A DNA stretch of 64,000 bases. Origin: an uncultured Mycoplasmatota bacterium. GTDB taxonomy: Bacteria; Bacillota_I; Bacilli_A; RF39; UBA660. Every line of letters starts with the position of its first letter. Within the stretch, counting starts at the first letter, position 1. The notes beneath the pieces were generated by a model. It searched no databases, was not told where the DNA came from, and worked only from the letters and a program-made list of their open reading frames with translations. Location of the stretch: the NCBI GenBank assembly GCA_900548725.1, contig URLV01000004.1, positions 162 to 64,161 on the forward strand, read 5' to 3'. Positions 1 through 64,000 of the stretch are shown here, piece by piece. The position numbers and the translations under genes were made by a program.

Positions 1-72
1 TCGAATGAAATTCTAAATGCCCTCTAAAAACACTGATGGTAAATTTAATTTTTATTTGAGCAATTATCTATA

Positions 73-711
73 TTAATTTTTAAAATATGCATCTAAATAA
101 TATATTTGTCTATGTTCTTTATAATATTGCATTTCAAAATCAGTCATTACATTTTTTATATTTCTTTCATCATTATGTAAATCTAAGCTAACTACATCAA
201 ATGTATACCAGTAACTACTCAAACTTTCTAATCCAGATTGAAATAATATTTTATTGTCAGTTTTCAAAATAATATGTTTATTCTTTTTAAATATTCTATC
301 ATATAATTTTAAATAATTAATTGATGTAAATCTTTTCTTTTCATCTTGTTTTTTAGGCCATGGTTCTGAAAAAGTCAAATATATTGTATCTATTTCTTTT
401 CCAAAGTAATCTATTATATTATTTGCATCAGCACATATCATTTTTAAATTATCAAGTTTCAATCCACTTGTATTTTTTACAGCAGTAGCAGTTTGGTTAA
501 CATCTAATTCAAGTCCTATAAAATTTATATTAGGATATTTTTTAGCCATTCCAATTATAAAACTACCTCTACCCATTCCAAGTTCTAAACATATAGGATT
601 ATTATTTCCAAATACATTTCTCCACTTATTTTTATACATTTCAGGATTTTTTATTAAATAACTACTACTATTAACTATTTTATTTGCATTAACCACTTTA
701 TTATAACGCAT
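73..711 (-). CDS. trmB: tRNA (guanine46-N7)-methyltransferase
   Basis: 212-aa ORF. SAM-binding LELGMGRGSF and TrmB-type FSEPWPKK..KKRF motifs. Confidence 0.85.
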   Translation of the reverse strand: MRYNKVVNANKIVNSSSYLIKNPEMYKNKWRNVFGNNNPICLELGMGRGSFIIGMAKKYPNINFIGLELDVNQTATAVKNTSGLKLDNLKMICADANNIIDYFGKEIDTIYLTFSEPWPKKQDEKKRFTSINYLKLYDRIFKKNKHIILKTDNKILFQSGLESLSSYWYTFDVVSLDLHNDERNIKNVMTDFEMQYYKEHRQIYYLDAYFKN

Positions 712-754
712 ACTAACACCTCACAATTATTTTACTAAATTAAATATTCTTTAT

Positions 755-783
755 CAAGAAAAAATATCATCATAAGATGATAT
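755..783 (-). terminator. Rho-independent terminator after rpmA
   Basis: Minus strand ATATCATC-TTAT-GATGATAT stem followed by TTTTTCTT, a few nt after the rpmA stop. Confidence 0.6.
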
Positions 784-786
784 CTA

Positions 787-1077
787 CTAAGCTTCGTATA
801 CACTAACTTTTTTCTTATCTCTTCCACATCTTTCGTATCTAACAACACCACGAACTAATGCGAATAATGTATGATCTTTACCCATACCAACGTTTTTACC
901 AGGATAAATCTTAGTTCCTCTTTGTCTATATATAATAGAACCTGCATTTATAGTTTGTCCGTCACTAGCTTTAGCACCTAATCTTCTACCTTCACTATCA
1001 CGGCCATTATGTGTTGAACCTTGTGCTTTAACATGAGCAAAACGTTGAATGTTTAAACTTAAATATAACATTTTCAT
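787..1077 (-). CDS. rpmA: 50S ribosomal protein L27 with N-terminal pro-sequence
   Basis: [23 protein letters not shown] core. N-terminal [13 protein letters not shown] extension of the Prp-processed type. Confidence 0.95.
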
Positions 1078-1370
1078 TCCTCACTCTCAACTTTAATATT
1101 TTCTTTATATTGTTCTTCTAAATCTTTTAAAATAAGTATCATTGTATTTAGTAATTTATCAACAATATCATTATCATTTAGTTTTTCAATAATAATTTTA
1201 TTTCCATCATCCATATAACTGATTGATGAATTATCTATATTCATAATAGAATTAACAGTAGTCATTATTACACTACTTACACTAGCACATACAATATCTT
1301 TACCAAATTCATCATAACCTGCATGTCCACTAATTTCTATTATTTTATTTTTTTTTATTACTTTAATCAT
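1074..1370 (-). CDS. prp: ribosomal-processing cysteine protease Prp
   Basis: 98-aa ORF between rplU and rpm[15 protein letters not shown] motif. ATGA overlap with rpmA. Confidence 0.85.
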
Positions 1371-1372
1371 TA

Positions 1373-1672
1373 TTAACCAACTATTTTCTTAACAACTAAT
1401 TTAGTATAAGGTTGTCTATGACCTTGAGTCTTACGATATTTTTTCTTTGGATGATATTTAAATACAACAACCTTTTTAGCTTTACCATTCTTTTCAGCAG
1501 TACAAACAACTTTAGCACCACTAACTGTTGGAGTACCAACTTTTTCTCCAACCATTAATACATCAGTAAATTCAACATCTTTTCCTGCTTCAACTTCTAA
1601 TTTTTCAACGTAAATAACGTCTCCTTCAGAAACATAATATTGTTTACCACCTGTAACAAATATAGCTTTCAT
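1373..1672 (-). CDS. rplU: 50S ribosomal protein L21
   Basis: [25 protein letters not shown].. and C-terminal GHRQPYTKL, typical of L21. Confidence 0.95.
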
Positions 1673-1777
1673 ATTCTTTTACTCCCTTCTATTATTTTTT
1701 AGGACTCGCTCTTAAGGCAACAAATATGTTTTAAAACCTTTTCAATGCGGTTTATAAGAACACTTACAAACATAAGT
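1673..1777 (-). promoter_or_regulatory. 5' leader of the rplU-prp-rpmA operon (possible L21 leader RNA)
   Basis: About 100-nt untranslated leader between the predicted promoter and the GGGAG SD. It is relatively GC-rich with pairing potential. Firmicutes are known to carry an L21 leader here. Not verified. Confidence 0.3.
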
Positions 1778-1806
1778 ATATTACCAAATAAATTACCCAT
1801 TGTCAA
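1778..1806 (-). promoter_or_regulatory. sigma-A type promoter of the rplU operon
   Basis: Minus strand TTGACA (1801-1806), 17 nt, TAATAT (1778-1783). Confidence 0.6.
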
Positions 1807-1833
1807 ACATTTTTAAGCTTTTATTCCATTAAA

Positions 1834-2565
1834 TCATATATAGTTTATAACAAACTCTTCTCCAACTCCATTTATATAATTATATTTATTTTTATACATA
1901 CCATTAACACACTTAATACTAACTATTCCATCATACTTTATATCATAAATAACTCTTTCTAAATAAAATTTATTAACAATATATTTTATACTCTTAATAT
2001 AATTAACTAAACTACATAACAAAAATATAATAATAATATAATTATTAATTTTAAAAACATATAAATACAAAAAAAATAACATAATAAAAATAAAATTAAA
2101 AATAATACTAAACTTCAAACTTAATTTAAAAGATAATACTAACTCTAACAAACTATTTAATATTTTAAAACCATCTAAAGGATATATCGGAATTAAATTA
2201 AATAATATAATATATAAATTATATTTAAAAAATATATTATAAAAACTACTTTCTACAAAACCTATCTTATATAATAAAAAAATAATAAAATATAATATAA
2301 TTTGTATAAAAATACCACCTAAACTAATTATTAATACTTTCTTAGAATTAGTATTAATTAACATATTATTATCTATCATACCACCATAAGGATAAATAAC
2401 TATTTTATTAACTTCTATATTATAATATCTAAAAAATATATAATGTCCTATCTCATGAATAATTAATATAAAATATATTATTAACATTTCTCTACCATAA
2501 CCAGATAACAAAGATAATATTAAAAGTATATAAGTAAATATATTAATTTTAAATATATTTTTCAT
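1834..2565 (-). CDS. spoIVFB: M50 site-2 metalloprotease, SpoIVFB-like
   Basis: Polytopic membrane ORF with HEIGH (HExxH) and NLIPIYPLDG (LDG) motifs. It sits immediately upstream of rplU-prp-rpmA, as spoIVFB does in Bacillus. Confidence 0.6.
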   Translation of the reverse strand: MKNIFKINIFTYILLILSLLSGYGREMLIIYFILIIHEIGHYIFFRYYNIEVNKIVIYPYGGMIDNNMLINTNSKKVLIISLGGIFIQIILYFIIFLLYKIGFVESSFYNIFFKYNLYIILFNLIPIYPLDGFKILNSLLELVLSFKLSLKFSIIFNFIFIMLFFLYLYVFKINNYIIIIFLLCSLVNYIKSIKYIVNKFYLERVIYDIKYDGIVSIKCVNGMYKNKYNYINGVGEEFVINYI

Positions 2566-3085
2566 AATCTAAATATTTACCATCTTTTAAGAAATTTAAA
2601 TAAACATATTCATCTTTAGTATTTCCAATCAATACATCTTTTTCTATATAATCATATAATTTAATACTTAAGTTATCTAAATTACTATACCAATAATCAA
2701 CTCCATCAGTTCCTTGTATTATAACCGTATTCCCTAATCCTTCTTTATCTCCTATATAAACTACTATACCACCACATAAAGATTTCATATTATAATTTTT
2801 ACCTACATTTAATTTAACACCATTTAAATATTTTTCTTTATCACTATAAATAAATTTATCACTCATAACAATCTTTTCATCATATAAATCAAATGGTAAA
2901 TATTTATTAATATATTTTTTATATATTTTATTAAAAAAAGTAAAATTTATATTATTATCATATATATTATTTTTAAACCACAATAAGTTTTTATCACTAA
3001 AATTACATACTATAGATATTAACAAAAATAATATTACACATATTAAACTTCTAGTTACAAAACTTTTAATATATTTCTTAGCCAT
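2549..3085 (-). CDS. membrane-anchored degenerate LytM/M23 domain protein, SpoIVFA-like
   Basis: N-terminal TM segment. GGIVVYIGDKEGLGNTVIIQGTDGVDYWYSNL has the M23 layout but catalytic His positions are replaced (Q, S). It overlaps the M50 gene start, matching spoIVFA-spoIVFB order. Confidence 0.5.
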   Translation of the reverse strand: MAKKYIKSFVTRSLICVILFLLISIVCNFSDKNLLWFKNNIYDNNINFTFFNKIYKKYINKYLPFDLYDEKIVMSDKFIYSDKEKYLNGVKLNVGKNYNMKSLCGGIVVYIGDKEGLGNTVIIQGTDGVDYWYSNLDNLSIKLYDYIEKDVLIGNTKDEYVYLNFLKDGKYLDYEKYI

Positions 3086-3118
3086 ATAATCACCATTAAA
3101 TTATATGAAAAAAAGAAA

Positions 3119-3499
3119 TTATATATTATTCTCTATTAATTTCTTTTTTAAATTCAATTCCATATTTAAACCATATAAACTTTTAATAAGTTCAAAGTAA
3201 TCAAATTCATCTAAATATATTCTATATTTATTTTCAATATTTTTTAATATTCTATTTATTTCATTTATCATCATATTACAGTCTCCAACTATAGTAACAT
3301 TACTATCTAGCATTAATTTTACTGTAATACTTACTTTATTTATATCTTTTTTTATTTTTTTTAGTAGTATCATATTTATCATTTCTCTATTAATAATAAT
3401 TAGGTTGTTAATTTTTTTTCTAGGTTTAAATTTATAACCTTCTATATCATCAATTTTATAATCAACAAATTTATTATTTTTTTTAAATACTACTTTCAT
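3119..3499 (-). CDS. hypothetical protein (126 aa)
   Basis: Clean ORF with SD. No motif recognised. Confidence 0.6.
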   Translation of the reverse strand: MKVVFKKNNKFVDYKIDDIEGYKFKPRKKINNLIIINREMINMILLKKIKKDINKVSITVKLMLDSNVTIVGDCNMMINEINRILKNIENKYRIYLDEFDYFELIKSLYGLNMELNLKKKLIENNI

Positions 3500-3511
3500 A
3501 ATTTAACCCTC

Positions 3512-4159
3512 TTACTTCATTTTACTTGTTTTTTCTATCCGTTTATTTTTTCTCCATTCATCTATTTTTGCATGATTACCACTCAAGAGAACTTCAGGAA
3601 CTTTAATTCCTCTAAAGTTAGCAGGTTTTGTATAAACAGGATAATCAAACATATCATCTTCAAAGCTTTCACTAATTAAGCTCTCTTTATTTATTACACC
3701 CTCAATAAGTCTTATAATACTATCACTTATAACCATTGCAGGTAATTCTCCCCCAGTTAATACAAAATTTCCAATACTAACTTCCATATCTACAATTGTT
3801 TTTATTCTTTCATCAAAACCTTCATAATGTCCACATAGTAAAATTAAATGTTTACATTTGCTAAATTCTTTTGCCATACTCTGATTATATTTATTACCAT
3901 CAGGTGTAAGCATAACAACTAAAGAATCTTCTGTTTTTATTTTATCTATAGCATCAAATATAGGTTGACACATAAGTACCATACCAGCACCACCACCATA
4001 AGGTGTATCATCAACTTGATTGTTGTTGCTAGTACTATAATCTCTAAAATTAATTACTTCTACTTCAACTTTCTTTTTATCTATAGCACGTTTTATAATT
4101 GATTCATTTAAAAATCCATCAAACATATTAGGAAACAAAGTTAATATACTTATTTTCAT
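3512..4159 (-). CDS. trmD: tRNA (guanine37-N1)-methyltransferase
   Basis: MKISILTLFPNMF.., DDTPYGGGAGMVL, GHYEGFDERI. Confidence 0.95.
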   Translation of the reverse strand: MKISILTLFPNMFDGFLNESIIKRAIDKKKVEVEVINFRDYSTSNNNQVDDTPYGGGAGMVLMCQPIFDAIDKIKTEDSLVVMLTPDGNKYNQSMAKEFSKCKHLILLCGHYEGFDERIKTIVDMEVSIGNFVLTGGELPAMVISDSIIRLIEGVINKESLISESFEDDMFDYPVYTKPANFRGIKVPEVLLSGNHAKIDEWRKNKRIEKTSKMK

Positions 4160-4650
4160 ATAATCAGTCCTTCTATATCATCAACTACAATTTCTTTTTT
4201 ATCTAAATCAACTGATTTAATATAATTAGAATTAATAGGAATATAATAATTTTTATCATAATCAACTTTTAATAATGGATTAATATCATTACTATAATCT
4301 CTAACAATACCATATACTGTATCATTAGAAACAACATTAAGTCCAATTAAATCACTTAACAAATATTCACTCTTTTTTAAATTAAGTGATATTCTACTAA
4401 CATAAACATTTTTACCAACAAACTTAAGTACATCATTTATATTATCATAATCATCTATAGTAATCATATCAAATATCTTATGATATCTATAACTCTTAAT
4501 TATATGTTCTTCTTTATCTATAATAATTTTATTACCAACTTTAAATACTAAATCTTTTCTTTCAAAATCACTACGTATTCTTAACTCACCTTTAATACCA
4601 TGAGTATTGACTATTTTACCTACATATACTAAATCCATTATATCCCTCAT
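4156..4650 (-). CDS. rimM: 16S rRNA processing protein RimM
   Basis: VGKIVNTHGIKGELRI N-terminal barrel motif. Overlaps trmD. Confidence 0.85.
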   Translation of the reverse strand: MRDIMDLVYVGKIVNTHGIKGELRIRSDFERKDLVFKVGNKIIIDKEEHIIKSYRYHKIFDMITIDDYDNINDVLKFVGKNVYVSRISLNLKKSEYLLSDLIGLNVVSNDTVYGIVRDYSNDINPLLKVDYDKNYYIPINSNYIKSVDLDKKEIVVDDIEGLII

Positions 4651-7469
4651 TTCTTTTCTATTATATCATATTTAACTTCTGTATATAAACTAAATAATAT
4701 AACAATTATAATTAAATAATTAATATTAAGTAATCTATAAAAAATATTCTTACTAGTATTAGGTACTAAAACTGTATTATATTCTTCCAAATCTACTTTA
4801 TTAAAATTATCATCTATAACTATATCTTTCTTTATTTTATAATTATATATTTTTAATCTAAAGTACATGCAATTATCACTAATATTAAAAGTATATATAT
4901 TATCATCTTTAATAAAATCATCTTTAGCCTCTTCTTCAATTATTCTGTATTCACCATAATCTATACTATCTATATAAACTCTACCATCTTTATCAGTATA
5001 ACCTCTATAAATTATATTATCATATTCATCTACTATTTTAATCAACGTATTATCTATTGGTAATAAAGTATCTCTATCTATAACAACAACATCAACCTTT
5101 CCTTTCTTTTTCTTATTATACAAATTTAGTATAACTTTATTATTATCAAATTCAAAATATATTTTTTCATCACTCAAAATATAATTCATACTAGGCTCTA
5201 TCTCTTTTATATAGTACTTATAACCATATAATATAGGAATATTATCTATAAGTATCTTACCATTTATATCAGTACTAAATATACCAATTAATTTATCACT
5301 CTTACCATCTTCTATATGAAACTCTACCTTAGTATTATATAACTTAATTTTATTATTATAATCTAATTTATTTATTTCTAAACTACCCTTTTTAATATAA
5401 TTATATAGTTCTATATTTTCTATTACTTCACTAGTATATTGGTCTTTATACTTTAATTCAAAATAATATTTTTTATTATCTTTAACATGATTAACATCAG
5501 AATAATCTTCAACCAAATAATATTTACCTAAATACAAATTGTTTAAACTATATTTACCATTTTTAAGAACACTTTTTTTAATTAATTCATTCTTTTTATA
5601 TATAAATGTACCATCACTACTATATATATCACTATCAGCATACAAACTATATCCTACATTATCTAATAATATTTTTTTATATTTAATACCATTATTTATA
5701 TCAACACTTTCCCCATATTTAATAATATTTACTCTACCTTTAACTTGTTTATTATAAAATTTAATTTCAAAAATATTACCATATTCATTATCTTTAACAA
5801 AATTACTATCTTTATTTATACTAAATTTATAAGGATTATTATTATATAAGTAACCTTGTATATATTGGTCTATTTCTTCTATTTGATAATTACCTAATGG
5901 CAAACTATTTGGAGTTATAAACTGTCCATCTTTTGTTTCAAAAACACAAACTTTCTCTTTATTAGGATAAGTAATATTTTGACATTCATAAAGACCAGTA
6001 TCTAAATTTTTTATTTTAAATTTTATGCCATCTTTCTTAATAATTTTTCCACTATCTTTATCTATTTTAACAACTTTAATTTTGGTACTTATTAATGCAT
6101 TAGAAATTATTTTAGTAATTACATCTTCACTTCCATCAACAACTATATCAAAATCATTTACTTTCTCATAACTTCCACTACTATTCATTTGTTTAAAAGT
6201 CCAAGTACCATATGGCAAATTAATACTTGCATAACCATTACTATCAGTTACCATACGTTTTAACATAACTCCAGTTCTTTTATTATATATATGAAATGCT
6301 ATTCCAGGTTCACTTTTCATTATACCAGTAACCAAATCATTATATACTTTATATAAATCAACTCTACTTTTAATAACTTGTTCATATGAATGTATTCTAG
6401 TTTCCAAAGAATCTTTATTTATTGTAAATCTATAAACTGTATTATCTAACAAATATCCTTTACTAGGAATTCTTTCTTTTAACAAATATATTTTATTTAT
6501 AGATAATACATTGTTCGTTTCAGCATATCCATCTTTATCAGTTGTTAAACTAGTTACATAATTGTTATTTTCATCTAATATATCATATACTGCATTACCT
6601 AAACTAGCATCACCTTGAGGTGTCATTGTATTAGTTTCTTTATCTCTCTTATTAATAATGAGTTTTCCACCAGTTACATTTACTTTTATCTCTATAACTA
6701 CGTCATTTAAATTACCAGAACTTATTAAAGTTTGACTATCATTGGCACTATATATAATTGTATAGTTTGTATAATAATTAAATTTTCTAATAAGCTTTAT
6801 TTTTCCACTTCCACTTTTCTTACCACTTATTATTAAATCATTATTATTTTTACTAGCATTAATAACGTCATCACCAACAACATCATAATATTTAAGTATA
6901 TTATTATTATCGTGTAACGTAACAACTTCACCAAACTTAATATTATAATTATTATTAAAACTAGGTTTAATTAAACTATTATTTACTAAGTTTTTTATTT
7001 CATTCATTTCGTCAACAAATTTATCTATTCTATTTCCTTGTAATCTATCCGTATAGTAAATATCTAAACCAAAATCTTTTACTTCCCATATCATGTATTG
7101 TGTTGCAGCATACCAATTTAAACTATTATGATTTTGATAACCATATCCGTAATAACTATATAATTTTATTTTATTTAATTCATCTTGTGTTAAATTATTA
7201 AAATTATATTCATAACTACCATTATAAAGTATATTACTATTTATTGATTTTCCAGGTTCTATACAATATAAATATTTCTTATCACTATTTCTTGCAATAA
7301 CATAAAAATAATCATATCTTCTTTTATCACTACCTATCTCAGCAATATAAGTATCTGGAACTTTATCATATTTTTTTAAAATATAATCATTAAACTCTTC
7401 CCCATTTACATTCTTTACGAAAATAAAACTACTTATAAAAACAACTACAATCATTAAATATTTTCTCAT
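4647..7469 (-). CDS. surface adhesin: signal peptide, thioester-like domain, about 7 Cna-B/SpaA-type repeats, sorting-signal-like C-terminus
   Basis: Signal peptide ends VNG/EE. YCIE (Cys69, codon 7263-7265) and TQYMIW (Gln124, codon 7098-7100) fit the thioester-domain Cys/Gln motifs. Repeated ..DGYA..LP.G.Y..KE...GY.. modules. C-terminus has VPNTS, a hydrophobic stretch and a KK tail. Confidence 0.7.
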   Translation of the reverse strand: MRKYLMIVVVFISSFIFVKNVNGEEFNDYILKKYDKVPDTYIAEIGSDKRRYDYFYVIARNSDKKYLYCIEPGKSINSNILYNGSYEYNFNNLTQDELNKIKLYSYYGYGYQNHNSLNWYAATQYMIWEVKDFGLDIYYTDRLQGNRIDKFVDEMNEIKNLVNNSLIKPSFNNNYNIKFGEVVTLHDNNNILKYYDVVGDDVINASKNNNDLIISGKKSGSGKIKLIRKFNYYTNYTIIYSANDSQTLISSGNLNDVVIEIKVNVTGGKLIINKRDKETNTMTPQGDASLGNAVYDILDENNNYVTSLTTDKDGYAETNNVLSINKIYLLKERIPSKGYLLDNTVYRFTINKDSLETRIHSYEQVIKSRVDLYKVYNDLVTGIMKSEPGIAFHIYNKRTGVMLKRMVTDSNGYASINLPYGTWTFKQMNSSGSYEKVNDFDIVVDGSEDVITKIISNALISTKIKVVKIDKDSGKIIKKDGIKFKIKNLDTGLYECQNITYPNKEKVCVFETKDGQFITPNSLPLGNYQIEEIDQYIQGYLYNNNPYKFSINKDSNFVKDNEYGNIFEIKFYNKQVKGRVNIIKYGESVDINNGIKYKKILLDNVGYSLYADSDIYSSDGTFIYKKNELIKKSVLKNGKYSLNNLYLGKYYLVEDYSDVNHVKDNKKYYFELKYKDQYTSEVIENIELYNYIKKGSLEINKLDYNNKIKLYNTKVEFHIEDGKSDKLIGIFSTDINGKILIDNIPILYGYKYYIKEIEPSMNYILSDEKIYFEFDNNKVILNLYNKKKKGKVDVVVIDRDTLLPIDNTLIKIVDEYDNIIYRGYTDKDGRVYIDSIDYGEYRIIEEEAKDDFIKDDNIYTFNISDNCMYFRLKIYNYKIKKDIVIDDNFNKVDLEEYNTVLVPNTSKNIFYRLLNINYLIIIVILFSLYTEVKYDIIEKK

Positions 7470-7552
7470 ACCATTATCCCCCTTAAAAAAAATAATTAAT
7501 TTATGAGTGTTATAATACTATAAGCATTTCATAATATTTGTCGAATTATGTT

Positions 7553-7584
7553 GTACACAAAAAAAACTGACATAAAATCAGTTT
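7553..7584 (-). terminator. Rho-independent terminator after rny
   Basis: Minus strand AAACTGA-TTTTATG-TCAGTTT followed by a T-run. Confidence 0.65.
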
Positions 7585-7589
7585 ATTAA

Positions 7590-9155
7590 TTATTTTGCTA
7601 TTTCTTCTGCTCTAGTTTCTCTAATAACAGTTATCTTAATTATACCAGGATATTGCATTTCGTTTTCTATTTTTTCTTTTATATCTCTAGCAACTTTAAG
7701 ACTTGTTAAATCGTCAATTTCTTCAGGTTTAACAATAACTCTAACTTCTCTACCAGCTTGCATAGCATAAGTTTTTTCTACACCCGGGAAACTATTTCCA
7801 ATACTTTCTAATTGTTCAAGTCTCTTAATATAATTTTCCATAGAATCACTTCTAGCACCCGGTCTAGCAGCAGATAAAGTATCCGCAATTTGAGCAATTA
7901 TTGCAATAACACTTTTTGGCTCTGTATCTCCATGATGTGATGCAATTGCATTAATAACTACTTTATCTTCATGATATTTTTTAGCAATATCAACACCAAT
8001 GTCTACATGACTACCTTCTATTTCATAATCTATTGATTTTCCTATATCATGCAACAATCCAGCTCTCTTAGCTAAGTTTATATTTTCACCTAATTCACTT
8101 GCAATTAAACCTGATAAATGAGCAACTTCTTTAGAATGTTGTAAAGCATTTTGTCCATAACTTGTTCTATAATTTAATTTACCAATCAAATTTACTAACT
8201 CTGGATCAAACTTAGTTAATCCTAATTCTACTATAGCATCATTACCAAGTTCCATAGTTTTAGCATTAATATCTTTACAAGTTTTATCATAAATTTCTTC
8301 AATTCTAGTAGGATGTATTCTTCCATCTTTAATTAAAGTTTCAATAGTTACTTTAGCAATCTCTCTTCTATAAGGGTCAAAAGAAGATACTACTATAGCT
8401 TCTGGTGTATCATCAATAATTAAATCTACTCCAGTAACAGCCTCTATAGTTCTAATATTTCTTCCTTCTCTACCAATTAGTCTTCCTTTCATATCATCAT
8501 TAGGTAAACTAATTGTAGTAACTGTTTGTAAATTAGTAACATCATTTGAATATCTTTGCATACTATTTACAAGTAAATTTTTTGCTTTTTTATCAACTTC
8601 AAGTTTAGCTTCTGCTTCTTTCTCTTTAATATACTCAGCAATTTCTCTTGACATATCATTTTCTACTCTTTCAAATATTTGTTTATGTGCTTGTTCTTTA
8701 GAAAATTTTGCTATATCTTCTAATTTTTCCATTTCTTGTTTCAAAAGTTCATCCATTTTTAACTCTTTATCTTGGATTTGTTTTCTTAAAGCATTTAAAT
8801 TATTATCTTTTTCCACTAGTCTATTATCTCTATCTTGTAACATTTCTTCTCTTTTATCTAAAGATTTTTCTCTATTTAACAATCTATCTTCACTAGCAAG
8901 AATTTCTTTTTTTCTTTCTTTTATTTCTTTATCAGTTTCACTTTTTAATTTATAACTTTCTTCTTTTAATTCTAAAAGTGTATCTCTTTTATGCTTTTCA
9001 GCTTCTTTTTTAGCATCAGCCAATAATTTTTCTGCTTTTTTACCTGCCCCAGCACCAGTTTTTACAACTACAACGTAAACGCCAGCACCTCCAGCAAATA
9101 AACCAATTATAAGAGTTATTATGGAAGCTGTCGTTAATCCCATAATTTCCTCCAT
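7590..9155 (-). CDS. rny: ribonuclease Y
   Basis: N-terminal TM, coiled coil, KH (GREGRNIR) and HD (LLHDIGK) domains. The start may be Met5 (9143), which follows a GGAGG. Confidence 0.95.
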   Translation of the reverse strand: MEEIMGLTTASIITLIIGLFAGGAGVYVVVVKTGAGAGKKAEKLLADAKKEAEKHKRDTLLELKEESYKLKSETDKEIKERKKEILASEDRLLNREKSLDKREEMLQDRDNRLVEKDNNLNALRKQIQDKELKMDELLKQEMEKLEDIAKFSKEQAHKQIFERVENDMSREIAEYIKEKEAEAKLEVDKKAKNLLVNSMQRYSNDVTNLQTVTTISLPNDDMKGRLIGREGRNIRTIEAVTGVDLIIDDTPEAIVVSSFDPYRREIAKVTIETLIKDGRIHPTRIEEIYDKTCKDINAKTMELGNDAIVELGLTKFDPELVNLIGKLNYRTSYGQNALQHSKEVAHLSGLIASELGENINLAKRAGLLHDIGKSIDYEIEGSHVDIGVDIAKKYHEDKVVINAIASHHGDTEPKSVIAIIAQIADTLSAARPGARSDSMENYIKRLEQLESIGNSFPGVEKTYAMQAGREVRVIVKPEEIDDLTSLKVARDIKEKIENEMQYPGIIKITVIRETRAEEIAK

Positions 9156-9403
9156 CTATCTAATAAATAATTTTATACTTTTAATTACTTATACATTTAT
9201 TATAAAATTAAAATACTCATTTTGCAAGAAATAATTATTGTCCCACAAAATTGAGTATTAATTTATGACATATTTTTAGAAGTTTTGTCGAATCGCTTTA
9301 TTTATATTTAAAAATTATATAGTATAACTAATCGAACGTTCATGTTGGTGTTAACCTACTAACTGAGATTCTTTTTGAATGCGTAGGAAGTAGGTGGTAA
9401 TAT

Positions 9404-9478
9404 ATGTTCAAAAATTTAGAAAAATTATTGAATAGAATTATTATTATTTTAATACTACGCCTTTTAAATAAAAACTAA
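9404..9478 (+). CDS. 24-aa hydrophobic peptide, putative type I toxin (module A)
   Basis: MFKNLEKLLNRIIIILILRLLNKN preceded by an AGGTGG SD. The SD-containing AGTAGGT can pair with upstream AACCTACT (9353-9360) and downstream ACCTACTT (9573-9580). Confidence 0.45.
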   Translation: MFKNLEKLLNRIIIILILRLLNKN

Positions 9479-9481
9479 TTA

Positions 9482-9576
9482 AAATAAAAAAGACATCAGC
9501 CGAAACTCAGTTAGGGCCGATGCCTCCCCAATACCAGGGTAAGCATCCAACTATCAGGGGGTTGAACGCTCAACCT
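9482..9576 (-). ncRNA. convergent antisense RNA, putative type I antitoxin (module A)
   Basis: Minus strand TTGACA (9606-9611), 17 nt, TATTAT (9583-9588). GC-rich hairpin 9494-9522 followed by a T-run ending just past the peptide stop codon. Confidence 0.45.
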
Positions 9577-9620
9577 ACTTAAATAATAGCATTTGATATA
9601 GAATGTGTCAAATGTTTTTA

Positions 9621-9655
9621 TAACAAAAAAATGACAAAAAATTAAGCTTTGTCAT
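9621..9655 (-). terminator. terminator overlapping the recA stop (bidirectional)
   Basis: ATGACAAA..TTTGTCAT stem with T-runs on both strands. Confidence 0.6.
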
Positions 9656-10679
9656 TTTTTTTAGTGTCTTTATCTTTTTCTAAATCATAATGTACTCTAA
9701 TTTTATGTTCTATTTCATCCATAATTTTAGGATTATTTTCTAAATATAATTTAGCATTTTCACGCCCTTGACCAATTTTTTCTCCATTATATGAATACCA
9801 AGCACCACTTTTTTCAACAACATCAATATTACTACCAATATCAATTATTTCACCAGATTTAGAAACACCTTTACCATACATAATATCAACAGTTGTAGTT
9901 TTAAATGGAGGAGCAACTTTATTTTTAACAACTTTAATATTAGTTTTATTACCAATTATAGTATCTCCCATTTTAATTTGTTCTCCACGTCTAATATCTA
10001 ATCTTATAGTAGAATAAAATTTTAAAGCTCTACCTCCTGGAGTAGTTTCTGGATTACCAAACATAACTCCTACTTTTTCTCTTAATTGATTAATAAATAT
10101 TGCAGTAGTATTAGTTTTATTTATAGTACCACTTAATTTTCTAAGTGCTTGACTCATAAGTCTTGCTTGTAAACCTACATGACTATCTCCCATTTCTCCT
10201 TCAATTTCTGCCTGTGGAACAAGTGCTGCTACAGAATCTATTACGACAACACTAACTGCACCGCTTCTAACCAAAGCTTCACATATTTCTAAAGCCTGTT
10301 CTCCAGTATCAGGTTGAGAAAGTAATAACTCATCTATATTAACACCTAATTGTTTTGAATAAACAGGGTCAAGTGCATGTTCTGCATCAATAAATGCTGC
10401 TCTTCCCCCAGCCTTTTGTACTTCTGCAACTGCTTGTAATGCAATAGTAGTTTTACCGCTACTTTCAGGTCCATAAATTTCTATTATTCTTCCCTTTGGA
10501 AATCCACCAACACCTAAAGCAATATCCAATCCTAATGAACCACTAGAAGTTGTTGCAATTTCCATATGTTCGTTTCCACCAAGTTTCATAATAGAACCCT
10601 TTCCAAATTGTTTTTCAATATCAGCTAAAACTTGTTCTAAAGCCTTATCTTTATCTGCTACGTCTTTAATAGTTTTCAT
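9642..10679 (-). CDS. recA: recombinase RecA
   Basis: GPESSGKTT Walker A and a full-length RecA-like sequence. Start moved to MKTIKD.. (10679) behind an AAGGAG SD. Confidence 0.97.
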
Positions 10680-10791
10680 AATATCTATCTCCTTACATAC
10701 TAATTGTAACAACTAAAAAAATATTTGTCAACACTTTTTACGAACAAATGTATTACAAAAATTTAAAATTTGTATAAAAAAAGAAAACAAA

Positions 10792-11388
10792 CTATTTGTC
10801 TTCTAAAAAATACTTCTTATTTACTACAAAATATTGTATACCAGAATATATAGATAATATAGTAGCAACTATCAATAAAATATAATCTAATCTAAATCCC
10901 ATTAATTCAAATGGTAAATTTGAAAATAATACTAATGATAAACCAACCATCATACATATAGTTTTAATCTTACCAGCAATACTAGCAGCAACTACATTAC
11001 CTTTCTTACCAGCAACCATCTTAATAGAATCTACAACAGTATCTCTAGTTATTATAACAACTGGTATAATCAAAGGAATATTACCATTATAAGCAAGTAT
11101 TATAAGAACTCCATTAACTAAAACTTTATCTGCTATAGCATCCATAACTTTACCAAAATCAGTAACTAAATTATTCTTTCTAGCAATATTACCGTCTAAA
11201 AAATCAGTAACACTAGCTATAACAAATAATACTCCAGCAATAATATAATTTAAACCAATAGTAACATTAGTACCAATTTTATATACTGGAACATTAATTC
11301 CTAAACTTCCATAAGGAAACATTAAAAGTCCTAAAACTATAACTGCTAAAACTATTCTAACCATTGTAATCTTATTTGGTAAATTCAT
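10792..11388 (-). CDS. pgsA: CDP-diacylglycerol-glycerol-3-phosphate 3-phosphatidyltransferase
   Basis: DFLDGNIARK....G...D..ADK CDP-alcohol phosphatidyltransferase motif. Multi-TM. Confidence 0.9.
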   Translation of the reverse strand: MNLPNKITMVRIVLAVIVLGLLMFPYGSLGINVPVYKIGTNVTIGLNYIIAGVLFVIASVTDFLDGNIARKNNLVTDFGKVMDAIADKVLVNGVLIILAYNGNIPLIIPVVIITRDTVVDSIKMVAGKKGNVVAASIAGKIKTICMMVGLSLVLFSNLPFELMGFRLDYILLIVATILSIYSGIQYFVVNKKYFLEDK

Positions 11389-11866
11389 AAATTACACTCC
11401 TATCTAAATTAATAAAACCTGTTGTATTTTTATTAGCAATTTCATTAATACTCCAAAACAACGCAACTATCATAATTACAATAGCAACCACTAAAGCAAT
11501 TATATATGGAGTAGTTTTAATTTTTGGTATTGCCTTAGTATAAGGCGAAGCCACTCTATTATCTTTTTCTTCTTCAATAATATTTTCTTTAACTGCTTCT
11601 TCAATTTTATCCATAGGTATTTTATTTGTTTTCTCAAACATATATGTATTAAATGCATCTTCTATTTCTGTAATATCTAATCCTATGTATTTAGCATATT
11701 TCATAATATAATCTTTAAGTTCAAATATATCTTTAAAAGCCCCTGTATTTCCATCTTCAATTTGCTCTAATAAAACTTCAGGAATATCTAAATCTTTACT
11801 AACTTCATCTAACGATACCCCAGATGTTTCTCTAGCATTCTTTAAAGATTCTCCAACTTCAATCAA
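11372..11866 (-). CDS. RodZ-like HTH (XRE) membrane protein
   Basis: N-terminal HTH (LKNARETSGVSLDEVSKDL), a single TM, and position upstream of pgsA as ymfM/rodZ in Bacillus. Confidence 0.6.
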   Translation of the reverse strand: MIEVGESLKNARETSGVSLDEVSKDLDIPEVLLEQIEDGNTGAFKDIFELKDYIMKYAKYIGLDITEIEDAFNTYMFEKTNKIPMDKIEEAVKENIIEEEKDNRVASPYTKAIPKIKTTPYIIALVVAIVIMIVALFWSINEIANKNTTGFINLDRSVIYEFTK

Positions 11867-11893
11867 GTTCTTTTCCTCCTTAACATAAAAAAA

Positions 11894-12242
11894 TTAAAAT
11901 TTAATAAGCCATGTTCTGTACCTATTTCTAGGTGGCAAACATTTATCTACAGTAAACTGTCCTTTACTCCATTCAAGTTCTTTCGTAAAGATTCCCCTAC
12001 CAAATTTTGGGTTTCTCGCTCGCGGGGTTTACCACGTTCCACTATATTCGTTTCCAAATATACTCGTCTCTTTGGCACTTTTATATCTAATTTAACCATT
12101 TAAGGTTATTTCGAAGCCGTTAGTAAAACTACCTAGAGTTATTTATTCCTCTAGCACGAACACTACTTCCATCTCAGGATAGTGCGAGCATGGACTTTCC
12201 TCTACACATTAATAAATATGCAGCGTTTGCCTAAAATTTTAA
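11894..12242 (-). ncRNA. rnpB: RNase P RNA, type B
   Basis: Minus strand contains GAGGAAAGTCCATGCTCGCAC, GTGGAACGTGGTAAACCCCGCGAGCGAGAAACCC and ACAGAACATGGCTTA, near-identical to conserved regions of Bacillus rnpB. It lies next to gpsB, as in B. subtilis. Ends approximate. Confidence 0.9.
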
Positions 12243-12565
12243 TGTTCTTTTCCATAAACTGTTTTTTCAAGATTACTTAATCTTCTAAGAAGGTCTAAAT
12301 TACTACTAGTACCACCACTTGCTTCTTCAGCAGATTCAATATTATCACGTAACTTTCTATATTCTGATTTTAATTTATTATAATCACTAGTAAGTATTCT
12401 ATTTTCTTTTTCTAAATGTTTAATAATATTCATAAACTCTGTATAATCTCTTATAACCATATCTAGAAATTTATCTACCTCTTGAGGTCTATAACCTCTA
12501 GCATCAATTTTAAATTCTTTATCTAATATATCTTGTGTAGTTAAATAAAACTTTTCATTATACAT
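12239..12565 (-). CDS. gpsB: cell-cycle protein GpsB (DivIVA domain)
   Basis: ILDKEFKIDARGYRPQEVDKFLDMVIRDY and C-terminal LDLLRRLSNLEKTVYG. Confidence 0.9.
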   Translation of the reverse strand: MYNEKFYLTTQDILDKEFKIDARGYRPQEVDKFLDMVIRDYTEFMNIIKHLEKENRILTSDYNKLKSEYRKLRDNIESAEEASGGTSSNLDLLRRLSNLEKTVYGKEH

Positions 12566-12629
12566 AGAATATCACCCTTCTTATACTTAATATTTTATAC
12601 TTAATAACATACATTGTCAAGATGTCAAA

Positions 12630-12881
12630 TTAATTAAAATATTTAAACAAAATATATAGCCATAAAATCATATACATAAATAAATATATCTTAAATTTAA
12701 CTTTCTTAGTTTTATGTCTAAAACATATCATACCAAATATAGAGCCAACTACACCACCTACAAAGCCAAAACTAAGTAATATAAATTCACTTATTCTATA
12801 ATAATGTTTAATAGACAAAAACTTATCTACACCATATACAATAAAACTAATAAAATTAATTATAATCAAATAAATTATCAT
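12630..12881 (-). CDS. DUF1294 family membrane protein
   Basis: YGVDKF..RISE..L....GG..GS..GM..FRHKTKK pattern. Confidence 0.75.
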   Translation of the reverse strand: MIIYLIIINFISFIVYGVDKFLSIKHYYRISEFILLSFGFVGGVVGSIFGMICFRHKTKKVKFKIYLFMYMILWLYILFKYFN

Positions 12882-13012
12882 AAAACACCTCTACAAACAT
12901 GTAATAAAATACTAAATATATTATAATATCAAATGAGTTACTTAAGCTAGGTACTTTTAACCTCTTTAAACAATTTGTGGAAGGAGGTGGTCCTATGGAA
13001 AGAAAAAAATAA

Positions 13013-13078
13013 ATGGATTACTTAGTAATCTTAGTAGTGATATTAATACTGCTTAAAATACTTTTCAACAAGGATTAA
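13013..13078 (+). CDS. 21-aa hydrophobic peptide, putative type I toxin (module B)
   Basis: MDYLVILVVILILLKILFNKD. A GGAGGTGG SD serves a 5-codon leader (12995-13012, MERKK) whose TAA stop abuts this ATG. TATAAT at 12922-12927. Upstream ACCTC can sequester the SD. Confidence 0.45.
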   Translation: MDYLVILVVILILLKILFNKD

Positions 13079-13198
13079 AAAAATAGGTACCAAACTCATT
13101 TAGGTACCCACAGAACAAATTGGACTGAAAGTACTTAACGACGAATATTAAGTAACTCTTTTTTTGTCCAAAAATATTATATGATAGAAATTCCTATC
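13077..13198 (-). ncRNA. convergent antisense RNA, putative type I antitoxin (module B)
   Basis: Minus strand TTGATT (13227-13232), 16 nt, TATAAT (13205-13210). GGTACC..GGTACC hairpin (13086-13108) plus a T7 run ending at the peptide stop codon. Confidence 0.45.
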
Positions 13199-13321
13199 AC
13201 CTAGATTATAACACAACATTCTAAAAAATCAAATTAAGTTGTGTCTCGATATCAAAACACTATTATCATAAATATTATATTTCATTAATTTTAATTTATT
13301 ATAATAAAAAGATTAAAACAA

Positions 13322-13462
13322 AAAATAGACTACCACATTGTGATAGCCATACAACCTAACGTTCACTGTATTCGACGTGAATCGATACACTCATAAGAGC
13401 ACAATCATTTGTTAAACATTAGGTAAAGATAAAAGCATTTTCGCTCTTATAACCAAATAATA
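13322..13462 (-). ncRNA. candidate small RNA, unknown family
   Basis: GC-enriched island with three minus-strand hairpins. The last, CTATCAC-AAT-GTGGTAG, is followed by TCTATTTTTTGTTTT. No ORF. Promoter weak or uncertain. Confidence 0.25.
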
Positions 13463-13543
13463 TTATCAAAAACATTATCTAGTTAATATTATTTTGTACA
13501 TTTTATAGAAAAACATACATTAAAATTAATTTTAAACTATAAC

Positions 13544-13561
13544 TTTTGTATCGAGAAGTAG
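13544..13561 (+). repeat. inverted copy of the 5' end of tRNA-Pro plus 4 upstream nt
   Basis: TTTTGTATCGAGAAGTAG is the exact reverse complement of 13733-13750. Confidence 0.8.
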
Positions 13562-13665
13562 AACATTTAACAAATAGAATATTTATAATCAATATATTTT
13601 ATTTGTTTTAATTTGGGACAAGGGGCCATAAAAAAACAACACATTTAAGTGCTGTAAATATCAAA

Positions 13666-13743
13666 TGGTCGAGAAGACAGGATTCGAACCTGCGACCCCT
13701 TGGTCCCAAACCAAGTGCACTACCAAGCTGTGCTACTTCTCGA
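13666..13743 (-). tRNA. tRNA-Pro (UGG)
   Basis: Cloverleaf with anticodon loop TTTGGGA, GGTTCGAATCC T-loop and encoded CCA. Hairpin plus T-run terminator at about 13631-13660. Confidence 0.9.
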
Positions 13744-13867
13744 TACAAAAAGCAGTTAATTAACTTAACTACTTAATACTATACTACAGGTTTGGGAATT
13801 ATGCAAGTAAAAATTTAATAATATTTTTATATTCTTTATTCTAAAATAAATTTGCTATTATTACATT

Positions 13868-14374
13868 TTAAGATAAATTAGTTATTTTTTTAGATGTAGC
13901 ATCATAATTACACATTGTTGCTGCAGTATTTTTTATTGTAATATCATTAGGCACCGTTGGAGTAGCAGAAGTATCAGAATTATCAACAGAAATTGTTAAT
14001 CCAGTTTTAGATAAACTAAGTTTATTATCAGCATCACGAACACAATATGTTATTATTTGATTTGATGAATTGATTTCAAAATATGCTTCATATTTCGTTC
14101 CGTCAGAATATTTTAAAATAGTATTTCCAGCAGTAGCAGCATCTTTTTTCTCTCCACTTACATTTGCAATGTTATTAGATAACATAAACGAAGATTTCAT
14201 ATCTTGATAAGCTGATGTTAACATTTTCTGTGCTTCAGTCTTAAGAGCATTTTTCTTTGCATTACTCATAGCACCTCCAATACTACTTGTTGCAACAACC
14301 ATCAATAAAGCCAAAATAACAATAACAGCAAGTAATTCAACTAATGTAAAACCTTTCTTATTTAATTTTTTCAT
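13868..14374 (-). CDS. type IV pilin-like protein (prepilin-type N-terminal cleavage/methylation domain)
   Basis: MKKLNKKG/FTLVELLAVIVILALL class III signal. Start moved to 14374 behind an AGGAAG SD. Confidence 0.85.
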   Translation of the reverse strand: MKKLNKKGFTLVELLAVIVILALLMVVATSSIGGAMSNAKKNALKTEAQKMLTSAYQDMKSSFMLSNNIANVSGEKKDAATAGNTILKYSDGTKYEAYFEINSSNQIITYCVRDADNKLSLSKTGLTISVDNSDTSATPTVPNDITIKNTAATMCNYDATSKKITNLS

Positions 14375-14485
14375 AATATATATCTTCCTTTCTATCATTT
14401 AAGAGTATTACCATACCTTATAAATAAATTCTAATATAGTTTTTTATAAAAATCAACTACATAATTAAATAAATTGTAAAAAAAT

Positions 14486-15316
14486 TTACATATTTCTCAT
14501 ACCATTAAACATATATTGAATAGCAAGTCCACTATACTTACCATATTTTTCTTTACAAAACTCTTTTATCTTTTTTTCATCTTTAATACCATAATTAGTA
14601 TCCATATATTTTTTTACCCAAGTATCTATTGGATAAACATCATATTTTTGATAAGCAAATAAAAGTATACAACTAGCAACTTTCATCCCTATTCCTCTAA
14701 AACTCATCAAATATCTTAAACTATCTTCACTATTCATTTCAAATATATAATTAACATTTAATCTATTCTCTACAATATCACTTATTATATCAACTAAATA
14801 TCTATCTCTAAAACCTACTTTACATTCTCTAAACTCATCTAAACTTATTTTACTTAACTTATCTATACTAGGAAATAAATAATATTCTTTATCCAAAAAC
14901 ATAACCTTATCTCCAAACTTATAACTTATTAAATCTAAACTATTCTTTATATTTCTAACGCTATTATTTTGACTTATTATATAGCTAATAATACATTCTA
15001 TAGGATCTTGTTTAATCATCTTTAATCCAATAGACTTATCTAAATATTTACCAAGTACATCATCACATTCTTTAATATTTTCTATTATACTAATATAATC
15101 TCTATCTAAATCTAAATATTCTCTAATAACATTTTCTATATTATTCATATTATTAGAATCAATATATAATTTATTATCTATATATTTTAATTTAACTACC
15201 CTATCTTTTAATATAACTATATAACTATCATCTTCTAACTTTTCATATCTAAATATTTGTCCACAACTAATAGTATTATTTAAATCTAAATTATTTATAT
15301 TATCAATTACTACCAT
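14486..15316 (-). CDS. ogg: 8-oxoguanine DNA glycosylase (HhH-GPD family)
   Basis: ISCGQIFRY N-terminal motif, FRGIGMKVASCILLF HhH, and PIDTWV catalytic Asp region. Start at 15316 after an AGAGGT SD. Confidence 0.75.
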   Translation of the reverse strand: MVVIDNINNLDLNNTISCGQIFRYEKLEDDSYIVILKDRVVKLKYIDNKLYIDSNNMNNIENVIREYLDLDRDYISIIENIKECDDVLGKYLDKSIGLKMIKQDPIECIISYIISQNNSVRNIKNSLDLISYKFGDKVMFLDKEYYLFPSIDKLSKISLDEFRECKVGFRDRYLVDIISDIVENRLNVNYIFEMNSEDSLRYLMSFRGIGMKVASCILLFAYQKYDVYPIDTWVKKYMDTNYGIKDEKKIKEFCKEKYGKYSGLAIQYMFNGMRNM

Positions 15317-15385
15317 ATTTAAAACCTCTATTAATATTGTATATTTATTTAATAATTTAATCAATATAATATTAGGTGAAAATAT

Positions 15386-16099
15386 ATGAATTTAAGAACA
15401 GATATGTATATAGATACTAACAAAGAATATAAGTTAAAAAAAAAATATAATAATATAGAAATATTAGAATCTATATATAAAACAAATATTTATCATACAA
15501 TTAAATTTAATAATATTAATAATAAATCTTTAAATAATATATTTTTAAAAGAAATATTATATTTTATTAATAAATTAAATATTAATATTAAACATGTACT
15601 TATAGTAGGACTAGGTAATATTAATAATACAGCAGATAGTATAGGACCTATTACTATAAATAAAATAAAAGTTAATTATAATATAAAAGGAATAGATAAT
15701 ACAAATAATATTAAAGTATCAGCATTCATACCAGGTATATTAGGTTCTACTGGTATAAATACTGATAAAGTAATTAAAAGTATATCAAACTTAATTAAAC
15801 CAGATTTAGTTATTTTAATAGATTCTTTTATAACAAATAATATTAATTACATTAATCAAACTATAGAAATATCTAATACAGGTATTAAACCAGGTAGTGG
15901 TATACTAAATAATAATAAATTAATAGATTATAATTTATTAAAAAAACCAATATTAACTATTGGTATACCAGTATCTTTAGAATATATAAATAATAATAAA
16001 ACTATGTTATTAACTAATTCAAATATAGATTTATATGTATCACACATAACAGATTTAATATCTAACACAATAAACACTATATTTAATAGATATTTTTAA
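15386..16099 (+). CDS. gpr: germination protease GPR (A25 peptidase), short form
   Basis: NLRTDMYID, VLIVGLGNINNTADSIGP and VSAFIPGILGSTGI..KPDLVILIDSF..TIEISNTGIKPGSG align with Bacillus GPR. Only 237 aa. Confidence 0.8.
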   Translation: MNLRTDMYIDTNKEYKLKKKYNNIEILESIYKTNIYHTIKFNNINNKSLNNIFLKEILYFINKLNINIKHVLIVGLGNINNTADSIGPITINKIKVNYNIKGIDNTNNIKVSAFIPGILGSTGINTDKVIKSISNLIKPDLVILIDSFITNNINYINQTIEISNTGIKPGSGILNNNKLIDYNLLKKPILTIGIPVSLEYINNNKTMLLTNSNIDLYVSHITDLISNTINTIFNRYF

Positions 16100-17381
16100 T
16101 GGATACACCAGTATAGTAATGTAATAATATATCAGTGTAACTACTTCCATTATTAGCCATTCCATTTGCACCATATTGACTCATACCTACACCATGTCCA
16201 TATCCATTAGTACTTATAACAACATTAGCACCATTATTTTCTATACTAAAATCAGCTGACCTTAAATTTAATAATTTTCTAAATTCTACTCCACTATATG
16301 TTGTTCCATTAATTTCTATTTCTTTTACTCTATTACCACTAGTTCTACTTATTATATTAAATTTAGTATTACTATCAATACTATTTTTTAATTTATTTGA
16401 TATTTCATTATAAGTTAAAGTTATAATACTATTATAATTTTTATTAGTATTATCATACTCACTACTAACACTTTTTAAGTAAGGTACACTATTTCCCCAA
16501 ACATAAACTGCATCTTCAGTATTTCCATTACTAGTAGAATGATATACTGCATCAACATAATCGTTATTATATGACAAATATAATCCTTTTGTTTCTAAAA
16601 CAGCACTTTTTATTTTATTATAATATGTATTATAACTACTACCCCACATTTTTTTTAATTCATTATTATCTTTAAAATTTTGTGTACTATTATCACTAGT
16701 TAACTGTTTATTATTTTTTATAGATTTTAAAGCATAAGTTCTAGCAACTACACTTTGTGCCTTAAGTGCTTCTTTATTAAATGATGCAGGCATTTCAGCA
16801 CCAACTACACCAATTATATATTCTTCAAGTTCATATTTTTCTATATTACCATTATTTCTTCTAACATTAACATATATATTATTATCAATAACTTCTTCTT
16901 TAACAATATCTTCTTCTTTTTTTACTTCTATTTTATTATTATTTTCTTTAACAACGTTATCATTATTATTTTTTATTTCTTCTTTATTTATTTGATTAGT
17001 AGCATTGTTCTCTACATTCACATCACTATCTTGAACAACAACATCTTCTTCTTTATTTTCATCTTCTTGTAAAGTATTACTATCAATTATATTTTCATGT
17101 TCTTCATTCATAATAGCAACAATACCATTGTTATTATTAAAATTATTATCAGATTGATTTACATTATTTAACATAACAGTACCAACAAGAAATCCACCAA
17201 TAATTAAAGCAACTTTAACACCTTTAAAATTTATTTTATTTTTCTTAATATATTTTTTAATATCTTTCTTTAAATTTTTATTTTTTTTAGAATCTAAATT
17301 AGCAAACTCACTAGATAAATCCAAATACAAACAAAGTACTTCTTCTCCATTTATTTTTCTAATATTATAACCGTTTATCAC
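16083..17381 (-). CDS. spoIID: SpoIID/LytB domain protein (stage II sporulation protein D-like)
   Basis: SVVARTYAL, YHSTSNGNTE, GHGVGMSQYGANGMA. N-terminal TM and an N/E-rich linker. Confidence 0.8.
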   Translation of the reverse strand: MINGYNIRKINGEEVLCLYLDLSSEFANLDSKKNKNLKKDIKKYIKKNKINFKGVKVALIIGGFLVGTVMLNNVNQSDNNFNNNNGIVAIMNEEHENIIDSNTLQEDENKEEDVVVQDSDVNVENNATNQINKEEIKNNNDNVVKENNNKIEVKKEEDIVKEEVIDNNIYVNVRRNNGNIEKYELEEYIIGVVGAEMPASFNKEALKAQSVVARTYALKSIKNNKQLTSDNSTQNFKDNNELKKMWGSSYNTYYNKIKSAVLETKGLYLSYNNDYVDAVYHSTSNGNTEDAVYVWGNSVPYLKSVSSEYDNTNKNYNSIITLTYNEISNKLKNSIDSNTKFNIISRTSGNRVKEIEINGTTYSGVEFRKLLNLRSADFSIENNGANVVISTNGYGHGVGMSQYGANGMANNGSSYTDILLHYYTGVSIKNIY

Positions 17382-17613
17382 TATAAATCACCATTATATA
17401 GTGTTCATCATTAAATCAATTTTATACTAAAAAAACAATTTTATTTTTAATAAATGTTTTCTATTATTTTATATAGATATTTATTGTAATATTAATTTTT
17501 ATATTATATAATTACATCAGAGATACAATTATAGGTGTACCTCCACAATACATATTTATATGTATGAGGAGGTGATGGTATGAAAGCATATAAATTATTT
17601 TCTACATTAAAAA

Positions 17614-17694
17614 ATGGAATACTTAATGGCAGTTGTATTAATACTTTCATTAATTCTTTTCATCATTGTAGTCCTTGCAATCATATTAAAATAA
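17614..17694 (+). CDS. 26-aa hydrophobic peptide, putative type I toxin (module C)
   Basis: MEYLMAVVLILSLILFIIVVLAIILK. TTGTAA (17484-17489), 17 nt, TATAAT (17507-17512). The GGAGGTGA SD (17568-17575) is paired by upstream CCTCC. The SD-proximal ATGs (17575, 17580) are in other frames. Confidence 0.4.
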   Translation: MEYLMAVVLILSLILFIIVVLAIILK

Positions 17695-17792
17695 AGACAA
17701 AAGCACCTATATAATTAGGTGCAAACCACTATGTGGAGATACATCTAAACTAAAATTGTATCTCTTTTTAATTTGACAAGTAAACTTATCAC
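17692..17792 (-). ncRNA. convergent antisense RNA, putative type I antitoxin (module C)
   Basis: Minus strand TTGTAT (17821-17826), 16 nt, TATAAT (17799-17804). GCACCTA..TAGGTGC hairpin (17703-17722) followed by TTTTGTCTTTATTTT next to the peptide stop. Confidence 0.45.
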
Positions 17793-17961
17793 AATTAAAT
17801 TATATCATATTGTATTTAAAATACAAGTATTTTTAATATATAAAGCATAAATTATAAAATACAAAATTAAATACAATACACTATATATTATGTAATAAAC
17901 ACAAATAAATATGTAAAAAGAAAAGTACAATAGTACTTTCTCATGAATAAAAAACAAAAAA

Positions 17962-18038
17962 TGGTGCGCCCAAAGGGAGTCGAACCCCTAACCTTTAGAT
18001 CCGTAGTCTAACGCTCTATCCAATTGAGCTATGAGCGC
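17962..18038 (-). tRNA. tRNA-Arg (ACG)
   Basis: Anticodon loop CTACGGA, GGTTCGACTCC T-loop, CCA encoded. Hairpin plus T-run at about 17918-17945. Confidence 0.9.
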
Positions 18039-18223
18039 ACAAATAAATTTACTTAATTAATATAGCACACAATTGATGATTTGTGAACCCCTAAATTCAT
18101 TTAAAAACAAATACCACCTGCACTTTTAAACATAATTAACTCATAATTAACGATAATTAATAATAATTGACACTAATAAAATGATAATCTATAATTAAAA
18201 ATATAAAAGGATAATGATTTAGC

Positions 18224-19378
18224 ATGAACAAGAAAAAAGTAATCTATTTAATTCTAATTATTGTAACTTTCTTAACTTCTATTTTTTCATCAAAATTATA
18301 CTTTGACAAAACAGAACAAAAAAAATTTAATAATAATTTATCAAAAACTACACAACCAACTATAAAAGAAAAGAACGAAACAAAAAATACTAATGAAGAA
18401 AAAACAACTACAAAAAAAGTTGATGAAAATAGTATTGATAATGACAATAATAAAACTATAAACAATACATTTAATATAAAATTATCATTTGCAGGAGATA
18501 CAATGTTAGCATCATACAAAGACCAAACAACACCAGGAAGTTTTAATGAATATGCAAATAATAAAGAACCATCATATTTTCTAAGTAAAGTTAGTAATAT
18601 TTTTAAAGAAGATGATTTTACAATATTAAATTTAGAAAATGTACTTACAGACCAGCAGCTAGAAGAAGTTAATAAAAATAGTGAACCAGCCTATTGGTAC
18701 AAATCAAAAACAGATAACATAAAAATTTTAACTACATCAAGCATAGAAGGACTTTCAGTTTCTAATAACCACACTAACGACTATGGTCCAATTGGAAAAC
18801 AAGATACAATAAATACTATAGTTAATGCAAATATACAATATGGAGATTATAATAACATAATGTATTTTGAAAAAAATAATTATAAAATAGCAGTTATATG
18901 TAAAGGTTTATGGATAGAATCACAAACAAATGAAATTATAAAATTAATAAAAAAAGCAGAACAAAATTCAGATTATCAAATAGTATTCTTTCACGGTGGG
19001 CAGGAAAAAATTCATCATCCAGAAGAATGGAAAGTTAATGCAACTAGAAAATTAATAGACAACGGAGCCGACCTAGTAATTGGAAGTCATCCTCACGTAA
19101 TTCAACCAAGAGAAATATATAAAGAAAAAGAAATAATATATTCGTTAGGAAACTTTTGTTATGGAGGTAATAGAAATCCAGAAAATAGAACTATTATATA
19201 TCAAATGAATTTAACTATAGACGACAATAATACATTAGTAAATGAAAACTCAGAAATTATACCATGTTATGTTTATACAACTAAAACGAATAATTACCAA
19301 CCAGCACCTATAGAAGATGAAACCATAAAAAATAAAGTTCTTAACTTCATGGATTGGAAAGAAGACACTCCACTCTAA
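18224..19378 (+). CDS. CapA/PGA_cap family metallophosphatase-like protein
   Basis: N-terminal TM, then LSFAGDTML, LENVLT, NNHTNDYG, FHGGQE, GSHPHVIQP. Confidence 0.75.
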   Translation: MNKKKVIYLILIIVTFLTSIFSSKLYFDKTEQKKFNNNLSKTTQPTIKEKNETKNTNEEKTTTKKVDENSIDNDNNKTINNTFNIKLSFAGDTMLASYKDQTTPGSFNEYANNKEPSYFLSKVSNIFKEDDFTILNLENVLTDQQLEEVNKNSEPAYWYKSKTDNIKILTTSSIEGLSVSNNHTNDYGPIGKQDTINTIVNANIQYGDYNNIMYFEKNNYKIAVICKGLWIESQTNEIIKLIKKAEQNSDYQIVFFHGGQEKIHHPEEWKVNATRKLIDNGADLVIGSHPHVIQPREIYKEKEIIYSLGNFCYGGNRNPENRTIIYQMNLTIDDNNTLVNENSEIIPCYVYTTKTNNYQPAPIEDETIKNKVLNFMDWKEDTPL

Positions 19379-19464
19379 GACATAAATACAATAATTTAAA
19401 AATATTGTGTTTTTTTAATAGACAAAAATATAAAATTTGTACTATAATTAATTTAGGTGATAAT

Positions 19465-19878
19465 ATGACGAATGAATCAATAAACAATATTATTATTAAT
19501 TTAGAAAACAACAAGACAATTATCGCCAATAATAAAATGTTCGATAAACTATATGTATCTAATATTGATTCAAACGGAGATGAAATCCCTTACAAAGAAA
19601 ATAATACTAATTCTCTAGTAAGTAACTTCTTTATGATAAAATTAAAAAATAAAACAATAGAATATAATTTAACAAATAAACAATTAGAAGAAAATGCATT
19701 TAATTTAATTAAAAATGAAAAAAACATAGAAAGTATAATTATTAATTTTAAAAATGGTAAATCTCTACCCTTTTTATTAAAATCAAATAATATATTTCAT
19801 ACTTTTAAAATAAAAAATGATTTATGTATTGTTCAAAGTGAATATGATATTAAATATTATGAAAATTTATTCATATAA
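19465..19878 (+). CDS. hypothetical protein (137 aa)
   Basis: Start moved to MTNES.. behind a GGTGA SD. Followed by a bidirectional hairpin terminator at 19880-19905. Confidence 0.55.
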   Translation: MTNESINNIIINLENNKTIIANNKMFDKLYVSNIDSNGDEIPYKENNTNSLVSNFFMIKLKNKTIEYNLTNKQLEENAFNLIKNEKNIESIIINFKNGKSLPFLLKSNNIFHTFKIKNDLCIVQSEYDIKYYENLFI

Positions 19879-19906
19879 AAATCTACTAAATTTAGTAGAT
19901 ATTTTT

Positions 19907-21031
19907 TTATTCACTTAAACTATGTAATTTCTCATACACTCCATTAAAAGTATTAATAAATACAGTTATTTCTTCTAACTTAGTCATACAAGACAAACTA
20001 ATTCTAATAGTAGTTTCTGCTCTTAATCTATCATTATATAAAGCCATTACACTGGTAGATAACTTACCACTACTACAAGCTGTATTACTAGATATATATA
20101 TTTCATGTCTTTCCATAGCATGTATAAATGTTTCTGGTTTTATATCCATTAAACTTATATTTAATATATGTGGTATTGAATACTTACTTTTATTAATTTT
20201 TATATTAGGATATGTACTTAATTTTTTTACTAATTTATCATTCCATTTTTCAACTATTTCTAATTTTTTATCTAATTCATGTAAACTTATACGTAAAGCT
20301 TTACTAAATGAAACAATTAATGGGAGTGCTGGAGTACCAGGATGAAATGATTCATCTGTACCATGTAATAATTTCTGACATTTTACATTCTTTTTTTTAT
20401 AAAATAGCCCTATTCCTTTAGGTGCATATATCTTATGTCCACTAGCACTTGCTAAATCAAAATCATTAAAATTAATACTAACTTTACCAAGTGCTTGTGT
20501 TATATCAGAATGTAATAATATATTCTTATTATATTTATTAATAACCTGTTTTATAGTCCTTAAAGGTTGTCTTATACCAGTCTCACTATTAACCGCACAT
20601 ATACTTATAAGTATAGTATCTTCATTCATTTTTCTTTTTAAATCTTCAAAATCAATAACACCTTCCACTGTATTATTAACATAACTAACTTTAAAACCAA
20701 TACTAACTAAATAATCAACAATTTTATATATACTAGGATGTTCTAACTTAGAAACTATTATATGGTTTCCTTTATCTTTATTAGCTAAACAAGCCCCTAT
20801 AATTGCTAAATTATTACTTTCAGTAGCACCACTTGTAAAACTAAATTCACTAACATCTATATTTAAAAGTTCACTAACTTGTCTAGTAGCACTATTAAGT
20901 AACTCTCTAGATTTTAATCCCAAGTTATGTAAACTATTAGGATTACCAAAATATTCATTAGTAACTTTATTATAACTATCTAACACTTCAGGTAATACTG
21001 GTGTCGTTGCTGAATAATCTAAATATATCAT
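19907..21031 (-). CDS. cysteine desulfurase (class V aminotransferase, NifS/IscS-like)
   Basis: IYLDYSATTP, SGHKIYAPKGIG (PLP lysine), C-terminal SSNTACSSG active-site Cys loop. Start at 21031 after an AGGTGA SD. Confidence 0.85.
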   Translation of the reverse strand: MIYLDYSATTPVLPEVLDSYNKVTNEYFGNPNSLHNLGLKSRELLNSATRQVSELLNIDVSEFSFTSGATESNNLAIIGACLANKDKGNHIIVSKLEHPSIYKIVDYLVSIGFKVSYVNNTVEGVIDFEDLKRKMNEDTILISICAVNSETGIRQPLRTIKQVINKYNKNILLHSDITQALGKVSINFNDFDLASASGHKIYAPKGIGLFYKKKNVKCQKLLHGTDESFHPGTPALPLIVSFSKALRISLHELDKKLEIVEKWNDKLVKKLSTYPNIKINKSKYSIPHILNISLMDIKPETFIHAMERHEIYISSNTACSSGKLSTSVMALYNDRLRAETTIRISLSCMTKLEEITVFINTFNGVYEKLHSLSE

Positions 21032-21128
21032 TTCCCTATCACCTATTATCAATTATATACTATATTTTTACTAAATTAAAGTAATTTTAAACTATTCTAT
21101 ATTTTTTTACCAAATTTTTACACAATAA

Positions 21129-22274
21129 CTATTTAACTTTATCACTCACTAACATATCCAATATATATTTAGTAAAACAAATTATAACAACAAAATATAT
21201 TATTGCTATTAAGTTATAACTTATAAAATCAAATTCAAATAAGAATCTAAAATAAGTTATAACACTAATTAAATTTATTAACATAGGTATATAATATTTC
21301 TTTTCATAACATACAAACCATATTACACTTACTATATCACCTACAAACATATATCTCTCATGCATTCTAGGCAAAAAATAAGTAGCAATCATTAAACTCC
21401 ATAAAAGTATACTTAATATTTTTTCTTTATTAAATTTAACTTTATTTAATATAACATATAACCAAATAATAAAATATATAAAACAAGTAAATAACATTCC
21501 TATCTTACTTATAATATCCATATACTTATATGAAAAAACTTCATTAGTACTAATAATATTATATATATTAGGATAATTAAGTACTAAATCTTTATATGTA
21601 TTAGTTTGATTAAAATATATTGTTAACACATCAATAATATTTCTTCCCATTAATATACTAGGTAAGCATAATATAATATTTATTAAAGGAATTATTAAAA
21701 AATAATACCATTTTATATTTTTATCTCTAAATAACATTAATATATATAACGGAATAACAAACATTGTTTGTAATTTAAAACTAAATGCAACTCCTAAATA
21801 TATAAATGATTTGATATATTTTTTGTCTAATAAATAATAAATAGATATTAAAATAAATGAAGTATATATACTATCACATTGTCCCCACATAGAACCATTA
21901 ATTATTACTGTTGGTAAAAATAATACTATACTATATATAATTAATGATTTTACTTTATTGTTAGTAATTTTATAAACTATTTTATGTGAATATATAGCAC
22001 AAATATAATCAAATATTATTGATACAAACTTTATTAAATACAAATGATTTTTAAAGTAAGATATTATAGTTAATATTATTACATAAGGTACATTATAATC
22101 TCCTATATTATATTTTAAAGATTTAAAACCGCCTAATTTTATTATTTGATTTATCCATGGTTGTAAAAATCCTAAATAATCTCCACTTTTACCATTTAAC
22201 CATAAGCACCTTATTAGTAATGCTAATAAACTAACAATAAGTATAATTATTTTATATTTTTTATCATCTTTCAT
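21129..22274 (-). CDS. polytopic GT-C-like membrane glycosyltransferase (Gpi18/DUF2029-like)
   Basis: About 10 TM segments. N-terminal SGDYLGFLQPWINQI and DYNVPY loop resemble Gpi18-like mannosyltransferases. Function tentative. Confidence 0.5.
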   Translation of the reverse strand: MKDDKKYKIIILIVSLLALLIRCLWLNGKSGDYLGFLQPWINQIIKLGGFKSLKYNIGDYNVPYVIILTIISYFKNHLYLIKFVSIIFDYICAIYSHKIVYKITNNKVKSLIIYSIVLFLPTVIINGSMWGQCDSIYTSFILISIYYLLDKKYIKSFIYLGVAFSFKLQTMFVIPLYILMLFRDKNIKWYYFLIIPLINIILCLPSILMGRNIIDVLTIYFNQTNTYKDLVLNYPNIYNIISTNEVFSYKYMDIISKIGMLFTCFIYFIIWLYVILNKVKFNKEKILSILLWSLMIATYFLPRMHERYMFVGDIVSVIWFVCYEKKYYIPMLINLISVITYFRFLFEFDFISYNLIAIIYFVVIICFTKYILDMLVSDKVK

Positions 22275-22301
22275 AATATATCACATTAAAAGTATAACAT
22301 A

Positions 22302-22907
22302 TTATTTTTTTATTTTCTTTATAATTTTATACACAATCAAACAAATTAATAATATTAATATAACTTTACTGTATTTACTAAATACTCCTGCAACTACCAT
22401 ATAATTTTCTCCAACTAATTTACCTAAACTAACCAACACCGTATTCCATATTAAAGAACCTACAAATGTATATAATAAAAATATACTTAATTTCATTTTA
22501 TTAACACCAGCAGGTATACTTATTAAACTTCTAACAATAGGTATAAAACGACAATATAATACTGTTAAATCACCATTTTTATTAAAACTACTATCACTTT
22601 TAACAATATCACTTTCTTTTAAACAAAGTATTCTTCCTACTTTACTTCTAACTATTTTTAAAAGTCTATCTTTATTAAAGATATAACCTACGTAATATAG
22701 TATTATAGCCCCTATCATACTTCCAAATGTAGAATACATTATAACACCAACTAAAGACATATTAACTCCATCTTTACTAGTCATAAAACCACCTAAAGTA
22801 AGTATTACTTCACTAGGTATAGGAGGAAATATATTTTCTATTGTTATCAAAAAAAGTATTCCTATATAACCATATTTATTCATTATATTTATTACAAAAT
22901 TATTCAT
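22302..22907 (-). CDS. DedA family membrane protein
   Basis: ENIFPPIPSEVIL motif and DedA-type topology. Confidence 0.8.
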   Translation of the reverse strand: MNNFVINIMNKYGYIGILFLITIENIFPPIPSEVILTLGGFMTSKDGVNMSLVGVIMYSTFGSMIGAIILYYVGYIFNKDRLLKIVRSKVGRILCLKESDIVKSDSSFNKNGDLTVLYCRFIPIVRSLISIPAGVNKMKLSIFLLYTFVGSLIWNTVLVSLGKLVGENYMVVAGVFSKYSKVILILLICLIVYKIIKKIKK

Positions 22908-22934
22908 ACTAAATTATATTAAAAAGTCTGATAA

Positions 22935-23174
22935 CTATTCGCTATCAGACTCTATTTTTTGAAATCTATAAACTTGTTTAACATCAGGATATTTATCTTT
23001 ATCTACTAATGAATTAAACATACTAAGAGGTCTTACCCAATATTCTTTATTTTTAATATGGTAATAAACTACTTCTTCTTCCATAGTTTCTGTATTTTTA
23101 GCAACACAAACTATTCGAACTATATGTCCTTTAAAGTGTTTATAAATTTCTCCAATTTTTACTTCTCTATTCAT
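22935..23174 (-). CDS. DUF1653 family protein
   Basis: [26 protein letters not shown]. Start moved to MNREV.. (23174). Confidence 0.7.
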
Positions 23175-25341
23175 CTTTTTTCTTTTTATCTTTACCCTTA
23201 TCTTCTTTTTTCTTAGGTTTTGGTAAAGCATCTTTACGACTTAAATTTAATCTTCCACGATTATCATATCCTAAAGATTTAACAATTATTTCATCTCCAA
23301 TTTTAACAACATCACTAGTTTTTTCAACTCTTTCATGAGCAAGTTGTGAAACGTGTACTAATCCTTCACATCCTGGCCATAATTCTACAAAACAACCAAA
23401 TTCTTCAACTTTAACAACTTTTCCAGTATATGTTTTACCATCTTCTACTTCTCTAACAATATTTTTTATCATTTCTGCAGTCTTATCAATTACATTTTGA
23501 TCAGTATGATATATAATTACTCTACCATCATCTTCTAAGTCAACTTTAACAGCATCTTTATCATTAACGGTTTTAACATTACTTGCATCAAGTATAATCT
23601 TAGTAATCATTTCTCCACCACGACCAATAACATCTTTAATCTTTTCAGGATCAATATTAAATGTTGCAATCTTAGGAGCATAAGGACTCAATTCTTTTCT
23701 AGGTTCACTAATTACAGTTTCCATCAAATCAAGAATTTCCATTCTAGCTTTTTTAGCCTGAGCTAATGCTTCTTTTAATATTTCACGTGTTACACCTTTT
23801 ATTTTAATATCCATTTGTAAAGCACAAATACCAGCTCTAGTTCCTGCAACTTTAAAGTCCATATCACCCATATGGTCTTCTAACCCTTGAATATCTGTAA
23901 GTATTGTATATTTATCACCTTTAGTAATAAGTCCCATTGCAATACCAGCAACTGGTGCTTTAATAGGAACACCTGCTGCCATTAAAGATAAACATCCAGC
24001 ACATATACTTGCTTGACTAGAACTTCCATTACTTTCTAAAATTTCACTAACTACACGAATAGTATAAGGGAATTCTTCTTCACTAGGAATAACTTGTAAT
24101 AATGCTCTTTCTCCTAAAGCACCATGACCAATTTCACGTCTTCCAGGACTACCATATCTACCAGTTTCACCAACACTAAATGCAGGGAAGTTATAATGAA
24201 GCATAAATCTCTTAGTATCTTCAATTCCAAGCCCATCTAATATTTGGTGTTCTCCAATAGCACCTAAAGTAGTTGTCGATAAAGCTTGAGTTTGCCCTCT
24301 TGTAAATAAAGCAGAACCATGAGTACGAGGAAGTAAATCAATTCTAGCACTAAGTGGTCTAATTTCATCCATCTTACGTCCATCAGGTCTTATCTTATCT
24401 TCTGTTATTAACTTTCTAACTTCTTCTCCTTCAATCATATCAACAATCTTTTTAACTGTTTTTAAAATACTTTCTAATTCTTCACTATCAGCAAAAATTT
24501 CATTAAAATGATTAATTGCTTCTTCTTTAACTTCATCTATTCTAGCATATTTTTCTAACTTATCTTTTATTTGTATAGCCTCTAACATATCATTAGTACT
24601 AAATTCTCTTACAGCCTTATCAAGTTCTGGATCAATACTAGCAAGTTCTACTTCAGTTTTCTTAACTCCAATTTTCTTAATAATTTTCTTTTGAAATTGA
24701 CATAATTTCTTAATTGCTTTTTGACCGAATTCTAAAGCATCAAGCATAACTTCTTCACTAACTTGTTTACATCCAGCTTCTATCATACAAATATCTGTTT
24801 CAGTACCAGCAACGGTTAATGTAAGTTCAGTTTGTTCTAATTCTTCACTAGTTGGATTAATAATAAACTTCTTACCAATTTTACCAACAACAACGCCTGC
24901 AACTGGTCCATCAAAAGGAATATTAGATATTCCTAGTGCTAAACTTGATCCAAATAAAGCAGTCATCTCAGGACTATTATCAGGATCTACTGATAAAATA
25001 GTATTAATAACTTGTACTTCATTTCTAAAATTCTCATCAAACATAGGTCTAATAGGTCTATCTATTAAACGTGCTGCTAATGTAGCATTTTCACTAGGTC
25101 TACCTTCTCTTTTAATAAATCCACCAGGTATCTTACCAACAGAATATAATTTTTCATTATATACAACTGTTAAAGGAAAAAAATCTGCAGTACTAACATT
25201 ATTACTCATTACAGCAGCAGTTAAAACAACTGTATCTCCATATCTTACTAATACAGCACCATTACTTTGTTTAGCAAGTTCTCCATTTTCTACAACCAAT
25301 TTTCTCCCCATAAAATCTAATTCAAAAACATTTTTATCCAT
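23167..25341 (-). CDS. pnp: polyribonucleotide nucleotidyltransferase (PNPase)
   Basis: Two RNase PH domains, KH (GRGGEMI) and S1 ([15 protein letters not shown]), with a Lys-rich tail. Confidence 0.97.
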
Positions 25342-25402
25342 TCTTTACCTCCTACAAATATCAATATTTTCAAAAAATAAAAAGACACAAAAAATAATGT
25401 GC

Positions 25403-25672
25403 CTACTTTCTTATATTTAATTCTTTAATTAGTTCTCTATAACTAACTACATCAGTTCTTTTTAAATAGTCTAATAAACTACGTCTCTTACCAACCTTCA
25501 TTAATAATCCACGTTTAGAATGATAATCATGTTTATGAACTTTTAAATGTTCAGTTAAATCATTAATTTCATCTGTTAATATAGCTATTTGAACTTTACT
25601 TGAACCAGTATCTTTTTCGTCTTTACCAAACTTTTTAACTAATTCAGCTTTTCTTTCTTTTGTAACTGCCAT
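25403..25672 (-). CDS. rpsO: 30S ribosomal protein S15
   Basis: [11 protein letters not shown].. [19 protein letters not shown]. Start at 25672 after a GGAGG SD. Confidence 0.95.
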
Positions 25673-25807
25673 AAAATTAACCTCCATTTTTCTATTAACC
25701 GTCATATCATAGATATAATTCGGAGTAAATTGAATCCATGAAATAACTTTTACATTTGATATTATACACATAAATCATTGTTTATGCAAGCTTTTTTGCA
25801 CTTTATC

Positions 25808-26365
25808 TTAACGTTTGAAAAAATTTCCAAAAAAACCATTTTTATTTTGTTCTTGAATTGATTCATTTATTTCTTTTTCTTCTGCTGTTTTATCAAGATC
25901 ATATAATGCTTTAAACATTATCGATTCATTCATTCGATTTTCTTCTATTGTTTTATCAATACCTTCTGTAGCTCTAAATCTTGTTGTTTTATAACTACCT
26001 TCACCGTAATTACCTCCAACAATTTTTTCATCAACATATAAATCAAATTTTTTTTCTAATATTACTAAAGCCCTTTTTATCTCATCTAAAGACAATTCTA
26101 CATTTTCATCAAATGTATTTTTTTCTTCTATTTCACTTTCTTCAACGTCAATATTATTAATTATATCTTTATATGAATCTTCATCCTTAATTAAAATACC
26201 ATAATAATTCATAACAGTAGTAACTATATTATGTCCACTTTCAAAAGTAAAAAATTCTTTTTTATATTTTTTATTATATTTAGCGAACATTAAATCTTTT
26301 AAATTATACTTCTTTACATTCTTAATTTCTTTTACTATTTCCTCAAAATATTTAGATTCTTTCAT
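25808..26365 (-). CDS. hypothetical acidic protein (185 aa)
   Basis: Clean ORF. No motif recognised. Confidence 0.55.
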   Translation of the reverse strand: MKESKYFEEIVKEIKNVKKYNLKDLMFAKYNKKYKKEFFTFESGHNIVTTVMNYYGILIKDEDSYKDIINNIDVEESEIEEKNTFDENVELSLDEIKRALVILEKKFDLYVDEKIVGGNYGEGSYKTTRFRATEGIDKTIEENRMNESIMFKALYDLDKTAEEKEINESIQEQNKNGFFGNFFKR

Positions 26366-26409
26366 AAATTATATTCCTCTCACCCATATAATATATATTA
26401 TAATAAAAT

Positions 26410-26958
26410 TCAATTATTTTCAAGTAAACGTTCTATAATATTTTTATGTATTATACCATTTCTACTATAATCTATTTTATCCATTGTTAAAACATATTTT
26501 GGATAATTATCATTTACATTATTATAAACACCAAATTCTCTTTTAACAACTTGATCATCAGACAAAATATTAGCAACTTGTATATAAAATTTTTCTTTAA
26601 AATCTTAAACAACAAAATCTATTTCTCTACTATCAGTTTTTCCAATAAAAACATCATATCCTCTAGCAATTAATTCATTATACACAATATTTTCTAATCT
26701 TCCTCCAACTTTTTGTTCCATAAGGTTTTTTTAATTGTAATAAACCTACATCACTAGCATAATTTTTTTTAAAGTTGCCATAACATTTTTGCCTCTCAGT
26801 TTTTATTTTTTCTTTTATTTATAAATTAAATTTCTTTGTGTCCAAAGTAAGATCAACAAAATCATAATCTTCAAAATTAATATAAATCATATGTTTTTGA
26901 TTTGTTTTGCATCAACGCCCCTCTCTTTTAATTCATTTAAGTTCTCTTTTAATCATAA
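26410..26958 (-). pseudogene. decayed AAA-ATPase/DUF4143 family gene
   Basis: Minus strand reads AGGTGA-ATG MIKREL.., then fragments in three frames: ..YINFEDYDF.., ..NYASDVGLL.., MEQKVGGRLENIVYNELIARGYDVFIGKTDSREIDFVV*DFKEKFYIQV..DNYPKYVLTMD... There is an in-frame TAA, and most of the P-loop domain is missing. Confidence 0.65.
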
Positions 26959-27048
26959 AATCACCTAAATAAAATTATCAAAGTCAAAAATTTTTTCGGT
27001 CTACACTCGAAAAACTTTCTGTTTTTTTTAATTTTTTTCGACTGAAAA

Positions 27049-28284
27049 CTATTTATTTAATAAATAATCTATAGCACATATTAATGTATATTTTCCTGTT
27101 TCATAAGTTAATCCACCTTGTTGATAAGCAATAAACGGACTTCTAATAGGACCATCACAACTCATTTCAATACTTGAACCTTGTGTAAATGCACCACTAG
27201 CCATTATAACTTCATCATCATAACCAGGAGTTTTAACTGGAATTGGTAAGACATTTGAATCTATTGCACTGCCACTTTGTATTCCTTGTACATATTTTAT
27301 TAATTTATCTTTATCATTAAATATTATATTCTCTACTATATCTGCTCTTTCCTCATTATATTTAGGTTCTACATTATATCCTAATTTTTCTAATACTATA
27401 CTAGTTAATATTGATACTTTTAAACTACTTCTAACAACACTAGGTGCAAAAAATAATCCTTTCAAAAAATCTTTATTAGCACCTAAACTAGGTCCAACAT
27501 CAATTCCCTCTCCTGGCAAAGTTAATCTTTCAGCACATAATAGAATATATTTTTCCTTTCCAACAATATAAGCACCATTATTACAAATTCCAGCACCCAA
27601 ATTTTTTATTAAAGAACCAACTACTACATCAGCACCAACATCACTAGGTTCTAAATCACTAACTAATTCACAGTAACAATTATCAACCATAATAATTACA
27701 TCTTTATCTATACTTCTTATTAATTCTATAACTTTCTTAACTTTATCAATAACTAAACTTTTTCTAGTACTATAACCTTTGCTTCTTTGAATATGTATTA
27801 ATTTATATTTTTTATTTTTTAAAGCACTCTCTATCTTATCATAATCAAAATCATCATTAACTAAATCAATCTCTTCATATTTAATACCAAAACTAATTAA
27901 ACTACTAGGATTCTCTTTTATACCTATTACTTCATGTAAAGTATCATAAGGAGTACCAGTAATAGACAGCATAACATCTCCTGGTCTTAATAATCCAAAT
28001 AAACATACACACAAAGCATGAGATGCACTAATAAATTGATTTCTAACTAAACTAGCTTCAGTATGAAATATATCACTATATACTTTTTCAACAACATCAC
28101 GTCCAATATCACCATATCCATATCCAGTAGTACTATTAAAATGAACTTCACTAACATTATTATTTCTAAAAGCATCCATTACTTTAAAAGTATTTTCTTC
28201 ACAAATTTTATCTACTTTATCAAATTCATTTTTTAATTTACTTTCACATTCATTTACTAACTTAATTATATCTTCTCTTATCAT
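27049..28284 (-). CDS. ynbB: PLP-dependent YnbB family enzyme (aluminium-resistance / Cys-Met metabolism fold)
   Basis: HFNSTTGYGYGDIGRDVVEKVY..ASLVRNQ..LRPGD..ITGTPYDTLHEVIG matches the YnbB family. Confidence 0.8.
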   Translation of the reverse strand: MIREDIIKLVNECESKLKNEFDKVDKICEENTFKVMDAFRNNNVSEVHFNSTTGYGYGDIGRDVVEKVYSDIFHTEASLVRNQFISASHALCVCLFGLLRPGDVMLSITGTPYDTLHEVIGIKENPSSLISFGIKYEEIDLVNDDFDYDKIESALKNKKYKLIHIQRSKGYSTRKSLVIDKVKKVIELIRSIDKDVIIMVDNCYCELVSDLEPSDVGADVVVGSLIKNLGAGICNNGAYIVGKEKYILLCAERLTLPGEGIDVGPSLGANKDFLKGLFFAPSVVRSSLKVSILTSIVLEKLGYNVEPKYNEERADIVENIIFNDKDKLIKYVQGIQSGSAIDSNVLPIPVKTPGYDDEVIMASGAFTQGSSIEMSCDGPIRSPFIAYQQGGLTYETGKYTLICAIDYLLNK

Positions 28285-28955
28285 ATTTCTATAACACTTC
28301 CACTTTCTACATTCCCAGTTGCTAACGCAAAAATCTTTTTAGTAACATAATCTTTATCAGAAAGTTCATTTTGACCTATTCTCTTCATCTCATTACTCAA
28401 ATAATTAGGATTCATATTCATTACACTTTCTGTATTAATCCAACCAGGACAAACACAAATAATTTTTTTATCTTTATAATATAAACTTAAATTACGAGAT
28501 AAATTAATAATACCTGCTTTACTACTTGAATAATCTAAACTTATAGGATTATAAGTATCTATACCATCTTTACTACTAATATTAATGATTGTTTTGACAT
28601 TCTCAGCATACTTACACATCATATAAGTACCACCTAAATTAACTTCAACAACTTTCATAAACTCATCAAAACTTTTATTTTCAATATAATTGTCCATAGA
28701 TAAACTAGCATTATTTATTAAAATATCTATATCATACTCATTAAACATTTGCTTTACATCATCTTCACAAGTAATATCAATTTTCTTAGCAATGCAATTT
28801 ACATTATATTTACTATTAACATGATCGCATAATTCTGAAGCTTTATCTTTATTATTTAAATATCCAATAATAACATTATATTGATTGTTAGCAAAAATAT
28901 TTACAATACTTGCACCTAATCCTTGACTTCCCCCTGTTACTAAAACATATTTCAT
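28281..28955 (-). CDS. short-chain dehydrogenase/reductase
   Basis: TGGSQGLGASI Rossmann motif, NNAS, YSSSK catalytic motif. Confidence 0.8.
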   Translation of the reverse strand: MKYVLVTGGSQGLGASIVNIFANNQYNVIIGYLNNKDKASELCDHVNSKYNVNCIAKKIDITCEDDVKQMFNEYDIDILINNASLSMDNYIENKSFDEFMKVVEVNLGGTYMMCKYAENVKTIINISSKDGIDTYNPISLDYSSSKAGIINLSRNLSLYYKDKKIICVCPGWINTESVMNMNPNYLSNEMKRIGQNELSDKDYVTKKIFALATGNVESGSVIEI

Positions 28956-29001
28956 ATAACCACCAAAAATATAATATTATATAAAAAAGAATAAGTCAAA
29001 A

Positions 29002-29679
29002 CTATTTCAACTTATTCTTAACTAAACTATACACATCATCACTAATTTCTTCTATGGTTCTTATTCTTTCATCTTTTACACAGTGTACAATATCATAATT
29101 GTATTTTTCAGCCATCATACTATAAGTTTCTTCTGCATTATGCAAATAATCTACATCTTTCTCAACTTCATCAGGTACTTCTCCTCGTTTATTTCTAAGT
29201 TCAATTGTATATTGATATGGCATATACAAAAACAATACCAAATCCGGTCTAGGTAATTTTAATAAATCATATTCAAGACTTTCTAACCAATTCATCATAT
29301 CTAATTTTTCTTGTTTATCTTTTAATTTACCGGCTTGATGTCCCATATTACTTTCAACATATCTATCTAATATAACATTCACACCATCATCAAGCATTTT
29401 ATTAATTTCACCAATATTATAAAGTCTATCAGCAGCGTAATATAAAGCCGCAACTTTTGGATCAACCTTGCTTGCATTTGGAAAAACACTATCTCCAATA
29501 TGTGGTTTACCTAAAAGTGCCCCACCAATTATTTTTCCTGTAGGAGTATCATACATAGGAAATGCTCTTTCTTCAATTTTAACTCCATCATCTTTTAATC
29601 TATTTAATAATAATTTTGCTTGTGTTTCTTTTCCACTACAATCTGTTCCTTCAATTACTATTAGTTTACCTCTACTCAT
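29002..29679 (-). CDS. tmk: thymidylate kinase
   Basis: IVIEGTDCSGKETQ P-loop and DRY motif. Confidence 0.85.
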   Translation of the reverse strand: MSRGKLIVIEGTDCSGKETQAKLLLNRLKDDGVKIEERAFPMYDTPTGKIIGGALLGKPHIGDSVFPNASKVDPKVAALYYAADRLYNIGEINKMLDDGVNVILDRYVESNMGHQAGKLKDKQEKLDMMNWLESLEYDLLKLPRPDLVLFLYMPYQYTIELRNKRGEVPDEVEKDVDYLHNAEETYSMMAEKYNYDIVHCVKDERIRTIEEISDDVYSLVKNKLK

Positions 29680-30208
29680 TACTCTTTCTCCTCTTTCTCA
29701 AACAATCTTCACATAAAGTAACGTATCCACTATCTCCAACAACTATATCTTTATTTTTATCGCCTTCAAAATATGTATAACTAGCTGGTCTATTACACTC
29801 AGTACAATAGCCTTTACATATTTCAATTTCATCACTAACACTAAGTATATTAGGCATTATTCCAAAAGGCTTTTGTTCACTAGTCATATTTAAACCACAC
29901 ACATAAATATCAATATTCCTATCAATACTTAAATCAGTCAAAACACTAACATCACCTTTCAAAAAATTACCTTCATCAATAAATATAGTTCTAGTATTTT
30001 TTTTTATATAATTTAATATATCACTTAAATCATCAATTAATATAGCATCAACATTATCTTTAATATCTTTAGATTTAATACCTTCATCTCTAGTATTAAT
30101 TCTAGGTTTAAAACACATAATATTCTTTTTATTCCACATCTTAAAATAAGTAGATAAAAGTGCCGTTGTCTTACCACTAAACATAGGCCCAGTAAAAGTT
30201 TTTATCAT
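29672..30208 (-). CDS. tdk: thymidine kinase
   Basis: GPMFSGKTT P-loop, FIDEGNF, and Zn ribbon CTECNRP..LCEDC. Confidence 0.9.
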   Translation of the reverse strand: MIKTFTGPMFSGKTTALLSTYFKMWNKKNIMCFKPRINTRDEGIKSKDIKDNVDAILIDDLSDILNYIKKNTRTIFIDEGNFLKGDVSVLTDLSIDRNIDIYVCGLNMTSEQKPFGIMPNILSVSDEIEICKGYCTECNRPASYTYFEGDKNKDIVVGDSGYVTLCEDCLRKRRKSNE

Positions 30209-30225
30209 CTAAATACACCTCACTT

Positions 30226-32550
30226 TCATATCGCAACTTTATTAACAGTTGGAGTAAGTTCAAATCTCGCATAGTATAAATGCTGATTACCAGTACGAAG
30301 ATTATTATACTTTATAAAATATATGCCATAATTTATATTATTACTTTTCGTTATAAACAGCTTTCCATTTAGTAATTGACTGTCTAAAGAAAAACTATAT
30401 CTACCGCAATTACCACACCCAGTCTTTTTCTCCATATAACCTATATTACCAACTAAAAAAGAAATTTTATCAGACAAATTATCACTTATATCAAATTTAT
30501 ATGAATCAAAATTATATTCATCGAATGTTTGTGAATTATTTCCACAACTTGAAGAATAATCAGAAGAAGTTTTATAATTACAATTCTTATCATTTATTGT
30601 ACATTTATAAAAATAATATTTAGTCTTAGTTCCATTTTTTTTGGAAATTGTTCTTTCAAGAATAACTTTATTATAACTAAAAACATTATTAGTATGTTCA
30701 AAACAAGTGTCATACCAATATTCATTATAATCCCCAATTTTCTTATCAATTTCACTCGTAGATACAGAAGAATCACTATTAATACTCACTTTATATAAGA
30801 ATCTGTTTTTAGTATAAGAACCAATAACAGCTTTAGAAAAAACAAAATAATTATTAGTTACGATATAAGGTTGAGACTCACTTCGATATGAGTTACTTTC
30901 CCCATCAAAATAATCAGAAACAGATGATAGATTAAAAGAATAATTAGTTGCATATCTTTTTAAAAAATTATTATTATAAGTAAAATCAACATATAATGTA
31001 AACATATTATATTTATTGTCCTCTTCCATATGTTTATATAAATCTAATCCATTATTTCCCGCATAAAGTATTTTCTTTAAAACATCAACTAAATCAAATT
31101 CAAAAAATAATGTATTATTTTCTTCTTTTTTTATTATAGCATTAAAATAATTATTTAATCTAGCTTCATAACTATAATAATTATAATCTTTTAAAGATAA
31201 AGATATATTCAACCAATCTTTATAGTTGCTATAGTTCTTTACAGTTACACTAAATTTAGAGAAGCTGTTCTCAATAGGTTTTATTATTATGTCATCTTCA
31301 TCAATAGATTTAATTTCTTCATTTATAAAAATTTTTCTATTTTTAGCATTATCATATGCAATAACATATTTTTCTTTACACTCATATATACCATTATTGC
31401 CAGTGTTAGTTATATCACCTTCATCTCTTGAATTTTTAGAACAATATACTTTTGAAAGACCTGATTTATCATCTGTTATTTTATATTGAATTTCACTATT
31501 ATCAGAATTAATCTTTTCAATAACAGGCAAAACATTATCAACTTTTATTGTTTTATTGTTTGAACTATTACTAGAAATCAATGTATTTTCTAAAGATTTT
31601 GCTTCAAATACATAATCATATTTATATTCACCACTTTCATTAAAAAAGTAAGAAGTAGTTTTTTCATCTTTATTAATATTATTAGTTGGGTTTGAATCTT
31701 CAAATATACTTAAGTTTGATTCTTTTATTCCATTTAAATATGCCTCATCATCAGCAACACCAACAATATCAATCCTCACATTTTTATACCATTTATCAAA
31801 ATCAGTATCAGTAATTACTTTTTCAGTGTTATCACTTATACCGTATACACGTAGTATTGGAGCAGTATATATAAATAAATTCTTAGTTAAAGATTCATCC
31901 TGATATTTTATTTGTTGAGATAACATTTTATTTTTTAGAGTTTCAATATTAACATTATCAACATTGTCTTTAATGCTACCATTATCTATATATAAGTATC
32001 CACAAGTAAAAACACCTTTATCACACTCAATATTTAAACGATTAAAATCATTATCATAAAAATATACTTTATCAAAAAAATTTCTTTCCAAATAATCAAT
32101 ATTTTTTTGATTATCCTTTAAGTCATTATCATAAATATATTTAGTTGTAGAATAATTCAACGGAGAACCATTTAAAGGATAATATAATGTTACCACATCA
32201 TTATCTTCATTTCTGTTAGACAATAAAATTTTCTTATAATCACTTTCACCATCACTTAATTCTGATATGTCTATTCCATCAACTAACAATTCATTCTCTA
32301 GCAATCCAAGATTACGTAATTGTTCTACCGACAAAACTAAATACCCTCCATTTTTAATCAAATCTTGTTTTAAGTTTTCATTAGAACTATAATAAACATC
32401 AGCACTATTTACAACTTTTTTCACATTTTTATCATATTCACTATCTTTTTTATTTACTAAAGCTACTATAGATATTGTTGTAATAACACTTATTATAACC
32501 AAACATACAATTATTTCTATTAAAGTAAATCCCTTTTTACTTTTTTTCAT
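30226..32550 (-). CDS. 774-aa protein with prepilin-type N-terminal cleavage/methylation signal
   Basis: MKKSKKG/FTLIEIIVCLVIISVI class III signal, then about 740 aa of N/S/Y-rich extracellular sequence with a Cys cluster near the C-terminus. ATGA overlap with the upstream GDPD gene. Confidence 0.8.
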   Translation of the reverse strand: MKKSKKGFTLIEIIVCLVIISVITTISIVALVNKKDSEYDKNVKKVVNSADVYYSSNENLKQDLIKNGGYLVLSVEQLRNLGLLENELLVDGIDISELSDGESDYKKILLSNRNEDNDVVTLYYPLNGSPLNYSTTKYIYDNDLKDNQKNIDYLERNFFDKVYFYDNDFNRLNIECDKGVFTCGYLYIDNGSIKDNVDNVNIETLKNKMLSQQIKYQDESLTKNLFIYTAPILRVYGISDNTEKVITDTDFDKWYKNVRIDIVGVADDEAYLNGIKESNLSIFEDSNPTNNINKDEKTTSYFFNESGEYKYDYVFEAKSLENTLISSNSSNNKTIKVDNVLPVIEKINSDNSEIQYKITDDKSGLSKVYCSKNSRDEGDITNTGNNGIYECKEKYVIAYDNAKNRKIFINEEIKSIDEDDIIIKPIENSFSKFSVTVKNYSNYKDWLNISLSLKDYNYYSYEARLNNYFNAIIKKEENNTLFFEFDLVDVLKKILYAGNNGLDLYKHMEEDNKYNMFTLYVDFTYNNNFLKRYATNYSFNLSSVSDYFDGESNSYRSESQPYIVTNNYFVFSKAVIGSYTKNRFLYKVSINSDSSVSTSEIDKKIGDYNEYWYDTCFEHTNNVFSYNKVILERTISKKNGTKTKYYFYKCTINDKNCNYKTSSDYSSSCGNNSQTFDEYNFDSYKFDISDNLSDKISFLVGNIGYMEKKTGCGNCGRYSFSLDSQLLNGKLFITKSNNINYGIYFIKYNNLRTGNQHLYYARFELTPTVNKVAI

Positions 32551-33212
32551 TTAAATATCTCCTCTACATTATCAATTATTAAATTATTATATATTTTAAT
32601 AAAATACTCTGCATCCTTTCTATTATCAATCACACTAGCTATAACATAATATTTATCTTTTAAAACATTAACCTCTCTCTTATCTAACAAATTATATTTT
32701 ATATTCAAAACATCTACATCATAATTCTTACTTAAACACCTAAGATTACTATCATCTATTATTAACCCAACATTATATTTCTTTTTTTTATAATGTTTAA
32801 TAATTTCATAACTATCACTCAATATAACAAACATTCCTTTATATTTATCTAATATATTAATTAATTTATTTCTAAATACTTTATCATCATAATATATATT
32901 TATCAAAATAGGTACTTTACCATTTACACTATTTAAAACATCAACTAATTTAGGAATATTATAATTACTAATATAATCTAATTCTTCTTTACTTAATGTA
33001 TTAATATCATCTTTTAATTTTAAAAATCTAGTACCATCTTTATCACTAAATACTATAATTTCATCATTAGTACACCTAACATCTATACTAACACTTAAGT
33101 TATTTTTAACAGCATACATAATAGCATCTAAACTATTTTCATATATAGTTATATTATTATATATACCCCTATGGGCAATAATAGATTTATTTAAAAATTC
33201 ACATTTTCCCAT
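32547..33212 (-). CDS. glycerophosphodiester phosphodiesterase family protein
   Basis: IAHRGIYNN..ENSLDAI N-terminal GDPD motif. Confidence 0.7.
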   Translation of the reverse strand: MGKCEFLNKSIIAHRGIYNNITIYENSLDAIMYAVKNNLSVSIDVRCTNDEIIVFSDKDGTRFLKLKDDINTLSKEELDYISNYNIPKLVDVLNSVNGKVPILINIYYDDKVFRNKLINILDKYKGMFVILSDSYEIIKHYKKKKYNVGLIIDDSNLRCLSKNYDVDVLNIKYNLLDKREVNVLKDKYYVIASVIDNRKDAEYFIKIYNNLIIDNVEEIFK

Positions 33213-33344
33213 ACTATCACCTTACTAAGAAAATTTTATCATATTATATAATAAATTAAAAGGTTTTAAAAATATTTTTTTATATATTCTAAGATAGACT
33301 TTTTATAATAAATTTGATACAATTTCTTTAGGAGTTGAAATTAT

Positions 33345-34451
33345 ATGAACGAAAAATTAAAAAAAATTATTTATATAGTATTAGGAGCTTTTATTTTATT
33401 ATTTTTAATTTTATTCTTAGTATCATCTTGTTCTAATAAAAAAGATTCTTTAGATATTATAGAATCTAATATTACAACAAATACTAAAAACTATTATAAA
33501 AATCATAAAGATGAGTTACCAAAGGAAAATACAGTTTTATCTTTATCTTTACAGTCTTTAATTGACAAAGGAATTATAAAGGAATTCAAAAAAAACATAT
33601 CTTGTACAGGAACAATGTATATAGAAAATAATAATGATTATTATATGTATTCTCCATCTATAGAATGTAAATCAGATGAAAAAGAATTCAGTACATCTAA
33701 TTTGAAAGAAACTTTATTAGAAAAAACTGTAACTAGTGGGAATGGATTATATAATATTAATGGTTCTTATTATTTTAGAGGAGATAAGGTAGATAATTAT
33801 ATTATATTTGATGGTAAATTATGGAGAATTATTAAAATCAATTCAGATAATTCAATTAGATTGATTGAAGCTGGAAGAAGAGATTCAATAATTTGGGATG
33901 ATAGATATAATAGTAACACAAGTTCTTCAAATGGAATTAATGACTACATTCATAATGATATTTCTAGTAGAATAAAAGATAGCTTAGATGAAATATATAA
34001 TGATAAAGAAGGTACTATTATTTCAAATGACGCAAAAGGTTACATAAAAAATACATCTTTATGTATAGGAAAAAGGAGTTTGGAAGACACTTCTAAAGAT
34101 GGTAGTTCAGAATGTAGTGTGACTTTAGATAATCAATATATCGGTTTATTACAATTAAATGATTACTTAACAGCAAGTTTAGATAATAACTGTATTAATA
34201 CAACTTCAACAGCTTGTAGTAACTATAATTATTTAGCAGATTTTCCTAATTTATATTGGACATTAACAGCAAGTACAGAAAATACTACTCAAGTATATAA
34301 AATTAGTAAAGTAGTTATGGCTTCAAGTGCAAACAGTTCAGGTATGGCAAGAATGGTAATAAATATTAGTGAAAACTCAAACGTAAAAGGTACAGGTACT
34401 GAAGAGGATCCTTATAAAGTGGTAGGAACATCAACTGAAATAAAAAAGTAG
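33345..34451 (+). CDS. putative lipoprotein / pilin-associated extracellular protein
   Basis: Lipobox-like LVSSC. VDNYIIFDGKLWRIIKIN.. motif seen in pseudopilin-like Firmicute proteins. Several Cys pairs. Confidence 0.65.
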   Translation: MNEKLKKIIYIVLGAFILLFLILFLVSSCSNKKDSLDIIESNITTNTKNYYKNHKDELPKENTVLSLSLQSLIDKGIIKEFKKNISCTGTMYIENNNDYYMYSPSIECKSDEKEFSTSNLKETLLEKTVTSGNGLYNINGSYYFRGDKVDNYIIFDGKLWRIIKINSDNSIRLIEAGRRDSIIWDDRYNSNTSSSNGINDYIHNDISSRIKDSLDEIYNDKEGTIISNDAKGYIKNTSLCIGKRSLEDTSKDGSSECSVTLDNQYIGLLQLNDYLTASLDNNCINTTSTACSNYNYLADFPNLYWTLTASTENTTQVYKISKVVMASSANSSGMARMVINISENSNVKGTGTEEDPYKVVGTSTEIKK

Positions 34452-34521
34452 CATAAAAAGATATCAAATTAAAGATATTTTTTTATTTGACAACAATAAT
34501 ATATGATGTTAAAATCTTATG

Positions 34522-34602
34522 TAAGTAGAACATTTATTTATTAAATGTCCTACCTTGTTGGTTATGACATTTGTACTTTATAGTACTATGTCATTTTTAT
34601 TT
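34522..34602 (+). ncRNA. convergent antisense RNA, putative type I antitoxin (module D)
   Basis: TTGACA (34487-34492), 17 nt, TAAAAT (34510-34515). ATGACA..GTACT..AGTAC..TGTCAT hairpin (34564-34594) followed by TTTTTATTT. Overlaps the 3' end of the minus-strand peptide ORF. Confidence 0.45.
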
Positions 34603-34709
34603 ACCAAACCCCCGATATAGTTAATCTTAAAAAAAGAATATATAATTTTAATAAAAAATATAATAATTATTCTATCCAATATTTCTAAAATAAATGAATA
34701 AAACTTCAT
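34578..34709 (-). CDS. 43-aa hydrophobic peptide, putative type I toxin (module D)
   Basis: MKFYSFILEILDRIIIIFFIKIIYSFFKINYIGGLVNKNDIVL with an AAGGGAG SD. Shares L(N/D)RIIII with the module A peptide. 5' AGAACATTTA (34758-34767) is complementary to 3' TAAATGTTCT (34529-34538). Confidence 0.4.
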   Translation of the reverse strand: MKFYSFILEILDRIIIIFFIKIIYSFFKINYIGGLVNKNDIVL

Positions 34710-34837
34710 AATTATTACTCCCTTCATACTTAAATATAAAAGGCAAGACATAAACAATAAATGTTCTGATTATATATACAATACTAAAACATATAAGTAT
34801 TTCGTCGAATAAAATCACATATAAAAAAATATGTTAA

Positions 34838-35620
34838 TTAAAACATATTCATTATTGAAATAATTAACAGTAACATTACTCCAACACCAGTACAAACCAA
34901 CATTACCATCGTTTTGCTTTCCATCTTCTCTAGTCTATTCTTATATCTAGTTTCTCTTGCCTTTTGTTGTAAACTAGAAATAGATCTAGAAAATTGAAGT
35001 AATTGTTCTTGCTTTCTTTCTTGACTTCCAAGACCCAATCTATATAAAAGTCTCATCATTCTCATAGAATCTCTAACAGGATATTCCTTAGCAAAATCCA
35101 TATAAGGAGTAATACTTGAATCACCCGCATTTATCTTTTGCAACAATTCTTTTAAACCTTCTTGAAATATTTTAGGAGCATCTTCGATACTCTTACCTAT
35201 TGCAACAGGAACAGTATAGTGTTGAATTAATATTTCTAAACTTTTTAAATAATATGGAAGCATAGAATCTATCTCATGCAAATGAGCTTTATAATAATTC
35301 TTAAGTTTTATATAACTTAATTTAAACATTCCAAAACCAGCAACTATAGAAATAATAACTTTAGTATAATCTAAATTATTAATAAATAAAAATATACAAA
35401 GTACCATAACTATAGCACCATCTCTAATTCTTCCAGAAAATAATCTATCTGAGTCTATACCATCCCCATATCTAGCTTTAAGTAAAAACTCATAATCACT
35501 TTCTTTTAAAGTTTTAAAATATTCTTGATTATCTTTAACAAACTTATTCAAATTAACACTACCAGTAACTTGTAACACAATAAATATTAATACAATAATA
35601 ATAACAGCTTCTATAAACAT
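34838..35620 (-). CDS. T2SS-F family platform protein, TadC-like
   Basis: 260 aa. N-terminal TM, a cytoplasmic helical domain and C-terminal TM, in the single-domain GspF/TadC layout. Last large gene of the tad-like operon. Confidence 0.6.
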   Translation of the reverse strand: MFIEAVIIIVLIFIVLQVTGSVNLNKFVKDNQEYFKTLKESDYEFLLKARYGDGIDSDRLFSGRIRDGAIVMVLCIFLFINNLDYTKVIISIVAGFGMFKLSYIKLKNYYKAHLHEIDSMLPYYLKSLEILIQHYTVPVAIGKSIEDAPKIFQEGLKELLQKINAGDSSITPYMDFAKEYPVRDSMRMMRLLYRLGLGSQERKQEQLLQFSRSISSLQQKARETRYKNRLEKMESKTMVMLVCTGVGVMLLLIISIMNMF

Positions 35621-35622
35621 AT

Positions 35623-36519
35623 CTATTCAACCCCCGTATCTTCATTATAAAACTTAATACCCTTAAGTAAGAAGAAAGAGTTAAGTATTATTATCAAATG
35701 TAATATAATCTGAACATACCATTCTTTTAACATATTTAAATAATTTGAACCACCTAATAAAAATTGTATTAACATAACAAGTAAATATAAAGCTAAACCA
35801 AATGTTAAAAATTTAGTATAAAATGTTTTTCTATCCATTTTATCTCTATAAACACCTTCTACTAAAGCATCTATATCAAGCATCATATTTTCTAAACTTT
35901 CACCACTATCTTTAGCACCTTCATTAGTAATTTGTAAAAATAGTTGATGCATATTCTTTACCATATAATATGGATATTTTTTATTAAACCAATTAATACT
36001 TTCATCTATTGTTCCATTTTTATATGACATATCTATCATATGTTTAACATCGCTTAATACAGGTTCTTCAAGTATTCCACTTTCAACAACCCCTTCAAGT
36101 GACTTAACAAAAGATTGTGTTGTATTAAATTCCATTATTACATTTGTACAATAAGTTTGAATACATTCAAATAAATATTCACTATAAACTCTTTTATATT
36201 TCAAAACAGTTAAATATGGAATAAAAGCAGTAGCAACTAAGCCATAAATAATAGCCCAAGTCAAACTTCTAAAATATAAGAATGCTACACCACCACCACC
36301 TACTAGAAATAATACAAATTCTATAGTATATTGTTTAGCATCAAAAGTTTGTCCTAATTCTTTAGCTTTTTCTTTAACATCATCATAATTATATGGAATT
36401 ATTTTTGACATTAATTTTTTATATCCACTTTTAAAACTTCCACTTACACTATCATTTTTACCAAATCTAGTAATAAGTACAAATATAGTTATGACTATAA
36501 TTAAAATACTTTCTAACAT
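35623..36519 (-). CDS. T2SS-F family platform protein, TadB-like
   Basis: 298 aa with the same single T2SS-F-domain topology. 2-nt gap to the TadC-like gene. Confidence 0.6.
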   Translation of the reverse strand: MLESILIIVITIFVLITRFGKNDSVSGSFKSGYKKLMSKIIPYNYDDVKEKAKELGQTFDAKQYTIEFVLFLVGGGGVAFLYFRSLTWAIIYGLVATAFIPYLTVLKYKRVYSEYLFECIQTYCTNVIMEFNTTQSFVKSLEGVVESGILEEPVLSDVKHMIDMSYKNGTIDESINWFNKKYPYYMVKNMHQLFLQITNEGAKDSGESLENMMLDIDALVEGVYRDKMDRKTFYTKFLTFGLALYLLVMLIQFLLGGSNYLNMLKEWYVQIILHLIIILNSFFLLKGIKFYNEDTGVE

Positions 36520-36536
36520 TAATTATAACCACCCTT

Positions 36537-37619
36537 CTAATCTTCTTCTCCCTTATTAACACTACCTAATCTAAATGTATCATCAGGCAAAACAACACCT
36601 TGTATACTTAAATAATCAATTAAATATTTAGTAGGATTTTGTATTTGATATTTACCATTCATAAATTTTTTATAAATTATATTTTTCTTAGCATGATTTT
36701 TTTCATTAACATAAAATTCACAAACTTCAAATATTTCTCTTTGAAATCTATTTAATTCTTTACTAAAATATCCCTTAACATATACACCAATTTGTACATA
36801 TCTATGAATACTTGATAAGAATTGTTCTATATCTTGACTACTTTCCATCAAACTATACATACGCATAGGAATACTACTTGCTTTATCACTATGTATAGTA
36901 GATAAAATATTATGTCCAGATGAAATACTATTACGTACAGCCATAACAGCCTCTGCACTACGTACTTCTGATAATAATATCCATTTAGGATTCTGTCTCA
37001 TACAACTAACAAGTACATCACTATAACTAGCAATATTATTTGTTTTAACAGCAACAATATCTCTATGAGGAAATATTTTGTCTAAATGTAATTCCAATGT
37101 ATCTTCTATAGTAATAATTTTTTCATTTTCTTTAGTATAGCTTGCTAAATATTTAACCAATTCAGTTTTACCACTACCAGTTTCTCCACTTACAATAATG
37201 TTACAATGACCTTCAACGCATTTAATTAAAAAATCATGTATCTCAACTGTAGTATATCTTTCATTAATTAATTTATCTTTATTAAGTCTTATTTTAGCAG
37301 GAGTTTTACGTATAACACACGCAATACCATTAGTACTAATAGATTCATGTATAAAGTTCATACGTAACTCAGCACTTTCAGCGTCCAAGAATGGAGAAGC
37401 CATATTAAATGTCTTCCCCATTACATTAGAACATTGAAATGCCAACTTCTCCATCATTGCATTATTAATCTCGGGTCTATCAACTTGATATATTCCCTTA
37501 GTCAATGATTTAAGCCATACTTGTCCACCATTACTATATGAAATATCTGTAATATCATCAGTCTCTAAAAATTCCTTTAAAGGTCCAAAATCTAATTGAG
37601 AAAACACAGCATCATTCAT
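36537..37619 (-). CDS. TadA/CpaF/VirB11-class secretion ATPase
   Basis: GETGSGKT Walker A, ITIEDTLEL Asp box, WILLSEVRS Walker B, ILSTIHS His box, IRK motif. Confidence 0.8.
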   Translation of the reverse strand: MNDAVFSQLDFGPLKEFLETDDITDISYSNGGQVWLKSLTKGIYQVDRPEINNAMMEKLAFQCSNVMGKTFNMASPFLDAESAELRMNFIHESISTNGIACVIRKTPAKIRLNKDKLINERYTTVEIHDFLIKCVEGHCNIIVSGETGSGKTELVKYLASYTKENEKIITIEDTLELHLDKIFPHRDIVAVKTNNIASYSDVLVSCMRQNPKWILLSEVRSAEAVMAVRNSISSGHNILSTIHSDKASSIPMRMYSLMESSQDIEQFLSSIHRYVQIGVYVKGYFSKELNRFQREIFEVCEFYVNEKNHAKKNIIYKKFMNGKYQIQNPTKYLIDYLSIQGVVLPDDTFRLGSVNKGEED

Positions 37620-37629
37620 ATATTATCAC

Positions 37630-38478
37630 CTAGTTTCCACTATTATTGTTATTATTTAAATCATTCATAGTTGTAGAAACATCAATTTCATCACTTAATT
37701 CAGATACTTTTGCAAGTATAAAATCAACTAATTCTTGTTTAGAAACTTGAGTACCATTTTCAGTATCTCCTTCATTTCTATATTGAGCATTTCTAGGTAC
37801 TGGAACTATTTCTATTCCACCAACAAAACTTGCTTCACTTAATAACATAAATAAGTTATCTTTAACAGCAAACAATAATTCACCACTACTTCTCTGTGTT
37901 TGACTATCGGCAAATACATCATTACCACTCGAATCTCTTACAGATAATACTTTAATACTTTCAATAAACTTACCAAAAATAACTTTACCATTATCATCAG
38001 TAGCTTTTAAATATAAATCTATAAAATTACCAGGCATAATTGAATTACCATAAGTACTATGACTATTAACACTTAAGCTAAATATAGTAGCTCCTTCATC
38101 AATATCATCAAAAGCAGTATCAGGTATTTTATCTTTTTCTACTAATTGAGATTTATAAAATAATCCACCTTCAGGTATAACAGTATCATAATTTACATAC
38201 CATTCTTTTGACATAATATATTGTTTACTAGTAACTAAATCTTGTGTTTGTTCAACAAATGCACCACTAACTTTTATAGTACCAACATTTTCAGCCTCAA
38301 CTTTACTCTTTGGTTCCATACGTTTTAGTGCATAAGGTACATTAACTGGTTGAACAGCTTGTTTTACTCTATAATTATAACCTACCAAAAGTACAGCAAC
38401 GCCAGCCAAAACACATAATACAGTTACAGTATTTTTGTTTCCTAAAAATCTTTTTAATTTTAACATTATATTTCCCAT
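37630..38478 (-). CDS. CpaB/RcpC-like pilus assembly protein
   Basis: N-terminal TM, SAF-like domain, SIMPGNFIDLYL and IKVLSV / LLFAV..L..A blocks typical of CpaB. GGAGG SD. Confidence 0.65.
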   Translation of the reverse strand: MGNIMLKLKRFLGNKNTVTVLCVLAGVAVLLVGYNYRVKQAVQPVNVPYALKRMEPKSKVEAENVGTIKVSGAFVEQTQDLVTSKQYIMSKEWYVNYDTVIPEGGLFYKSQLVEKDKIPDTAFDDIDEGATIFSLSVNSHSTYGNSIMPGNFIDLYLKATDDNGKVIFGKFIESIKVLSVRDSSGNDVFADSQTQRSSGELLFAVKDNLFMLLSEASFVGGIEIVPVPRNAQYRNEGDTENGTQVSKQELVDFILAKVSELSDEIDVSTTMNDLNNNNNSGN

Positions 38479-38531
38479 CTTATTCCTCCTATATTATATA
38501 CCATAATAATACTATATTTTAATAAACTTTT

Positions 38532-39572
38532 CTAGTCATAATCGTAATAAAAATCAATTTTATACTTAATACCTATCATACATGTATTATAGTAAGGAGT
38601 TTTTTCACAATTATCCCCACTACAACTATCTAAATATTCACTAGGAGTATTTAAATAATTAGACACGCTAGCTTTCTTTCTAAAAGGTTTAACTCCATGA
38701 TTTTCATTAAAACGTTCAACACCATCGCAACTATAATCTAATCCATATGCTAAATATTTTTTACCATTATCACCATCTACAACTGATATTCTTACATTTT
38801 CTACTTTAGCAAAAAAATCTCCATAATTACTAACACCATTTATTTTATTAATAGAACCAGTATTAACAGTATAATCATAAGTATCATTAAAATTAGTAAT
38901 ATAGTTTTCATGATCTTGTTGAGTACTCATAGTGTTTAAAAATTTAACATCCAATATTTTAATTTTATTTTTATCAAAACTTAAACCTTGCGCCTCTATC
39001 TTTTTTCTTATTTTTTTTACAACTTTAGAGTTATCTGAAAAGTTTAAAGGTACCTTATTAGTTACGGCACAATAACCAATATTGTCTTCTTTTCTATATT
39101 GATCCTCAACACTACAATCACCATAAGGTACTGAATAAAATATAAAATCGTTATCATCAGCAAAAACATTATTATTAGATTCAAGTATCGCATCATATGA
39201 ATTTACTACATCTATATTAGTAGCATCACCCGCTATATTAAAATCTCCAGTATTAGTAGTAACTCTAATACTTACACTAGGTGGATTTTCATAAACTGAA
39301 TAAAAATCTAACTTATATGTATTAGTCTTAGATACAGTTTCTGCAAATCTTCTAATAAATACCTCAACAAATTTTTCTGTGTTTATTCTTACTTCACCAT
39401 ATTTTTTATAGTAACTCCAATCTATAGAATCATGCATTGATCCATTAGTTACTTCTTTTAATAAATAATAATCTTGTTGATTAGTTGTTACCATATTAGA
39501 CATTAATATCATAACAGTACTAACCATTATTCCAAGTAAAATTAAATAATATCCCCACATCGACTCTTTCAT
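38532..39572 (-). CDS. N-terminally anchored extracellular protein, unknown family (346 aa)
   Basis: TM at residues about 7-28. No prepilin G/FxxxE site. 8 Cys in the C-terminal half. ATGA overlap with the upstream gene. Confidence 0.7.
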   Translation of the reverse strand: MKESMWGYYLILLGIMVSTVMILMSNMVTTNQQDYYLLKEVTNGSMHDSIDWSYYKKYGEVRINTEKFVEVFIRRFAETVSKTNTYKLDFYSVYENPPSVSIRVTTNTGDFNIAGDATNIDVVNSYDAILESNNNVFADDNDFIFYSVPYGDCSVEDQYRKEDNIGYCAVTNKVPLNFSDNSKVVKKIRKKIEAQGLSFDKNKIKILDVKFLNTMSTQQDHENYITNFNDTYDYTVNTGSINKINGVSNYGDFFAKVENVRISVVDGDNGKKYLAYGLDYSCDGVERFNENHGVKPFRKKASVSNYLNTPSEYLDSCSGDNCEKTPYYNTCMIGIKYKIDFYYDYD

Positions 39573-42500
39573 GGCGTTACTCCTTCATTAACTTTTCTAT
39601 ATAAACAATCATAATAATTAGATTCATTTTCTTTAAAACTACTACACTCATTTCCAGTATAACTAGTTAATTTATTTAATATGATCCACTGACCATTAAT
39701 ATAATATTTTCTGTTTTGTCTACCAGTTAATTTAGCGTTTACTCCATTTACATCCAAACCAGTTCCTAAACTTCCATTAGATAATCCATTCAAGAACATA
39801 CTTTCACATTCCATACCTAAACCATTACAATTAGTTGACCAATCAACGTTATCATATTTATTTAATTTATTATATTCTCTAATCTGATCCAAAGTATTAG
39901 CATTTAAGGTAAACGAATATTCCAAATTATTTGGATTATAAGTATTTTGATTTTTTGATTTATCTTCTATAATTTTCATTAAAGCTTGACCCTTAGTACT
40001 TGACCAATTAGCACCTAACAATCCTTTATCAAGTCTGTTATTAGGATCAACATCATTAGTTGCTATAGGTCGTACAAAAAATTTAGTCTTATATTTCTTA
40101 TTATTTTCAGTTTTATCTTTGGTTTCTTTATCCAATACTACAGCATCATTAGTAATTTTATATGTACATGTATATGTAGCATTATCTCCGTTTTTTAAAA
40201 CATTTTTTACATTACCCGATAAATTTGAATTATTTGTATCCATAACGAATTTTATGTTTCTTGTTCCACTACTAGCAATCTTAACCGGAAATACATTTCC
40301 TAATTTAATACTTTTATTATTGTAAGTCTCTACAATACTTCCTGTATAAAAATTAGTATAATAATCAAAATTAGTATGAAATTCATAATTAACTTTTTTG
40401 GTTCTTGTAGTAATATGATTATCACCAAAAGTATAAGCATTAAATTTCTCATTAGTACTACCATAACTTATATTATATTCTTCAGTAACATCTTTTCTAT
40501 CCAAATTATCATTGCTATAATAAGGATCATCAGTAATTAGTTTAACTTCATTATCTATGGTAGTATCTAAATCATATTTTATAGAAACATTAGGTTTTAC
40601 ACTATAAAATTTTTCTGTAGAAACTGAACTAGTAGATAATGTATTAAAGCAAGTTTTATTCATATTCTGTAGATTCTGTCTTTTACCTTTCTCTACAACA
40701 TAAGTACCATCTGTATCAGCACTTATTTCACTTAATTTTTTTGTAGTATCTAATTGTTGATATATTTGATTAAACAAACTACTTTTAGCAGTACTAATAT
40801 TATCATTTTCACAATATGTAGCACTTACACTTGTACCATTGTCATACGTTTTTGAAGAAATATCATAAACTTGAGGAGTAAAACTTACATTATATCTTTT
40901 ATAATATTCATAGCATTTTTTTGGATGTTCCCTTGTACCACAACTCCAACTTCTTTTTACACCACAACTACTATCTTCACTTCCATAATCACTAGGAGAA
41001 TTTATAACATTTATTCCTTCAGCATTTTGATAGTCAACATAGGCCTTTTTTTCATTATCAATTGCAATATTATAAGAAGTTTTCCACAAATCATAATTAA
41101 ATGTTTGAGTACATTTATAAGTAGACTTTACTTGTGGTGTATATATCAATTCAAAATAAGTACCAGATTTAACAGTTTCAAATATAGATGGATACGTATA
41201 TTCAAATGTTTCAGTACATTTCATAGGACAATATTTATTAATTGTATATGTTTTATTAGATTTAGTTATAGATTGATTATTTTCCAATGAATTAGTACTA
41301 TAATCATCAGTATTTTTAATTGTACTAGTTAATGTTGATTGATAATCATTTGCAACATCACAAGTTTTATATATATTAGTCATATTTTCAACGATATTTG
41401 AAAAATCATCACTATAACAAGCATAATAAGTACCTTCATAATTTAAATTGTTAATATTTAAACTAGTAGTTCCTCTCATAATATCTTTTGTACTACAATT
41501 ATTATTTTTACTCCAATAGCTAAACTTCCTACCAGTTCCTATTTCATATAAACCATTACCATCTAAAGTAGTAGTAACATCTGGTAAAGAAATAGTCTTA
41601 TTTTCAACTTGATTATTATCAGAATCATATTTAAAACTATACCTACAAACACCATTACTAATAGCATGCCCAGGACAATCCATTCCATATCCACTAGTTC
41701 CATCAAATGTAATATATTTAGTTTCAATAATAGGCAAACTACCACACATAGATGTATAGATATCTTTAAAAGTATTATCGCCATTTTCTATTAAGCTTTT
41801 AGCATAAGTACAAGCTTCATTTTTCAAACCATCAGAAACTTTACTTAAATAATCATCTAATCCAGTTGCATATCCATCAACATAGAATAAAGTATATCCG
41901 CAAGTATTTTTAGAACCGTAAACGCTTGAATTTGGTTTTAATATTCCCGTATATAAATTACCACCTTTTACTAATTTTAAACTCTCACAATTAACAGGTT
42001 CACTATAATAATTCTTTATTTTGCTTTTATCAATATCACCAGTTGAAGAAATACAATTATTTTTATACACATTTTCATATAAATTATAATTTTCTTGAAA
42101 TTTATTTACAATATCTTCTTTCATTTCAGAACAACTTTTTCCTTCATAAGAAACACTTAGTCTTTCACTATTAATTCCAGAATCATAACAATATGTATTA
42201 TAATAATTAATCTTTTCTTCATTAAAATAATAATTCTTTTTAACAAAACTTTTTTGAACATCACAAGCCGTTTTTTTTAAATCATTATCTGCTTTACTCA
42301 AATAAAAATTTAATCCTACAGCACAATGATTATATATATATAGTGGATAACCTTCTTCAACTTCATTATAATTAAAAACTTTATTATCATATTCAGCATA
42401 CCACTTATCACATTCATATTCATCATTTCTTACACCTTGACTATAAGAAACTTCGTATTTTTTTCCACTACTACTAACATTACTAACTTTAATATCTTTA

Positions 42501-42580
42501 TTATTAATAAGCACAATACTTCCTAAAATAAGAACTAAAAAAACAATAAATACTATAATCTTATTTTTTAACTTAATCAA
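39569..42580 (-). CDS. 1003-aa N-terminally anchored, Cys-rich extracellular protein, unknown family
   Basis: Single N-terminal TM, many Cys, an internal duplicated module (C86-C131 and C227-C279), no C-terminal TM. Confidence 0.75.
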   Translation of the reverse strand: MIKLKNKIIVFIVFLVLILGSIVLINNKDIKVSNVSSSGKKYEVSYSQGVRNDEYECDKWYAEYDNKVFNYNEVEEGYPLYIYNHCAVGLNFYLSKADNDLKKTACDVQKSFVKKNYYFNEEKINYYNTYCYDSGINSERLSVSYEGKSCSEMKEDIVNKFQENYNLYENVYKNNCISSTGDIDKSKIKNYYSEPVNCESLKLVKGGNLYTGILKPNSSVYGSKNTCGYTLFYVDGYATGLDDYLSKVSDGLKNEACTYAKSLIENGDNTFKDIYTSMCGSLPIIETKYITFDGTSGYGMDCPGHAISNGVCRYSFKYDSDNNQVENKTISLPDVTTTLDGNGLYEIGTGRKFSYWSKNNNCSTKDIMRGTTSLNINNLNYEGTYYACYSDDFSNIVENMTNIYKTCDVANDYQSTLTSTIKNTDDYSTNSLENNQSITKSNKTYTINKYCPMKCTETFEYTYPSIFETVKSGTYFELIYTPQVKSTYKCTQTFNYDLWKTSYNIAIDNEKKAYVDYQNAEGINVINSPSDYGSEDSSCGVKRSWSCGTREHPKKCYEYYKRYNVSFTPQVYDISSKTYDNGTSVSATYCENDNISTAKSSLFNQIYQQLDTTKKLSEISADTDGTYVVEKGKRQNLQNMNKTCFNTLSTSSVSTEKFYSVKPNVSIKYDLDTTIDNEVKLITDDPYYSNDNLDRKDVTEEYNISYGSTNEKFNAYTFGDNHITTRTKKVNYEFHTNFDYYTNFYTGSIVETYNNKSIKLGNVFPVKIASSGTRNIKFVMDTNNSNLSGNVKNVLKNGDNATYTCTYKITNDAVVLDKETKDKTENNKKYKTKFFVRPIATNDVDPNNRLDKGLLGANWSSTKGQALMKIIEDKSKNQNTYNPNNLEYSFTLNANTLDQIREYNKLNKYDNVDWSTNCNGLGMECESMFLNGLSNGSLGTGLDVNGVNAKLTGRQNRKYYINGQWIILNKLTSYTGNECSSFKENESNYYDCLYRKVNEGVTP

Positions 42581-43254
42581 ACCAAATCACCTCTTTTTTT
42601 ATTGATTTTAATAATAGCTACAAAACCAATAGAAACACAAATAACAATTAGTACAATGTACCAATATTCTTTTAATATTTTAATTAAATCATCTATACCA
42701 AACTTATTTATTACTTTAGTATCTTCTTTAACATTTAAACTTTCTTTATATTTATTAATATTTTCTTTAATTTTATCATCATTTAGACTAAATTTATTAT
42801 TAAGCAAAGGTTTACAATATTGATAATCTTTTATTCCATTACATATATCCATATAGTAATATCTATTTATTATTTTCTTAGTAATAGTTTTAGTAGTTAA
42901 TTTATTACCATAACAAGAACTATTACTAACATAAATAGTAACTCTATAAGTTATAATATCATCAATATTATTATCAATAAAACTGTAATGATTATCTACC
43001 ATGTCATAACTATGTACTTCTTTATTTTCTTCAGTTTTACTATTATATATATTAACGTATAATTCATCATCTAAATTATATAAATTAAATACAAAATATT
43101 TATTATTTAAATCAGGTTCAAAATATACTTCTATATCTTTAGACTTTTCTAATAAATTTTTTCTTTCTTGATAATTACATTCAGCATTAACTACATTACT
43201 AAAAACAAACATAAATACAAATATAACTATGATATATTTAATATTTTTCTGCAT
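42577..43254 (-). CDS. secreted/type I membrane protein, unknown family (225 aa)
   Basis: Start moved to MQKNIKY.. after a GGTGG SD. Signal peptide ..VVNA/E, 4 Cys ectodomain, C-terminal TM and KKRG tail. Confidence 0.7.
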   Translation of the reverse strand: MQKNIKYIIVIFVFMFVFSNVVNAECNYQERKNLLEKSKDIEVYFEPDLNNKYFVFNLYNLDDELYVNIYNSKTEENKEVHSYDMVDNHYSFIDNNIDDIITYRVTIYVSNSSCYGNKLTTKTITKKIINRYYYMDICNGIKDYQYCKPLLNNKFSLNDDKIKENINKYKESLNVKEDTKVINKFGIDDLIKILKEYWYIVLIVICVSIGFVAIIKINKKRGDLV

Positions 43255-43278
43255 TAATACCACCTTTATCTTAAATAA

Positions 43279-43287
43279 ATTATAACA
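43279..43287 (-). promoter_or_regulatory. extended -10 promoter element of the tad-like operon
   Basis: Minus strand TGTTATAAT, about 25 nt upstream of the 43254 start and immediately after the terminator. No clear -35. Confidence 0.35.
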
Positions 43288-43291
43288 CATG

Positions 43292-43340
43292 AAAAAAACA
43301 AATTAAAGAAAAATCAATTCAATTCTTCAATTTGTTTTTT
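43292..43340 (-). terminator. Rho-independent terminator after yukD
   Basis: Minus strand AAACAAATTGAAG..CTTTAATTTGTTT (13-bp stem, one G-U) followed by a T-run. Confidence 0.65.
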
Positions 43341-43344
43341 ATAA

Positions 43345-43611
43345 TTAGCACAATACAAGTGTACTACCATTTACAATATTTGTATTATATACAAAATCAT
43401 CTAAATTATAACATATTGCTTCATTGGCATTATATAAGTTCAAAGTAGAATTATCATTAAAAGATCCCTGAGATAAATCTTTTAAAGCTTTTGATAACAA
43501 ATACACTATTTCGCCAATTGTTTTATTAATCGGTATCAAAATATCATATGTTTCATATAACATAGGTACCACCAATTGTACATTATATTTACTCTTCATT
43601 TTCATCACCAT
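43345..43611 (-). CDS. YukD/EsaB-like ubiquitin-fold T7SS protein
   Basis: 88 aa, beta-grasp-like pattern (YDILIPINKTIGEIV..., C-terminal GSTLVL). Overlaps the essC stop. Confidence 0.6.
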   Translation of the reverse strand: MVMKMKSKYNVQLVVPMLYETYDILIPINKTIGEIVYLLSKALKDLSQGSFNDNSTLNLYNANEAICYNLDDFVYNTNIVNGSTLVLC

Positions 43612-46600
43612 TAAAATAATCTAATAATTTAATTTTAGTAATTATACCATTTTCAAACACAAATCCAAATTTATCAGTAATAGTATCTCTATACTCTCTA
43701 AGCATTCTTCCACTTTTTAAAATCATTTGTTCACTAACACCATTTCCTATCCAAATTCCCCTATTATTATTAATATTGGTTTTATAGAATTCTTCAAATT
43801 CTAACTTTTTCAATACGTTTGATGCTTCTATAAAAATAGTTGATACATTATCCTTTTCATTTAATAATTTTAATATATTATTAAATTCTTTTTTCAACAG
43901 TATATCAAAACTACTATAAATATCATATATTCCTAAGAAACATATAAAATAATTAATTTCATTTTTATTATCCAATTTCATAGCAAAATTTTTCAATTGG
44001 TTTAAATATTCAACATAATTATTATTTATAACATTTGGTATACCCATTATATTATTATATTTTTTATACGAATTAAACAAATAAACTTTATTATTATTAA
44101 AAGATAATATGTTTTTTAATAAACTATTATAAAAATTAATCAAAATATCGATATCTAATCCAGAAACTAAAACTCCACGTTTAGACATAAAACCATATTT
44201 AATTATATTTAAATTATCTACATTTACTCCGATAGGAATATTCAAAGGATCATTTAAATATTTTTTTATAATATCATAAGTAACTATTGTCGGTAAAACA
44301 GGTATTGCTCTAACTTTGTTATAAATTGAAATTAACTCATTAGATCTATTTTCAATCATATCTATATTTGACATTTCATTAGAAATATATGCTGTCTGAA
44401 ATTCGTAAATATTTTCTAGTTTAAGTAAACCTCTGCCTTTAATTTTACTTGGAATATTCAATACTCTACTTCCATAAATATTTGAATAATCGTATTTATC
44501 TTTTAATTCTAAAGTTAATGTTTGTTTAAAATTTTGTAAAATTTTCGTTCTAACACTATTTATTGAATTTGTAGTTATAATTATTGTTATACCATATTTA
44601 TTACATTCTCTAGACAACTTAAGAAATTCATCATTTAATGAATCATAATTTTCAAATAATATTTCTATAACATTAATAAATAAAATCACACAAGGTATTT
44701 TTTTATCAACATTTTTTTTATTATATGTTATTAAATCTCCATTAAAATCAATCAAAATTTTTTTTCTTTGTTCTATCAAAGAATTTAAATACTTAAAAGT
44801 ATTAAATATTTTCTCTTTATTATCTATAAATATTACATCCCCAACATGTGGTGTTTTATTGAAGTTAATTAAGGATTCACTTCCAAAATCCATAATATAA
44901 ATATTAACTTCTGATGTATCATACTTATCAATAAGTGAATAAATCATAACTTGTAATAGCATTTCTTTACCAGAATCAATTATTCCATATATTACTAAAT
45001 TACCCTTTCCTAACAAATCAACAGTAGCTAAACCTTTCTGTTGCATTTCGGGAGCATCATACTCACCAAATACTACAGTAATATTAGAATTTTTTTCAAA
45101 ATTATATTTTTTTAACAAATCATCATAATAAATTTTATCAGGAATTAATTCTCTCCATAATCCTTTAATATTAATGTTTAATTCTTTAGACAAGTTTATA
45201 ATTTTTTTTACAATATTACTAACTACTTTTCCTTGATTATTAATATTTACATTTTCCTTTGAACTAATAGTATATATATTTTTTCCATTAAAATCTAAAA
45301 ATTCTAATGTTTCACTTTTAATATCTACATCATCTTTTTCGTAATATTCCGAACCTGCATAAGCACTTTGACCTTTAACAAATAATTCATTAAAACCTAC
45401 TTGCAAATAAAATCTTCCAGGTTCTTTTAACAACGCAGCATCAGATACACGTATCATTTCACTTGAATCAGACTTATCTTGCACTTTCAAACATATTTTG
45501 AATCTTGAGTTCGACCAAATTTGATTATCAACAACACCACTTGGTTTTTGAGTTGATAATATCAAATGTATACCTAAACTACGTCCAATTCTAGCAATAG
45601 AAATTAATTCTTCTATAAATTCTGGATTTTGTTCTTTTAACTCAGCAAATTCATCACTGATTATAAATAAATGACTTAATCTTTCAATATCATTATGCAT
45701 AAAATATAAATTTTCGTATTTATATATATCCATATTACCTTCATTATATTTTATACTAGCAGTAGCAAATAATTTTTGTCTTCTCTTAATTTCACTTTTT
45801 AAAGATATTAAACTCCTATTTATTTCATTTTCATTTATATTAGTAATAACTCCAACAACGTGTGGTAAAATCATCCCTATATTAGAATTATAAAAAGTAT
45901 TAGCAAGCCCTCCACCTTTATAATCTATCAATATAAATTGAACTTCTTCAGGACTGTAATTTACTGCTAAAGACAAAATGTAAGTAATTAATAATTCTGA
46001 TTTCCCACTTCCTGTCATTCCAGCTATTAAGCCATGAGGACCGTGAGCATTTTCATGAACATTAAGTAGAACTAAATCTCCATTATCATCTATCCCAATA
46101 GGCACTGACAAAGAATTAATAATTGAACTGTTATTCCACCTAGACTTTATATTTAATGAATCAATATTTCCAACATTATACATCTCTAAAAAATCGTATT
46201 TTGTTGGTAACACAAATTTTTTCTCAAAAAAATCTAAACTAATATTTGACAAATTTTTATAACACAAACTAAAATCATCATCAATAATATCTGGAATAAA
46301 ATTATTTTCTACATAATCCATATTTTCATTAATTATTAATTTACCACCATCTTTATCTAAAAATATAAAATTTTTACAATCACTCGGTAAAGAATCCATT
46401 TTATTACTATTAAAAATAATTGTAAAACCTAAATTTAAATCATTTTTTATAATATTATTTAATACAGAAATATTTTTTATTTTTGTTTCATCATCCACAA
46501 ATATTACATAATTTTCAAAAAATATATTATCCTTTTCATTATTTTCAATTAAATTTAATCTCTCATTATATTTTTCATCAATATAATTAATTATTAAATT

Positions 46601-48154
46601 ATATGATAAAGAATCATAACCAAAAAATCTTAAATTCATCTCATCATTCCAAATGTAAGGTAAATCTATATAAGTTTTCCAATAATTAATATTGTTTTTA
46701 TCAGTCAATACAATAATTTTTAAATCATCATAACTACAACTAGCAAACAACCTAATTAAAAAACTTGATATATATTTATATAAATAATTTGAATTACCTA
46801 TAAAAGAAACAACATTATTTTGTTGAAAATCAAAAACAATAGGAACTTCATTTATATAATTTGTTTCTTCTTGAAGTTTTGTCAATTGTATTCGTAATTT
46901 ATCTCTATCTATAGTAAAATGCTCTTCCGGTATTTCAATTTTTATATTAGGTTTTATTCTTCCAATACCTAATGAGATAGTCAAAAAATTATTACTATCT
47001 TTTTTTCGTTCCCATAATTTACTATTTATAGTTTCAATTATTTCTTTAGACTCTAAAGTATTATAATAAGTATTACAAATTTCGTTCTTTTGAAAATTCA
47101 TTTCATTTATTATTAATCTCTTTTTCTCATAAATATAATCTTTATATTCTGATATTCTTTTTATTTCTCTTTTACTTTCTCTTTTTTTGCGATAAACGTT
47201 TGATAAAATCGGATATAATATCATAGCAATTAACATACAACTTGCTACAATTAAACTTCCCAAACTGTCTTCTAAAGTTTTTTCTTTCATAGTAATATTA
47301 TTAATAATATTTATTATTGTTATCATAGAAGTCATTGACATCAACATCATAGGAAGCATATTAATAATTAATGGCACATCTTCTTTTAATTCTTGATTTC
47401 CTGGTCCATCAATTTTAAAAACTTTTGTTTCTATTTTTCTCTGAATTTTAGGAACTCTTTTAAATTTTAGCAATGATTTGTTTTCATTAATATTTCCCTG
47501 TATTAAATATTTTGTATAATCATTAATAACTTTATCTATCAAAACTAAACTATTTTTTTTATAAATAAATTTATTATTATCGTGAGATATAACAATGATA
47601 TTTTTTAGTATATTAATAAAAACTCCATCAAAAAAGATATTGCTACCATACTTGACTTTTTCGTTATTATATTTATTTTCACATACGTATATAGCTTCTT
47701 TTACATCTTTCAAATTAATTTTAAAAAAATTATCTCCCAAAATAAATTCAATTTTAGAGTACTCAAATTTTTCACTTTCAATAATAATATCTGCATCAAC
47801 AAAATATTTTCCAGCTAAAACAATTTTAGAATTAGATGAATTAAACGTAAATTTTTTATAATCATCATCAAAATCATTTAAATAATATAAAGTATAAACT
47901 TGATTGGTTTCAATATTCAAAATATAATAAATACAATTTATTTCTAAAATTTGACTTTCTATAACATTATTCTTATCTTCAAAATCTTTAATTATTTTAT
48001 ATTTTTTATTTGAATAAATAACATAATTTTGTTCATTTAATTTTACATTAACAATTTCATCTTCATGATAATCATGTAACCAAAAATTTGATGATTTATT
48101 ATCAAAAATTTGTTTCCAAGTTAAATGATTTCCATCTGATAGTATCATCCTCAC
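43589..48154 (-). CDS. essC: T7SSb ATPase EssC/YukB (FtsK/SpoIIIE family)
   Basis: 1521 aa. FHA-like N-terminus, two TM helices, then three P-loop modules: D1 GMTGSGKSE with FIISDEFAELK, D2 GIIDSGKE, D3 degenerate. Confidence 0.9.
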   Translation of the reverse strand: MRMILSDGNHLTWKQIFDNKSSNFWLHDYHEDEIVNVKLNEQNYVIYSNKKYKIIKDFEDKNNVIESQILEINCIYYILNIETNQVYTLYYLNDFDDDYKKFTFNSSNSKIVLAGKYFVDADIIIESEKFEYSKIEFILGDNFFKINLKDVKEAIYVCENKYNNEKVKYGSNIFFDGVFINILKNIIVISHDNNKFIYKKNSLVLIDKVINDYTKYLIQGNINENKSLLKFKRVPKIQRKIETKVFKIDGPGNQELKEDVPLIINMLPMMLMSMTSMITIINIINNITMKEKTLEDSLGSLIVASCMLIAMILYPILSNVYRKKRESKREIKRISEYKDYIYEKKRLIINEMNFQKNEICNTYYNTLESKEIIETINSKLWERKKDSNNFLTISLGIGRIKPNIKIEIPEEHFTIDRDKLRIQLTKLQEETNYINEVPIVFDFQQNNVVSFIGNSNYLYKYISSFLIRLFASCSYDDLKIIVLTDKNNINYWKTYIDLPYIWNDEMNLRFFGYDSLSYNLIINYIDEKYNERLNLIENNEKDNIFFENYVIFVDDETKIKNISVLNNIIKNDLNLGFTIIFNSNKMDSLPSDCKNFIFLDKDGGKLIINENMDYVENNFIPDIIDDDFSLCYKNLSNISLDFFEKKFVLPTKYDFLEMYNVGNIDSLNIKSRWNNSSIINSLSVPIGIDDNGDLVLLNVHENAHGPHGLIAGMTGSGKSELLITYILSLAVNYSPEEVQFILIDYKGGGLANTFYNSNIGMILPHVVGVITNINENEINRSLISLKSEIKRRQKLFATASIKYNEGNMDIYKYENLYFMHNDIERLSHLFIISDEFAELKEQNPEFIEELISIARIGRSLGIHLILSTQKPSGVVDNQIWSNSRFKICLKVQDKSDSSEMIRVSDAALLKEPGRFYLQVGFNELFVKGQSAYAGSEYYEKDDVDIKSETLEFLDFNGKNIYTISSKENVNINNQGKVVSNIVKKIINLSKELNINIKGLWRELIPDKIYYDDLLKKYNFEKNSNITVVFGEYDAPEMQQKGLATVDLLGKGNLVIYGIIDSGKEMLLQVMIYSLIDKYDTSEVNIYIMDFGSESLINFNKTPHVGDVIFIDNKEKIFNTFKYLNSLIEQRKKILIDFNGDLITYNKKNVDKKIPCVILFINVIEILFENYDSLNDEFLKLSRECNKYGITIIITTNSINSVRTKILQNFKQTLTLELKDKYDYSNIYGSRVLNIPSKIKGRGLLKLENIYEFQTAYISNEMSNIDMIENRSNELISIYNKVRAIPVLPTIVTYDIIKKYLNDPLNIPIGVNVDNLNIIKYGFMSKRGVLVSGLDIDILINFYNSLLKNILSFNNNKVYLFNSYKKYNNIMGIPNVINNNYVEYLNQLKNFAMKLDNKNEINYFICFLGIYDIYSSFDILLKKEFNNILKLLNEKDNVSTIFIEASNVLKKLEFEEFYKTNINNNRGIWIGNGVSEQMILKSGRMLREYRDTITDKFGFVFENGIITKIKLLDYFNGDENEE

Positions 48155-48251
48155 AATATCACAACCCTACTATAATCATTTTAACAATTTTTTACTAATT
48201 TGTCACCAAATTTTATTAACAAAAAAAGATTACCTCCAAGTAATCTTTAAC

Positions 48252-48551
48252 TTATACATTTGATATTGATTGAGCTGCTGCAGCATCAGTTTCTTCATTT
48301 CTAGCAGTAACAGTATAAATATGGTTTTTCATATTAACAACAGCTTGATAAAAACTATCATAACTACTTCTAATTTCTTGATATCTACCATTGGAAACAT
48401 CTGCACCACTACTCTGCCATGATTCCCCATATAAAGATTTCATAGATGAATCGATATTGTCAAAAATTTGCATTATATTATCAGCATTATTTTTTATAGC
48501 ATCGGCATAACCTCTTGCAGCTTCATAATCTTTTTCTTCAAATTCATTCAT
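48252..48551 (-). CDS. WXG100-like small helical protein (degenerate WQSSG)
   Basis: 99 aa, two-helix layout, ..YGESWQSSGAD... Confidence 0.6.
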   Translation of the reverse strand: MNEFEEKDYEAARGYADAIKNNADNIMQIFDNIDSSMKSLYGESWQSSGADVSNGRYQEIRSSYDSFYQAVVNMKNHIYTVTARNEETDAAAAQSISNV

Positions 48552-48568
48552 TTTTTCTTAACCTCCTT

Positions 48569-48865
48569 CTAAAATAAATTTTTTGCTGCACTCGCATTTT
48601 GTTGTTCAGTATCATCAAAAGTATGTGCACCTTCAGATATTTTTTCTCCTAAAACAGTTAACAATTCTCTAAAAGAATTCAAATTAACAACTTGACTATC
48701 CGTAGCTTCTTTAAATGAATTTGCAGAAACTCCTTTCCAAATTGACATTAAAGATTCTACATTAGTTGATAAATTAGTTATTTCATTAGCAAAAGATTCT
48801 GCATTATCAACAGTATTCAATCCTTGACTATTCATACTTTCAGGATCTACATGTAATCCAGACAT
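48569..48865 (-). CDS. WXG100 family protein (EsxA-like)
   Basis: 98 aa, central IWKGVSANSF WXG motif. Confidence 0.8.
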   Translation of the reverse strand: MSGLHVDPESMNSQGLNTVDNAESFANEITNLSTNVESLMSIWKGVSANSFKEATDSQVVNLNSFRELLTVLGEKISEGAHTFDDTEQQNASAAKNLF

Positions 48866-48904
48866 ACAACTCCTCCTTTCAAAATATTATATAAAATTTC
48901 AAAA

Positions 48905-49198
48905 TCAAATCAATTTTGAAACTTTATTATCAGTTTGTTTATAATTATTTTTTACATTTTGTAAATGCGGTGATAATAAAATAAATTTACCTCTAGAATC
49001 ATTTATACTTTTTTTAATAATACTCCAATTAGAAATAATTAAATCTGAAAGATTACCTACTAATACTTCTTCAGAACTAATATTTTTCATATTTTTATCT
49101 AATTGATTTACAAAGTCATTTATTTTAACTCCCGTATTGACAACAACAGAAGCAGCATCCTCAAATATTTCATAATTATTAATATTAAAATTATTCAT
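48905..49198 (-). CDS. small helical T7SS-associated protein (no WXG)
   Basis: 97 aa, same size class and operon position. No W-x-G. Confidence 0.5.
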   Translation of the reverse strand: MNNFNINNYEIFEDAASVVVNTGVKINDFVNQLDKNMKNISSEEVLVGNLSDLIISNWSIIKKSINDSRGKFILLSPHLQNVKNNYKQTDNKVSKLI

Positions 49199-49209
49199 AA
49201 AACACCACC

Positions 49210-49497
49210 TTACAAATTCACATTCGAAAAATCATTTTCCAACGCTTCTATCTTGTTTATACTTTCACTAATAAATTGAATAAACCTCGTAATTTCATTA
49301 ATTTTAGCTTGCAATTGCAACACAAAGTCGTCACTCGTATCTCTAAATGAATCACTTGCAACCCCATCCCAACCATTGACAGAATTTAATATTTTGTCTT
49401 TATATAACTTAATTTGTTTATTTAAATTTTCAACCTCATTATTCATTTCAGTAATACATTGTCTTGCAACATCAAAATCACAAACATATTTTGCCAT
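49210..49497 (-). CDS. WXG100 family protein
   Basis: NGWDGVASDSF WXG motif. Start at MAKYV.. after a GAGGTGA SD. Confidence 0.75.
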   Translation of the reverse strand: MAKYVCDFDVARQCITEMNNEVENLNKQIKLYKDKILNSVNGWDGVASDSFRDTSDDFVLQLQAKINEITRFIQFISESINKIEALENDFSNVNL

Positions 49498-49638
49498 ATT
49501 TATCACCTCAATCTAAAATAGTTTTTTTCATCATAACTATAATAATATTATATTACATTTCTGTTATTTTACTAAAATCTAAAAAATAACTTTAATTAAA
49601 ATGTCGATATTTTAAATTTAAAAACATATTCACAAAAT

Positions 49639-50679
49639 TTACTTTTCACCAAAATACTTTCCATAATTTGTAGCTTTAGTTATGCATTGTCTCCATTCAG
49701 GATGACATTTCGCAGTACCTGGATTTGAGTGGTTAGAATCGTACCAACTTTTTTTATCAACAATAAATTCAACAATAGTTTGACCATTATCATGACCCCA
49801 CTTATTACATCCATAATCATTTTGATTTTTTACATCTCCAATAATACATTTAATAACTGACCCATCTGCCTGTTCAAAATCAACAGAATCTCCAACTTCT
49901 CCAAAAGTTGTAGTTGTTGCAACTACATATCTATCTCCTATTTTAGCAAAACCTTCGGAATCATATGATTCCCCTGCTTTCTCTCTCAGTTTATATTGTT
50001 CAGATGTTTTTGAAGTAATCATTTGCCATCCCATATATGTATGAACTTTTCCTAAATTATTTGGCACATTTATCACTTTTTGTTCTTTTAAATTATTATC
50101 ATTTTGAATTTGAGACACAGTTTGATTTTCAAGAACGACTTGTTCCTCAGAAACATTTTGCTTTTTAGAATCATTAGAATTGCCAGTTGGTATAATTAAT
50201 TTTTGACCAACATGAATTAAACTAACATTTTTTATATTATTTACAGATGCTAAAGCAGATACAGTAGTTCCATATTTATATGCTATCTCACTTAAAGTAT
50301 CCCCACTAACAACAGTATAATTAAAATTTTTAGAATCAGAAGAACTTAAGGAATTATCATTATTCAAAACTTCCACATTATTATTTACAATAGAAACTTC
50401 ATTAATGCTAGAACTAATTTCAAATTGAAAACTATTTTGCAAGTTGGTGTGTGACTCTATAATATTATTAAGTAAATTAAATGAGTTATTCATTTTGTTT
50501 ATGGTTTCATCTACATTACTCAATATAGCTTTTTTTGCACCTTCAAAATTAAACTCCAATGCATCTCCAACATCATAAGATTGTATAGAATTTCTAACAT
50601 TTTCTAAATCATTACTAGAAACCTTAATCATATCAGCAACAGAACTAACAGCTTCTACATCCAAAATAAATTTTGTCAT
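49639..50679 (-). CDS. T7SS-substrate-like N-terminal helical domain, LysM, and an uncharacterised C-terminal domain
   Basis: About 100-aa helical N-terminus. LysM ([37 protein letters not shown]). C-terminal 140 aa ([26 protein letters not shown]) unplaced. Confidence 0.65.
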
Positions 50680-50714
50680 ATCATCATTACTCCTTTTTTA
50701 TTTTAAAATAAACA

Positions 50715-51641
50715 TTAACTACCTGTATAAGTAAAATGCATTGGATCAGTACGATCAGACCAATCTCCACCCCAATAAAATCCATGCTTTTTCCATATTG
50801 CCACAACTTTTTCATTATTATAAAATTTAGAATCTTTATCTCCATGTGTACAAAAGCCATTTGCACTTACATTTAAATCTATTGCTGCTCCATAACTATG
50901 ATGAGATAATTTGCTACTACCTTCCATATTTCTAAAACAAAAACTTGCACTATCACTTACTGGAAATCCAATTTGATATAATTCATTATAAACAGCCTTT
51001 ACCTCTTCAGCCAATTTTTTATGAACTTGTATTTTTAAATCACGTGATACTCCATTTCCGTCATAAGCCTTAACAGTAATTATTGTCATATACTTTCTTG
51101 CTTGACTTTGAGTAGTTGGTTTGCCATCAGGAAACAAATATTTTAATCTTTGATTCTTTGGAATTTTAGCGGCTTCTCCAACAGTAGGAACTAATCCTAA
51201 CAAACCAGTAGTATCAGCAAAAGCACTAATAGAATCTCCACTTTTAATAGAAGTTATAATTGCTGATAATAATTTTTCAATTTCATTTTTCAATCCAGTT
51301 AAATGTTCGTTACAGGTAGAGACATTATCTAGTAAAGCTTTCTTTTCATTATCATCCTGACAATTAATTATTTGAGATTCAATACTCTCTTTTTCTTCTT
51401 TTTTAGTTTTATACTCATTAAACTTTCTTACCGCACCAGCATAGCTATTTAATTGACTATTAATAGGTTCATCAAATAAATTTAAAAAATCATTAACTTT
51501 AGATACAAAATTATTTCTAGAACTACCACTCCAATAATTTTGACTTATAGTATTAATTGATTCACTAACTTTAGAAAAAGACTTAGCAAAGTATTCACGA
51601 TCAGAATTAATTGTTGCCTCTAAATTTACTAAATCAGTCAC
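50715..51641 (-). CDS. WXG/LXG-like N-terminal domain fused to an M15 (VanY-type) peptidoglycan peptidase
   Basis: NYWSGSSRNNF WXG motif in the helical N-terminus. C-terminal SHHSYGAAIDLN and DPMHF zinc-peptidase motifs. I prefer the GTG start at 51641 (after AGGCTAGGTGA). The ORF-track extension to 51776 reads like AT-rich promoter DNA. Confidence 0.7.
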   Translation of the reverse strand: MTDLVNLEATINSDREYFAKSFSKVSESINTISQNYWSGSSRNNFVSKVNDFLNLFDEPINSQLNSYAGAVRKFNEYKTKKEEKESIESQIINCQDDNEKKALLDNVSTCNEHLTGLKNEIEKLLSAIITSIKSGDSISAFADTTGLLGLVPTVGEAAKIPKNQRLKYLFPDGKPTTQSQARKYMTIITVKAYDGNGVSRDLKIQVHKKLAEEVKAVYNELYQIGFPVSDSASFCFRNMEGSSKLSHHSYGAAIDLNVSANGFCTHGDKDSKFYNNEKVVAIWKKHGFYWGGDWSDRTDPMHFTYTGS

Positions 51642-51814
51642 ATTATCACCTAGCCTTCTAAAAAAATAATAACAAACAAAAAAATATATTTCAACATATA
51701 CAAAAAAAATATACAAAACGTTTACATGCTTAATTTCAAATGTTTTTTTCATTAATTTACATATTATGGCATACATGATATACTTTATCTATAATATTGG
51801 AAGGAAAATAAAAA

Positions 51815-52447
51815 ATGAAAAAATCAACATTAAATATATTAATCTATATTTTATTTCCAAGTATAATACCTCTATTCTTTACGAATAATCCTCATTCAAA
51901 AGAATACATTATTTATTTGTTTATATCTTATATCTTATTAACAACATATTTCACAACTATTTATAAAGAAGAATTAATAAATAATTTAAAGAAATTAAAT
52001 AAAAAAAATATATTAATAACATTAATATATTTTATAGTAGGTTTCTTATTGATGGTATTATCTAACTATATTATAAATTATATTATAATACCAAATGGTA
52101 TATCTAATAATGAACAAGGTAATAGAGAATTATTATTAAATAATAAATTATTATATGGTATATTATTAACACTAATAATACCATATATAGAAGAAATATT
52201 ATTTAGATTAAGCTTAAAAAAAAGTATAAAAAACAATACTGTATTTATATTAGTATCATCATCTATATTTGGTTTATTACATATAGTATCAACTACTAAA
52301 CTTATAGAATTATTATACTTTATACCATATTTTATATTAGGTTTAACATTTAGTACAATATATACTAAAACAAACAACATATTTTGTAGTACAATATCAC
52401 ATATATTAAATAATACAATAACAGTACTAATAATATTATTATTTTAG
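51815..52447 (+). CDS. CPBP family intramembrane protease (Abi/CAAX-like)
   Basis: IPYIEEILFR (EExxxR), FGLLH and HILNN motifs. Polytopic. Confidence 0.8.
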   Translation: MKKSTLNILIYILFPSIIPLFFTNNPHSKEYIIYLFISYILLTTYFTTIYKEELINNLKKLNKKNILITLIYFIVGFLLMVLSNYIINYIIIPNGISNNEQGNRELLLNNKLLYGILLTLIIPYIEEILFRLSLKKSIKNNTVFILVSSSIFGLLHIVSTTKLIELLYFIPYFILGLTFSTIYTKTNNIFCSTISHILNNTITVLIILLF

Positions 52448-52458
52448 AAAGGTAATTT

Positions 52459-53310
52459 ATGAAAAAAGAAGATAAAAAAAATATAAAAAAGAAAAAACAT
52501 AACATACTAATATATTTTATACTAGTAATAACATTACTATTTTTATATTCTAAATACATAGAACCATATAATTTAACTATAAAAGAATATAAAATAGAAA
52601 ATAAGTATTTACCAAAATCATTCGATGGTATAAAAATAGTACATTTCTCAGATATTCATCTGGGAAGTACAGTAGATATTAAATATTTAGATAAAATAGT
52701 TAATTTAATTAATAAACAAAATCCAGATATAGTAGTGTTCACAGGAGATATGCTAGATAAAAGAAGAACTTTAAATGATTCTGAAATAGAATCAGTAAAA
52801 AAATCTTTATCCAAAATAAAAAGTAATTTAGGAAATTATGCAGTTTCAGGAAATCATGACATTAAACAATTAGACACATATAAAAAAATAATGGATACTA
52901 ATTTTACTATTTTAGACAATGAAGAAAAACTAATATATTATAAAGAAAACACTCCCATCTCCATTGTAGGATTATCTGATCCAAGCGAAACAAAAATAAA
53001 TTATGATGTACTAGAAAAAGAAAATGATTATTATAGATTCGTATTATGTCATGAACCAGATGAATATAAAAAAATATCTAATTATAGTTTCAATGTAATG
53101 TTTTCTGGCCATTCACATGGAGGACAAGTTAGACTACCATTTATAGGAAAAATATATACTCCTATTGGGGCAAAAACTTATTATGATGATTATTATAAAT
53201 TAGATAATAAAGAAATATTTATATCAAATGGTATTGGAACAACAAGAATAGATATTCGTTTTAATTCAGCGCCAAGTATTAACTTATATAGATTATATGC
53301 CCAAAATTAA
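52459..53310 (+). CDS. membrane-anchored metallophosphoesterase (YkuE-like)
   Basis: SDIHLG, TGDMLD, GNHD, GHSHGGQ motifs. Confidence 0.8.
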   Translation: MKKEDKKNIKKKKHNILIYFILVITLLFLYSKYIEPYNLTIKEYKIENKYLPKSFDGIKIVHFSDIHLGSTVDIKYLDKIVNLINKQNPDIVVFTGDMLDKRRTLNDSEIESVKKSLSKIKSNLGNYAVSGNHDIKQLDTYKKIMDTNFTILDNEEKLIYYKENTPISIVGLSDPSETKINYDVLEKENDYYRFVLCHEPDEYKKISNYSFNVMFSGHSHGGQVRLPFIGKIYTPIGAKTYYDDYYKLDNKEIFISNGIGTTRIDIRFNSAPSINLYRLYAQN

Positions 53311-53348
53311 ACCTCCTTATTCATATACTATTATGAGAGGAGTTTTTT

Positions 53349-53579
53349 ATGTATTATAATAATTACGGGATACAAAACCCAAATGAAGATAGACAATTTT
53401 TCGTACCATTTTTATTAGGTGGACTTGCAGGAGCTGGATTAGTAGGAGTATCACGCCCAAGACCAGTATATGTAAATTCACCAAACCAATACCCATATCA
53501 ACCTTACCAACCTTATTATAATAATCCATACTATAGACCAAGTGGATATTATAATTATTCTTCTGGAGGATATTATTAA
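53349..53579 (+). CDS. 76-aa Tyr/Pro/Asn/Gly-rich protein with a central hydrophobic segment
   Basis: GAGAGGAG SD. ..FFVPFLLGGLAGAGLVGV.. flanked by YYNN/QYPYQPYQPYYNNPYY repeats. Confidence 0.5.
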   Translation: MYYNNYGIQNPNEDRQFFVPFLLGGLAGAGLVGVSRPRPVYVNSPNQYPYQPYQPYYNNPYYRPSGYYNYSSGGYY

Positions 53580-53588
53580 TATCTTCTT

Positions 53589-54263
53589 TTATTTTAAATG
53601 TTTTTCTATAATAATATGCTCTTCTATCAATCTATTTTTTATTTTATTCAAAATATCTTTAATTACTCTAGACAAATAAGATTGAGAAATATTAACTTCT
53701 TTAGCAATTTCTACTTGAGTATATTTTCTACCATTGAAGCCAAAATACATTTCCACTATTATTTTTTCTTTCAAAGGTAGTTCACTAATAATTTTTCTAA
53801 CCATTTCATATTCTTCTTTTGTAAATACATTTTCAAAAAAGTCTTTTTCATCGCATAACAATTCAACAAAAGTTGTATCTGAAACACAATTAACATAATT
53901 ATCCAATCTTAATAAATTCAAATGTTTCCTTACATTTCTTAATGACATCCTAATTTCATTATCAATACATTTAGAAGCATAAGTAGCAAATTTGCTATTT
54001 TTTGTTCCATCATAATTATCAATCGCTTTTATTAAACCAATTATTCCAGCAGAAACTAAATCGTCTTTATCACATAAAGAATTAGAAAATTTTGAATTAA
54101 CTTCATATATAACAAAACTTAAATTGTGCTCTATTATTTTTTCTCTTGCAGAATAATCACCATTTTTCATATCTAAAAAATAATTGTTTAATTCTTCATC
54201 TGAAAGTTTATCAGACAAAACTTCATAATTATTCAATTCTTTAAAATAACTTATTTCATTCAT
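53589..54263 (-). CDS. sigma-70 family sigma factor, sporulation-type (SigE/F/G/K-like)
   Basis: DLVSAGIIGLIKAIDNYD (2.2), FATYASKCIDNEI (2.3/2.4), TQVEIAKEVNISQSYLSRVIK (4.2). Start at 54263 after GGGGGT. Confidence 0.75.
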   Translation of the reverse strand: MNEISYFKELNNYEVLSDKLSDEELNNYFLDMKNGDYSAREKIIEHNLSFVIYEVNSKFSNSLCDKDDLVSAGIIGLIKAIDNYDGTKNSKFATYASKCIDNEIRMSLRNVRKHLNLLRLDNYVNCVSDTTFVELLCDEKDFFENVFTKEEYEMVRKIISELPLKEKIIVEMYFGFNGRKYTQVEIAKEVNISQSYLSRVIKDILNKIKNRLIEEHIIIEKHLK

Positions 54264-54313
54264 AATATTACCCCCAATTTGTTCAAATAATGTATCACAA
54301 AATATAATAAAAG

Positions 54314-55372
54314 TCAAAAATTTAAAGAGTTCTTCTTCTTTACATTAAATAATATTCCAAACAATATAAAATAACTAATCAAACTACTCCCACCATAACT
54401 AACAAAAGGAAGTGTTATACCAGTAATTGGTAAAAGTCCTATATCCATAAATATATGTTGTACTTGTTGATACAAAAATAATCCAAATAATCCAATCACA
54501 TAATACTTGTGTTTATTTAATTTAAATATATCTTTAACAAGCATAATATCTATAATTAAAAACAAACTAACAACAACTACACCACCTACAAAACCAAACA
54601 TAGTTAATATATTTGCAAACATAAAATCAGTTATAGCTTCGGGTATATAAATAACGTATTTATTAAAGTTACCAATAACTCCTCCATTACCAATACCAAT
54701 TAAAGCATTATTAATTTGATAGCCTTCATTCTTCGTGAAATTAATAATCCTATCTATTCTATAAAAGAAATTAGTACCAAATATTTTAATAAACAAATCA
54801 CTATTAAAAAAATATAAATAAAAAAATATTCCAATCCCTATAAAACACAAACTAAATAAACTAATATAGTATTTCTTTTTCAATCCCATACATATAAAAA
54901 TACTAAAATATATTACTAAATAAAATAAAACAGTACCAGTATCAGGTTGTAAAAAAGTTAGAATACTAGGAATTAATAATAAAACTATACTTTTTATAAA
55001 ACCATACTTACTTTTAACATATTTATCTAAACACAACAATAAACCTATTTTAGCGAACTCACTAGGTTGTATACTAATACCAAATAAATTAATCCAACTC
55101 TTACTACCATTAATAGTATCTCCAAAGAATAATACATATACTAACATAAATATACTAATTAAATATATTAAAAAACTATATTTATATATTATATTAAAAT
55201 TAACACACTTAAAAAAGAACAATAATATTATCCCAATAACAACATATATTATTTGTCTTTTAAAAAAATACATATAGTTATTAACAATATTTTTAGAACA
55301 ATATATTGATATAATACCAATAAAACATAATAAAATTATAGGAATAAAATATTTAATAAAATCTTTCTTCAT
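54314..55372 (-). CDS. FtsW/RodA/SpoVE family (SEDS) protein
   Basis: 10-TM layout, QPSEFAK, DTG, LPITGITLPFVSYGGSS. Confidence 0.9.
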   Translation of the reverse strand: MKKDFIKYFIPIILLCFIGIISIYCSKNIVNNYMYFFKRQIIYVVIGIILLFFFKCVNFNIIYKYSFLIYLISIFMLVYVLFFGDTINGSKSWINLFGISIQPSEFAKIGLLLCLDKYVKSKYGFIKSIVLLLIPSILTFLQPDTGTVLFYLVIYFSIFICMGLKKKYYISLFSLCFIGIGIFFYLYFFNSDLFIKIFGTNFFYRIDRIINFTKNEGYQINNALIGIGNGGVIGNFNKYVIYIPEAITDFMFANILTMFGFVGGVVVVSLFLIIDIMLVKDIFKLNKHKYYVIGLFGLFLYQQVQHIFMDIGLLPITGITLPFVSYGGSSLISYFILFGILFNVKKKNSLNF

Positions 55373-55429
55373 ATTAATATTTTGTAAATATTATTTAAAA
55401 TTATTCATATATATTATTAGGGTGAATAT

Positions 55430-55732
55430 ATGAAAAAATTACCAGATTTATTTACAAATACTTTTAACAAAAAGATTGATAACAACGAAGAATATATTAC
55501 TATTAAAAATGATAATACTCCATTAGAAAAGCCATCAAAATATGAACTTAATAAAAAAATAGATAATATATTTAAATCAAATGATTATATTTATAAAATC
55601 AAAGTAAATATTACTTTAAAAGATAAAGAAATAATATGCACTTTAATAGGTAAAACAAACAATAATCTAATTACTATTGATAACAAACTAATAAATATAA
55701 AAGATATAATAGATATTAAAAAAGTTGATTGA
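55430..55732 (+). CDS. hypothetical protein (100 aa)
   Basis: SD present. Followed by a TCTAGT..ACTAGA hairpin and T-run. Confidence 0.5.
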   Translation: MKKLPDLFTNTFNKKIDNNEEYITIKNDNTPLEKPSKYELNKKIDNIFKSNDYIYKIKVNITLKDKEIICTLIGKTNNNLITIDNKLINIKDIIDIKKVD

Positions 55733-55820
55733 AGTTTATTCTAGTTAAATACTAGATTTTTTTATGCCACTTTTTATAACATGAAAAAAACTTGTGAAAC
55801 TCACAAGCTTAATAATCAAC

Positions 55821-55896
55821 TGGTGTCTCGTATGCGACTTGAACGCATGACCCTTTGATTAAAAGTCAAATGCTCTACCAACTGAGCTAACGAGAC
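55821..55896 (-). tRNA. tRNA-Lys (UUU)
   Basis: Anticodon loop CTTTTAA. CCA encoded. Confidence 0.9.
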
Positions 55897-55913
55897 GAAT
55901 ATAATAATTAAGA

Positions 55914-55989
55914 TGGCTGCCTCGGGTGGGTTCGAACCACCGGAATGTCAGAGTCAAAGTCTGATGCCTTACCACTTGGCTACGAGGCA
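55914..55989 (-). tRNA. tRNA-Gln (UUG)
   Basis: Anticodon loop CTTTGAC, U1-A72 acceptor, CCA encoded. Confidence 0.9.
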
Positions 55990-55997
55990 ATCTAAAG

Positions 55998-56081
55998 TGG
56001 TGGAGGGACATGGATTTGAACCATGGAACCCGAAGGAACAGATTTACAGTCTGCCGCGTTTGACCACTTCGCTATCCCTCC
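55998..56081 (-). tRNA. tRNA-Tyr (GUA)
   Basis: Anticodon loop CTGTAAA, long variable arm. Confidence 0.9.
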
Positions 56082-56086
56082 AAAAG

Positions 56087-56162
56087 TGGTGCCGACAGAG
56101 GGAGTCGAACCCCCAACCTACTGATTACAAGTCAGTTGCGCTGCCAGTTACGCTATGTCGGC
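56087..56162 (-). tRNA. tRNA-Thr (UGU)
   Basis: Anticodon loop CTTGTAA. Confidence 0.9.
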
Positions 56163-56168
56163 AAAAAA

Positions 56169-56245
56169 TGGTGGGCGATATAGGACTCGAACCTATGACC
56201 CCCTGCTTGTAAGGCAGGTGCTCTAACCAACTGAGCTAATCGCCC
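56169..56245 (-). tRNA. tRNA-Val (UAC)
   Basis: Anticodon loop CTTACAA. Confidence 0.9.
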
Positions 56246-56268
56246 GAGAGATATTCTAAACAAATAAA

Positions 56269-56357
56269 TGGTGCCCAAGGCCGGACTTGAACCGGCACGA
56301 GGGTTAAATCTCGCAGGATTTTAAGTCCTGTGCGTCTACCTGTTCCGCCACTTGGGC
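56269..56357 (-). tRNA. tRNA-Leu (UAA)
   Basis: Anticodon loop CTTAAAA, long variable arm. Confidence 0.9.
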
Positions 56358-56370
56358 GACACCACTCGGC

Positions 56371-56388
56371 GTCTTAATTAATTAAGAC
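56371..56388. repeat. perfect 18-bp palindrome in the leader of the minus-strand tRNA operon
   Basis: GTCTTAATTAATTAAGAC lies between the predicted -10 and tRNA-Leu. Confidence 0.7.
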
Positions 56389-56394
56389 TATTTG

Positions 56395-56423
56395 AGTATA
56401 ACCCAAAAATAAATTTAAATCAA
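56395..56423 (-). promoter_or_regulatory. promoter of the Leu-Val-Thr-Tyr-Gln-Lys tRNA operon
   Basis: Minus strand TTGATT (56418-56423), 17 nt, TATACT (56395-56400). Confidence 0.6.
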
Positions 56424-56512
56424 CACTTTTTTTCAATTTTTTTAAAAAAATAGCAAAAAAGTTAAAATTTTATAAAAAATTACACTTTTTTTATGTTTTT
56501 TTCCAAAATTTG

Positions 56513-56542
56513 TTGACTAATTTTATTTTTATATGCTATAAT
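56513..56542 (+). promoter_or_regulatory. promoter of the Ser-fMet-Asp-Phe tRNA operon
   Basis: TTGACT (56513-56518), 18 nt, TATAAT (56537-56542). Confidence 0.65.
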
Positions 56543-56566
56543 CAACTTGTTCCTTGAAGAACAAAT

Positions 56567-56657
56567 GGAGAAATACCCAAGTCCGGTTGAAGGGACTGGT
56601 CTTGAAAACCAGGAGGTCGGCAACGGCGCGGGGGTTCGAATCCCTCTTTCTCCGCCA
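56567..56657 (+). tRNA. tRNA-Ser (UGA)
   Basis: Anticodon loop CTTGAAA, long variable arm. Confidence 0.9.
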
Positions 56658-56674
56658 ATTAATTTTATATTCAT

Positions 56675-56751
56675 CGCGGGATGGAGCAGTTCGGTAGCTC
56701 GCTGGGCTCATAACCCAGAGGTCGTAGGTTCAAATCCTACTCCCGCAACCA
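56675..56751 (+). tRNA. initiator tRNA-fMet (CAU)
   Basis: CGCGGG 5' end with a C1/A72 mismatch and GGG/CCC in the anticodon stem. Confidence 0.85.
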
Positions 56752-56753
56752 AT

Positions 56754-56830
56754 GGTCCGTTAGTCTAGAGGCCTATGACGTCTGCCTGTCACGCAGAAGA
56801 TCACGGGTTCGAATCCCGTACGGACCGCCA
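56754..56830 (+). tRNA. tRNA-Asp (GUC)
   Basis: Anticodon loop CTGTCAC. Confidence 0.9.
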
Positions 56831-56839
56831 TTTTTTATT

Positions 56840-56915
<76 letters not shown>

Positions 56916-56930
56916 TTTTGGAAATACAAA

Positions 56931-56956
56931 AGCACTAACAGTTAGTGCTTTTTTTC
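56931..56956 (+). terminator. terminator of the plus-strand tRNA operon
   Basis: AGCACTAAC-A-GTTAGTGCT followed by a T-run. Confidence 0.7.
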
Positions 56957-57074
56957 TATGCAAAGCATATAAAAATTCATCACAAACAATATTAAAATTT
57001 TTGTATAAGAAAAAATATTTTAATAACTTACTTTTAAACAATAATAAAAAAATAGTTATCTCTAACTATATTTC

Positions 57075-57419
57075 TTAGTGAATTTCTTTTAAAATATCAT
57101 CCATCCACTTTTCTAAATTTTCTTGTAAAGGAGAAAATCCTCTTACAGATTCTCTAACTTTTCTATTCTTATAAAATTCCTTATAATTTAATCCCTTAAT
57201 AGATAAACTTAATCTATTTTTTTCTTTATCATAATCAATAACTTTCATAAAAATTTTTTCACCAATACTAACATATTTTGTAATATTAGATATATAATTA
57301 TTAGCAATCTCACTGATATGAATTAAACCATCAGTATCTCCTACTTTAACAAAAATACCATAAGGTTCAATTCCAGTCACCTCTCCTTTTACAATACTTC
57401 CAACTTCAAAGTCTTCCAT
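57075..57419 (-). CDS. S1 domain RNA-binding protein
   Basis: GSIVKGEVTGIEPYGIFVKVGDTDGLIHISEI S1 fold signature. Confidence 0.8.
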   Translation of the reverse strand: MEDFEVGSIVKGEVTGIEPYGIFVKVGDTDGLIHISEIANNYISNITKYVSIGEKIFMKVIDYDKEKNRLSLSIKGLNYKEFYKNRKVRESVRGFSPLQENLEKWMDDILKEIH

Positions 57420-57502
57420 TATTGCACCTCTCGCCCAATATTATATCAAATTTTATTTACTAAGTAAAATATTTTAGATATAATATACTTTGGTGAAGAA
57501 AC

Positions 57503-57733
57503 ATGAAAGAAATAGATTTAATAAATGAAGTAATAAATGACATAAAACCATATTTAAATTCAGAAGGTGGAGATATAGAATTTATTAAATATGAAGACGA
57601 TTATGTGTACGTAAAATTATTTGGAGCTTGTAGTCATTGTGGATATCAAGATTATACTTTAAACGATAACGTATATGAATTGATAAAAGAAAAAATACCA
57701 ACTTGTAAAGGCGTAATAAATGTAGAAATATAA
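57503..57733 (+). CDS. NifU C-terminal-like Fe-S scaffold/carrier domain protein
   Basis: GGDIEFIKYEDDYVYVKLFGACSHC. Confidence 0.8.
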   Translation: MKEIDLINEVINDIKPYLNSEGGDIEFIKYEDDYVYVKLFGACSHCGYQDYTLNDNVYELIKEKIPTCKGVINVEI

Positions 57734-57734
57734 T

Positions 57735-58625
57735 CTACATTTTTATTTTGTTTAACCACTCTATTCTAAACATCTGGTATTCATTATTAAATCTATCATA
57801 CAATCTTTTTAGCGTATCTAAATAAATATCAATTTTATCTAAAGTAAACACAATATCACTATCCTTACCATCTTCTAAAATAATTTTATCAAATACATCA
57901 AAATAAAATGTAGGATAAAGAAGTCTTGCATAAAGTAAATTGAACATTAAATCATTTAAATACATTCTATTAATTAAGGTAATTACATTATTAAAATCAA
58001 AATCATCACTTATAATATATGATTTAATATATTCACCAATATCTCTAACACTATAATCAATTATAAAATTAACCGGATTATAATAATCAATTAAATAACA
58101 AGGATACTTCACTCTATTATGTACTATACCAACATTATTCTCTAAATCCCCAAATTTTTCCATAGTCATATTAAAATATAATATAGCATTTTCAGCAAGT
58201 CCACTAAACATTCCAAAAGAATTTAAAACAGTTTGATACTTTATTCCAAGTTCTCTAATTTGTACTTCATAATAATCAAGTCTTTCACTCCATAAAGTAC
58301 CCCAATTAACACCATTTGAATTAACTGGATAATATTTAAATTCATCAAACTTTACTTCATATTTTAATATACCTTTTACTCTCAACAAAACATACTTTTT
58401 TTTATCTACATCAGTAAACAAATTTCCCTCTTTATTTAATATTATATTAAAACTTTCTATATTATTTTCAACAATATATTTATAAATATTTTCAACCAAA
58501 TTAACATCATTTAATACTAAATAAAACAAAAAAAGTTCATTATTAAAATAGAAAAAATAATTATTATCACTTTTATTTAATTCATCAACTAATATATCAT
58601 AATAATTATATAAAACATTTTTCAT
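57735..58625 (-). CDS. hypothetical protein (296 aa), possibly CotS/YutH-like
   Basis: Clean ORF. Family assignment is only a guess from neighbouring yut/yun-type genes. Confidence 0.5.
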   Translation of the reverse strand: MKNVLYNYYDILVDELNKSDNNYFFYFNNELFLFYLVLNDVNLVENIYKYIVENNIESFNIILNKEGNLFTDVDKKKYVLLRVKGILKYEVKFDEFKYYPVNSNGVNWGTLWSERLDYYEVQIRELGIKYQTVLNSFGMFSGLAENAILYFNMTMEKFGDLENNVGIVHNRVKYPCYLIDYYNPVNFIIDYSVRDIGEYIKSYIISDDFDFNNVITLINRMYLNDLMFNLLYARLLYPTFYFDVFDKIILEDGKDSDIVFTLDKIDIYLDTLKRLYDRFNNEYQMFRIEWLNKIKM

Positions 58626-58671
58626 ATTATCACTAATAAATTATATGAAAAAAACTAAGCTTTATACTTAG

Positions 58672-59730
58672 TTATCCTTGTAATATTTTTAAATCATCTA
58701 AAGTTCCATTATTATTAAATAAATTAGATGCAGTATTATCATTTACTTCACTTTCATTTTTTAACATATCATTTTCTTCTTTATATATATTAGCAAGTTC
58801 AGTAAATAATTTAATTTTTCTTTCATTCAATTCTATTTGTTTGTTTACATCCACTTTATTATTATTTGAAACTTCTTTTACATCATTATTTACAGGAACA
58901 TTATTTGTATTTAACGTTTCACTAGCATTATTAAATATATTTCCATTATCATTATTACCACTAAATACATTGTTATTATTTTGAACAGGAACATCTAATG
59001 GCTTATTTATATCTTCTTCTGATATATTAAATGGAGTACTTGGTTGGTCAAATATATTTGGTTCATTTGAAACTCTAAATCCACTATCTATACCACTGGC
59101 TGGTTTAACACTATTAATATTTAGTTCTGGTCCATTTCCATTTACACTTGGTATATCAGGTATAGGATTTGGATTAATAGGTTCAATTTTAGGAACTGAA
59201 TCTATAACAGGAACAACAGGTTCTGAACTAGTATTTAAATTAACTGGACTACCTTCCATATTAAAATTATTTTGTATATTCGGAATAGAACTAATTTGTA
59301 CAGGTCCACTTTGAGGTTGTTGAACTTGAGTTTGAATTTCTGGAGTTTCATTAAAACTTTGACTCAACAAATCTTTATTTGTCCCTCCACTAATTTCTGT
59401 AACTTTACTATATGCATTTTTAATTGCATCAATATTAGTATTATTTAACGCAATTGCTCTAGCTTCACCAGTTCTAATAGGATTAGAATAATTCAAAAAC
59501 TTAACAGTACTATTTCCCATTATAATTTGTTGCATATCCTTTTTTAATGAAGTCCACTCATCATCACTAATAGAGCCTACTTCGCTTGCAACATACATTT
59601 TAATTAAACCATCTTGCACTGTTTCATTTTTCGTATAAAACAAATAATTTTTACCTTTATTTCCAGTAAAGTAACATATTAAATTAACATTAGTATTCAT
59701 TCCATTTGATTCAATTATATTCACATTCAT
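58672..59730 (-). CDS. protein with DUF1292-like N-terminus, N/P-rich low-complexity middle and coiled-coil C-terminus
   Basis: Start at MNVNIIESNG.. after AGAGGGA. N-terminal ..YLFYTK....GLIKMYVA....SDDEW.. pattern. Family tentative. Confidence 0.55.
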   Translation of the reverse strand: MNVNIIESNGMNTNVNLICYFTGNKGKNYLFYTKNETVQDGLIKMYVASEVGSISDDEWTSLKKDMQQIIMGNSTVKFLNYSNPIRTGEARAIALNNTNIDAIKNAYSKVTEISGGTNKDLLSQSFNETPEIQTQVQQPQSGPVQISSIPNIQNNFNMEGSPVNLNTSSEPVVPVIDSVPKIEPINPNPIPDIPSVNGNGPELNINSVKPASGIDSGFRVSNEPNIFDQPSTPFNISEEDINKPLDVPVQNNNNVFSGNNDNGNIFNNASETLNTNNVPVNNDVKEVSNNNKVDVNKQIELNERKIKLFTELANIYKEENDMLKNESEVNDNTASNLFNNNGTLDDLKILQG

Positions 59731-59785
59731 CGATATCCCTCTTATTCTAAAATAATTGTAACATAAAACATTCAAAAAAAAAAGA

Positions 59786-60055
59786 CTAAATCTTTTTCAA
59801 AACAAAATATTTGCATTCATATGCACAATTATCTTTAATGTATTTATCTTTATTCTTTATTTTATTTAATTCTTTAGCTTCTTTTTTATTATCTTCATAA
59901 AATCCTTTTAATCTCAATTTACTATAAGCATAATCTCCTACAATGTAATCATATTTATAAAAGTAATCAGTAAAATATTCTTTAAACTCTTCTTCGTTAA
60001 AAGCATCTCTAAAGTTTTCAATTAAATCATATTTCTTATCATCTATTATAATCAT
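59786..60055 (-). CDS. yutD: YutD family protein (DUF1027)
   Basis: YDLIENFRDAFNEEEF..YDYIVGDYAYSKLRLKGFYED. Confidence 0.7.
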   Translation of the reverse strand: MIIIDDKKYDLIENFRDAFNEEEFKEYFTDYFYKYDYIVGDYAYSKLRLKGFYEDNKKEAKELNKIKNKDKYIKDNCAYECKYFVLKKI

Positions 60056-60056
60056 A

Positions 60057-60848
60057 TTAACCTCTCATAACATGTAATGCAATCATTATACCAATCATAA
60101 TTTCAGTAGTCATAATACTAAGTAACATCAATGTATCAACAAAACCATTCCCACTAGTAATTATTAAATTTTTTGGTATAAATTTCTTACTTCTTTTCTC
60201 TGTATCTTTTTCACTCTCAAGAATGCGATTATTAATATTCCTAACTTTCTCTTCACTCATACGTGACATATCATCTTTATCTATACCATATTTATCATAT
60301 ACACTACTACTTAACAAATCATTTCTAATTCTTTTAAATTTAATATTATTATTTAATAATACTTTTTTTCTACTCCAATACATAGGAACTATATTAATAT
60401 CTTTAGTAATTAAATTATGTAAAGTAGCAAAATTATTATTCTTAGGATCAAAATATTTATCAAAAAATTCTATTTCATTATCAGTAAACTTTATAATTTT
60501 ATTTCTATAAATAATCATATTAATTAAAACAATTTCTATTTTACTAGTTATATCAGTTTTACCAACGTTCTTCTCACTATTTAACCACTTAGAATAATCT
60601 CCCATTAAACTAATAAATTCATTCATTTCTTTTTCACTTAATCCATACATAATTAAGTTAGCTTTAAAACTATTAACATTATTAATTCTATAAGGATTTA
60701 ATATATTAATATCACCATATATTTTACATAAACATCTAATAATATATGTTTCAAATATATGTGCTTTATCATAATCCATGCCTTGTTTTATAAGTAAGTA
60801 ATTACTTATACCAGCATCAATACTATCATTAATAAAAATATTATTCAT
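60057..60848 (-). CDS. hypothetical protein with C-terminal TM (263 aa)
   Basis: Clean ORF, 1-nt gap to yutD. No motif recognised. Confidence 0.6.
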   Translation of the reverse strand: MNNIFINDSIDAGISNYLLIKQGMDYDKAHIFETYIIRCLCKIYGDINILNPYRINNVNSFKANLIMYGLSEKEMNEFISLMGDYSKWLNSEKNVGKTDITSKIEIVLINMIIYRNKIIKFTDNEIEFFDKYFDPKNNNFATLHNLITKDINIVPMYWSRKKVLLNNNIKFKRIRNDLLSSSVYDKYGIDKDDMSRMSEEKVRNINNRILESEKDTEKRSKKFIPKNLIITSGNGFVDTLMLLSIMTTEIMIGIMIALHVMRG

Positions 60849-60912
60849 AAGTAATCACCACCTACTATAAAAAGTATATCACTTTTACTATTCATATTCT
60901 ATATTAAAATAC

Positions 60913-61632
60913 TTACTTTACATCACTATTTACTAGGTTACTACTTTTATTTATTGTTCCACCTAGTACACTAGGAACTTCTCCATTAATTAATTTGCTA
61001 CTAATTAAAAATTTATATTTAACATTACTAAATCTATTTTTAGTAGGCATCTCTAAAACTTCCTCTACATCAATATTTATATATAATTTAATTAAAGAAT
61101 TATTAATACCATAATTTTCAACTACAACATCTACATAAGCATCTATATTTTCTAAAAAGCTTACCTTTACTGGAATCTTAGGACCTAATCCAGAAAACAA
61201 ACTATTCCCAAAACTTACACCAACTGGCATAAATATAATAATACCATTATCACCATTTATTATTTCTAAATTATGATAATTACTAATCTTACCCATTTCT
61301 AAATTCTTTACATTACTTTCTAAATCAACAATAATATTATTTAATAATTTATTACACATAACATTATCTATATCAACACTTACAATATTATTATTAACCA
61401 AATTAACTTTAATATAATCATTACTATCAACATTTAAATATTTTTTTATAGTATCATTCATATAATACTTAGTAATTTCATCTAATTTTAATTTTGTTAA
61501 AAAAGATACACTTTCTCCTAACTTCTTACCTAATGTATTAAAAATAATAATATCTATAAATATAACTATAATAATTACATACATAAATATATTTTTAAAT
61601 CTGATTTTTCTTATTTTATAAAAACGTTTCAT
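60913..61632 (-). CDS. yunB: sporulation protein YunB-like
   Basis: N-terminal TM. ..MPVGVSFGNSLFSGLGPKIPVKV....GINNSLIKLYI....INGEVPS matches the YunB pattern. Confidence 0.6.
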   Translation of the reverse strand: MKRFYKIRKIRFKNIFMYVIIIVIFIDIIIFNTLGKKLGESVSFLTKLKLDEITKYYMNDTIKKYLNVDSNDYIKVNLVNNNIVSVDIDNVMCNKLLNNIIVDLESNVKNLEMGKISNYHNLEIINGDNGIIIFMPVGVSFGNSLFSGLGPKIPVKVSFLENIDAYVDVVVENYGINNSLIKLYINIDVEEVLEMPTKNRFSNVKYKFLISSKLINGEVPSVLGGTINKSSNLVNSDVK

Positions 61633-61663
61633 AATATATTTTATGAAAAAAATAAGAACTATA

Positions 61664-62455
61664 TTAAAATAGTCCTAAATTAAAATACTTATTAACAAAT
61701 ATAACAGCAAGTATAATTAATATAATAACAAATACTATACCAACTACTTTAATTGCAATATTATTAGATTTTAAATCTTTCTCTAATTCTTTAAAATCAT
61801 CATATTTATCTTCTATACTTAAATCTTCTTCATCTAAATTATCTTCAGTTTTTGTACTAATTTCTTCTTTATCTAACTCCATAGTTTTATAAACAGTATT
61901 AGTATCATTATCACTTAAATCACTTAATAAATCTAATGCAGTTGTATTACCAGTACTATTTTTATTACTATTTTGTAGTTCTAAATTAGTAATAGTATTT
62001 ATTAAATTTACTATGTTTTCTTCATTATCTTCTAAAACTTCTTCTTCATCTTTTTCTTCTATATTTAATTTTTTTAATATATCATATTGTGTATCATGTA
62101 CTTTTTTTAATCTTTCTTTTTCATAATCTACGTTTTGTGTTTTTTTAGCTTTTTCTAATATAGCATTTATATCATATTCTTTAGTATCATATTTTTTATC
62201 TTCTATAATTTCTTCGTCTTGTTCTCTAAATTTTAAACTACGTTTTTCATATTCATCTCTATATCTTTTATCAAGCATATCTTTTACTTTATCTACATCT
62301 ACTCTACTTATATCTTCTCCAATAACAGTAGCATTGCTAGCAATATCAAATTTATCTATATCACGAGTTTTTATTTGTTCATATAAAGATTTATTTTTTT
62401 CTGCTCTACTCTTTAAGTTAGGAGTCTCAGCATATTTATCCATTCTTGAGTTCAT
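61664..62455 (-). CDS. acidic protein with C-terminal TM anchor (263 aa)
   Basis: ATG at 62455 after GGTGA. Highly charged, with a C-terminal hydrophobic helix. Confidence 0.6.
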   Translation of the reverse strand: MNSRMDKYAETPNLKSRAEKNKSLYEQIKTRDIDKFDIASNATVIGEDISRVDVDKVKDMLDKRYRDEYEKRSLKFREQDEEIIEDKKYDTKEYDINAILEKAKKTQNVDYEKERLKKVHDTQYDILKKLNIEEKDEEEVLEDNEENIVNLINTITNLELQNSNKNSTGNTTALDLLSDLSDNDTNTVYKTMELDKEEISTKTEDNLDEEDLSIEDKYDDFKELEKDLKSNNIAIKVVGIVFVIILIILAVIFVNKYFNLGLF

Positions 62456-62565
62456 ATAAATCACCTATCATGTTAATAATAACATAGTTTTAAACATTAT
62501 TCTACATTTTTTTAATTGATAATTATATTTTATTAGTATATAATAATTTTATTGGAGGAATTAAT

Positions 62566-62865
62566 ATGAGTAAAATAGTTTTTGATAAAGAAAGATGTAT
62601 AGGTTGTGGATATTGTTTTAGTATTGCACCAGAAAATTTTGAATGTAATGATGAAGGAAGAGCAAGTATGATTAGTGATAATGTTACTGATGAAGCAATT
62701 GAAGCAAGTGAAGGTTGTCCTGTTAGTGCAATTTTAATAGACAACTCATGTAATTGTGATGATTGTTCTTGTGAACATTGTGAATGTGGCAACGATTGTG
62801 ATTGTGAAGAAAACTGTAATTGTGATGAATCATGTAAATGCGGTTGCCAAGATAATGAAAATTAG
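62566..62865 (+). CDS. single-cluster ferredoxin with a Cys-rich C-terminal tail
   Basis: CIGCGYC....CP ferredoxin core followed by CNCDDCSCEHCECGNDCDCEENCNCDESCKCGC. Confidence 0.8.
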   Translation: MSKIVFDKERCIGCGYCFSIAPENFECNDEGRASMISDNVTDEAIEASEGCPVSAILIDNSCNCDDCSCEHCECGNDCDCEENCNCDESCKCGCQDNEN

Positions 62866-62919
62866 TTTAAGACTAATTTTTAATTTATAATAAATTATAA
62901 AAAGAAAGAAGTTAATATT

Positions 62920-63945
62920 ATGAATTATTTTGAAAACATAGATAAAAATATAATTGAATATTTCGATATATTAGAACCTAACTTTCCAGAATGGCTTAAC
63001 GATTATATAAATACAAAAGAATTATTAAAACAACAATATATTAGCGTAACATGTGGAACAATATATTCAGATTTATTTGAAAGTAACTTTTTCTTTTCTA
63101 GTTTAGATCACTCTATTGCAGTTGCTTTAATCATATGGCATTTTACACATGACAAAAAACAAACTTTGTCTGGATTATTTCATGACATTGCAACACCTGT
63201 TTTCAAACATTGCGTAGATTTTCTTAATGGAGACTATATAAAGCAAGAATCCACTGAAGATTTAACAAGCACCATAATCAAAAATTCTAATGAAATAACA
63301 AAATTATTAGAAAGGGACAATATTAAATTAAATGAAGTTGACGACTACCACATTTATCCTATAGCAGATAATGATACACCTCAACTTGCAGCAGATAGAT
63401 TAGAATATTCATTATCAAACGCATTATTTTCATACAAATTAGCAGATATAAACACTATTAGAGAAATATACAATAATATAAATATTCAAAAAAATGAAAA
63501 TAGAATAGACGAATTAGGATTTAAAAATGAAGAAATTGCTATGCATTTCATAAAATTGACAACTAAATTATCAATTAAATACAGAGAAGATAAAACTAGA
63601 TATTCTATGCAATTTATTGCTGATATATTAAAAGAATTAAATAAAGAAAATTTAATAAAAAAAGAAGATTTATATTCATTAAAAGAATCTGACATTATAA
63701 AAATAATAGAAAATTCAAAACTTAAAGACGTATTTGATAAATGGAGAAAATCCAAAAAAATATTAACTTCAAAAACAAAACCAGAAAATGTATACTATAT
63801 ACTGCAAGAATCTAAAGTAAGATACATTGATCCTCTTGTAAATAAAATTAGAATCTCAAAATTAAATAAAGAAGCAAACAAAGAAATACAAAAAAATCTA
63901 TCATATAAAATGCATAATTATGTATATCTAAATTTAAAATTTTAA
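62920..63945 (+). CDS. HD domain protein
   Basis: H...LFHDIATP HD motif. Hairpin plus T-run after the stop. Confidence 0.75.
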   Translation: MNYFENIDKNIIEYFDILEPNFPEWLNDYINTKELLKQQYISVTCGTIYSDLFESNFFFSSLDHSIAVALIIWHFTHDKKQTLSGLFHDIATPVFKHCVDFLNGDYIKQESTEDLTSTIIKNSNEITKLLERDNIKLNEVDDYHIYPIADNDTPQLAADRLEYSLSNALFSYKLADINTIREIYNNINIQKNENRIDELGFKNEEIAMHFIKLTTKLSIKYREDKTRYSMQFIADILKELNKENLIKKEDLYSLKESDIIKIIENSKLKDVFDKWRKSKKILTSKTKPENVYYILQESKVRYIDPLVNKIRISKLNKEANKEIQKNLSYKMHNYVYLNLKF

Positions 63946-64000
63946 TTATAACCACAAAAAAATCCAAACAGGATTTTTCCTAAATTGAAATTTGAACCGC

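Follow-up and report, generated by a model that had tools for sequence, protein, structure and literature searches.

The segment of approximately 380 bp between recA and rny that is herein referred to as module A (9255–9637 for the whole accessory island, with no strand assigned) is, at slightly better than even confidence, a chromosomal type I toxin-antitoxin (TA)-like cassette with the architecture of bsrG/SR4, which is known from the SPbeta prophage of Bacillus subtilis. Module A belongs to an uncultured gut bacterium of the Bacilli with very AT-rich DNA, and the 64-kb window, by which we mean the whole stretch of DNA that was analyzed, has an overall GC content of 24%. Module A probably represents a new type I TA family with a bsrG/SR4-like architecture. 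It comprises a predicted plus-strand unit of approximately 290 nt with a strong Shine-Dalgarno (SD) sequence and 24 codons, and a predicted antisense RNA of approximately 93 nt with its own promoter, all of which agree with the dimensions by which T1TAdb defines type I systems (mRNA of 150–400 nt, peptide of 20–60 aa, and antisense RNA of 60–200 nt; PMC8594479).

[quoted passage not shown] This layout holds and belongs to the bsrG/SR4 class, since the closing helix described below, the position of its 3′ arm beneath the antisense RNA, and the anti-SD within its 5′ arm agree point by point with the probed structure of the bsrG mRNA (PMC3834814). All of the motifs that the annotation had located were found in the sequence at those positions, and their combination is far beyond chance.

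Predicted antisense RNA gene

The minus strand carries a promoter composed of TTGACA, a 17-nt spacer, and TG-n-TATTAT (9583–9611, read from 9611 to 9583), which is an 11/12 match with a TG extension and is kept in all haplotypes with a spacer of 17–18 nt. It is followed by a putative antitoxin RNA of approximately 93 nt (9484–9576, minus strand), consisting of a 12-bp 5′ hairpin and a terminator hairpin, the ends of which were inferred from the promoter and terminator and not observed. The intrinsic terminator (9482–9524, minus strand) has a 10-bp GC-rich stem followed by U6AU4 (−21 kcal/mol, z −4.0); a simple terminator scan overlooked it solely on account of its loop, which exceeds 8 nt. Both of these signals, a TTGACA-17-TATTAT promoter and a hairpin with a T-run, had been described in the initial annotation.

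The fold of this region is asymmetric between the strands, the minus strand having a predicted energy of −40.6 kcal/mol (z −4.5) and the plus strand one of only −24.8 kcal/mol (z −2.05). Across six haplotypes, 98% of the pair cells of the small RNA were paired, and one-sided changes preserved pairing. In the haplotype L111, two C-to-U changes give G.U pairs on the small-RNA strand and would give C.A mismatches on the other strand. The covariation count yielded nothing but one-sided changes, because the haplotypes are too close, and deep covariation was out of reach since the database searches gave no homologue of either the peptide or the RNA. Among the islands of the 64 kb in which the GC content reaches 50% or more, the segment 9485–9582 is the only one that is neither tRNA nor RNase P RNA.

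The predicted end of the small RNA lies approximately 5 nt downstream of the ORF stop codon, and the RNA is fully complementary to the 3′ UTR of the mRNA. A duplex with the 5′ part of the mRNA was not above chance, with 118 of 300 shuffled sequences performing as well. A match to a known non-coding RNA family had been named beforehand as an observation that would speak against the TA reading; in Rfam, no family matched module A at the gathering score, and only chance-level, unrelated families appeared at E values of up to 10. Module A thus gave no match to the antitoxin RNAs represented in Rfam, including RatA, SR4-like RNAs, RNAII, SprA1as, Sok, Sib, and others.

Putative toxin mRNA and predicted sequestration of its Shine-Dalgarno sequence

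The plus-strand unit is predicted to extend over approximately 290 nt (~9334–9620) on the basis of a −10 hexamer and a terminator, its ends being predicted and not observed. The −10-like hexamer of the putative toxin mRNA, TATAAC (9323–9328, plus strand), was read from the sequence; it represents a weak promoter in which a recognizable −35 is missing, and a promoter scan did not detect it. Approximately 7 nt separate the hexamer from the start of the 5′–3′ helix, a spacing that is the same in modules A, B, and C (see below). At the other end, a terminator-like hairpin with a U-run (9588–9619, plus strand; −13.5 kcal/mol, z −4.95) overlaps the promoter of the small RNA.

The two ends of this unit are predicted to pair with each other. 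The 5′ arm of the closing helix (9334–9368, plus strand), which resembles that of helix P1 in the bsrG mRNA and includes a first anti-SD segment, anti-SD1 (AACCTACT, 9353–9360), is complementary to a 3′ arm in the 3′ UTR (9505–9572, plus strand) that lies wholly beneath the antisense RNA. The energy calculated by RNAduplex was −29.2 kcal/mol, whereas the null gave −11.4 ± 4.7 kcal/mol, and none of 400 random segments was as good. At position 9336, the window has an A, which gives an A.C mismatch, whereas all other haplotypes have a G, which gives a G-C pair. Two changes in L110 and L112 weaken the outermost part of the helix without compensation and are counted against the model.

The SD region AGTAGGTGG (9389–9397, plus strand) was invariant in all haplotypes. 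Its predicted duplex with the anti-SD of 16S rRNA (−7.1 kcal/mol) ranked fourth among 78 intergenic small ORFs. A second anti-SD segment, anti-SD2 (ACCTACTT, 9573–9580, plus strand), lies in the 3′ region, and the duplexes of the two anti-SDs with the SD region were calculated to be −10.2 and −11.6 kcal/mol, the latter for anti-SD2. The SD is paired with anti-SD1 in the minimum-energy fold of the majority haplotype, and L107 has a C-to-G change within anti-SD2. The motif ACCTACT occurs eight times on the plus strand of the 64 kb, with two of these occurrences within the 250-nt unit of module A, and AGTAGGT occurs twice in the window. Further complementary segments at module A are TAACTGAG with CTCAGTTA and GAACGTTCA with TGAACGCTC.

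The ORF of 24 codons (9404–9478, plus strand) encodes MFKNLEKLLNRIIIILILRLLNKN. The initial annotation had pointed out that loss of the ORF in relatives, together with retention of the RNA structure, would indicate a purely non-coding RNA; the ORF was kept in every full-length haplotype, and each of the eight full-length contigs, which comprise six distinct sequences and four peptide variants, has it uninterrupted with a length of 24 codons.

Repetition of the design in the window

Module A had been presented as the first of four paralogous modules. The three others, module B (~12930–13232, plus strand), module C (~17484–17836, plus strand), and module D (~34487–34780, minus strand), exist and repeat its design, while homology was not found at either the nucleotide or the peptide level. 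The closing helices of B, C, and D had calculated energies of −24.7, −33.3, and −29.2 kcal/mol, respectively, with 0–1 of 400 random segments being as good, and each module has a convergent antisense promoter or terminator. The SDs of modules C and D ranked first and second among the 78 intergenic small ORFs. In the helices of D and B, one-sided changes preserve pairing by exchanges between C-G and U.G.

Alignment of the four modules gave nucleotide similarity not above the AT-rich background. Peptide paralogy between A and D and between B and C was considered and rejected: BLASTP found nothing, and a random antisense ORF outscored the supposed paralogue. The four modules share a design as judged from their sequences, and sequence homology among them is not demonstrable. 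The peptides of modules A–D had no match in Pfam or NCBIfam, even at E values of up to 10, or in PHROGs and PADLOC, and the 43-aa form of the D peptide had no candidate in a protein library of 5.8 billion entries or in a representative library of 1.84 billion.

Distribution and genomic setting

Module A was seen only in contigs with 99–100% identical RecA, and both sister lineages sampled (RecA 96%) were without it in their recA-rny spacer. The spacer of the sister contig L090 (RecA 96%) aligns to 9131–9254 of the window and then to the recA terminator at ~9638–9664. The recA-rny spacer measures 153 nt in L090–L096, 215 nt in L097–L102, and approximately 496 nt in the window. Module B is likewise missing from some strains of the same species. 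Judging from these comparisons, module A is a chromosomal accessory element with a patchy distribution, as expected of TA cassettes.

Beyond these contigs, a blastn comparison of the spacer with 80 RecA loci of GTDB genomes gave no homologue, and plasmids and phages compared with the module in the same way gave nothing meaningful. Exact 20-mers of the small RNA were not found in viral contigs, a scan of JGI metagenomes returned two chance matches that were both inside high-GC coding sequences, and look-ups via rny and the gene neighboring module C added no new haplotypes.

Two other roles for elements of this spacer were examined and rejected. The GC-rich RNA is not regarded as a leader or attenuator of rny, which retains a promoter that is common to the sister lineage and located downstream of the island. 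A LexA (Cheo) box was considered at CGAACGTTCA; the Cheo motif includes a 4-nt spacer, and this spacer is missing from the site, which reads GAGCGTTCA in most haplotypes.

Proposed mechanism and comparison with known systems

By analogy with bsrG/SR4, we propose that both strands of module A are transcribed and that the peptide is translated and toxic. A weakly promoted plus-strand mRNA of approximately 290 nt (~9334–9620) would encode a cationic, hydrophobic peptide of 24 residues, and a strongly promoted, convergent minus-strand RNA of approximately 93 nt (~9576–9484) would be perfectly complementary to its 3′ UTR. As long as the mRNA is free, its 3′ UTR would keep the first 35 nt in the long closing helix. 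Once the small RNA had taken the 3′ arm, the 5′ arm would be freed, and its anti-SD (ACCUACU) could prevent translation by pairing with the SD (AGUAGGU). The duplex of approximately 90 bp between the small RNA and the mRNA would be a substrate for RNase III. The order of these events and the role of RNase III follow the model of bsrG/SR4, and we infer from the complementarity and the anti-SD arrangement that the small RNA would prevent toxin synthesis.

In the probed structure of the bsrG mRNA, nt 1–35 pair with nt 232–262 (PMC3834814). Binding of SR4 over the 3′ arm leaves the 5′ arm unpaired, and the helix that includes the SD lengthens from 4 to 8 bp (PMC3834814). Module A resembles this system in the predicted length of the mRNA (approximately 290–296 nt), in the pairing of the first ~35 nt with a 3′ segment just upstream of the terminator of the mRNA itself (helix P1), in a convergent antitoxin RNA whose overlap with the 3′ end of the mRNA includes the 3′ arm of P1, in a freed 5′ region that can extend SD sequestration, and in an antisense promoter that is stronger than the sense promoter. 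Module A differs from bsrG/SR4 in that its peptide has 24 aa, whereas BsrG has 38 aa, and in that its antisense RNA is approximately 93 nt long and belongs to no Rfam family, whereas SR4 has 180 nt. Furthermore, module A resides at a non-prophage site in an uncultured member of the Bacilli with 24% GC. No similarity of its peptide to BsrG, BsrE, BsrH, or TxpA was detectable (no Pfam or NCBIfam match at E values of up to 10).

Antisense RNAs of Gram-positive type I systems are located on the 3′ side, and those of the BsrE-G-H/as-Bsr group also overlap the ORF (PMC8594479). In contrast to that group, the overlap in module A stops approximately 5 nt short of the stop codon. In this respect, module A resembles the Gram-positive systems Fst/RNAII (par of pAD1) and SprA1/SprA1as, which are convergent with an antisense RNA on the 3′ side that does not overlap the ORF (PMC8594479). 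However, the functional interaction in these two families involves the 5′ or SD region of the mRNA and not the overlap, whereas any complementarity of the module A small RNA to the 5′ part of its mRNA is at chance level, and the peptides are unrelated. The Gram-negative systems hok/Sok and AapA1/IsoA1 keep the full-length toxin mRNA inert by long-distance pairing between its 5′ and 3′ ends, as proposed for module A, and are chromosomal, multi-copy, and patchily distributed, as are the modules in the present study. Their peptides are unrelated to that of module A, and the target of their antisense RNA is the 5′ region of an mRNA that has first been processed at its 3′ end, whereas the RNA of module A would cover the 3′ arm.

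Natural variation and alternative explanations

Approximately four of every ten contigs of the same species carry an insertion that separates, interrupts, or flanks the small RNA or replaces the ORF side. An IS200 element at ~9483–9491 parts the small RNA from the ORF in L106 and L088, and the ORF of L106 is found on the far side of this element. Another element lies in the terminator loop of the small RNA at ~9509 in L105, unrelated sequence from ~9480 replaces the ORF side in L111, and an insertion adjoins the promoter of the small RNA in L089. The U-tract of the small-RNA terminator is an insertion hotspot. Since viable natural strains exist in which the pair is uncoupled or the small RNA disrupted, the pair is not indispensable as a unit, and this tolerance is counted against the toxin model.

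The frequency of such insertions in otherwise identical strains, together with the intact ORF and SD of L106, favors the view that module A is either a gene for a small protein under antisense control or the relic of a decayed TA system, in which the RNAs are real and interact, the peptide lacks toxicity or has lost it, and its control is dispensable. We consider this explanation to be unlikely, although the short hydrophobic core of the peptide, the tolerated C-terminal replacements, and the variation of modules D and B described below also speak for it. The peptide is cationic, its hydrophobic core of only ~10 residues is short and bounded by arginines, and it resembles random ORFs of this 24% GC genome, a resemblance that is counted against the toxin model. 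The differences among ORF haplotypes are nearly all non-synonymous, which is also counted against the model, and the absence of indels (0 versus ~1.4 expected) is not significant. The majority allele terminates in ...NKD, replacements at the C-terminus are tolerated, and the L106 ORF is still intact with seven conservative replacements. The related-looking module D varies in the C-terminal length of its peptide (27, 29, or 43 aa), and one strain has a mutated SD in module B.

Nevertheless, the closing helix, the two anti-SDs, and an antisense promoter that is far stronger than the sense promoter constitute silencing of a kind that is typical for harmful products, and this design was found four times in 64 kb. 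The shortness and charge of the peptide also have precedents: Ibs and TisB are type I toxins from a size range as low as 18–30 aa in which charged residues occur within the helix. Moreover, the −10 hexamer of the toxin promoter in the IS200-bearing haplotype L106 has a T-to-C change, giving CATAAC. Although this is a single case, it fits a need to silence the gene and is what one would expect if uncoupling selected for silencing of the toxin gene.

A second explanation, which we regard as improbable, is that the minus-strand small RNA alone is functional, for example as a trans-acting RNA, and that the plus-strand ORF and its pairing are incidental or secondary to selection on the small RNA. 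The block containing the small RNA (~9480–9637) is the best-conserved part of module A, it has the strong promoter, the strong terminator, and the strand-specific fold, and it is found beside three different left-hand neighbors, namely, the ORF, IS200, and the unrelated sequence of L111. These neighbors are most simply accounted for by insertions at the terminator, rather than as alternative partners, given that the L106 ORF lies beyond the IS element. A function of the small RNA alone leaves unexplained the invariant strong SD and ATG, the two anti-SDs, and a 5′ segment of 35 nt that is outside the small-RNA gene yet complementary to it, and the same sense-strand features recur at three other loci of unrelated sequence.

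A further reading is that the block at ~9480–9637 is an independent and portable unit. Its terminator would be a site at which IS200 and other elements preferentially insert, with the result that the small RNA stays constant while the cassettes on the toxin side are exchanged. The small RNA may, in addition, have a function of its own beyond silencing of the ORF, for example in trans on paralogous toxin mRNAs. We consider this to be rather doubtful; the recombinant C-terminus of the L106 allele hints at the presence of paralogous toxin mRNAs elsewhere in the genome.

It is very improbable that the modules are MITEs or relics of IS ends with terminal repeats of ~30 bp spaced ~240 bp apart, because, although all four have inverted repeats of ~30 bp at distances of 225–250 bp, are present or absent among strains, and, at this locus, attract IS elements, the repeats are wholly different among the four modules, the helix of module A (9333–9572) lies ~65–80 bp inside the indel boundaries (island at ~9255–9637), no second copy of module A was found in the window or in ~120 fetched loci, changes in the repeats obey RNA rules with G.U tolerated on one strand only, and the SD, ORF, promoters, and terminators are left unexplained.

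Implications of the type I TA-like reading

If the peptide is toxic, module A would represent a new type I TA family with up to four modules in 64 kb. To our knowledge, no such systems have been described in uncultured, very AT-rich gut Bacilli, and gene callers skip ORFs of approximately 24 codons. If the proposed reading is correct, the regulatory logic of bsrG/SR4 would be general and independently recurring and not peculiar to Bacillus prophages. The gain is incremental, in that neither the class nor the mechanism is new.

The many natural alleles disrupted by IS elements provide a ready series for the effects of uncoupling a toxin from its antitoxin. Pedersen and Gerdes are said to have found in 1999 that the hok loci of E. 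coli K-12 were inactivated by IS elements just downstream of the ORF, and the IS200 insertion at module A, just past the ORF, resembles this arrangement.

Structure of module A

The arrangement found in module A is real and clearly non-random, and loci of this type are probably best read as a new family of type I toxin-antitoxin-like cassettes with a bsrG/SR4-type architecture; it is the family that would be new, as type I toxin-antitoxin systems are already known. The contig corresponds to a human-gut metagenome scaffold (ENA ERZ28619677 scaffold_111), and no GTDB species representative has a RecA more than 82% identical to the one it encodes, the nearest being uncultured gut Bacilli MAGs and Candidatus Onthousia. 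Module A lies between two minus-strand genes, rny (7590-9143/9155) and recA (9642-10679), in a spacer of 486 nt; the called genes were assigned these identities from their Pfam domains. In a window with a GC content of 24%, no island other than positions 9485-9582, the tRNAs and the class B RNase P RNA (Rfam) reaches 50% GC.

All of the elements listed in the initial annotation were found in place when the sequence was checked. On the minus strand, a TTGACA-17-TATTAT promoter with a TG extension (11/12 in the promoter scan) precedes a predicted small RNA of approximately 93 nt (approximately 9576-9484), whose fold combines a 12-bp hairpin with a GC-rich terminator that runs into U6AU4. The folding energy is -40.6 kcal/mol (z -4.5) for the whole RNA and -21 kcal/mol (z -4.0) for the terminator by itself, whereas the same bases fold much more weakly on the plus strand (-24.8 kcal/mol, z -2.05) because the small-RNA stems contain several G.U pairs, which argues for the minus-strand RNA as the likely structured product. 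The terminator U-tract stops approximately 5 nt short of the TAA that closes the 24-codon ORF (9404-9478, plus strand).

On the plus strand, a -10-like TATAAC (9323-9328), which lacks a convincing -35 and was not called by the promoter scan, is followed after approximately 7 nt by a 35-nt 5' arm (9334-9368) that pairs near-continuously with 9505-9572 in the 3' UTR (-29.2 kcal/mol); random 42-mers from the window gave -11.4 +/- 4.7 kcal/mol, and none of 400 was as good. The Shine-Dalgarno sequence (SD) of the ORF, AGTAGGTGG, ranks fourth among 78 intergenic small ORFs. The anti-SD heptamer ACCTACT, of which the 64 kb hold only eight copies, occurs twice in the unit, at 9354 within the 5' arm and at 9573, and the proposal that both copies can pair with the SD is supported by duplex energies of -10.2 and -11.6 kcal/mol. 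A terminator-like hairpin (9588-9619, -13.5 kcal/mol, z -4.95) closes the unit, and the antisense promoter is embedded in it.

Modules B, C and D

The claim that the design is present four times in 64 kb was borne out by the helices and by the antisense promoters or terminators. In module B (approximately 12930-13232, plus strand; peptide MDYLVILVVILILLKILFNKD), module C (approximately 17484-17836, plus strand; MEYLMAVVLILSLILFIIVVLAIILK) and module D (approximately 34487-34780, minus strand; peptide starting MKFYSFILEILDRIIIIFFIK), some 30 nt after the -10 hexamer pair with the 3' UTR at -24.7, -33.3 and -29.2 kcal/mol, respectively, with at most one of 400 random segments as good. Each has a convergent antisense promoter or a terminator adjoining the stop codon, and an anti-SD-like stretch was seen by inspection within each 5' arm. 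Sequence homology between the modules was not demonstrable: their DNA aligns at 59% identity, the level of the AT-rich background, BLASTP gave no match between peptides A and D, and in a rank test a random antisense ORF outscored D against A and likewise for B versus C. The term "paralogous" in the initial annotation is therefore to be read as "of the same design".

In module B, which has the convergent promoter TTGATT-16-TG-TATAAT (13232..13205, minus strand), a strong SD, GGAAGGAGGTGG, leads into a five-codon ORF (MERKK), the stop of which overlaps the ATG of a 21-aa hydrophobic ORF at 13013-13078 (TAAATG); this overlap suggests translational coupling from the former to the latter. Module B is missing from some strains of the same species (loci L085 and L089), and in another (L088) it has a mutated SD and a frameshifted leader ORF. 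A GC-richer, hairpin-rich stretch at 13300-13450, between module B and the tRNA at 13669-13742, matched no Rfam family.

In module C, the SD-led ORF (17580-17714, 44 aa), which is predicted by a gene caller in locus L120, shares part of its length in another frame with a 26-aa transmembrane-like ORF (17614-17694) without its own SD, and either of these two candidates may be the product. The antisense terminator lies at 17722..17703 (minus strand). A contig of a public MAG of the same species (GCA_900771845.1, CAAGPJ010000062.1) ends exactly at a tRNA gene adjoining module C (window 17965), which may be another assembly break or insertion site.

Module D encodes 43 aa in the window allele solely because one nucleotide has been lost from a T/A homopolymer; the product is 27-29 aa long (MKFYSFILEILDRIIIIFFIKIIYSFFKD) in five other haplotypes (loci L113-L118). 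Its antisense promoter, TTGACA-17-TG-TAAAAT (34487-34515), scored 11/12.

Family searches

Module A matched no Rfam family, and the module peptides, the first of which had been described as unrecognised, matched no Pfam, NCBIfam, PHROGs or PADLOC family. No homologue was detected in protein libraries queried with the 43-aa module D peptide or in a scan of JGI metagenomes, blastn of the module against plasmids and phages returned nothing meaningful, and viral contigs held no exact 20-mers of the small RNA.

Distribution and variation of module A

The distribution was established by a RecA search, after which the contigs encoding each RecA variant were looked up. Module A was restricted to contigs whose RecA is 99-100% identical. 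The spacer measures 153 or 215 nt in the two sister lineages sampled (RecA 96%), and it is also short in more distant relatives with recA beside rny. One sister contig (L090) has a spacer that aligns first to 9131-9254, a segment containing the rny promoter, and next to the recA terminator, which delimits the island to approximately 9255-9637. An rny leader was rejected because rny keeps its own promoter. A MITE was also rejected, since the repeats lie inside the indel, differ between the modules and obey RNA pairing rules.

The SD is invariant across haplotypes and the ORF, the conservation of which had been in question, has 24 codons in every one, with N, D or G as the C-terminal residue and one L5S change; that of L106 differs by seven conservative replacements and ends in TAG. 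The window alone has an A.C mismatch in the closing helix at 9336, with a G-C pair everywhere else. A change at 9353 lengthens the helix between the first anti-SD and the SD, and in the minimum-energy fold of the majority haplotype these two are paired. For the small RNA, pairing holds in 98% of pair cells and survives three one-sided changes, the haplotypes being too similar to reveal two-sided covariation; in L111, two C-to-U changes produce G.U on the small-RNA strand where the opposite strand would have C.A. Contrary evidence comprises two changes in L110/L112 that lack compensation and affect the outer end of the 5' arm, one change in the second anti-SD (L107), two pairs broken at stem bases, and ORF changes that are almost exclusively non-synonymous.

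Insertions in the rny-recA spacer

The spacer is an insertion hotspot. An IS200/IS605 element of approximately 740 bp, present in L106 (2621-3360; tnpA only, 134 aa, NF033573, 139 bits against a cutoff of 55) and at the L088 contig break, is inserted at approximately 9483-9491, in the small-RNA terminator U-tract, and puts distance between the small RNA and the ORF. In L106, the 8-nt TTTTTATT flanks the element on both sides. This haplotype retains the SD and its ORF is intact, but the -10 hexamer carries T9323C, and because the C-terminal third of its ORF beyond the element has diverged (nine substitutions in 36 nt), recombination with an unseen paralogue is suggested.

Unrelated sequence begins inside the terminator loop at approximately 9509 in L105 (eight contigs; 2674 to contig end) and on the stop-codon side of the terminator at approximately 9480 in L111 (2989 to contig end), and a different element directly follows the recA terminator at approximately 9621 in L089 (3559 to contig end). 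The C-terminus encoded by the latter resembles, by eye, an IS30-type transposase; the fragment, which is too short, matched no family. These three insertions are in strains with an identical RecA, and the contigs all stop within approximately 150 nt, as expected at repeated elements.

Disruptions of these kinds affect roughly four in ten contigs of the same species. One interpretation of this frequency is tolerated loss, favouring a product that is weak or non-toxic; another is the decay familiar from chromosomal type I loci, such as the hok loci of Escherichia coli K-12, where IS elements located immediately downstream of the ORF cause inactivation.

Comparison with known systems

The closest experimentally characterised system is bsrG/SR4, and the 3'-overlapping type I layout initially assigned to module A matches it almost element for element. 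In the 296-nt bsrG mRNA, helix P1 joins nt 1-35 to nt 232-262 directly upstream of the terminator, and SR4 is transcribed convergently and binds the 3' part of the mRNA, in which the 3' arm of P1 lies; once SR4 is bound, nt 1-33 are left single-stranded and the SD-holding helix grows from 4 to 8 bp, and SR4 both blocks translation and promotes decay (PMC3834814). [quoted passage not shown] In the Bsr group the antisense RNA reaches into the ORF, unlike the small RNA of module A, whereas in Fst/RNAII and SprA1 it likewise stays outside (PMC8594479). The latter two differ in another respect, as complementarity between the module A small RNA and the 5' part of its mRNA does not exceed chance.

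As a minimum, module A is likely to be a genuine pair of sense and antisense RNAs built around a small ORF that is translated. We lean slightly towards a working toxin-antitoxin pair, with transcription, translation and toxicity all presumed from the sequence.

Other features in the window

A 683-nt stretch at 26366-27048 without an ORF of at least 90 aa, with genes on either side, may be a degraded gene. At 53350-53580 (plus strand), a small ORF rich in Tyr, Pro, Asn and Gly (MYYNNYGIQNPNEDRQFFVPFLLGGLAGAG...YYRPSGYYNYSSGGYY) has a central hydrophobic segment.

Follow-up and report, generated by a model that had tools for sequence, protein, structure and literature searches.

The question raised by this locus is whether a set of Tad-like genes lacking a pilin, prepilin peptidase or TadZ gene forms a machine of its own kind, as a preliminary description supposed, or belongs to a larger system whose remaining parts lie elsewhere. 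The window, a 64-kb stretch of DNA from an uncultured, low-GC gut bacterium (Mycoplasmatota; Bacillota_I), contained seven co-directional ORFs on the minus strand (34838-43254), here called g1 to g7, which were confirmed as an operon (Table 1).

Table 1. Features of the operon and its flanks in the 64-kb window.
Feature	Position	Strand	Description	Evidence
g1	42577..43254	-	Sec-exported Cys-containing protein, 225 aa, C-terminal TM anchor	signal peptide ends VNA/E
g2	39569..42580	-	exported protein, 1003 aa, 28 Cys	TTGA-coupled to g1
g3	38532..39572	-	DUF5411 protein	PF17424, 167.9 bits, residues 1-133; ATGA-coupled to g2
g4	37630..38478	-	CpaB/RcpC-like protein	RcpC, 26.8 bits
g5	36537..37619	-	CpaF/VirB11-class secretion ATPase, 360 aa	T2SSE, E 1.9e-29
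g6	35623..36519	-	polytopic membrane protein, TadB-like	position and transitive homology
g7	34838..35620	-	polytopic membrane protein, TadC-like	hhalign to canonical TadB/TadC
Terminator hairpin of upstream T7SS island	43293..43340	-	AT-rich	18-bp stem, U run after
Extended -10 promoter element	43279..43287	-	TGTTATAAT	read directly from sequence
Hairpin ending operon unit	34523..34555	-		14-bp stem, -14.7 kcal/mol, z -4.54

The genes were tightly packed, as first described, with spacers of 53, 10, 17 and 2 nt. Two ATGA overlaps had also been reported; the one at the g3/g2 junction (39569-39572) was found, but the g2/g1 junction (42577-42580) reads TTGA, g2 having a TTG start codon. The ATG of g1 at 43254 was preceded by the RBS AAGGTGG. 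The upstream terminator and extended -10 element proposed earlier were both observed: the hairpin folded with -15.7 kcal/mol (z -4.59), and TGTTATAAT was kept, together with the RBS, in five relatives (L091, L004, L006, L092 and L001). The hairpin beyond g7 was common to the operon and a convergent 368-aa gene. Judged by these sequence signals, the operon is a real unit with its own conserved promoter and a hairpin on each side.

Sequence comparison indicates that g4 to g7 encode a Tad-like motor, with the ATPase and the CpaB/RcpC protein identified directly. The Walker A/B motifs and the Asp and His boxes of g5 were intact, and all motifs previously quoted for the operon (IMPGNFIDLYL, GETGSGKT, ITIEDTLEL, ILLSEVRS and STIHS) were present. 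The best PDB relatives of g5 were CpaF (75 bits), VirB11 (65) and FlaI (60), in agreement with the TadA/CpaF/VirB11 class assigned to it. For g4, the TIGR03177 alignment in NCBIfam spanned nearly the whole model, and Pfam matches to RcpC in 18 of 21 orthologues (SAF in 4 of the 21) upheld its CpaB/RcpC identity; the g4 profile found no match among PDB sequences. A SpoIIIA-like sporulation reading was dropped because the gene content and order of the operon differ; no SpoIIIAA model occurred among the best 25 of the 34 NCBIfam matches of g5.

The remaining two proteins, g6 and g7, had been described as T2SS-F platform proteins. Searches of Pfam, NCBIfam and PDB sequences matched neither to T2SSF, both remaining below T2SSF thresholds, but indirect evidence pointed to a TadB/TadC-like nature. 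By phmmer, g6 matched a Priestia 'T2SS F family' protein (38 bits), itself scoring 24.2 bits on Pfam T2SSF and the only one of 25 family members touching that model; no Pfam domain was found in any of the 6968 g6 homologue clusters. When aligned with canonical TadB/TadC by hhalign, g7 gave P 3.4e-4 across the T2SSF region and g6 gave P 0.13. AF2 produced only a poor model for g6 (pLDDT 61), with which Foldseek yielded no match. Homology of g7 to hyp235 of plasmid pZB18 was also found. Thus g6 and g7 appear, indirectly, to be TadB/TadC-like. The earlier notion of an envelope machine derived from Tad is upheld by the ATPase and CpaB/RcpC and only indirectly by the two membrane proteins.

All three leading proteins had been considered of unknown family. 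For g1 no Pfam or NCBIfam family was found, and for g2 no Pfam match in any of 19 orthologues and none in a PDB sequence profile search, but g3 belongs to DUF5411 (PF17424, gathering threshold 30 bits). A match to TadE/TadF/TadG pseudopilins, named beforehand as grounds for refutation, was not found, as none of the three matched TadE or Tad_N in Pfam. The g1 family was present in 78 loci and duplicated in some. In g2, which lacks an anchor and is related to an 'Ig-like' protein of a Priestia plasmid, the N-terminal part was variable and the C-terminal 200 aa or so conserved, and its orthologues carried ordinary Sec signal peptides. In L033, L083 and L085 the locus was adjoined by thioredoxin-like genes, in keeping with the export of Cys-rich g1 and g2 proteins.

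The AF2 model of g3 (pLDDT 81) showed a helix at 3-48 followed by a three-stranded sheet, so that g3 may be described as a pilin-like N-terminal module with a variable C-terminal domain. The model had no significant Foldseek match in the PDB, pilins included, and a PilO-like bitopic role may therefore apply instead. The g3 profile matched no PDB sequence, and hhalign against TadE was not significant (P 0.39). The G/FxxxE motif was absent from g1 to g3, and g3 also lacked G/xxxxEY. An N-terminal M[KR]E[AS]xxG motif was, however, common to g3 and to the MREAIGG-type/DUF4320-like and small pilin-like proteins of sister loci. The proposal of a fibre subunit or cargo that cannot be recognised as a pilin was thus half right: the canonical motifs are missing from g3, but its model is pilin-like and it shares a motif with sister-locus pilins.

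As reported, searches of the operon revealed no ORF resembling Flp, an A24 peptidase or TadZ, and the same was true of the whole 64-kb window, which contained no Flp G/xxxxEY processing site, no TadZ/CpaE and no Pfam A24 match among the ORFs scanned. An A24 motif search of about 170 loci gave a sole candidate, in the Priestia plasmid. Comparison with sister loci showed that about 45 genome loci share the seven-gene order, which the distant loci L083 and L085 kept too. About 30 loci had the g1-g2-g3 trio, always adjacent and translationally coupled, on its own, which shows that the modules can be separated; g1-g2 cassettes were duplicated in L038 and L059. Identity to L004 was 93-98% for g4 to g7 and 42-70% for g1 to g3, as expected of a motor that is conserved and of variable parts that are exposed.

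Downstream of g7, sister loci contained a third module comprising small pilin-like genes (MKEATGELNMTV...; 3216 clusters), MREAIGG-type/DUF4320-like genes and a TadZ-like gene. The small pilin-like proteins had no Flp match (hhalign not significant), and the TadZ-like candidate, about 330 aa, resembled TadZ in architecture only, hhalign with canonical TadZ candidates being not significant. A CPBP/Rce1-like protease gene adjoined whichever module opened the locus. The pilin/TadZ-like module, unannotated, also stood alone at separate loci; hence the most likely reason for its absence from the operon is that the locus has been split or reduced. Such a reading comes close to the ordinary split tad locus named beforehand as grounds for refutation. 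Going by sequence, what the window contains is most likely a modular Tad-like system in reduced or split form and not clearly a pilin-less machine.

With Tad/Flp systems (type IVc; Caulobacter Cpa, Aggregatibacter Tad), the operon shares a CpaF-type ATPase and a CpaB/RcpC protein; two membrane proteins, putatively of the single-domain platform kind, complete the order CpaB-ATPase-B-C, and the sister loci supply small pilins, proteins like pseudopilins and a TadZ-like protein. It differs in lacking the G/xxxxEY Flp motif, Pfam domains of TadE/TadG and a nearby A24 peptidase, and in having putative platform proteins below T2SSF thresholds, a short ATPase (360 aa) and three extra leading genes. 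Miller, Stern and Burstein (2022; PMC9523054) predicted a DUF5411 'secretion-related' operon of 8-9 genes in Roseburia, Ruminococcus and Eubacterium, by description alike in containing CpaF, a PilC/GspF-like protein, DUF5411 and a large surface protein; it belongs to Clostridia, unlike the uncultured Bacilli here, and its large protein is internalin-like. The family was thus flagged computationally in 2022 and is still uncharacterised. The Tad-like Kil apparatus of Myxococcus (PMC12075869) employs a Tad-type motor in cell contact and has adaptable tip complexes whose components are large and variable; it has a diderm host, a canonical pilin and a secretin, and serves as an analogy only.

Several alternative explanations were considered. 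Sister loci with the third module match genes 34-41 of pLS20-family and pZB18 operons in order (PMC8557374), both having an adhesin, a DUF5411-like protein (N-anchored, ~125 aa in the plasmids), a VirB11/CpaF ATPase (~31% identity), two TM proteins, a DUF4320-like protein (~120 aa) and a small TM protein. The plasmid operons differ in lacking CpaB and in continuing with VirB2, VirD4, VirB6, VirB4 and a relaxase. The best plasmid matches of g5 were CpaF/VirB11 genes, in the same local order, of Priestia, Enterococcus pZB18 and B. subtilis pLS20-type plasmids. The sister-locus pilin module was often followed by Gram-positive T4SS genes, a T4SS_pilin-like gene in 41 loci and VirB4/TraC-like and VirD4-like genes next in some. 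The block could accordingly be the front module of a pLS20/pZB18-like Gram-positive T4SS for mating-pair formation or DNA transfer, with T4SS genes elsewhere in the genome, or a domesticated remnant of one. We regard this as rather unlikely: the window, though its module is homologous, contained no VirB4, VirD4, VirB2-like gene or relaxase in 64 kb; the locus holds one chromosomal position across many genera, and the motor is strongly conserved without T4SS genes adjacent. Except for VirD4, pZB18 T4SS proteins did not match the chromosomal T4SS-like genes. A tblastn search with g6 found nothing in phages or plasmids and so does not support the idea that the window copy came from a prophage or plasmid. 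It also seems unlikely to us that the three modules build a non-canonical type IV filament whose pilins are cut at the M[KR]E[AS]xxG leader by a non-A24 protease, the CPBP/Rce1-like protein being the candidate, and which would be the long-missing pilus of Gram-positive T4SS and conjugation (pLS20 genes 36-41), the window holding a stand-alone adhesive derivative.

An improbable alternative is that the DUF5411 protein forms a pseudopilus which acts as a T2SS-like piston, driving its Sec-exported cargo g2 through the cell wall and releasing it. The Sec signal peptide and missing anchor of g2, the constant coupling of the trio and the secretion-related label given to the Clostridia operon by the 2022 NLP study (PMC9523054) agree with it; the conserved g2 C-terminus and anchored g1 suit a retained complex equally well. 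We know of no monoderm T2SS precedent. The motor could also assemble the two canonical G/FTLxE prepilins encoded in the window outside the operon (774 aa, 30226-32550; 176 aa, 13868-14398): no PilB/PilC/PilD or ComG genes accompany them there, and the 774-aa gene was near the block in L091 and L001 too. This is highly improbable, since housekeeping genes separate the prepilins from the block, they travel with GDPD and TK and not with it, and the sister-locus pilins are of another type; to our knowledge, CpaF-type systems do not use G/FTLxE pilins. Functional coupling to the type VII secretion genes directly upstream (EssC-like, YukD-like and WXG100) is suggested by T7SSg and T7SSh, which are reported always to adjoin Tad genes (Garrett et al. 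2024) and for which such coupling is suspected. It is scarcely credible here, as L091, a close relative whose g3 is 94% identical, is colinear without the T7SS island, nearly all other loci lack it, and a terminator and separate promoter divide it from the operon.

Our tentative preference, held a little short of even confidence, is that the operon joins two modules of a type IV filament system, modular and related to Tad, that is widespread in gut Bacilli. By way of g6/g7, the CpaF-type ATPase g5 would energise both the extraction and the stacking of membrane-anchored, pilin-like subunits. With its pilin-like N-terminal helix and variable outer domain, g3 would be a minor or tip subunit. It would attach g1 and g2, the hypervariable, Cys-rich pair exported by Sec, to the filament or to a short stub and present the pair across the thick wall, where it would serve adhesion or cell contact. 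The third module, seen in relatives as the major pilin, DUF4320-like pseudopilins and TadZ-like protein, would lie elsewhere in the genome or have been lost in this lineage.

The family is large (6968 g6 clusters), and Bacilli of the human and animal gut commonly carry it; the curated libraries searched list all its members as 'hypothetical'. A chromosomal Tad-like machine, itself uncharacterised, is thereby tied to unexplained genes of pLS20-type conjugation operons, the functions of the counterparts, genes 34-41, being unexplained in the plasmids too (PMC8557374). Its hypervariable surface proteins are candidates for host or cell-cell adhesion.

The window is chromosomal, with a GC content of about 24%, and its host is a spore-forming member of the Bacillota whose nearest relatives are uncultured gut 'Bacilli' MAGs. 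Its genes include recA, rny, pnp, rpsO, trmD, SpoIID, a germination protease and 12 tRNAs. The start of g1, the first of the seven operon genes, was placed at an ATG (43254) following the RBS AAGGTGG, for a product of 225 aa, and gene calls in relatives were concordant. ATGA overlaps had been described at both overlapping junctions; g2/g3 is indeed ATGA, and g1/g2 is TTGA. A simple consensus scan detected no terminators because it demands G+C-rich stems; the hairpins found are listed below.

Features of the operon, its surroundings and comparison loci (L numbers denote loci of relatives, metagenomic or plasmid sequences)
Feature	Position	Strand	Details
Operon g1-g7	43254 -> 34838	minus	seven genes; spacing 2-53 nt and two 4-nt overlaps
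Promoter element	43279-43287		TGTTATAAT; kept with RBS in five relatives
Hairpin ending upstream unit	before g1		18-bp stem; z -4.6
Hairpin after g7			14-bp stem; z -4.5
Hydrophobic ORF	34578-34709	minus	43 aa; strong RBS; between g7 stop and terminator hairpin; no conservation in relatives
T7SS island	43345-51776	minus	YukD-like 88 aa, EssC-like 1521 aa, four WXG100-size genes, LysM protein, M15 peptidase
Class III prepilin, canonical	30226-32550	minus	KKG/FTLIE; 774 aa
Class III prepilin, canonical	13868-14398	minus	KKG/FTLVELL; 176 aa
Thioester-domain/SpaA adhesin	4647-7469	minus	940 aa; adjoins rimM
Adhesin orthologues	L004:15054-17957; L092:14869-17724		immediately after g7
CPBP/Rce1-like intramembrane protease	51815-52447	plus
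CPBP/Rce1-like protease elsewhere	L159, L160, L162, L174 around 6890-7600; L088:2641-3087
Thioredoxin/PedC-like genes	L033:4649-5089; L083:3075-3530; L085:4809-5249		adjoin g1
Polytopic protein	L087:1461-1979		172 aa; upstream of Priestia plasmid system

Within the motor (g4-g7), g5 is a T2SSE ATPase whose closest solved relative is CpaF, followed by VirB11 and FlaI, and g4 is CpaB/RcpC, a family matched by 18 of 21 orthologues. The proposed TadB/TadC identity of g6 and g7 found no direct family match (zero in Pfam, NCBIfam and PDB sequence searches), and four indirect lines of evidence favor it. Position, membrane topology and remote similarity suggest that both are TadB/TadC-like: g6 matches a Priestia plasmid protein (38 bits) annotated as T2SS F family (T2SSF, 24.2 bits), g7 aligns with canonical TadB/TadC across the T2SSF region (hhalign, P 3.4e-4), and g6 and g7 show weak but colinear similarity. 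The quality of the structure model of g6 was too low for it to be used.

The first two genes, g1 and g2, encode ordinary Sec substrates, the former with a C-terminal anchor. The g2 protein contains 28 Cys; its N-terminal part varies, its C-terminal region is conserved, and none of 19 orthologues showed a known domain. Thioredoxin/PedC-like genes beside g1 in several relatives fit disulfide handling of Cys-rich exported proteins; none adjoins the operon in the window. The g3 protein belongs to Pfam DUF5411, whose members differ widely in their C-terminal parts. The model predicted for g3 (pLDDT 81) is built like a type IV pilin, with an N-terminal helix of 46 residues followed by a small sheet; Foldseek returned no significant match.

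About 45 species-level genome loci retain the seven-gene order, as do distant metagenomic loci, and about 30 loci have g1-g2-g3 alone. Downstream of g7, many sister loci carry 1-2 small proteins with an invariant N-terminus (MKEATGELNMT) and a hydrophobic helix (3216 clusters, one from [Clostridium] spiroforme), then 1-2 'MREAIGGxWLF' proteins, which hhalign aligned with plasmid DUF4320 at P 2e-4, and finally a protein of about 330 aa whose N-terminal half is receiver-like and whose C-terminal half is ParA-like but degenerate. Pfam and NCBIfam recognized none of these. The absence of a pilin holds for the window locus but not for the whole family. The module also exists without the motor, sometimes directly adjoining the Metallophos/Rce1-like pair that flanks g1 elsewhere. 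In 41 loci it continues into a T4SS_pilin-like gene, after which come VirB6-, VirB3- and, in some, VirB4/TraC-like genes, and one lineage has a VirD4-type coupling protein; the window contains neither this module nor T4SS-like genes.

The CPBP/Rce1-like protease adjoins the locus-opening module (g1 in most loci, pilin genes in L159-type loci), lies near the module in the Enterococcus plasmid pZB18 as well, and is a possible substitute prepilin peptidase. The 172-aa Priestia plasmid protein has A24-like Asp motifs (D18, SPGD74TKM) and no Pfam or NCBIfam match. Alongside the two canonical prepilins, no PilB/C/D or ComG genes were present in the window. The T7SS island, whose EssC-like protein has no FHA match, is missing from the colinear relative L091 and is therefore a strain-specific insertion that separates g1 from the Rce1-like gene. 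Its absence there weakens the case for a T7SSg/h-type link to the operon.

The top plasmid matches of g5 were CpaF/VirB11 genes of the Priestia plasmid, pZB18 and B. subtilis pLS20-type conjugative plasmids; no phage matches, and no plasmid matches of g6 itself, were found. The Priestia set comprises an Ig-like protein, DUF5411, SAF, ParA-like, CpaF, T2SSF, TM protein and DUF4320. Genes 34-41 of the pLS20 family match in size and topology, with function assigned only to the adhesin and 'VirB11' (PMC8557374). The position of the window adhesin's orthologues, right behind g7 in two relatives, is reminiscent of the Tie adhesin, which precedes the VirB11 module in pLS20.

An NLP-based study (PMC9523054) predicted a related operon in Clostridia, DUF5411/CpaF/PilC-like in content and labelled 'secretion-related', and no experimental work on it was found in the literature. 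Identity to L004, a relative's locus, was 93-98% for g4-g7 and 70, 42 and 62% for g1, g2 and g3; for the comparison locus L049, the values were 86-96% versus 22-30%. The g1-g2 cassette is occasionally duplicated. These comparisons indicate that the motor is conserved while the leading trio diversifies or is exchanged. The operon is a real, conserved Tad-related machine in reduced or split form and is probably functional.

Follow-up and report, generated by a model that had tools for sequence, protein, structure and literature searches.

The minus strand of the window (the whole 64-kb stretch of DNA that was analyzed, very AT-rich at about 24% GC) carries four genes of the WXG100 superfamily, here called W1 to W4, together with an EssC gene and a ubiquitin-like (Ubl) gene that overlaps it (Table 1). 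The original prediction saw here a T7SS with EssC, YukD and WXG100 proteins but without recognizable EssA, EssB or EsaA, and this description survived the profile, topology and neighborhood tests that were run. Every ORF it listed is present on the minus strand where it had been placed. The proposed span, 43345-49506, was right as to the genes inside it but missed two hydrolase genes that lie upstream and belong to the locus.

Could the stretch come from a jumbo phage or a megaplasmid? Its tRNA arrays, low GC content and one-strand gene order had raised such an origin, which we reject in view of housekeeping and sporulation genes: the window holds recA, rny, pnp, rpsO, trmD, rimM, L21/L27, RNase P RNA and sporulation genes. 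Megablast of the window against phage and plasmid collections gave no match.

Table 1. Coordinates of the T7SS locus, its genes and the hairpin that follows them in the window
Feature	Coordinates	Strand	Basis or remark
T7SS locus	43345-51641	minus	includes two hydrolase genes 5' of the span noted earlier
M15 hydrolase, 308 aa, putative T7SS substrate	50715-51641	minus	Pfam Peptidase_M15_4
LysM protein, 346 aa, putative T7SS substrate	49639-50679	minus	Pfam LysM
W1, 95 aa, GWDG	49210-49497	minus	WXG100 superfamily by hhalign
W2, 97 aa, helical, without WXG motif	48905-49198	minus	profile comparison
W3, 98 aa, IWKG, EsxA-like core WXG100	48569-48865	minus	Pfam WXG100
W4, 99 aa, degenerate SWQSSG	48252-48551	minus	Pfam WXG100
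EssC, 1521 aa	43589-48154	minus	TIGR03928, Pfam FtsK_SpoIIIE, YukB match, FHA fold
Ubl, 84 aa, YukD/EsaB/TsxB-type	43345-43599	minus	fold and weak family-level Pfam YukD
AT-rich 18-bp hairpin and U-run	43293-43340	minus	probable intrinsic terminator closing the T7SS operon

EssC scores 907.8 bits against the NCBIfam model TIGR03928 (T7_EssCb_Firm; cutoff, 778.4) and matches Pfam FtsK_SpoIIIE (E = 5.6e-46) and B. subtilis YukB (9qks; E = 2.3e-105). Its layout is a tandem degenerate FHA region, two TM helices, D0/DUF, D1, D2 and D3; length, number of TM helices and D1 motifs agree with what had been described. The sole canonical Walker A/B pair lies in D1 (GMTGSGKS at residue 712 and LFIISDEFAELK at 829), the P-loop of D2 is degenerate (GIIDSGKE), and that of D3 is absent. 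The protein had been credited with three P-loop modules, only D1 being canonical. The statement about D1 holds; the count does not, since a degenerate D0/DUF before D1 makes four NTPase-like modules.

The EssC N terminus gives no match to Pfam FHA. In an AF2 model of residues 1 to 250 (pLDDT 86.3), a Foldseek search returned three matches only at an E value of ≤0.001, all of them EssC/YukB structures: YukB 9qks_H from the B. subtilis T7b core unit, S. aureus 1wv3 and the EssC FHA structure 5fwh. The modeled fold confirms the N terminus as a predicted tandem FHA of T7SSb type, bearing out the FHA-like N terminus proposed earlier despite the absent Pfam match. This fold and the TIGR03928 score are the only pointers to the T7SSb side for this EssC.

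The Ubl gene had been described as a YukD-like gene of 88 aa that overlaps the essC stop. The overlap, of 11 nt, and a beta-grasp Ubl are both there, but homologues favor a start at 43599, giving 84 aa, within an ORF that is open to 43611. The AF2 model (pLDDT 92.1) has a beta-grasp fold whose Foldseek matches include the EccD1 Ubl (4kv2) and ESX-5 EccD (7npt); YukD itself (2bps) was not in the top 50 fold matches and was not found in a PDB profile search with the family alignment. Against Pfam YukD, the window protein alone has an E value of 0.067; in its family, four of seven members match YukD (best E = 2.6e-4) and five of seven match UBL_ZFAND1, a ubiquitin-like domain. The C terminus lacks Gly-Gly. 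Searched as a single sequence, the 88-aa ORF gave one homologue only, and a profile search gave 738 clusters (90% identity). With few exceptions these clusters are 84 aa long, which argues that the system is common and under selection.

Four helical proteins of 97 to 99 aa had been reported upstream of essC, with GWDG, IWKG, a degenerate SWQSSG and, in one case, no WXG motif. We find the same set, except that homologues place the start of W1 at 49497, within an ORF that reaches 49506, and so shorten it to 95 aa. The Pfam WXG100 gathering score (27.3) is reached only by W3 (31.0 bits) and W4 (32.0 bits), encoded by the last two genes before essC; W1 (E = 0.0084) and W2 (E = 0.039) stay below it. 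Profile-profile comparison links all four to one another as predicted members of the WXG100 superfamily, with hhalign family probabilities of 95.6% for W3-W1, 93.4% for W4-W1, 92.5% over the full length for W4-W2 and 89% for W3-W4. W3 is 45 to 74% identical to its counterparts in related loci L002, L006, L008 and L010, is recognizable in the four-gene loci L007 and L011 to L013, and is kept at every related locus checked. W4 shows 54 to 79% identity in relatives and always lies beside W3. It is the EsxB-like partner of W3. W1 orthologues begin MAKYVCDF and adjoin hydrolase genes in relatives. W1 is likely a Lap-like partner or chaperone of a larger substrate, and W2 is likely a second partner protein.

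The 308-aa protein fuses a WXG100-like N-terminal helical domain (NYWSGSSRNNF) to a cell-wall peptidase domain (Peptidase_M15_4; E = 3.5e-18). The start was placed at a GTG (51641) that has an AGGTGA ribosome-binding site before it and agrees with the gene call; the ORF reaches 51776, and the chosen start drops a spurious hydrophobic leader of that longer reading. The 346-aa LysM protein consists of an N-terminal helical domain, LysM (E = 2e-18) and a 150-aa C-terminal domain, and no signal peptide, TM helix or hydrophobic segment was found in it. Its N-terminal 165 aa are kept upstream of essC in L002, L006, L008 and L010. The C-terminal domain, for which a PDB sequence search gave no significant relative, recurs at 61% identity in L004, in a different protein downstream of essC.

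How are these N termini related to the WXG100 proteins? Compared with the W1 family, hhalign gives 72.6% for the N terminus of the M15 protein and 78.9% for that of the LysM protein; PDB profile searches with the two N-terminal alignments yielded either no match or spurious ones to coiled coils, namely the heptad repeats of coronavirus spikes. The motif N-x-W-x-G-x-S-[RK]-[DN]-N-F is conserved in relatives whose N termini are fused to CHAP or NlpC/P60. From this motif and the moderate hhalign values (73 to 79%), we class the hydrolase N termini as putatively WXG-like. Given these N termini and the absence of a signal peptide, the two peptidoglycan hydrolases are likely T7SS substrates. In relatives, the WXG-like N termini are recombined with M15, CHAP, NlpC/P60 and one unknown domain; such recombination of N termini with catalytic domains is a hallmark of polymorphic T7SS substrates, which supports the hydrolases as cargo. 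No immunity gene is evident beside them, a point against the explanation favored below.

Ten distinct related loci, drawn from metagenomes and MAGs, were inspected over about 10 kb on each side of essC. All have the same small core, and none has a precomputed Pfam match to YukC, EssA or EsaA within this distance of essC. Four genes make up the conserved core: essC, the gene for the 84-aa Ubl, which follows essC immediately at every related locus, and those for two WXG100-like proteins. The flanks vary by locus. Glycosyltransferases come after the core in L002 and L010; it adjoins RNase J in L004 and SecG in L015, lies between housekeeping genes and L21-Prp-L27-Obg in L007, L011 and L012, and precedes an ABC transporter in L013. 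L014 has an 886-aa LXG-like protein and DUF4176. The three closest longer contigs stop right after the Ubl gene.

Two proteins with a mid-protein hydrophobic stretch, of 624 and 582 aa, head the L002 and L010 clusters and were considered as EssB analogues. This reading was rejected because the hydrophobic region is long and glycine-rich and follows an acidic linker, because neither protein has a kinase-like match, and because homologues of the two are missing from the window and from the other loci. They are more likely membrane-acting effectors.

In characterized T7SSb systems, EssB, EsaA and EssA are essential. A Pfam scan of nearly every ORF of at least 90 aa in the window (passing over only two short tRNA-overlapping ORFs and a few ORFs that overlap larger genes) found no EssB/YukC, EsaA/YueB or EssA/YueC. 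Nor did a hydropathy screen find, in any window ORF, the lone TM helix in mid-protein that marks the EssB layout, in agreement with the original prediction; its sole single-segment match was a hydrophobic stretch within RecA. Perhaps the locus is part of a split canonical T7SSb, with essB, esaA and essA, or very divergent forms of them, located at another place on the chromosome? EssC scores above the cutoff of the T7SSb equivalog model TIGR03928, and our view takes in part of each genome. EssC also retains the T7SSb-type tandem FHA, of which FHA2 is known to pair with the EssB/YukC pseudokinase (PMC12637312). Because of that known partner, the retained FHA domains suggest that some partner exists, which counts against a minimal system; its gene could lie elsewhere in the genome or be too divergent or novel to recognize. 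However, characterized loci cluster essB, esaA and essA with essC (PMC11217815), whereas these genes are missing from the window and from all ten related loci, whose flanks are unrelated. We consider a split system unlikely.

It is less likely still that the T7SS is a hybrid with a pilus, in which the 225-, 1003- and 346-aa (DUF5411) proteins encoded downstream, or the whole Tad-like apparatus, would be the analogues of EssA, EsaA and EssB. The pilus genes immediately adjoin the T7SS on the same strand, and T7SSg and T7SSh always lie beside Tad genes (PMC11217815). The 225-aa protein, whose ATG start at 43254 is preceded by an AAGGTGG ribosome-binding site and backed by homologues, combines an N-terminal hydrophobic leader with a TM helix at the C-terminal end. 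The 1003-aa protein matches EsaA in size, and its one hydrophobic segment is N-terminal, as had been noted. However, Pfam and NCBIfam models for YukC, EssA and EsaA found nothing in the 237/225-, 1003- and 346-aa neighbors (ORFs 38532-43254) at E values up to 0.1 to 1. The three genes overlap each other and continue into cpaB and cpaF, and DUF5411 is tied to CpaF/PilC pilus-like systems of gut Firmicutes with no reported T7SS link (PMC9523054). Homologues of the three neighbors are absent near essC at the related loci, and Tad genes do not adjoin the T7SS in L002, L004, L007 or L010 to L015. Finally, a strong hairpin separates the two operons. A GC-based consensus scan, whose rule excludes AT-rich hairpins, reported no terminator behind the Ubl gene; RNA folding located such a hairpin between the Ubl and 225-aa genes (dG, -15.7 kcal/mol; z, -3.96; none of 200 shuffles folded equally well), so that the 1003-aa neighbor does lie behind a probable terminator, as first proposed. 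We conclude that the three neighbors belong to the adjacent Tad/CpaF-type pilus locus (DUF5411, CpaB, CpaF).

That the locus is a decaying, nonfunctional T7SSb leftover whose membrane partners were lost during genome reduction is highly improbable: the genome is AT-rich, and degeneration is seen in the P-loops of D2 and D3 and in one WXG motif, but a degenerate D3 is also known from working systems, relatives ranging from 98% to about 30% identity retain an intact 1500-aa essC frame with near-invariant D1 Walker motifs, the many Ubl clusters keep a constant length, translationally coupled gene overlaps are preserved in relatives, and effector genes are diversifying at the related loci.

The explanation that we favor, and consider probable, is a self-contained minimal T7SS of so far undescribed gene content, with the hydrolases as cargo and EssC as the sole channel. 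The machine would consist of EssC, in which only D1 would be catalytic, and the 84-aa Ubl. The Ubl may be clasped between the FHA and D0 of EssC, by analogy with B. subtilis, where YukD is held between the FHA and DUF domains of YukB and the YukB hexamer is modeled as the central channel (PMC12637312). The W3/W4 pair would be the obligatory co-secreted core substrate, and a putative EssC hexamer would be the only membrane channel, EssB/YukC, EsaA/YueB and EssA/YueC taking no part. Local cargo would be the M15 peptidase and the LysM protein, both leaderless and with predicted WXG100-like N-terminal targeting domains, and W1 and W2 would probably be small helical partners of these two hydrolases. 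Once exported, the hydrolases could attack neighboring Gram-positive walls; alternatively, they could breach the wall of the producer itself to allow export, the role of EssH in S. aureus (PMC13059805). The data show the gene content, the folds of the domains and the conservation of the four-gene core; that the core suffices, that the hydrolases are substrates and what they act on are inferences.

We put forward more tentatively, as possible rather than probable, that four genes (for EssC, the Ubl clamp and the WXG100 heterodimer) suffice for export throughout a widespread uncultured gut Bacillota clade, with the EssC hexamer alone as the channel and with leaderless hydrolases and other polymorphic effectors as the main cargo. 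The literature describes T7SS variants that have few components (PMC11217815), and variants without EssA, EssB and EsaA are already established, so the locus is not an anomaly and is best read as a further, minimal T7SS variant beside T7SSc-j.

What forms the T7SSb channel, and which components are indispensable, are open questions in the field. The 2025 structure of the B. subtilis core unit modeled a YukB hexamer with YukC around it, and the hexamer was not obtained experimentally (PMC12637312). The clade studied here keeps a T7SSb-type EssC, its predicted FHA domains and the Ubl clamp and appears to have given up EssB, EsaA and EssA, which would make it a convenient minimal system for structural studies and reconstitution; the locus may show the smallest working form of T7SS. 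Its gene arrangement would be an eleventh beside the T7SSa-j catalogue, which was built from RefSeq and hence missed uncultured gut lineages. The locus also suggests that cell-wall hydrolases bearing WXG-type targeting domains form a class of T7SS cargo.

Compared with T7SSb (Ess of S. aureus; Yuk/Yue of B. subtilis), the locus shares an EssC above the TIGR03928 cutoff with a predicted tandem noncanonical FHA, two TM helices, D0 and three FtsK-like modules, a discrete Ubl of the YukD/EsaB type, WXG100 proteins (W3 and W4 score above the Pfam threshold and are predicted to be secreted), and putative polymorphic substrates with helical N-terminal targeting domains and small helical partners. It differs in that EssB/YukC, EsaA/YueB and EssA/YueC were found neither in the window nor beside essC in relatives, that two nonidentical core WXG100 proteins stand in place of one EsxA, that the putative substrates are peptidoglycan hydrolases with WXG-like N termini, and that the FHA Pfam signal is missing in the closest relatives.

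T7SSg (Acetivibrio, Paenibacillus; PMC11217815) is likewise "relatively simple," with two WXG100 proteins, a Ubl and an ATPase, and lies directly beside Tad pilus genes, as in the window. However, TsgC has no FHA, whereas EssC here has a tandem FHA predicted at high confidence; the DUF5050 beta-propeller protein TsgL has no counterpart among window ORFs at the Pfam level; and Tad adjacency is not seen in L002, L004, L007 or L010 to L015, the three closest longer contigs ending right behind the Ubl gene. With T7SSf (Clostridia; PMC11217815), the locus shares a WXG100 protein, a Ubl and an ATPase whose FHA conserves the phosphothreonine-binding residues poorly, and both occur in low-GC anaerobes. 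The PPM phosphatase TsfF, the DUF6382-FHA protein TsfJ and the TadZ-like AAA+ protein TsfV were not found here: no match to PP2C, DUF6382, a separate FHA or TadZ-AAA+ turned up in the window or among the Pfam matches precomputed for the related loci.

The closest parallel to the hydrolases that we considered is EssH of the S. aureus T7SSb (PMC13059805), which is also a peptidoglycan hydrolase genetically tied to a T7SS and also has a noncatalytic N-terminal domain. Its catalytic domain is CHAP, compared with M15 here and CHAP or NlpC/P60 in relatives. Unlike EssH, the hydrolases of this locus have no hydrophobic leader and carry WXG-like N termini, which suggests that they exit through the T7SS itself.

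The original prediction described a reduced T7SSb without recognisable EssA, EssB or EsaA, and within the 64-kb window and ten related loci this system proved real and correctly read. Its eight genes lie at the coordinates first assigned to them. The proposed extent (43345-49506) holds for the genes it named, but the locus is larger: upstream, in the same orientation and after short gaps, come two more genes. EssC scored 907.8 bits against TIGR03928 (T7_EssCb_Firm, NCBIfam; cutoff, 778.4 bits) and matched B. subtilis YukB (PDB 9qks) at E 2e-105. Only D1 has a canonical P-loop, as predicted, with Walker A GMTGSGKS at residue 712 and Walker B LFIISDEFAELK at residue 829; the D2 motif is GIIDSGKE, and motif inspection found no P-loop in D3. 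The predicted count of three P-loop modules did not stand, however: a degenerate D0 module sits between the TM helices and D1, and EssC therefore has four NTPase-like modules.

Features of the window and of related essC loci in metagenomes or MAGs (L handles; positions in those rows belong to the locus named)
Feature	Position	Strand	Content
essC	43589-48154	minus	
LysM gene, 346 aa	49639-50679	minus	helical N-terminal domain, LysM, C-terminal domain
M15 gene, 308 aa	50715-51641	minus	Peptidase_M15_4 domain
CPBP/Rce1-like gene	51815-52447	plus	CAAX protease ('Abi') family membrane protein, divergent from first hydrolase gene
Tad/CpaF-type pilus-like locus, directly downstream of T7SS	30226-43254; 33345-34451	minus; plus	225-aa bitopic, Cys-rich 1003-aa, DUF5411, CpaB/RcpC; next, CpaF/TadA-type ATPase, two polytopic TadB/C-like proteins; farther on, 221-aa protein, 774-aa protein with prepilin N-methylation motif
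Second prepilin N-methylation motif protein, 176 aa	13868-14398	minus	adjoins tRNA-Pro, remote from pilus-like locus
Surface protein, 940 aa	4647-7469	minus	thioester domain (TED), five SpaA-type prealbumin-fold repeats
Ten tRNA genes	55821-56915	six minus, four plus	two divergent arrays within 1.1 kb
Mechanical-list ORFs, 99-100 aa	55430-55732; 55913-56212		at tRNA arrays
L002/L010 glycine-rich protein, 582-624 aa	L002 4279-6153; L010 4475-6223		head of T7SS cluster
FemAB-family peptidyltransferase	L013 13937-15199; L014 14407-15648; L015 18224-19468		within a few kb of T7SS
L002/L010			downstream: glycosyltransferases
L004			nearby: RNase J
L007/L011/L012			upstream: dnaJ or pgm; downstream: L21-Prp-L27-Obg
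L013			ABC transporter
L014			886-aa LXG-like protein, DUF4176 chaperone
L015			upstream: SecG

An FHA-like N-terminus had also been proposed for EssC. Pfam FHA gave no match in this EssC or its 46-98%-identical relatives; a match is present in relatives of <=40% identity. We modelled residues 1-250 from a 27-sequence alignment (pLDDT 86.3, all-beta). Foldseek returned three matches only at E < 0.001: YukB as resolved in the B. subtilis T7b core unit, 1wv3 (S. aureus EssC N-terminal domain) and 5fwh (EssC FHA domain). Because its sole matches below this E-value are YukB/EssC structures, the modelled N-terminus is by fold a genuine T7SSb-type tandem FHA, bearing out the proposal.

The ubiquitin-like (Ubl) gene 3' of essC is where predicted, but homologues place its start at 43599, giving 84 aa rather than 88. 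Its description as YukD-like holds for the fold; sequence resemblance to YukD is weak (Pfam YukD, E 0.067). Pfam found YukD in four of seven family members and a ubiquitin-like domain in five of seven, and a PDB profile search with the family alignment did not find YukD. The model from 70 homologues is a beta-grasp fold (pLDDT 92.1) with Foldseek matches among which are the EccD1 and ESX-5 EccD ubiquitin-like domains. The C-terminus is LVLC, without Gly-Gly. One 84-aa family member (P0137) is named 'methyltransferase' in the NCBI record of a Bacilli bacterium MAG, almost certainly a mis-annotation; the rest of the family has neither a name nor a precomputed Pfam match. As for the four WXG100-like genes, profile-profile comparison links W1-W4 to each other at 89-96% probability, but only W3 and W4, the pair adjoining essC, passed the Pfam WXG100 threshold, and W1 and W2 did not.

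Are the missing membrane parts hidden nearby? At permissive thresholds, Pfam and NCBIfam models for EssB/YukC, EsaA and EssA found nothing in the 237 (225)-, 1003- and 346-aa neighbours 3' of the Ubl gene, nor in any other substantial ORF of the window. By a hydropathy screen, no ORF in the window has the EssB layout, with one TM helix in mid-protein; the screen's sole single-segment match was a hydrophobic stretch within RecA. An unrecognised component encoded elsewhere in the genome is a possibility that we keep in view, mainly because with EssB missing, FHA2 of EssC lacks its known partner.

The three neighbours could also be considered as substitutes. Their genes overlap one another and run on into the CpaB/RcpC gene. 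The 1003-aa protein has one N-terminal TM helix, as predicted, and the 346-aa protein belongs to DUF5411 (E 1.4e-49), a family noted among the parts of CpaF/PilC pilus-like systems predicted in gut Firmicutes (PMC9523054). The predicted terminator is an AT-rich 18-bp hairpin with a U-run (dG -15.7 kcal/mol, z -3.96) separating the Ubl gene from the pilus-like operon; a GC-dependent consensus scan missed it. Most tellingly, tblastn with the pilus-like neighbour proteins found no homologue near essC at any related locus, which would argue against their replacing EssA, EsaA or EssB.

The reduced arrangement recurs among relatives. Searches for homologues of EssC (46-98% identity) and of Ubl brought up ten further distinct loci. 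In each, a Ubl gene of 79-87 aa follows and overlaps essC, and two ~95-100-aa WXG100-like genes lie beside this pair. Everything else differs (table), and precomputed Pfam showed no YukC, EssA or EsaA. No related locus shows Tad genes beside the T7SS, an adjacency that within the EssC clade was seen in the window only; the L006, L008 and L009 contigs stop just past the Ubl gene. These closest relatives with longer contigs are three independent assemblies that break ~300-700 bp beyond it, which suggests a repeated or strain-variable downstream region in that sublineage. With 738 clusters at 90% identity in the Ubl family, nearly all of them exactly 84 aa, the system is, judged by its homologues, common in this uncultured lineage and kept by selection.

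The window comes from the chromosome of a spore-forming Bacillota bacterium with a very high AT content (GC ~24%), and almost all genes in it lie on the minus strand. It encodes RecA, RNase Y, PNPase, S15, TrmD, RimM and L21-Prp-L27; SpoIID, germination protease, YunB and an SpoVE/FtsW-type protein; and a sigma factor, class B RNase P RNA and twelve tRNAs. These housekeeping and sporulation genes led us to reject an origin in a jumbo phage or plasmid, as did a megablast against phage and plasmid collections that returned no match. The same EssC occurs on metagenome and MAG contigs of up to 97 kb. Among relatives with a name, the closest are 'uncultured Mollicutes bacterium UMGS1266' and Hadza gut MAGs labelled 'uncultured Bacilli bacterium'. 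The 940-aa protein, encoded directly upstream of rimM-trmD in the sense of transcription, has an architecture that suggests a covalent adhesin. The ORF at 55913-56212, lying over tRNA genes, is probably spurious.

The two additional genes upstream of W1 encode candidate effectors. The true start of the 308-aa gene is a GTG preceded by AGGTGA, and the protein made from it lacks the hydrophobic leader seen in the mechanical ORF; signal peptides and TM segments are absent from both the M15 and the LysM protein. The M15 N-terminus carries a conserved motif (N-x-W-x-G-x-S-[RK]-[DN]-N-F), and relatives join it to CHAP or NlpC/P60 domains instead. At L004, the N- and C-terminal parts of the LysM protein are split between two different proteins; a PDB sequence search with its C-terminal domain gave nothing significant. 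Both N-terminal domains align with the W1 family (hhalign probability 73-79%). Polymorphic T7SS substrates and their Lap-type partners are marked by a helical targeting domain recombined with alternative enzymatic domains and by adjoining small WXG100-like genes (PMC11217815). The M15 and LysM proteins fit this signature as putative substrates, and we predict their export.

Other candidate effectors in the clade are the LXG-like protein with DUF4176 at L014 and the glycine-rich membrane protein of L002/L010. In the latter, a helical N-terminus leads through an acidic low-complexity linker to a long, hydrophobic, glycine-rich stretch, and repeats make up the C-terminus. Pfam gave it no match and the window encodes no homologue; its architecture looks like that of a T7SS effector acting on membranes. 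CPBP/Rce1-like proteins are often proposed as bacteriocin self-immunity proteins; the window's gene is not conserved at related T7SS loci. FemAB-type cross-bridge modification is a known immunity route against secreted peptidoglycan hydrolases of the lysostaphin type, so the FemAB genes at three related loci could have a connection with hydrolase effectors; the window itself showed no FemAB gene.

In the B. subtilis core unit, YukD is held between the YukB FHA and DUF domains, fixing their relative position (PMC12637312). By analogy, Ubl is probably clasped between the EssC FHA domains and D0, setting theirs. We infer that EssC would form a hexamer and serve as the channel, with a W3/W4 heterodimer as the core substrate and the M15 and LysM hydrolases exported with W1 and W2 as partners. 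Once outside, the hydrolases would either lyse competing cells, as bacteriolysins do, or cleave the wall of the producer itself so that cargo can pass, as EssH does for the S. aureus T7SSb (PMC13059805).

T7SSc-j are types that Garrett, Higginson and Palmer (2024) set up from RefSeq genomes, using the phylogeny of the ATPase and its gene neighbourhood (PMC11217815). By their published gene-content descriptions, the window's gene set matches none of these types. Kinases and large Ig-like proteins are part of T7SSd, T7SSe and T7SSj; the T7SSf set includes a phosphatase, a DUF6382-FHA protein and an AAA+ ATPase. T7SSg and T7SSh lack FHA domains and carry TsgL or TshG/TshM; they are reported beside Tad genes (PMC11217815), a likeness seen here in the window but not at L002, L004, L007 or L010-L015 of the EssC clade. 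We conclude that the locus, as read from sequence, represents a known kind of secretion machine in a new, minimal gene arrangement, one that by the same reading is common in uncultured gut Bacillota, and that its interest is mainly as a natural minimal T7SS.
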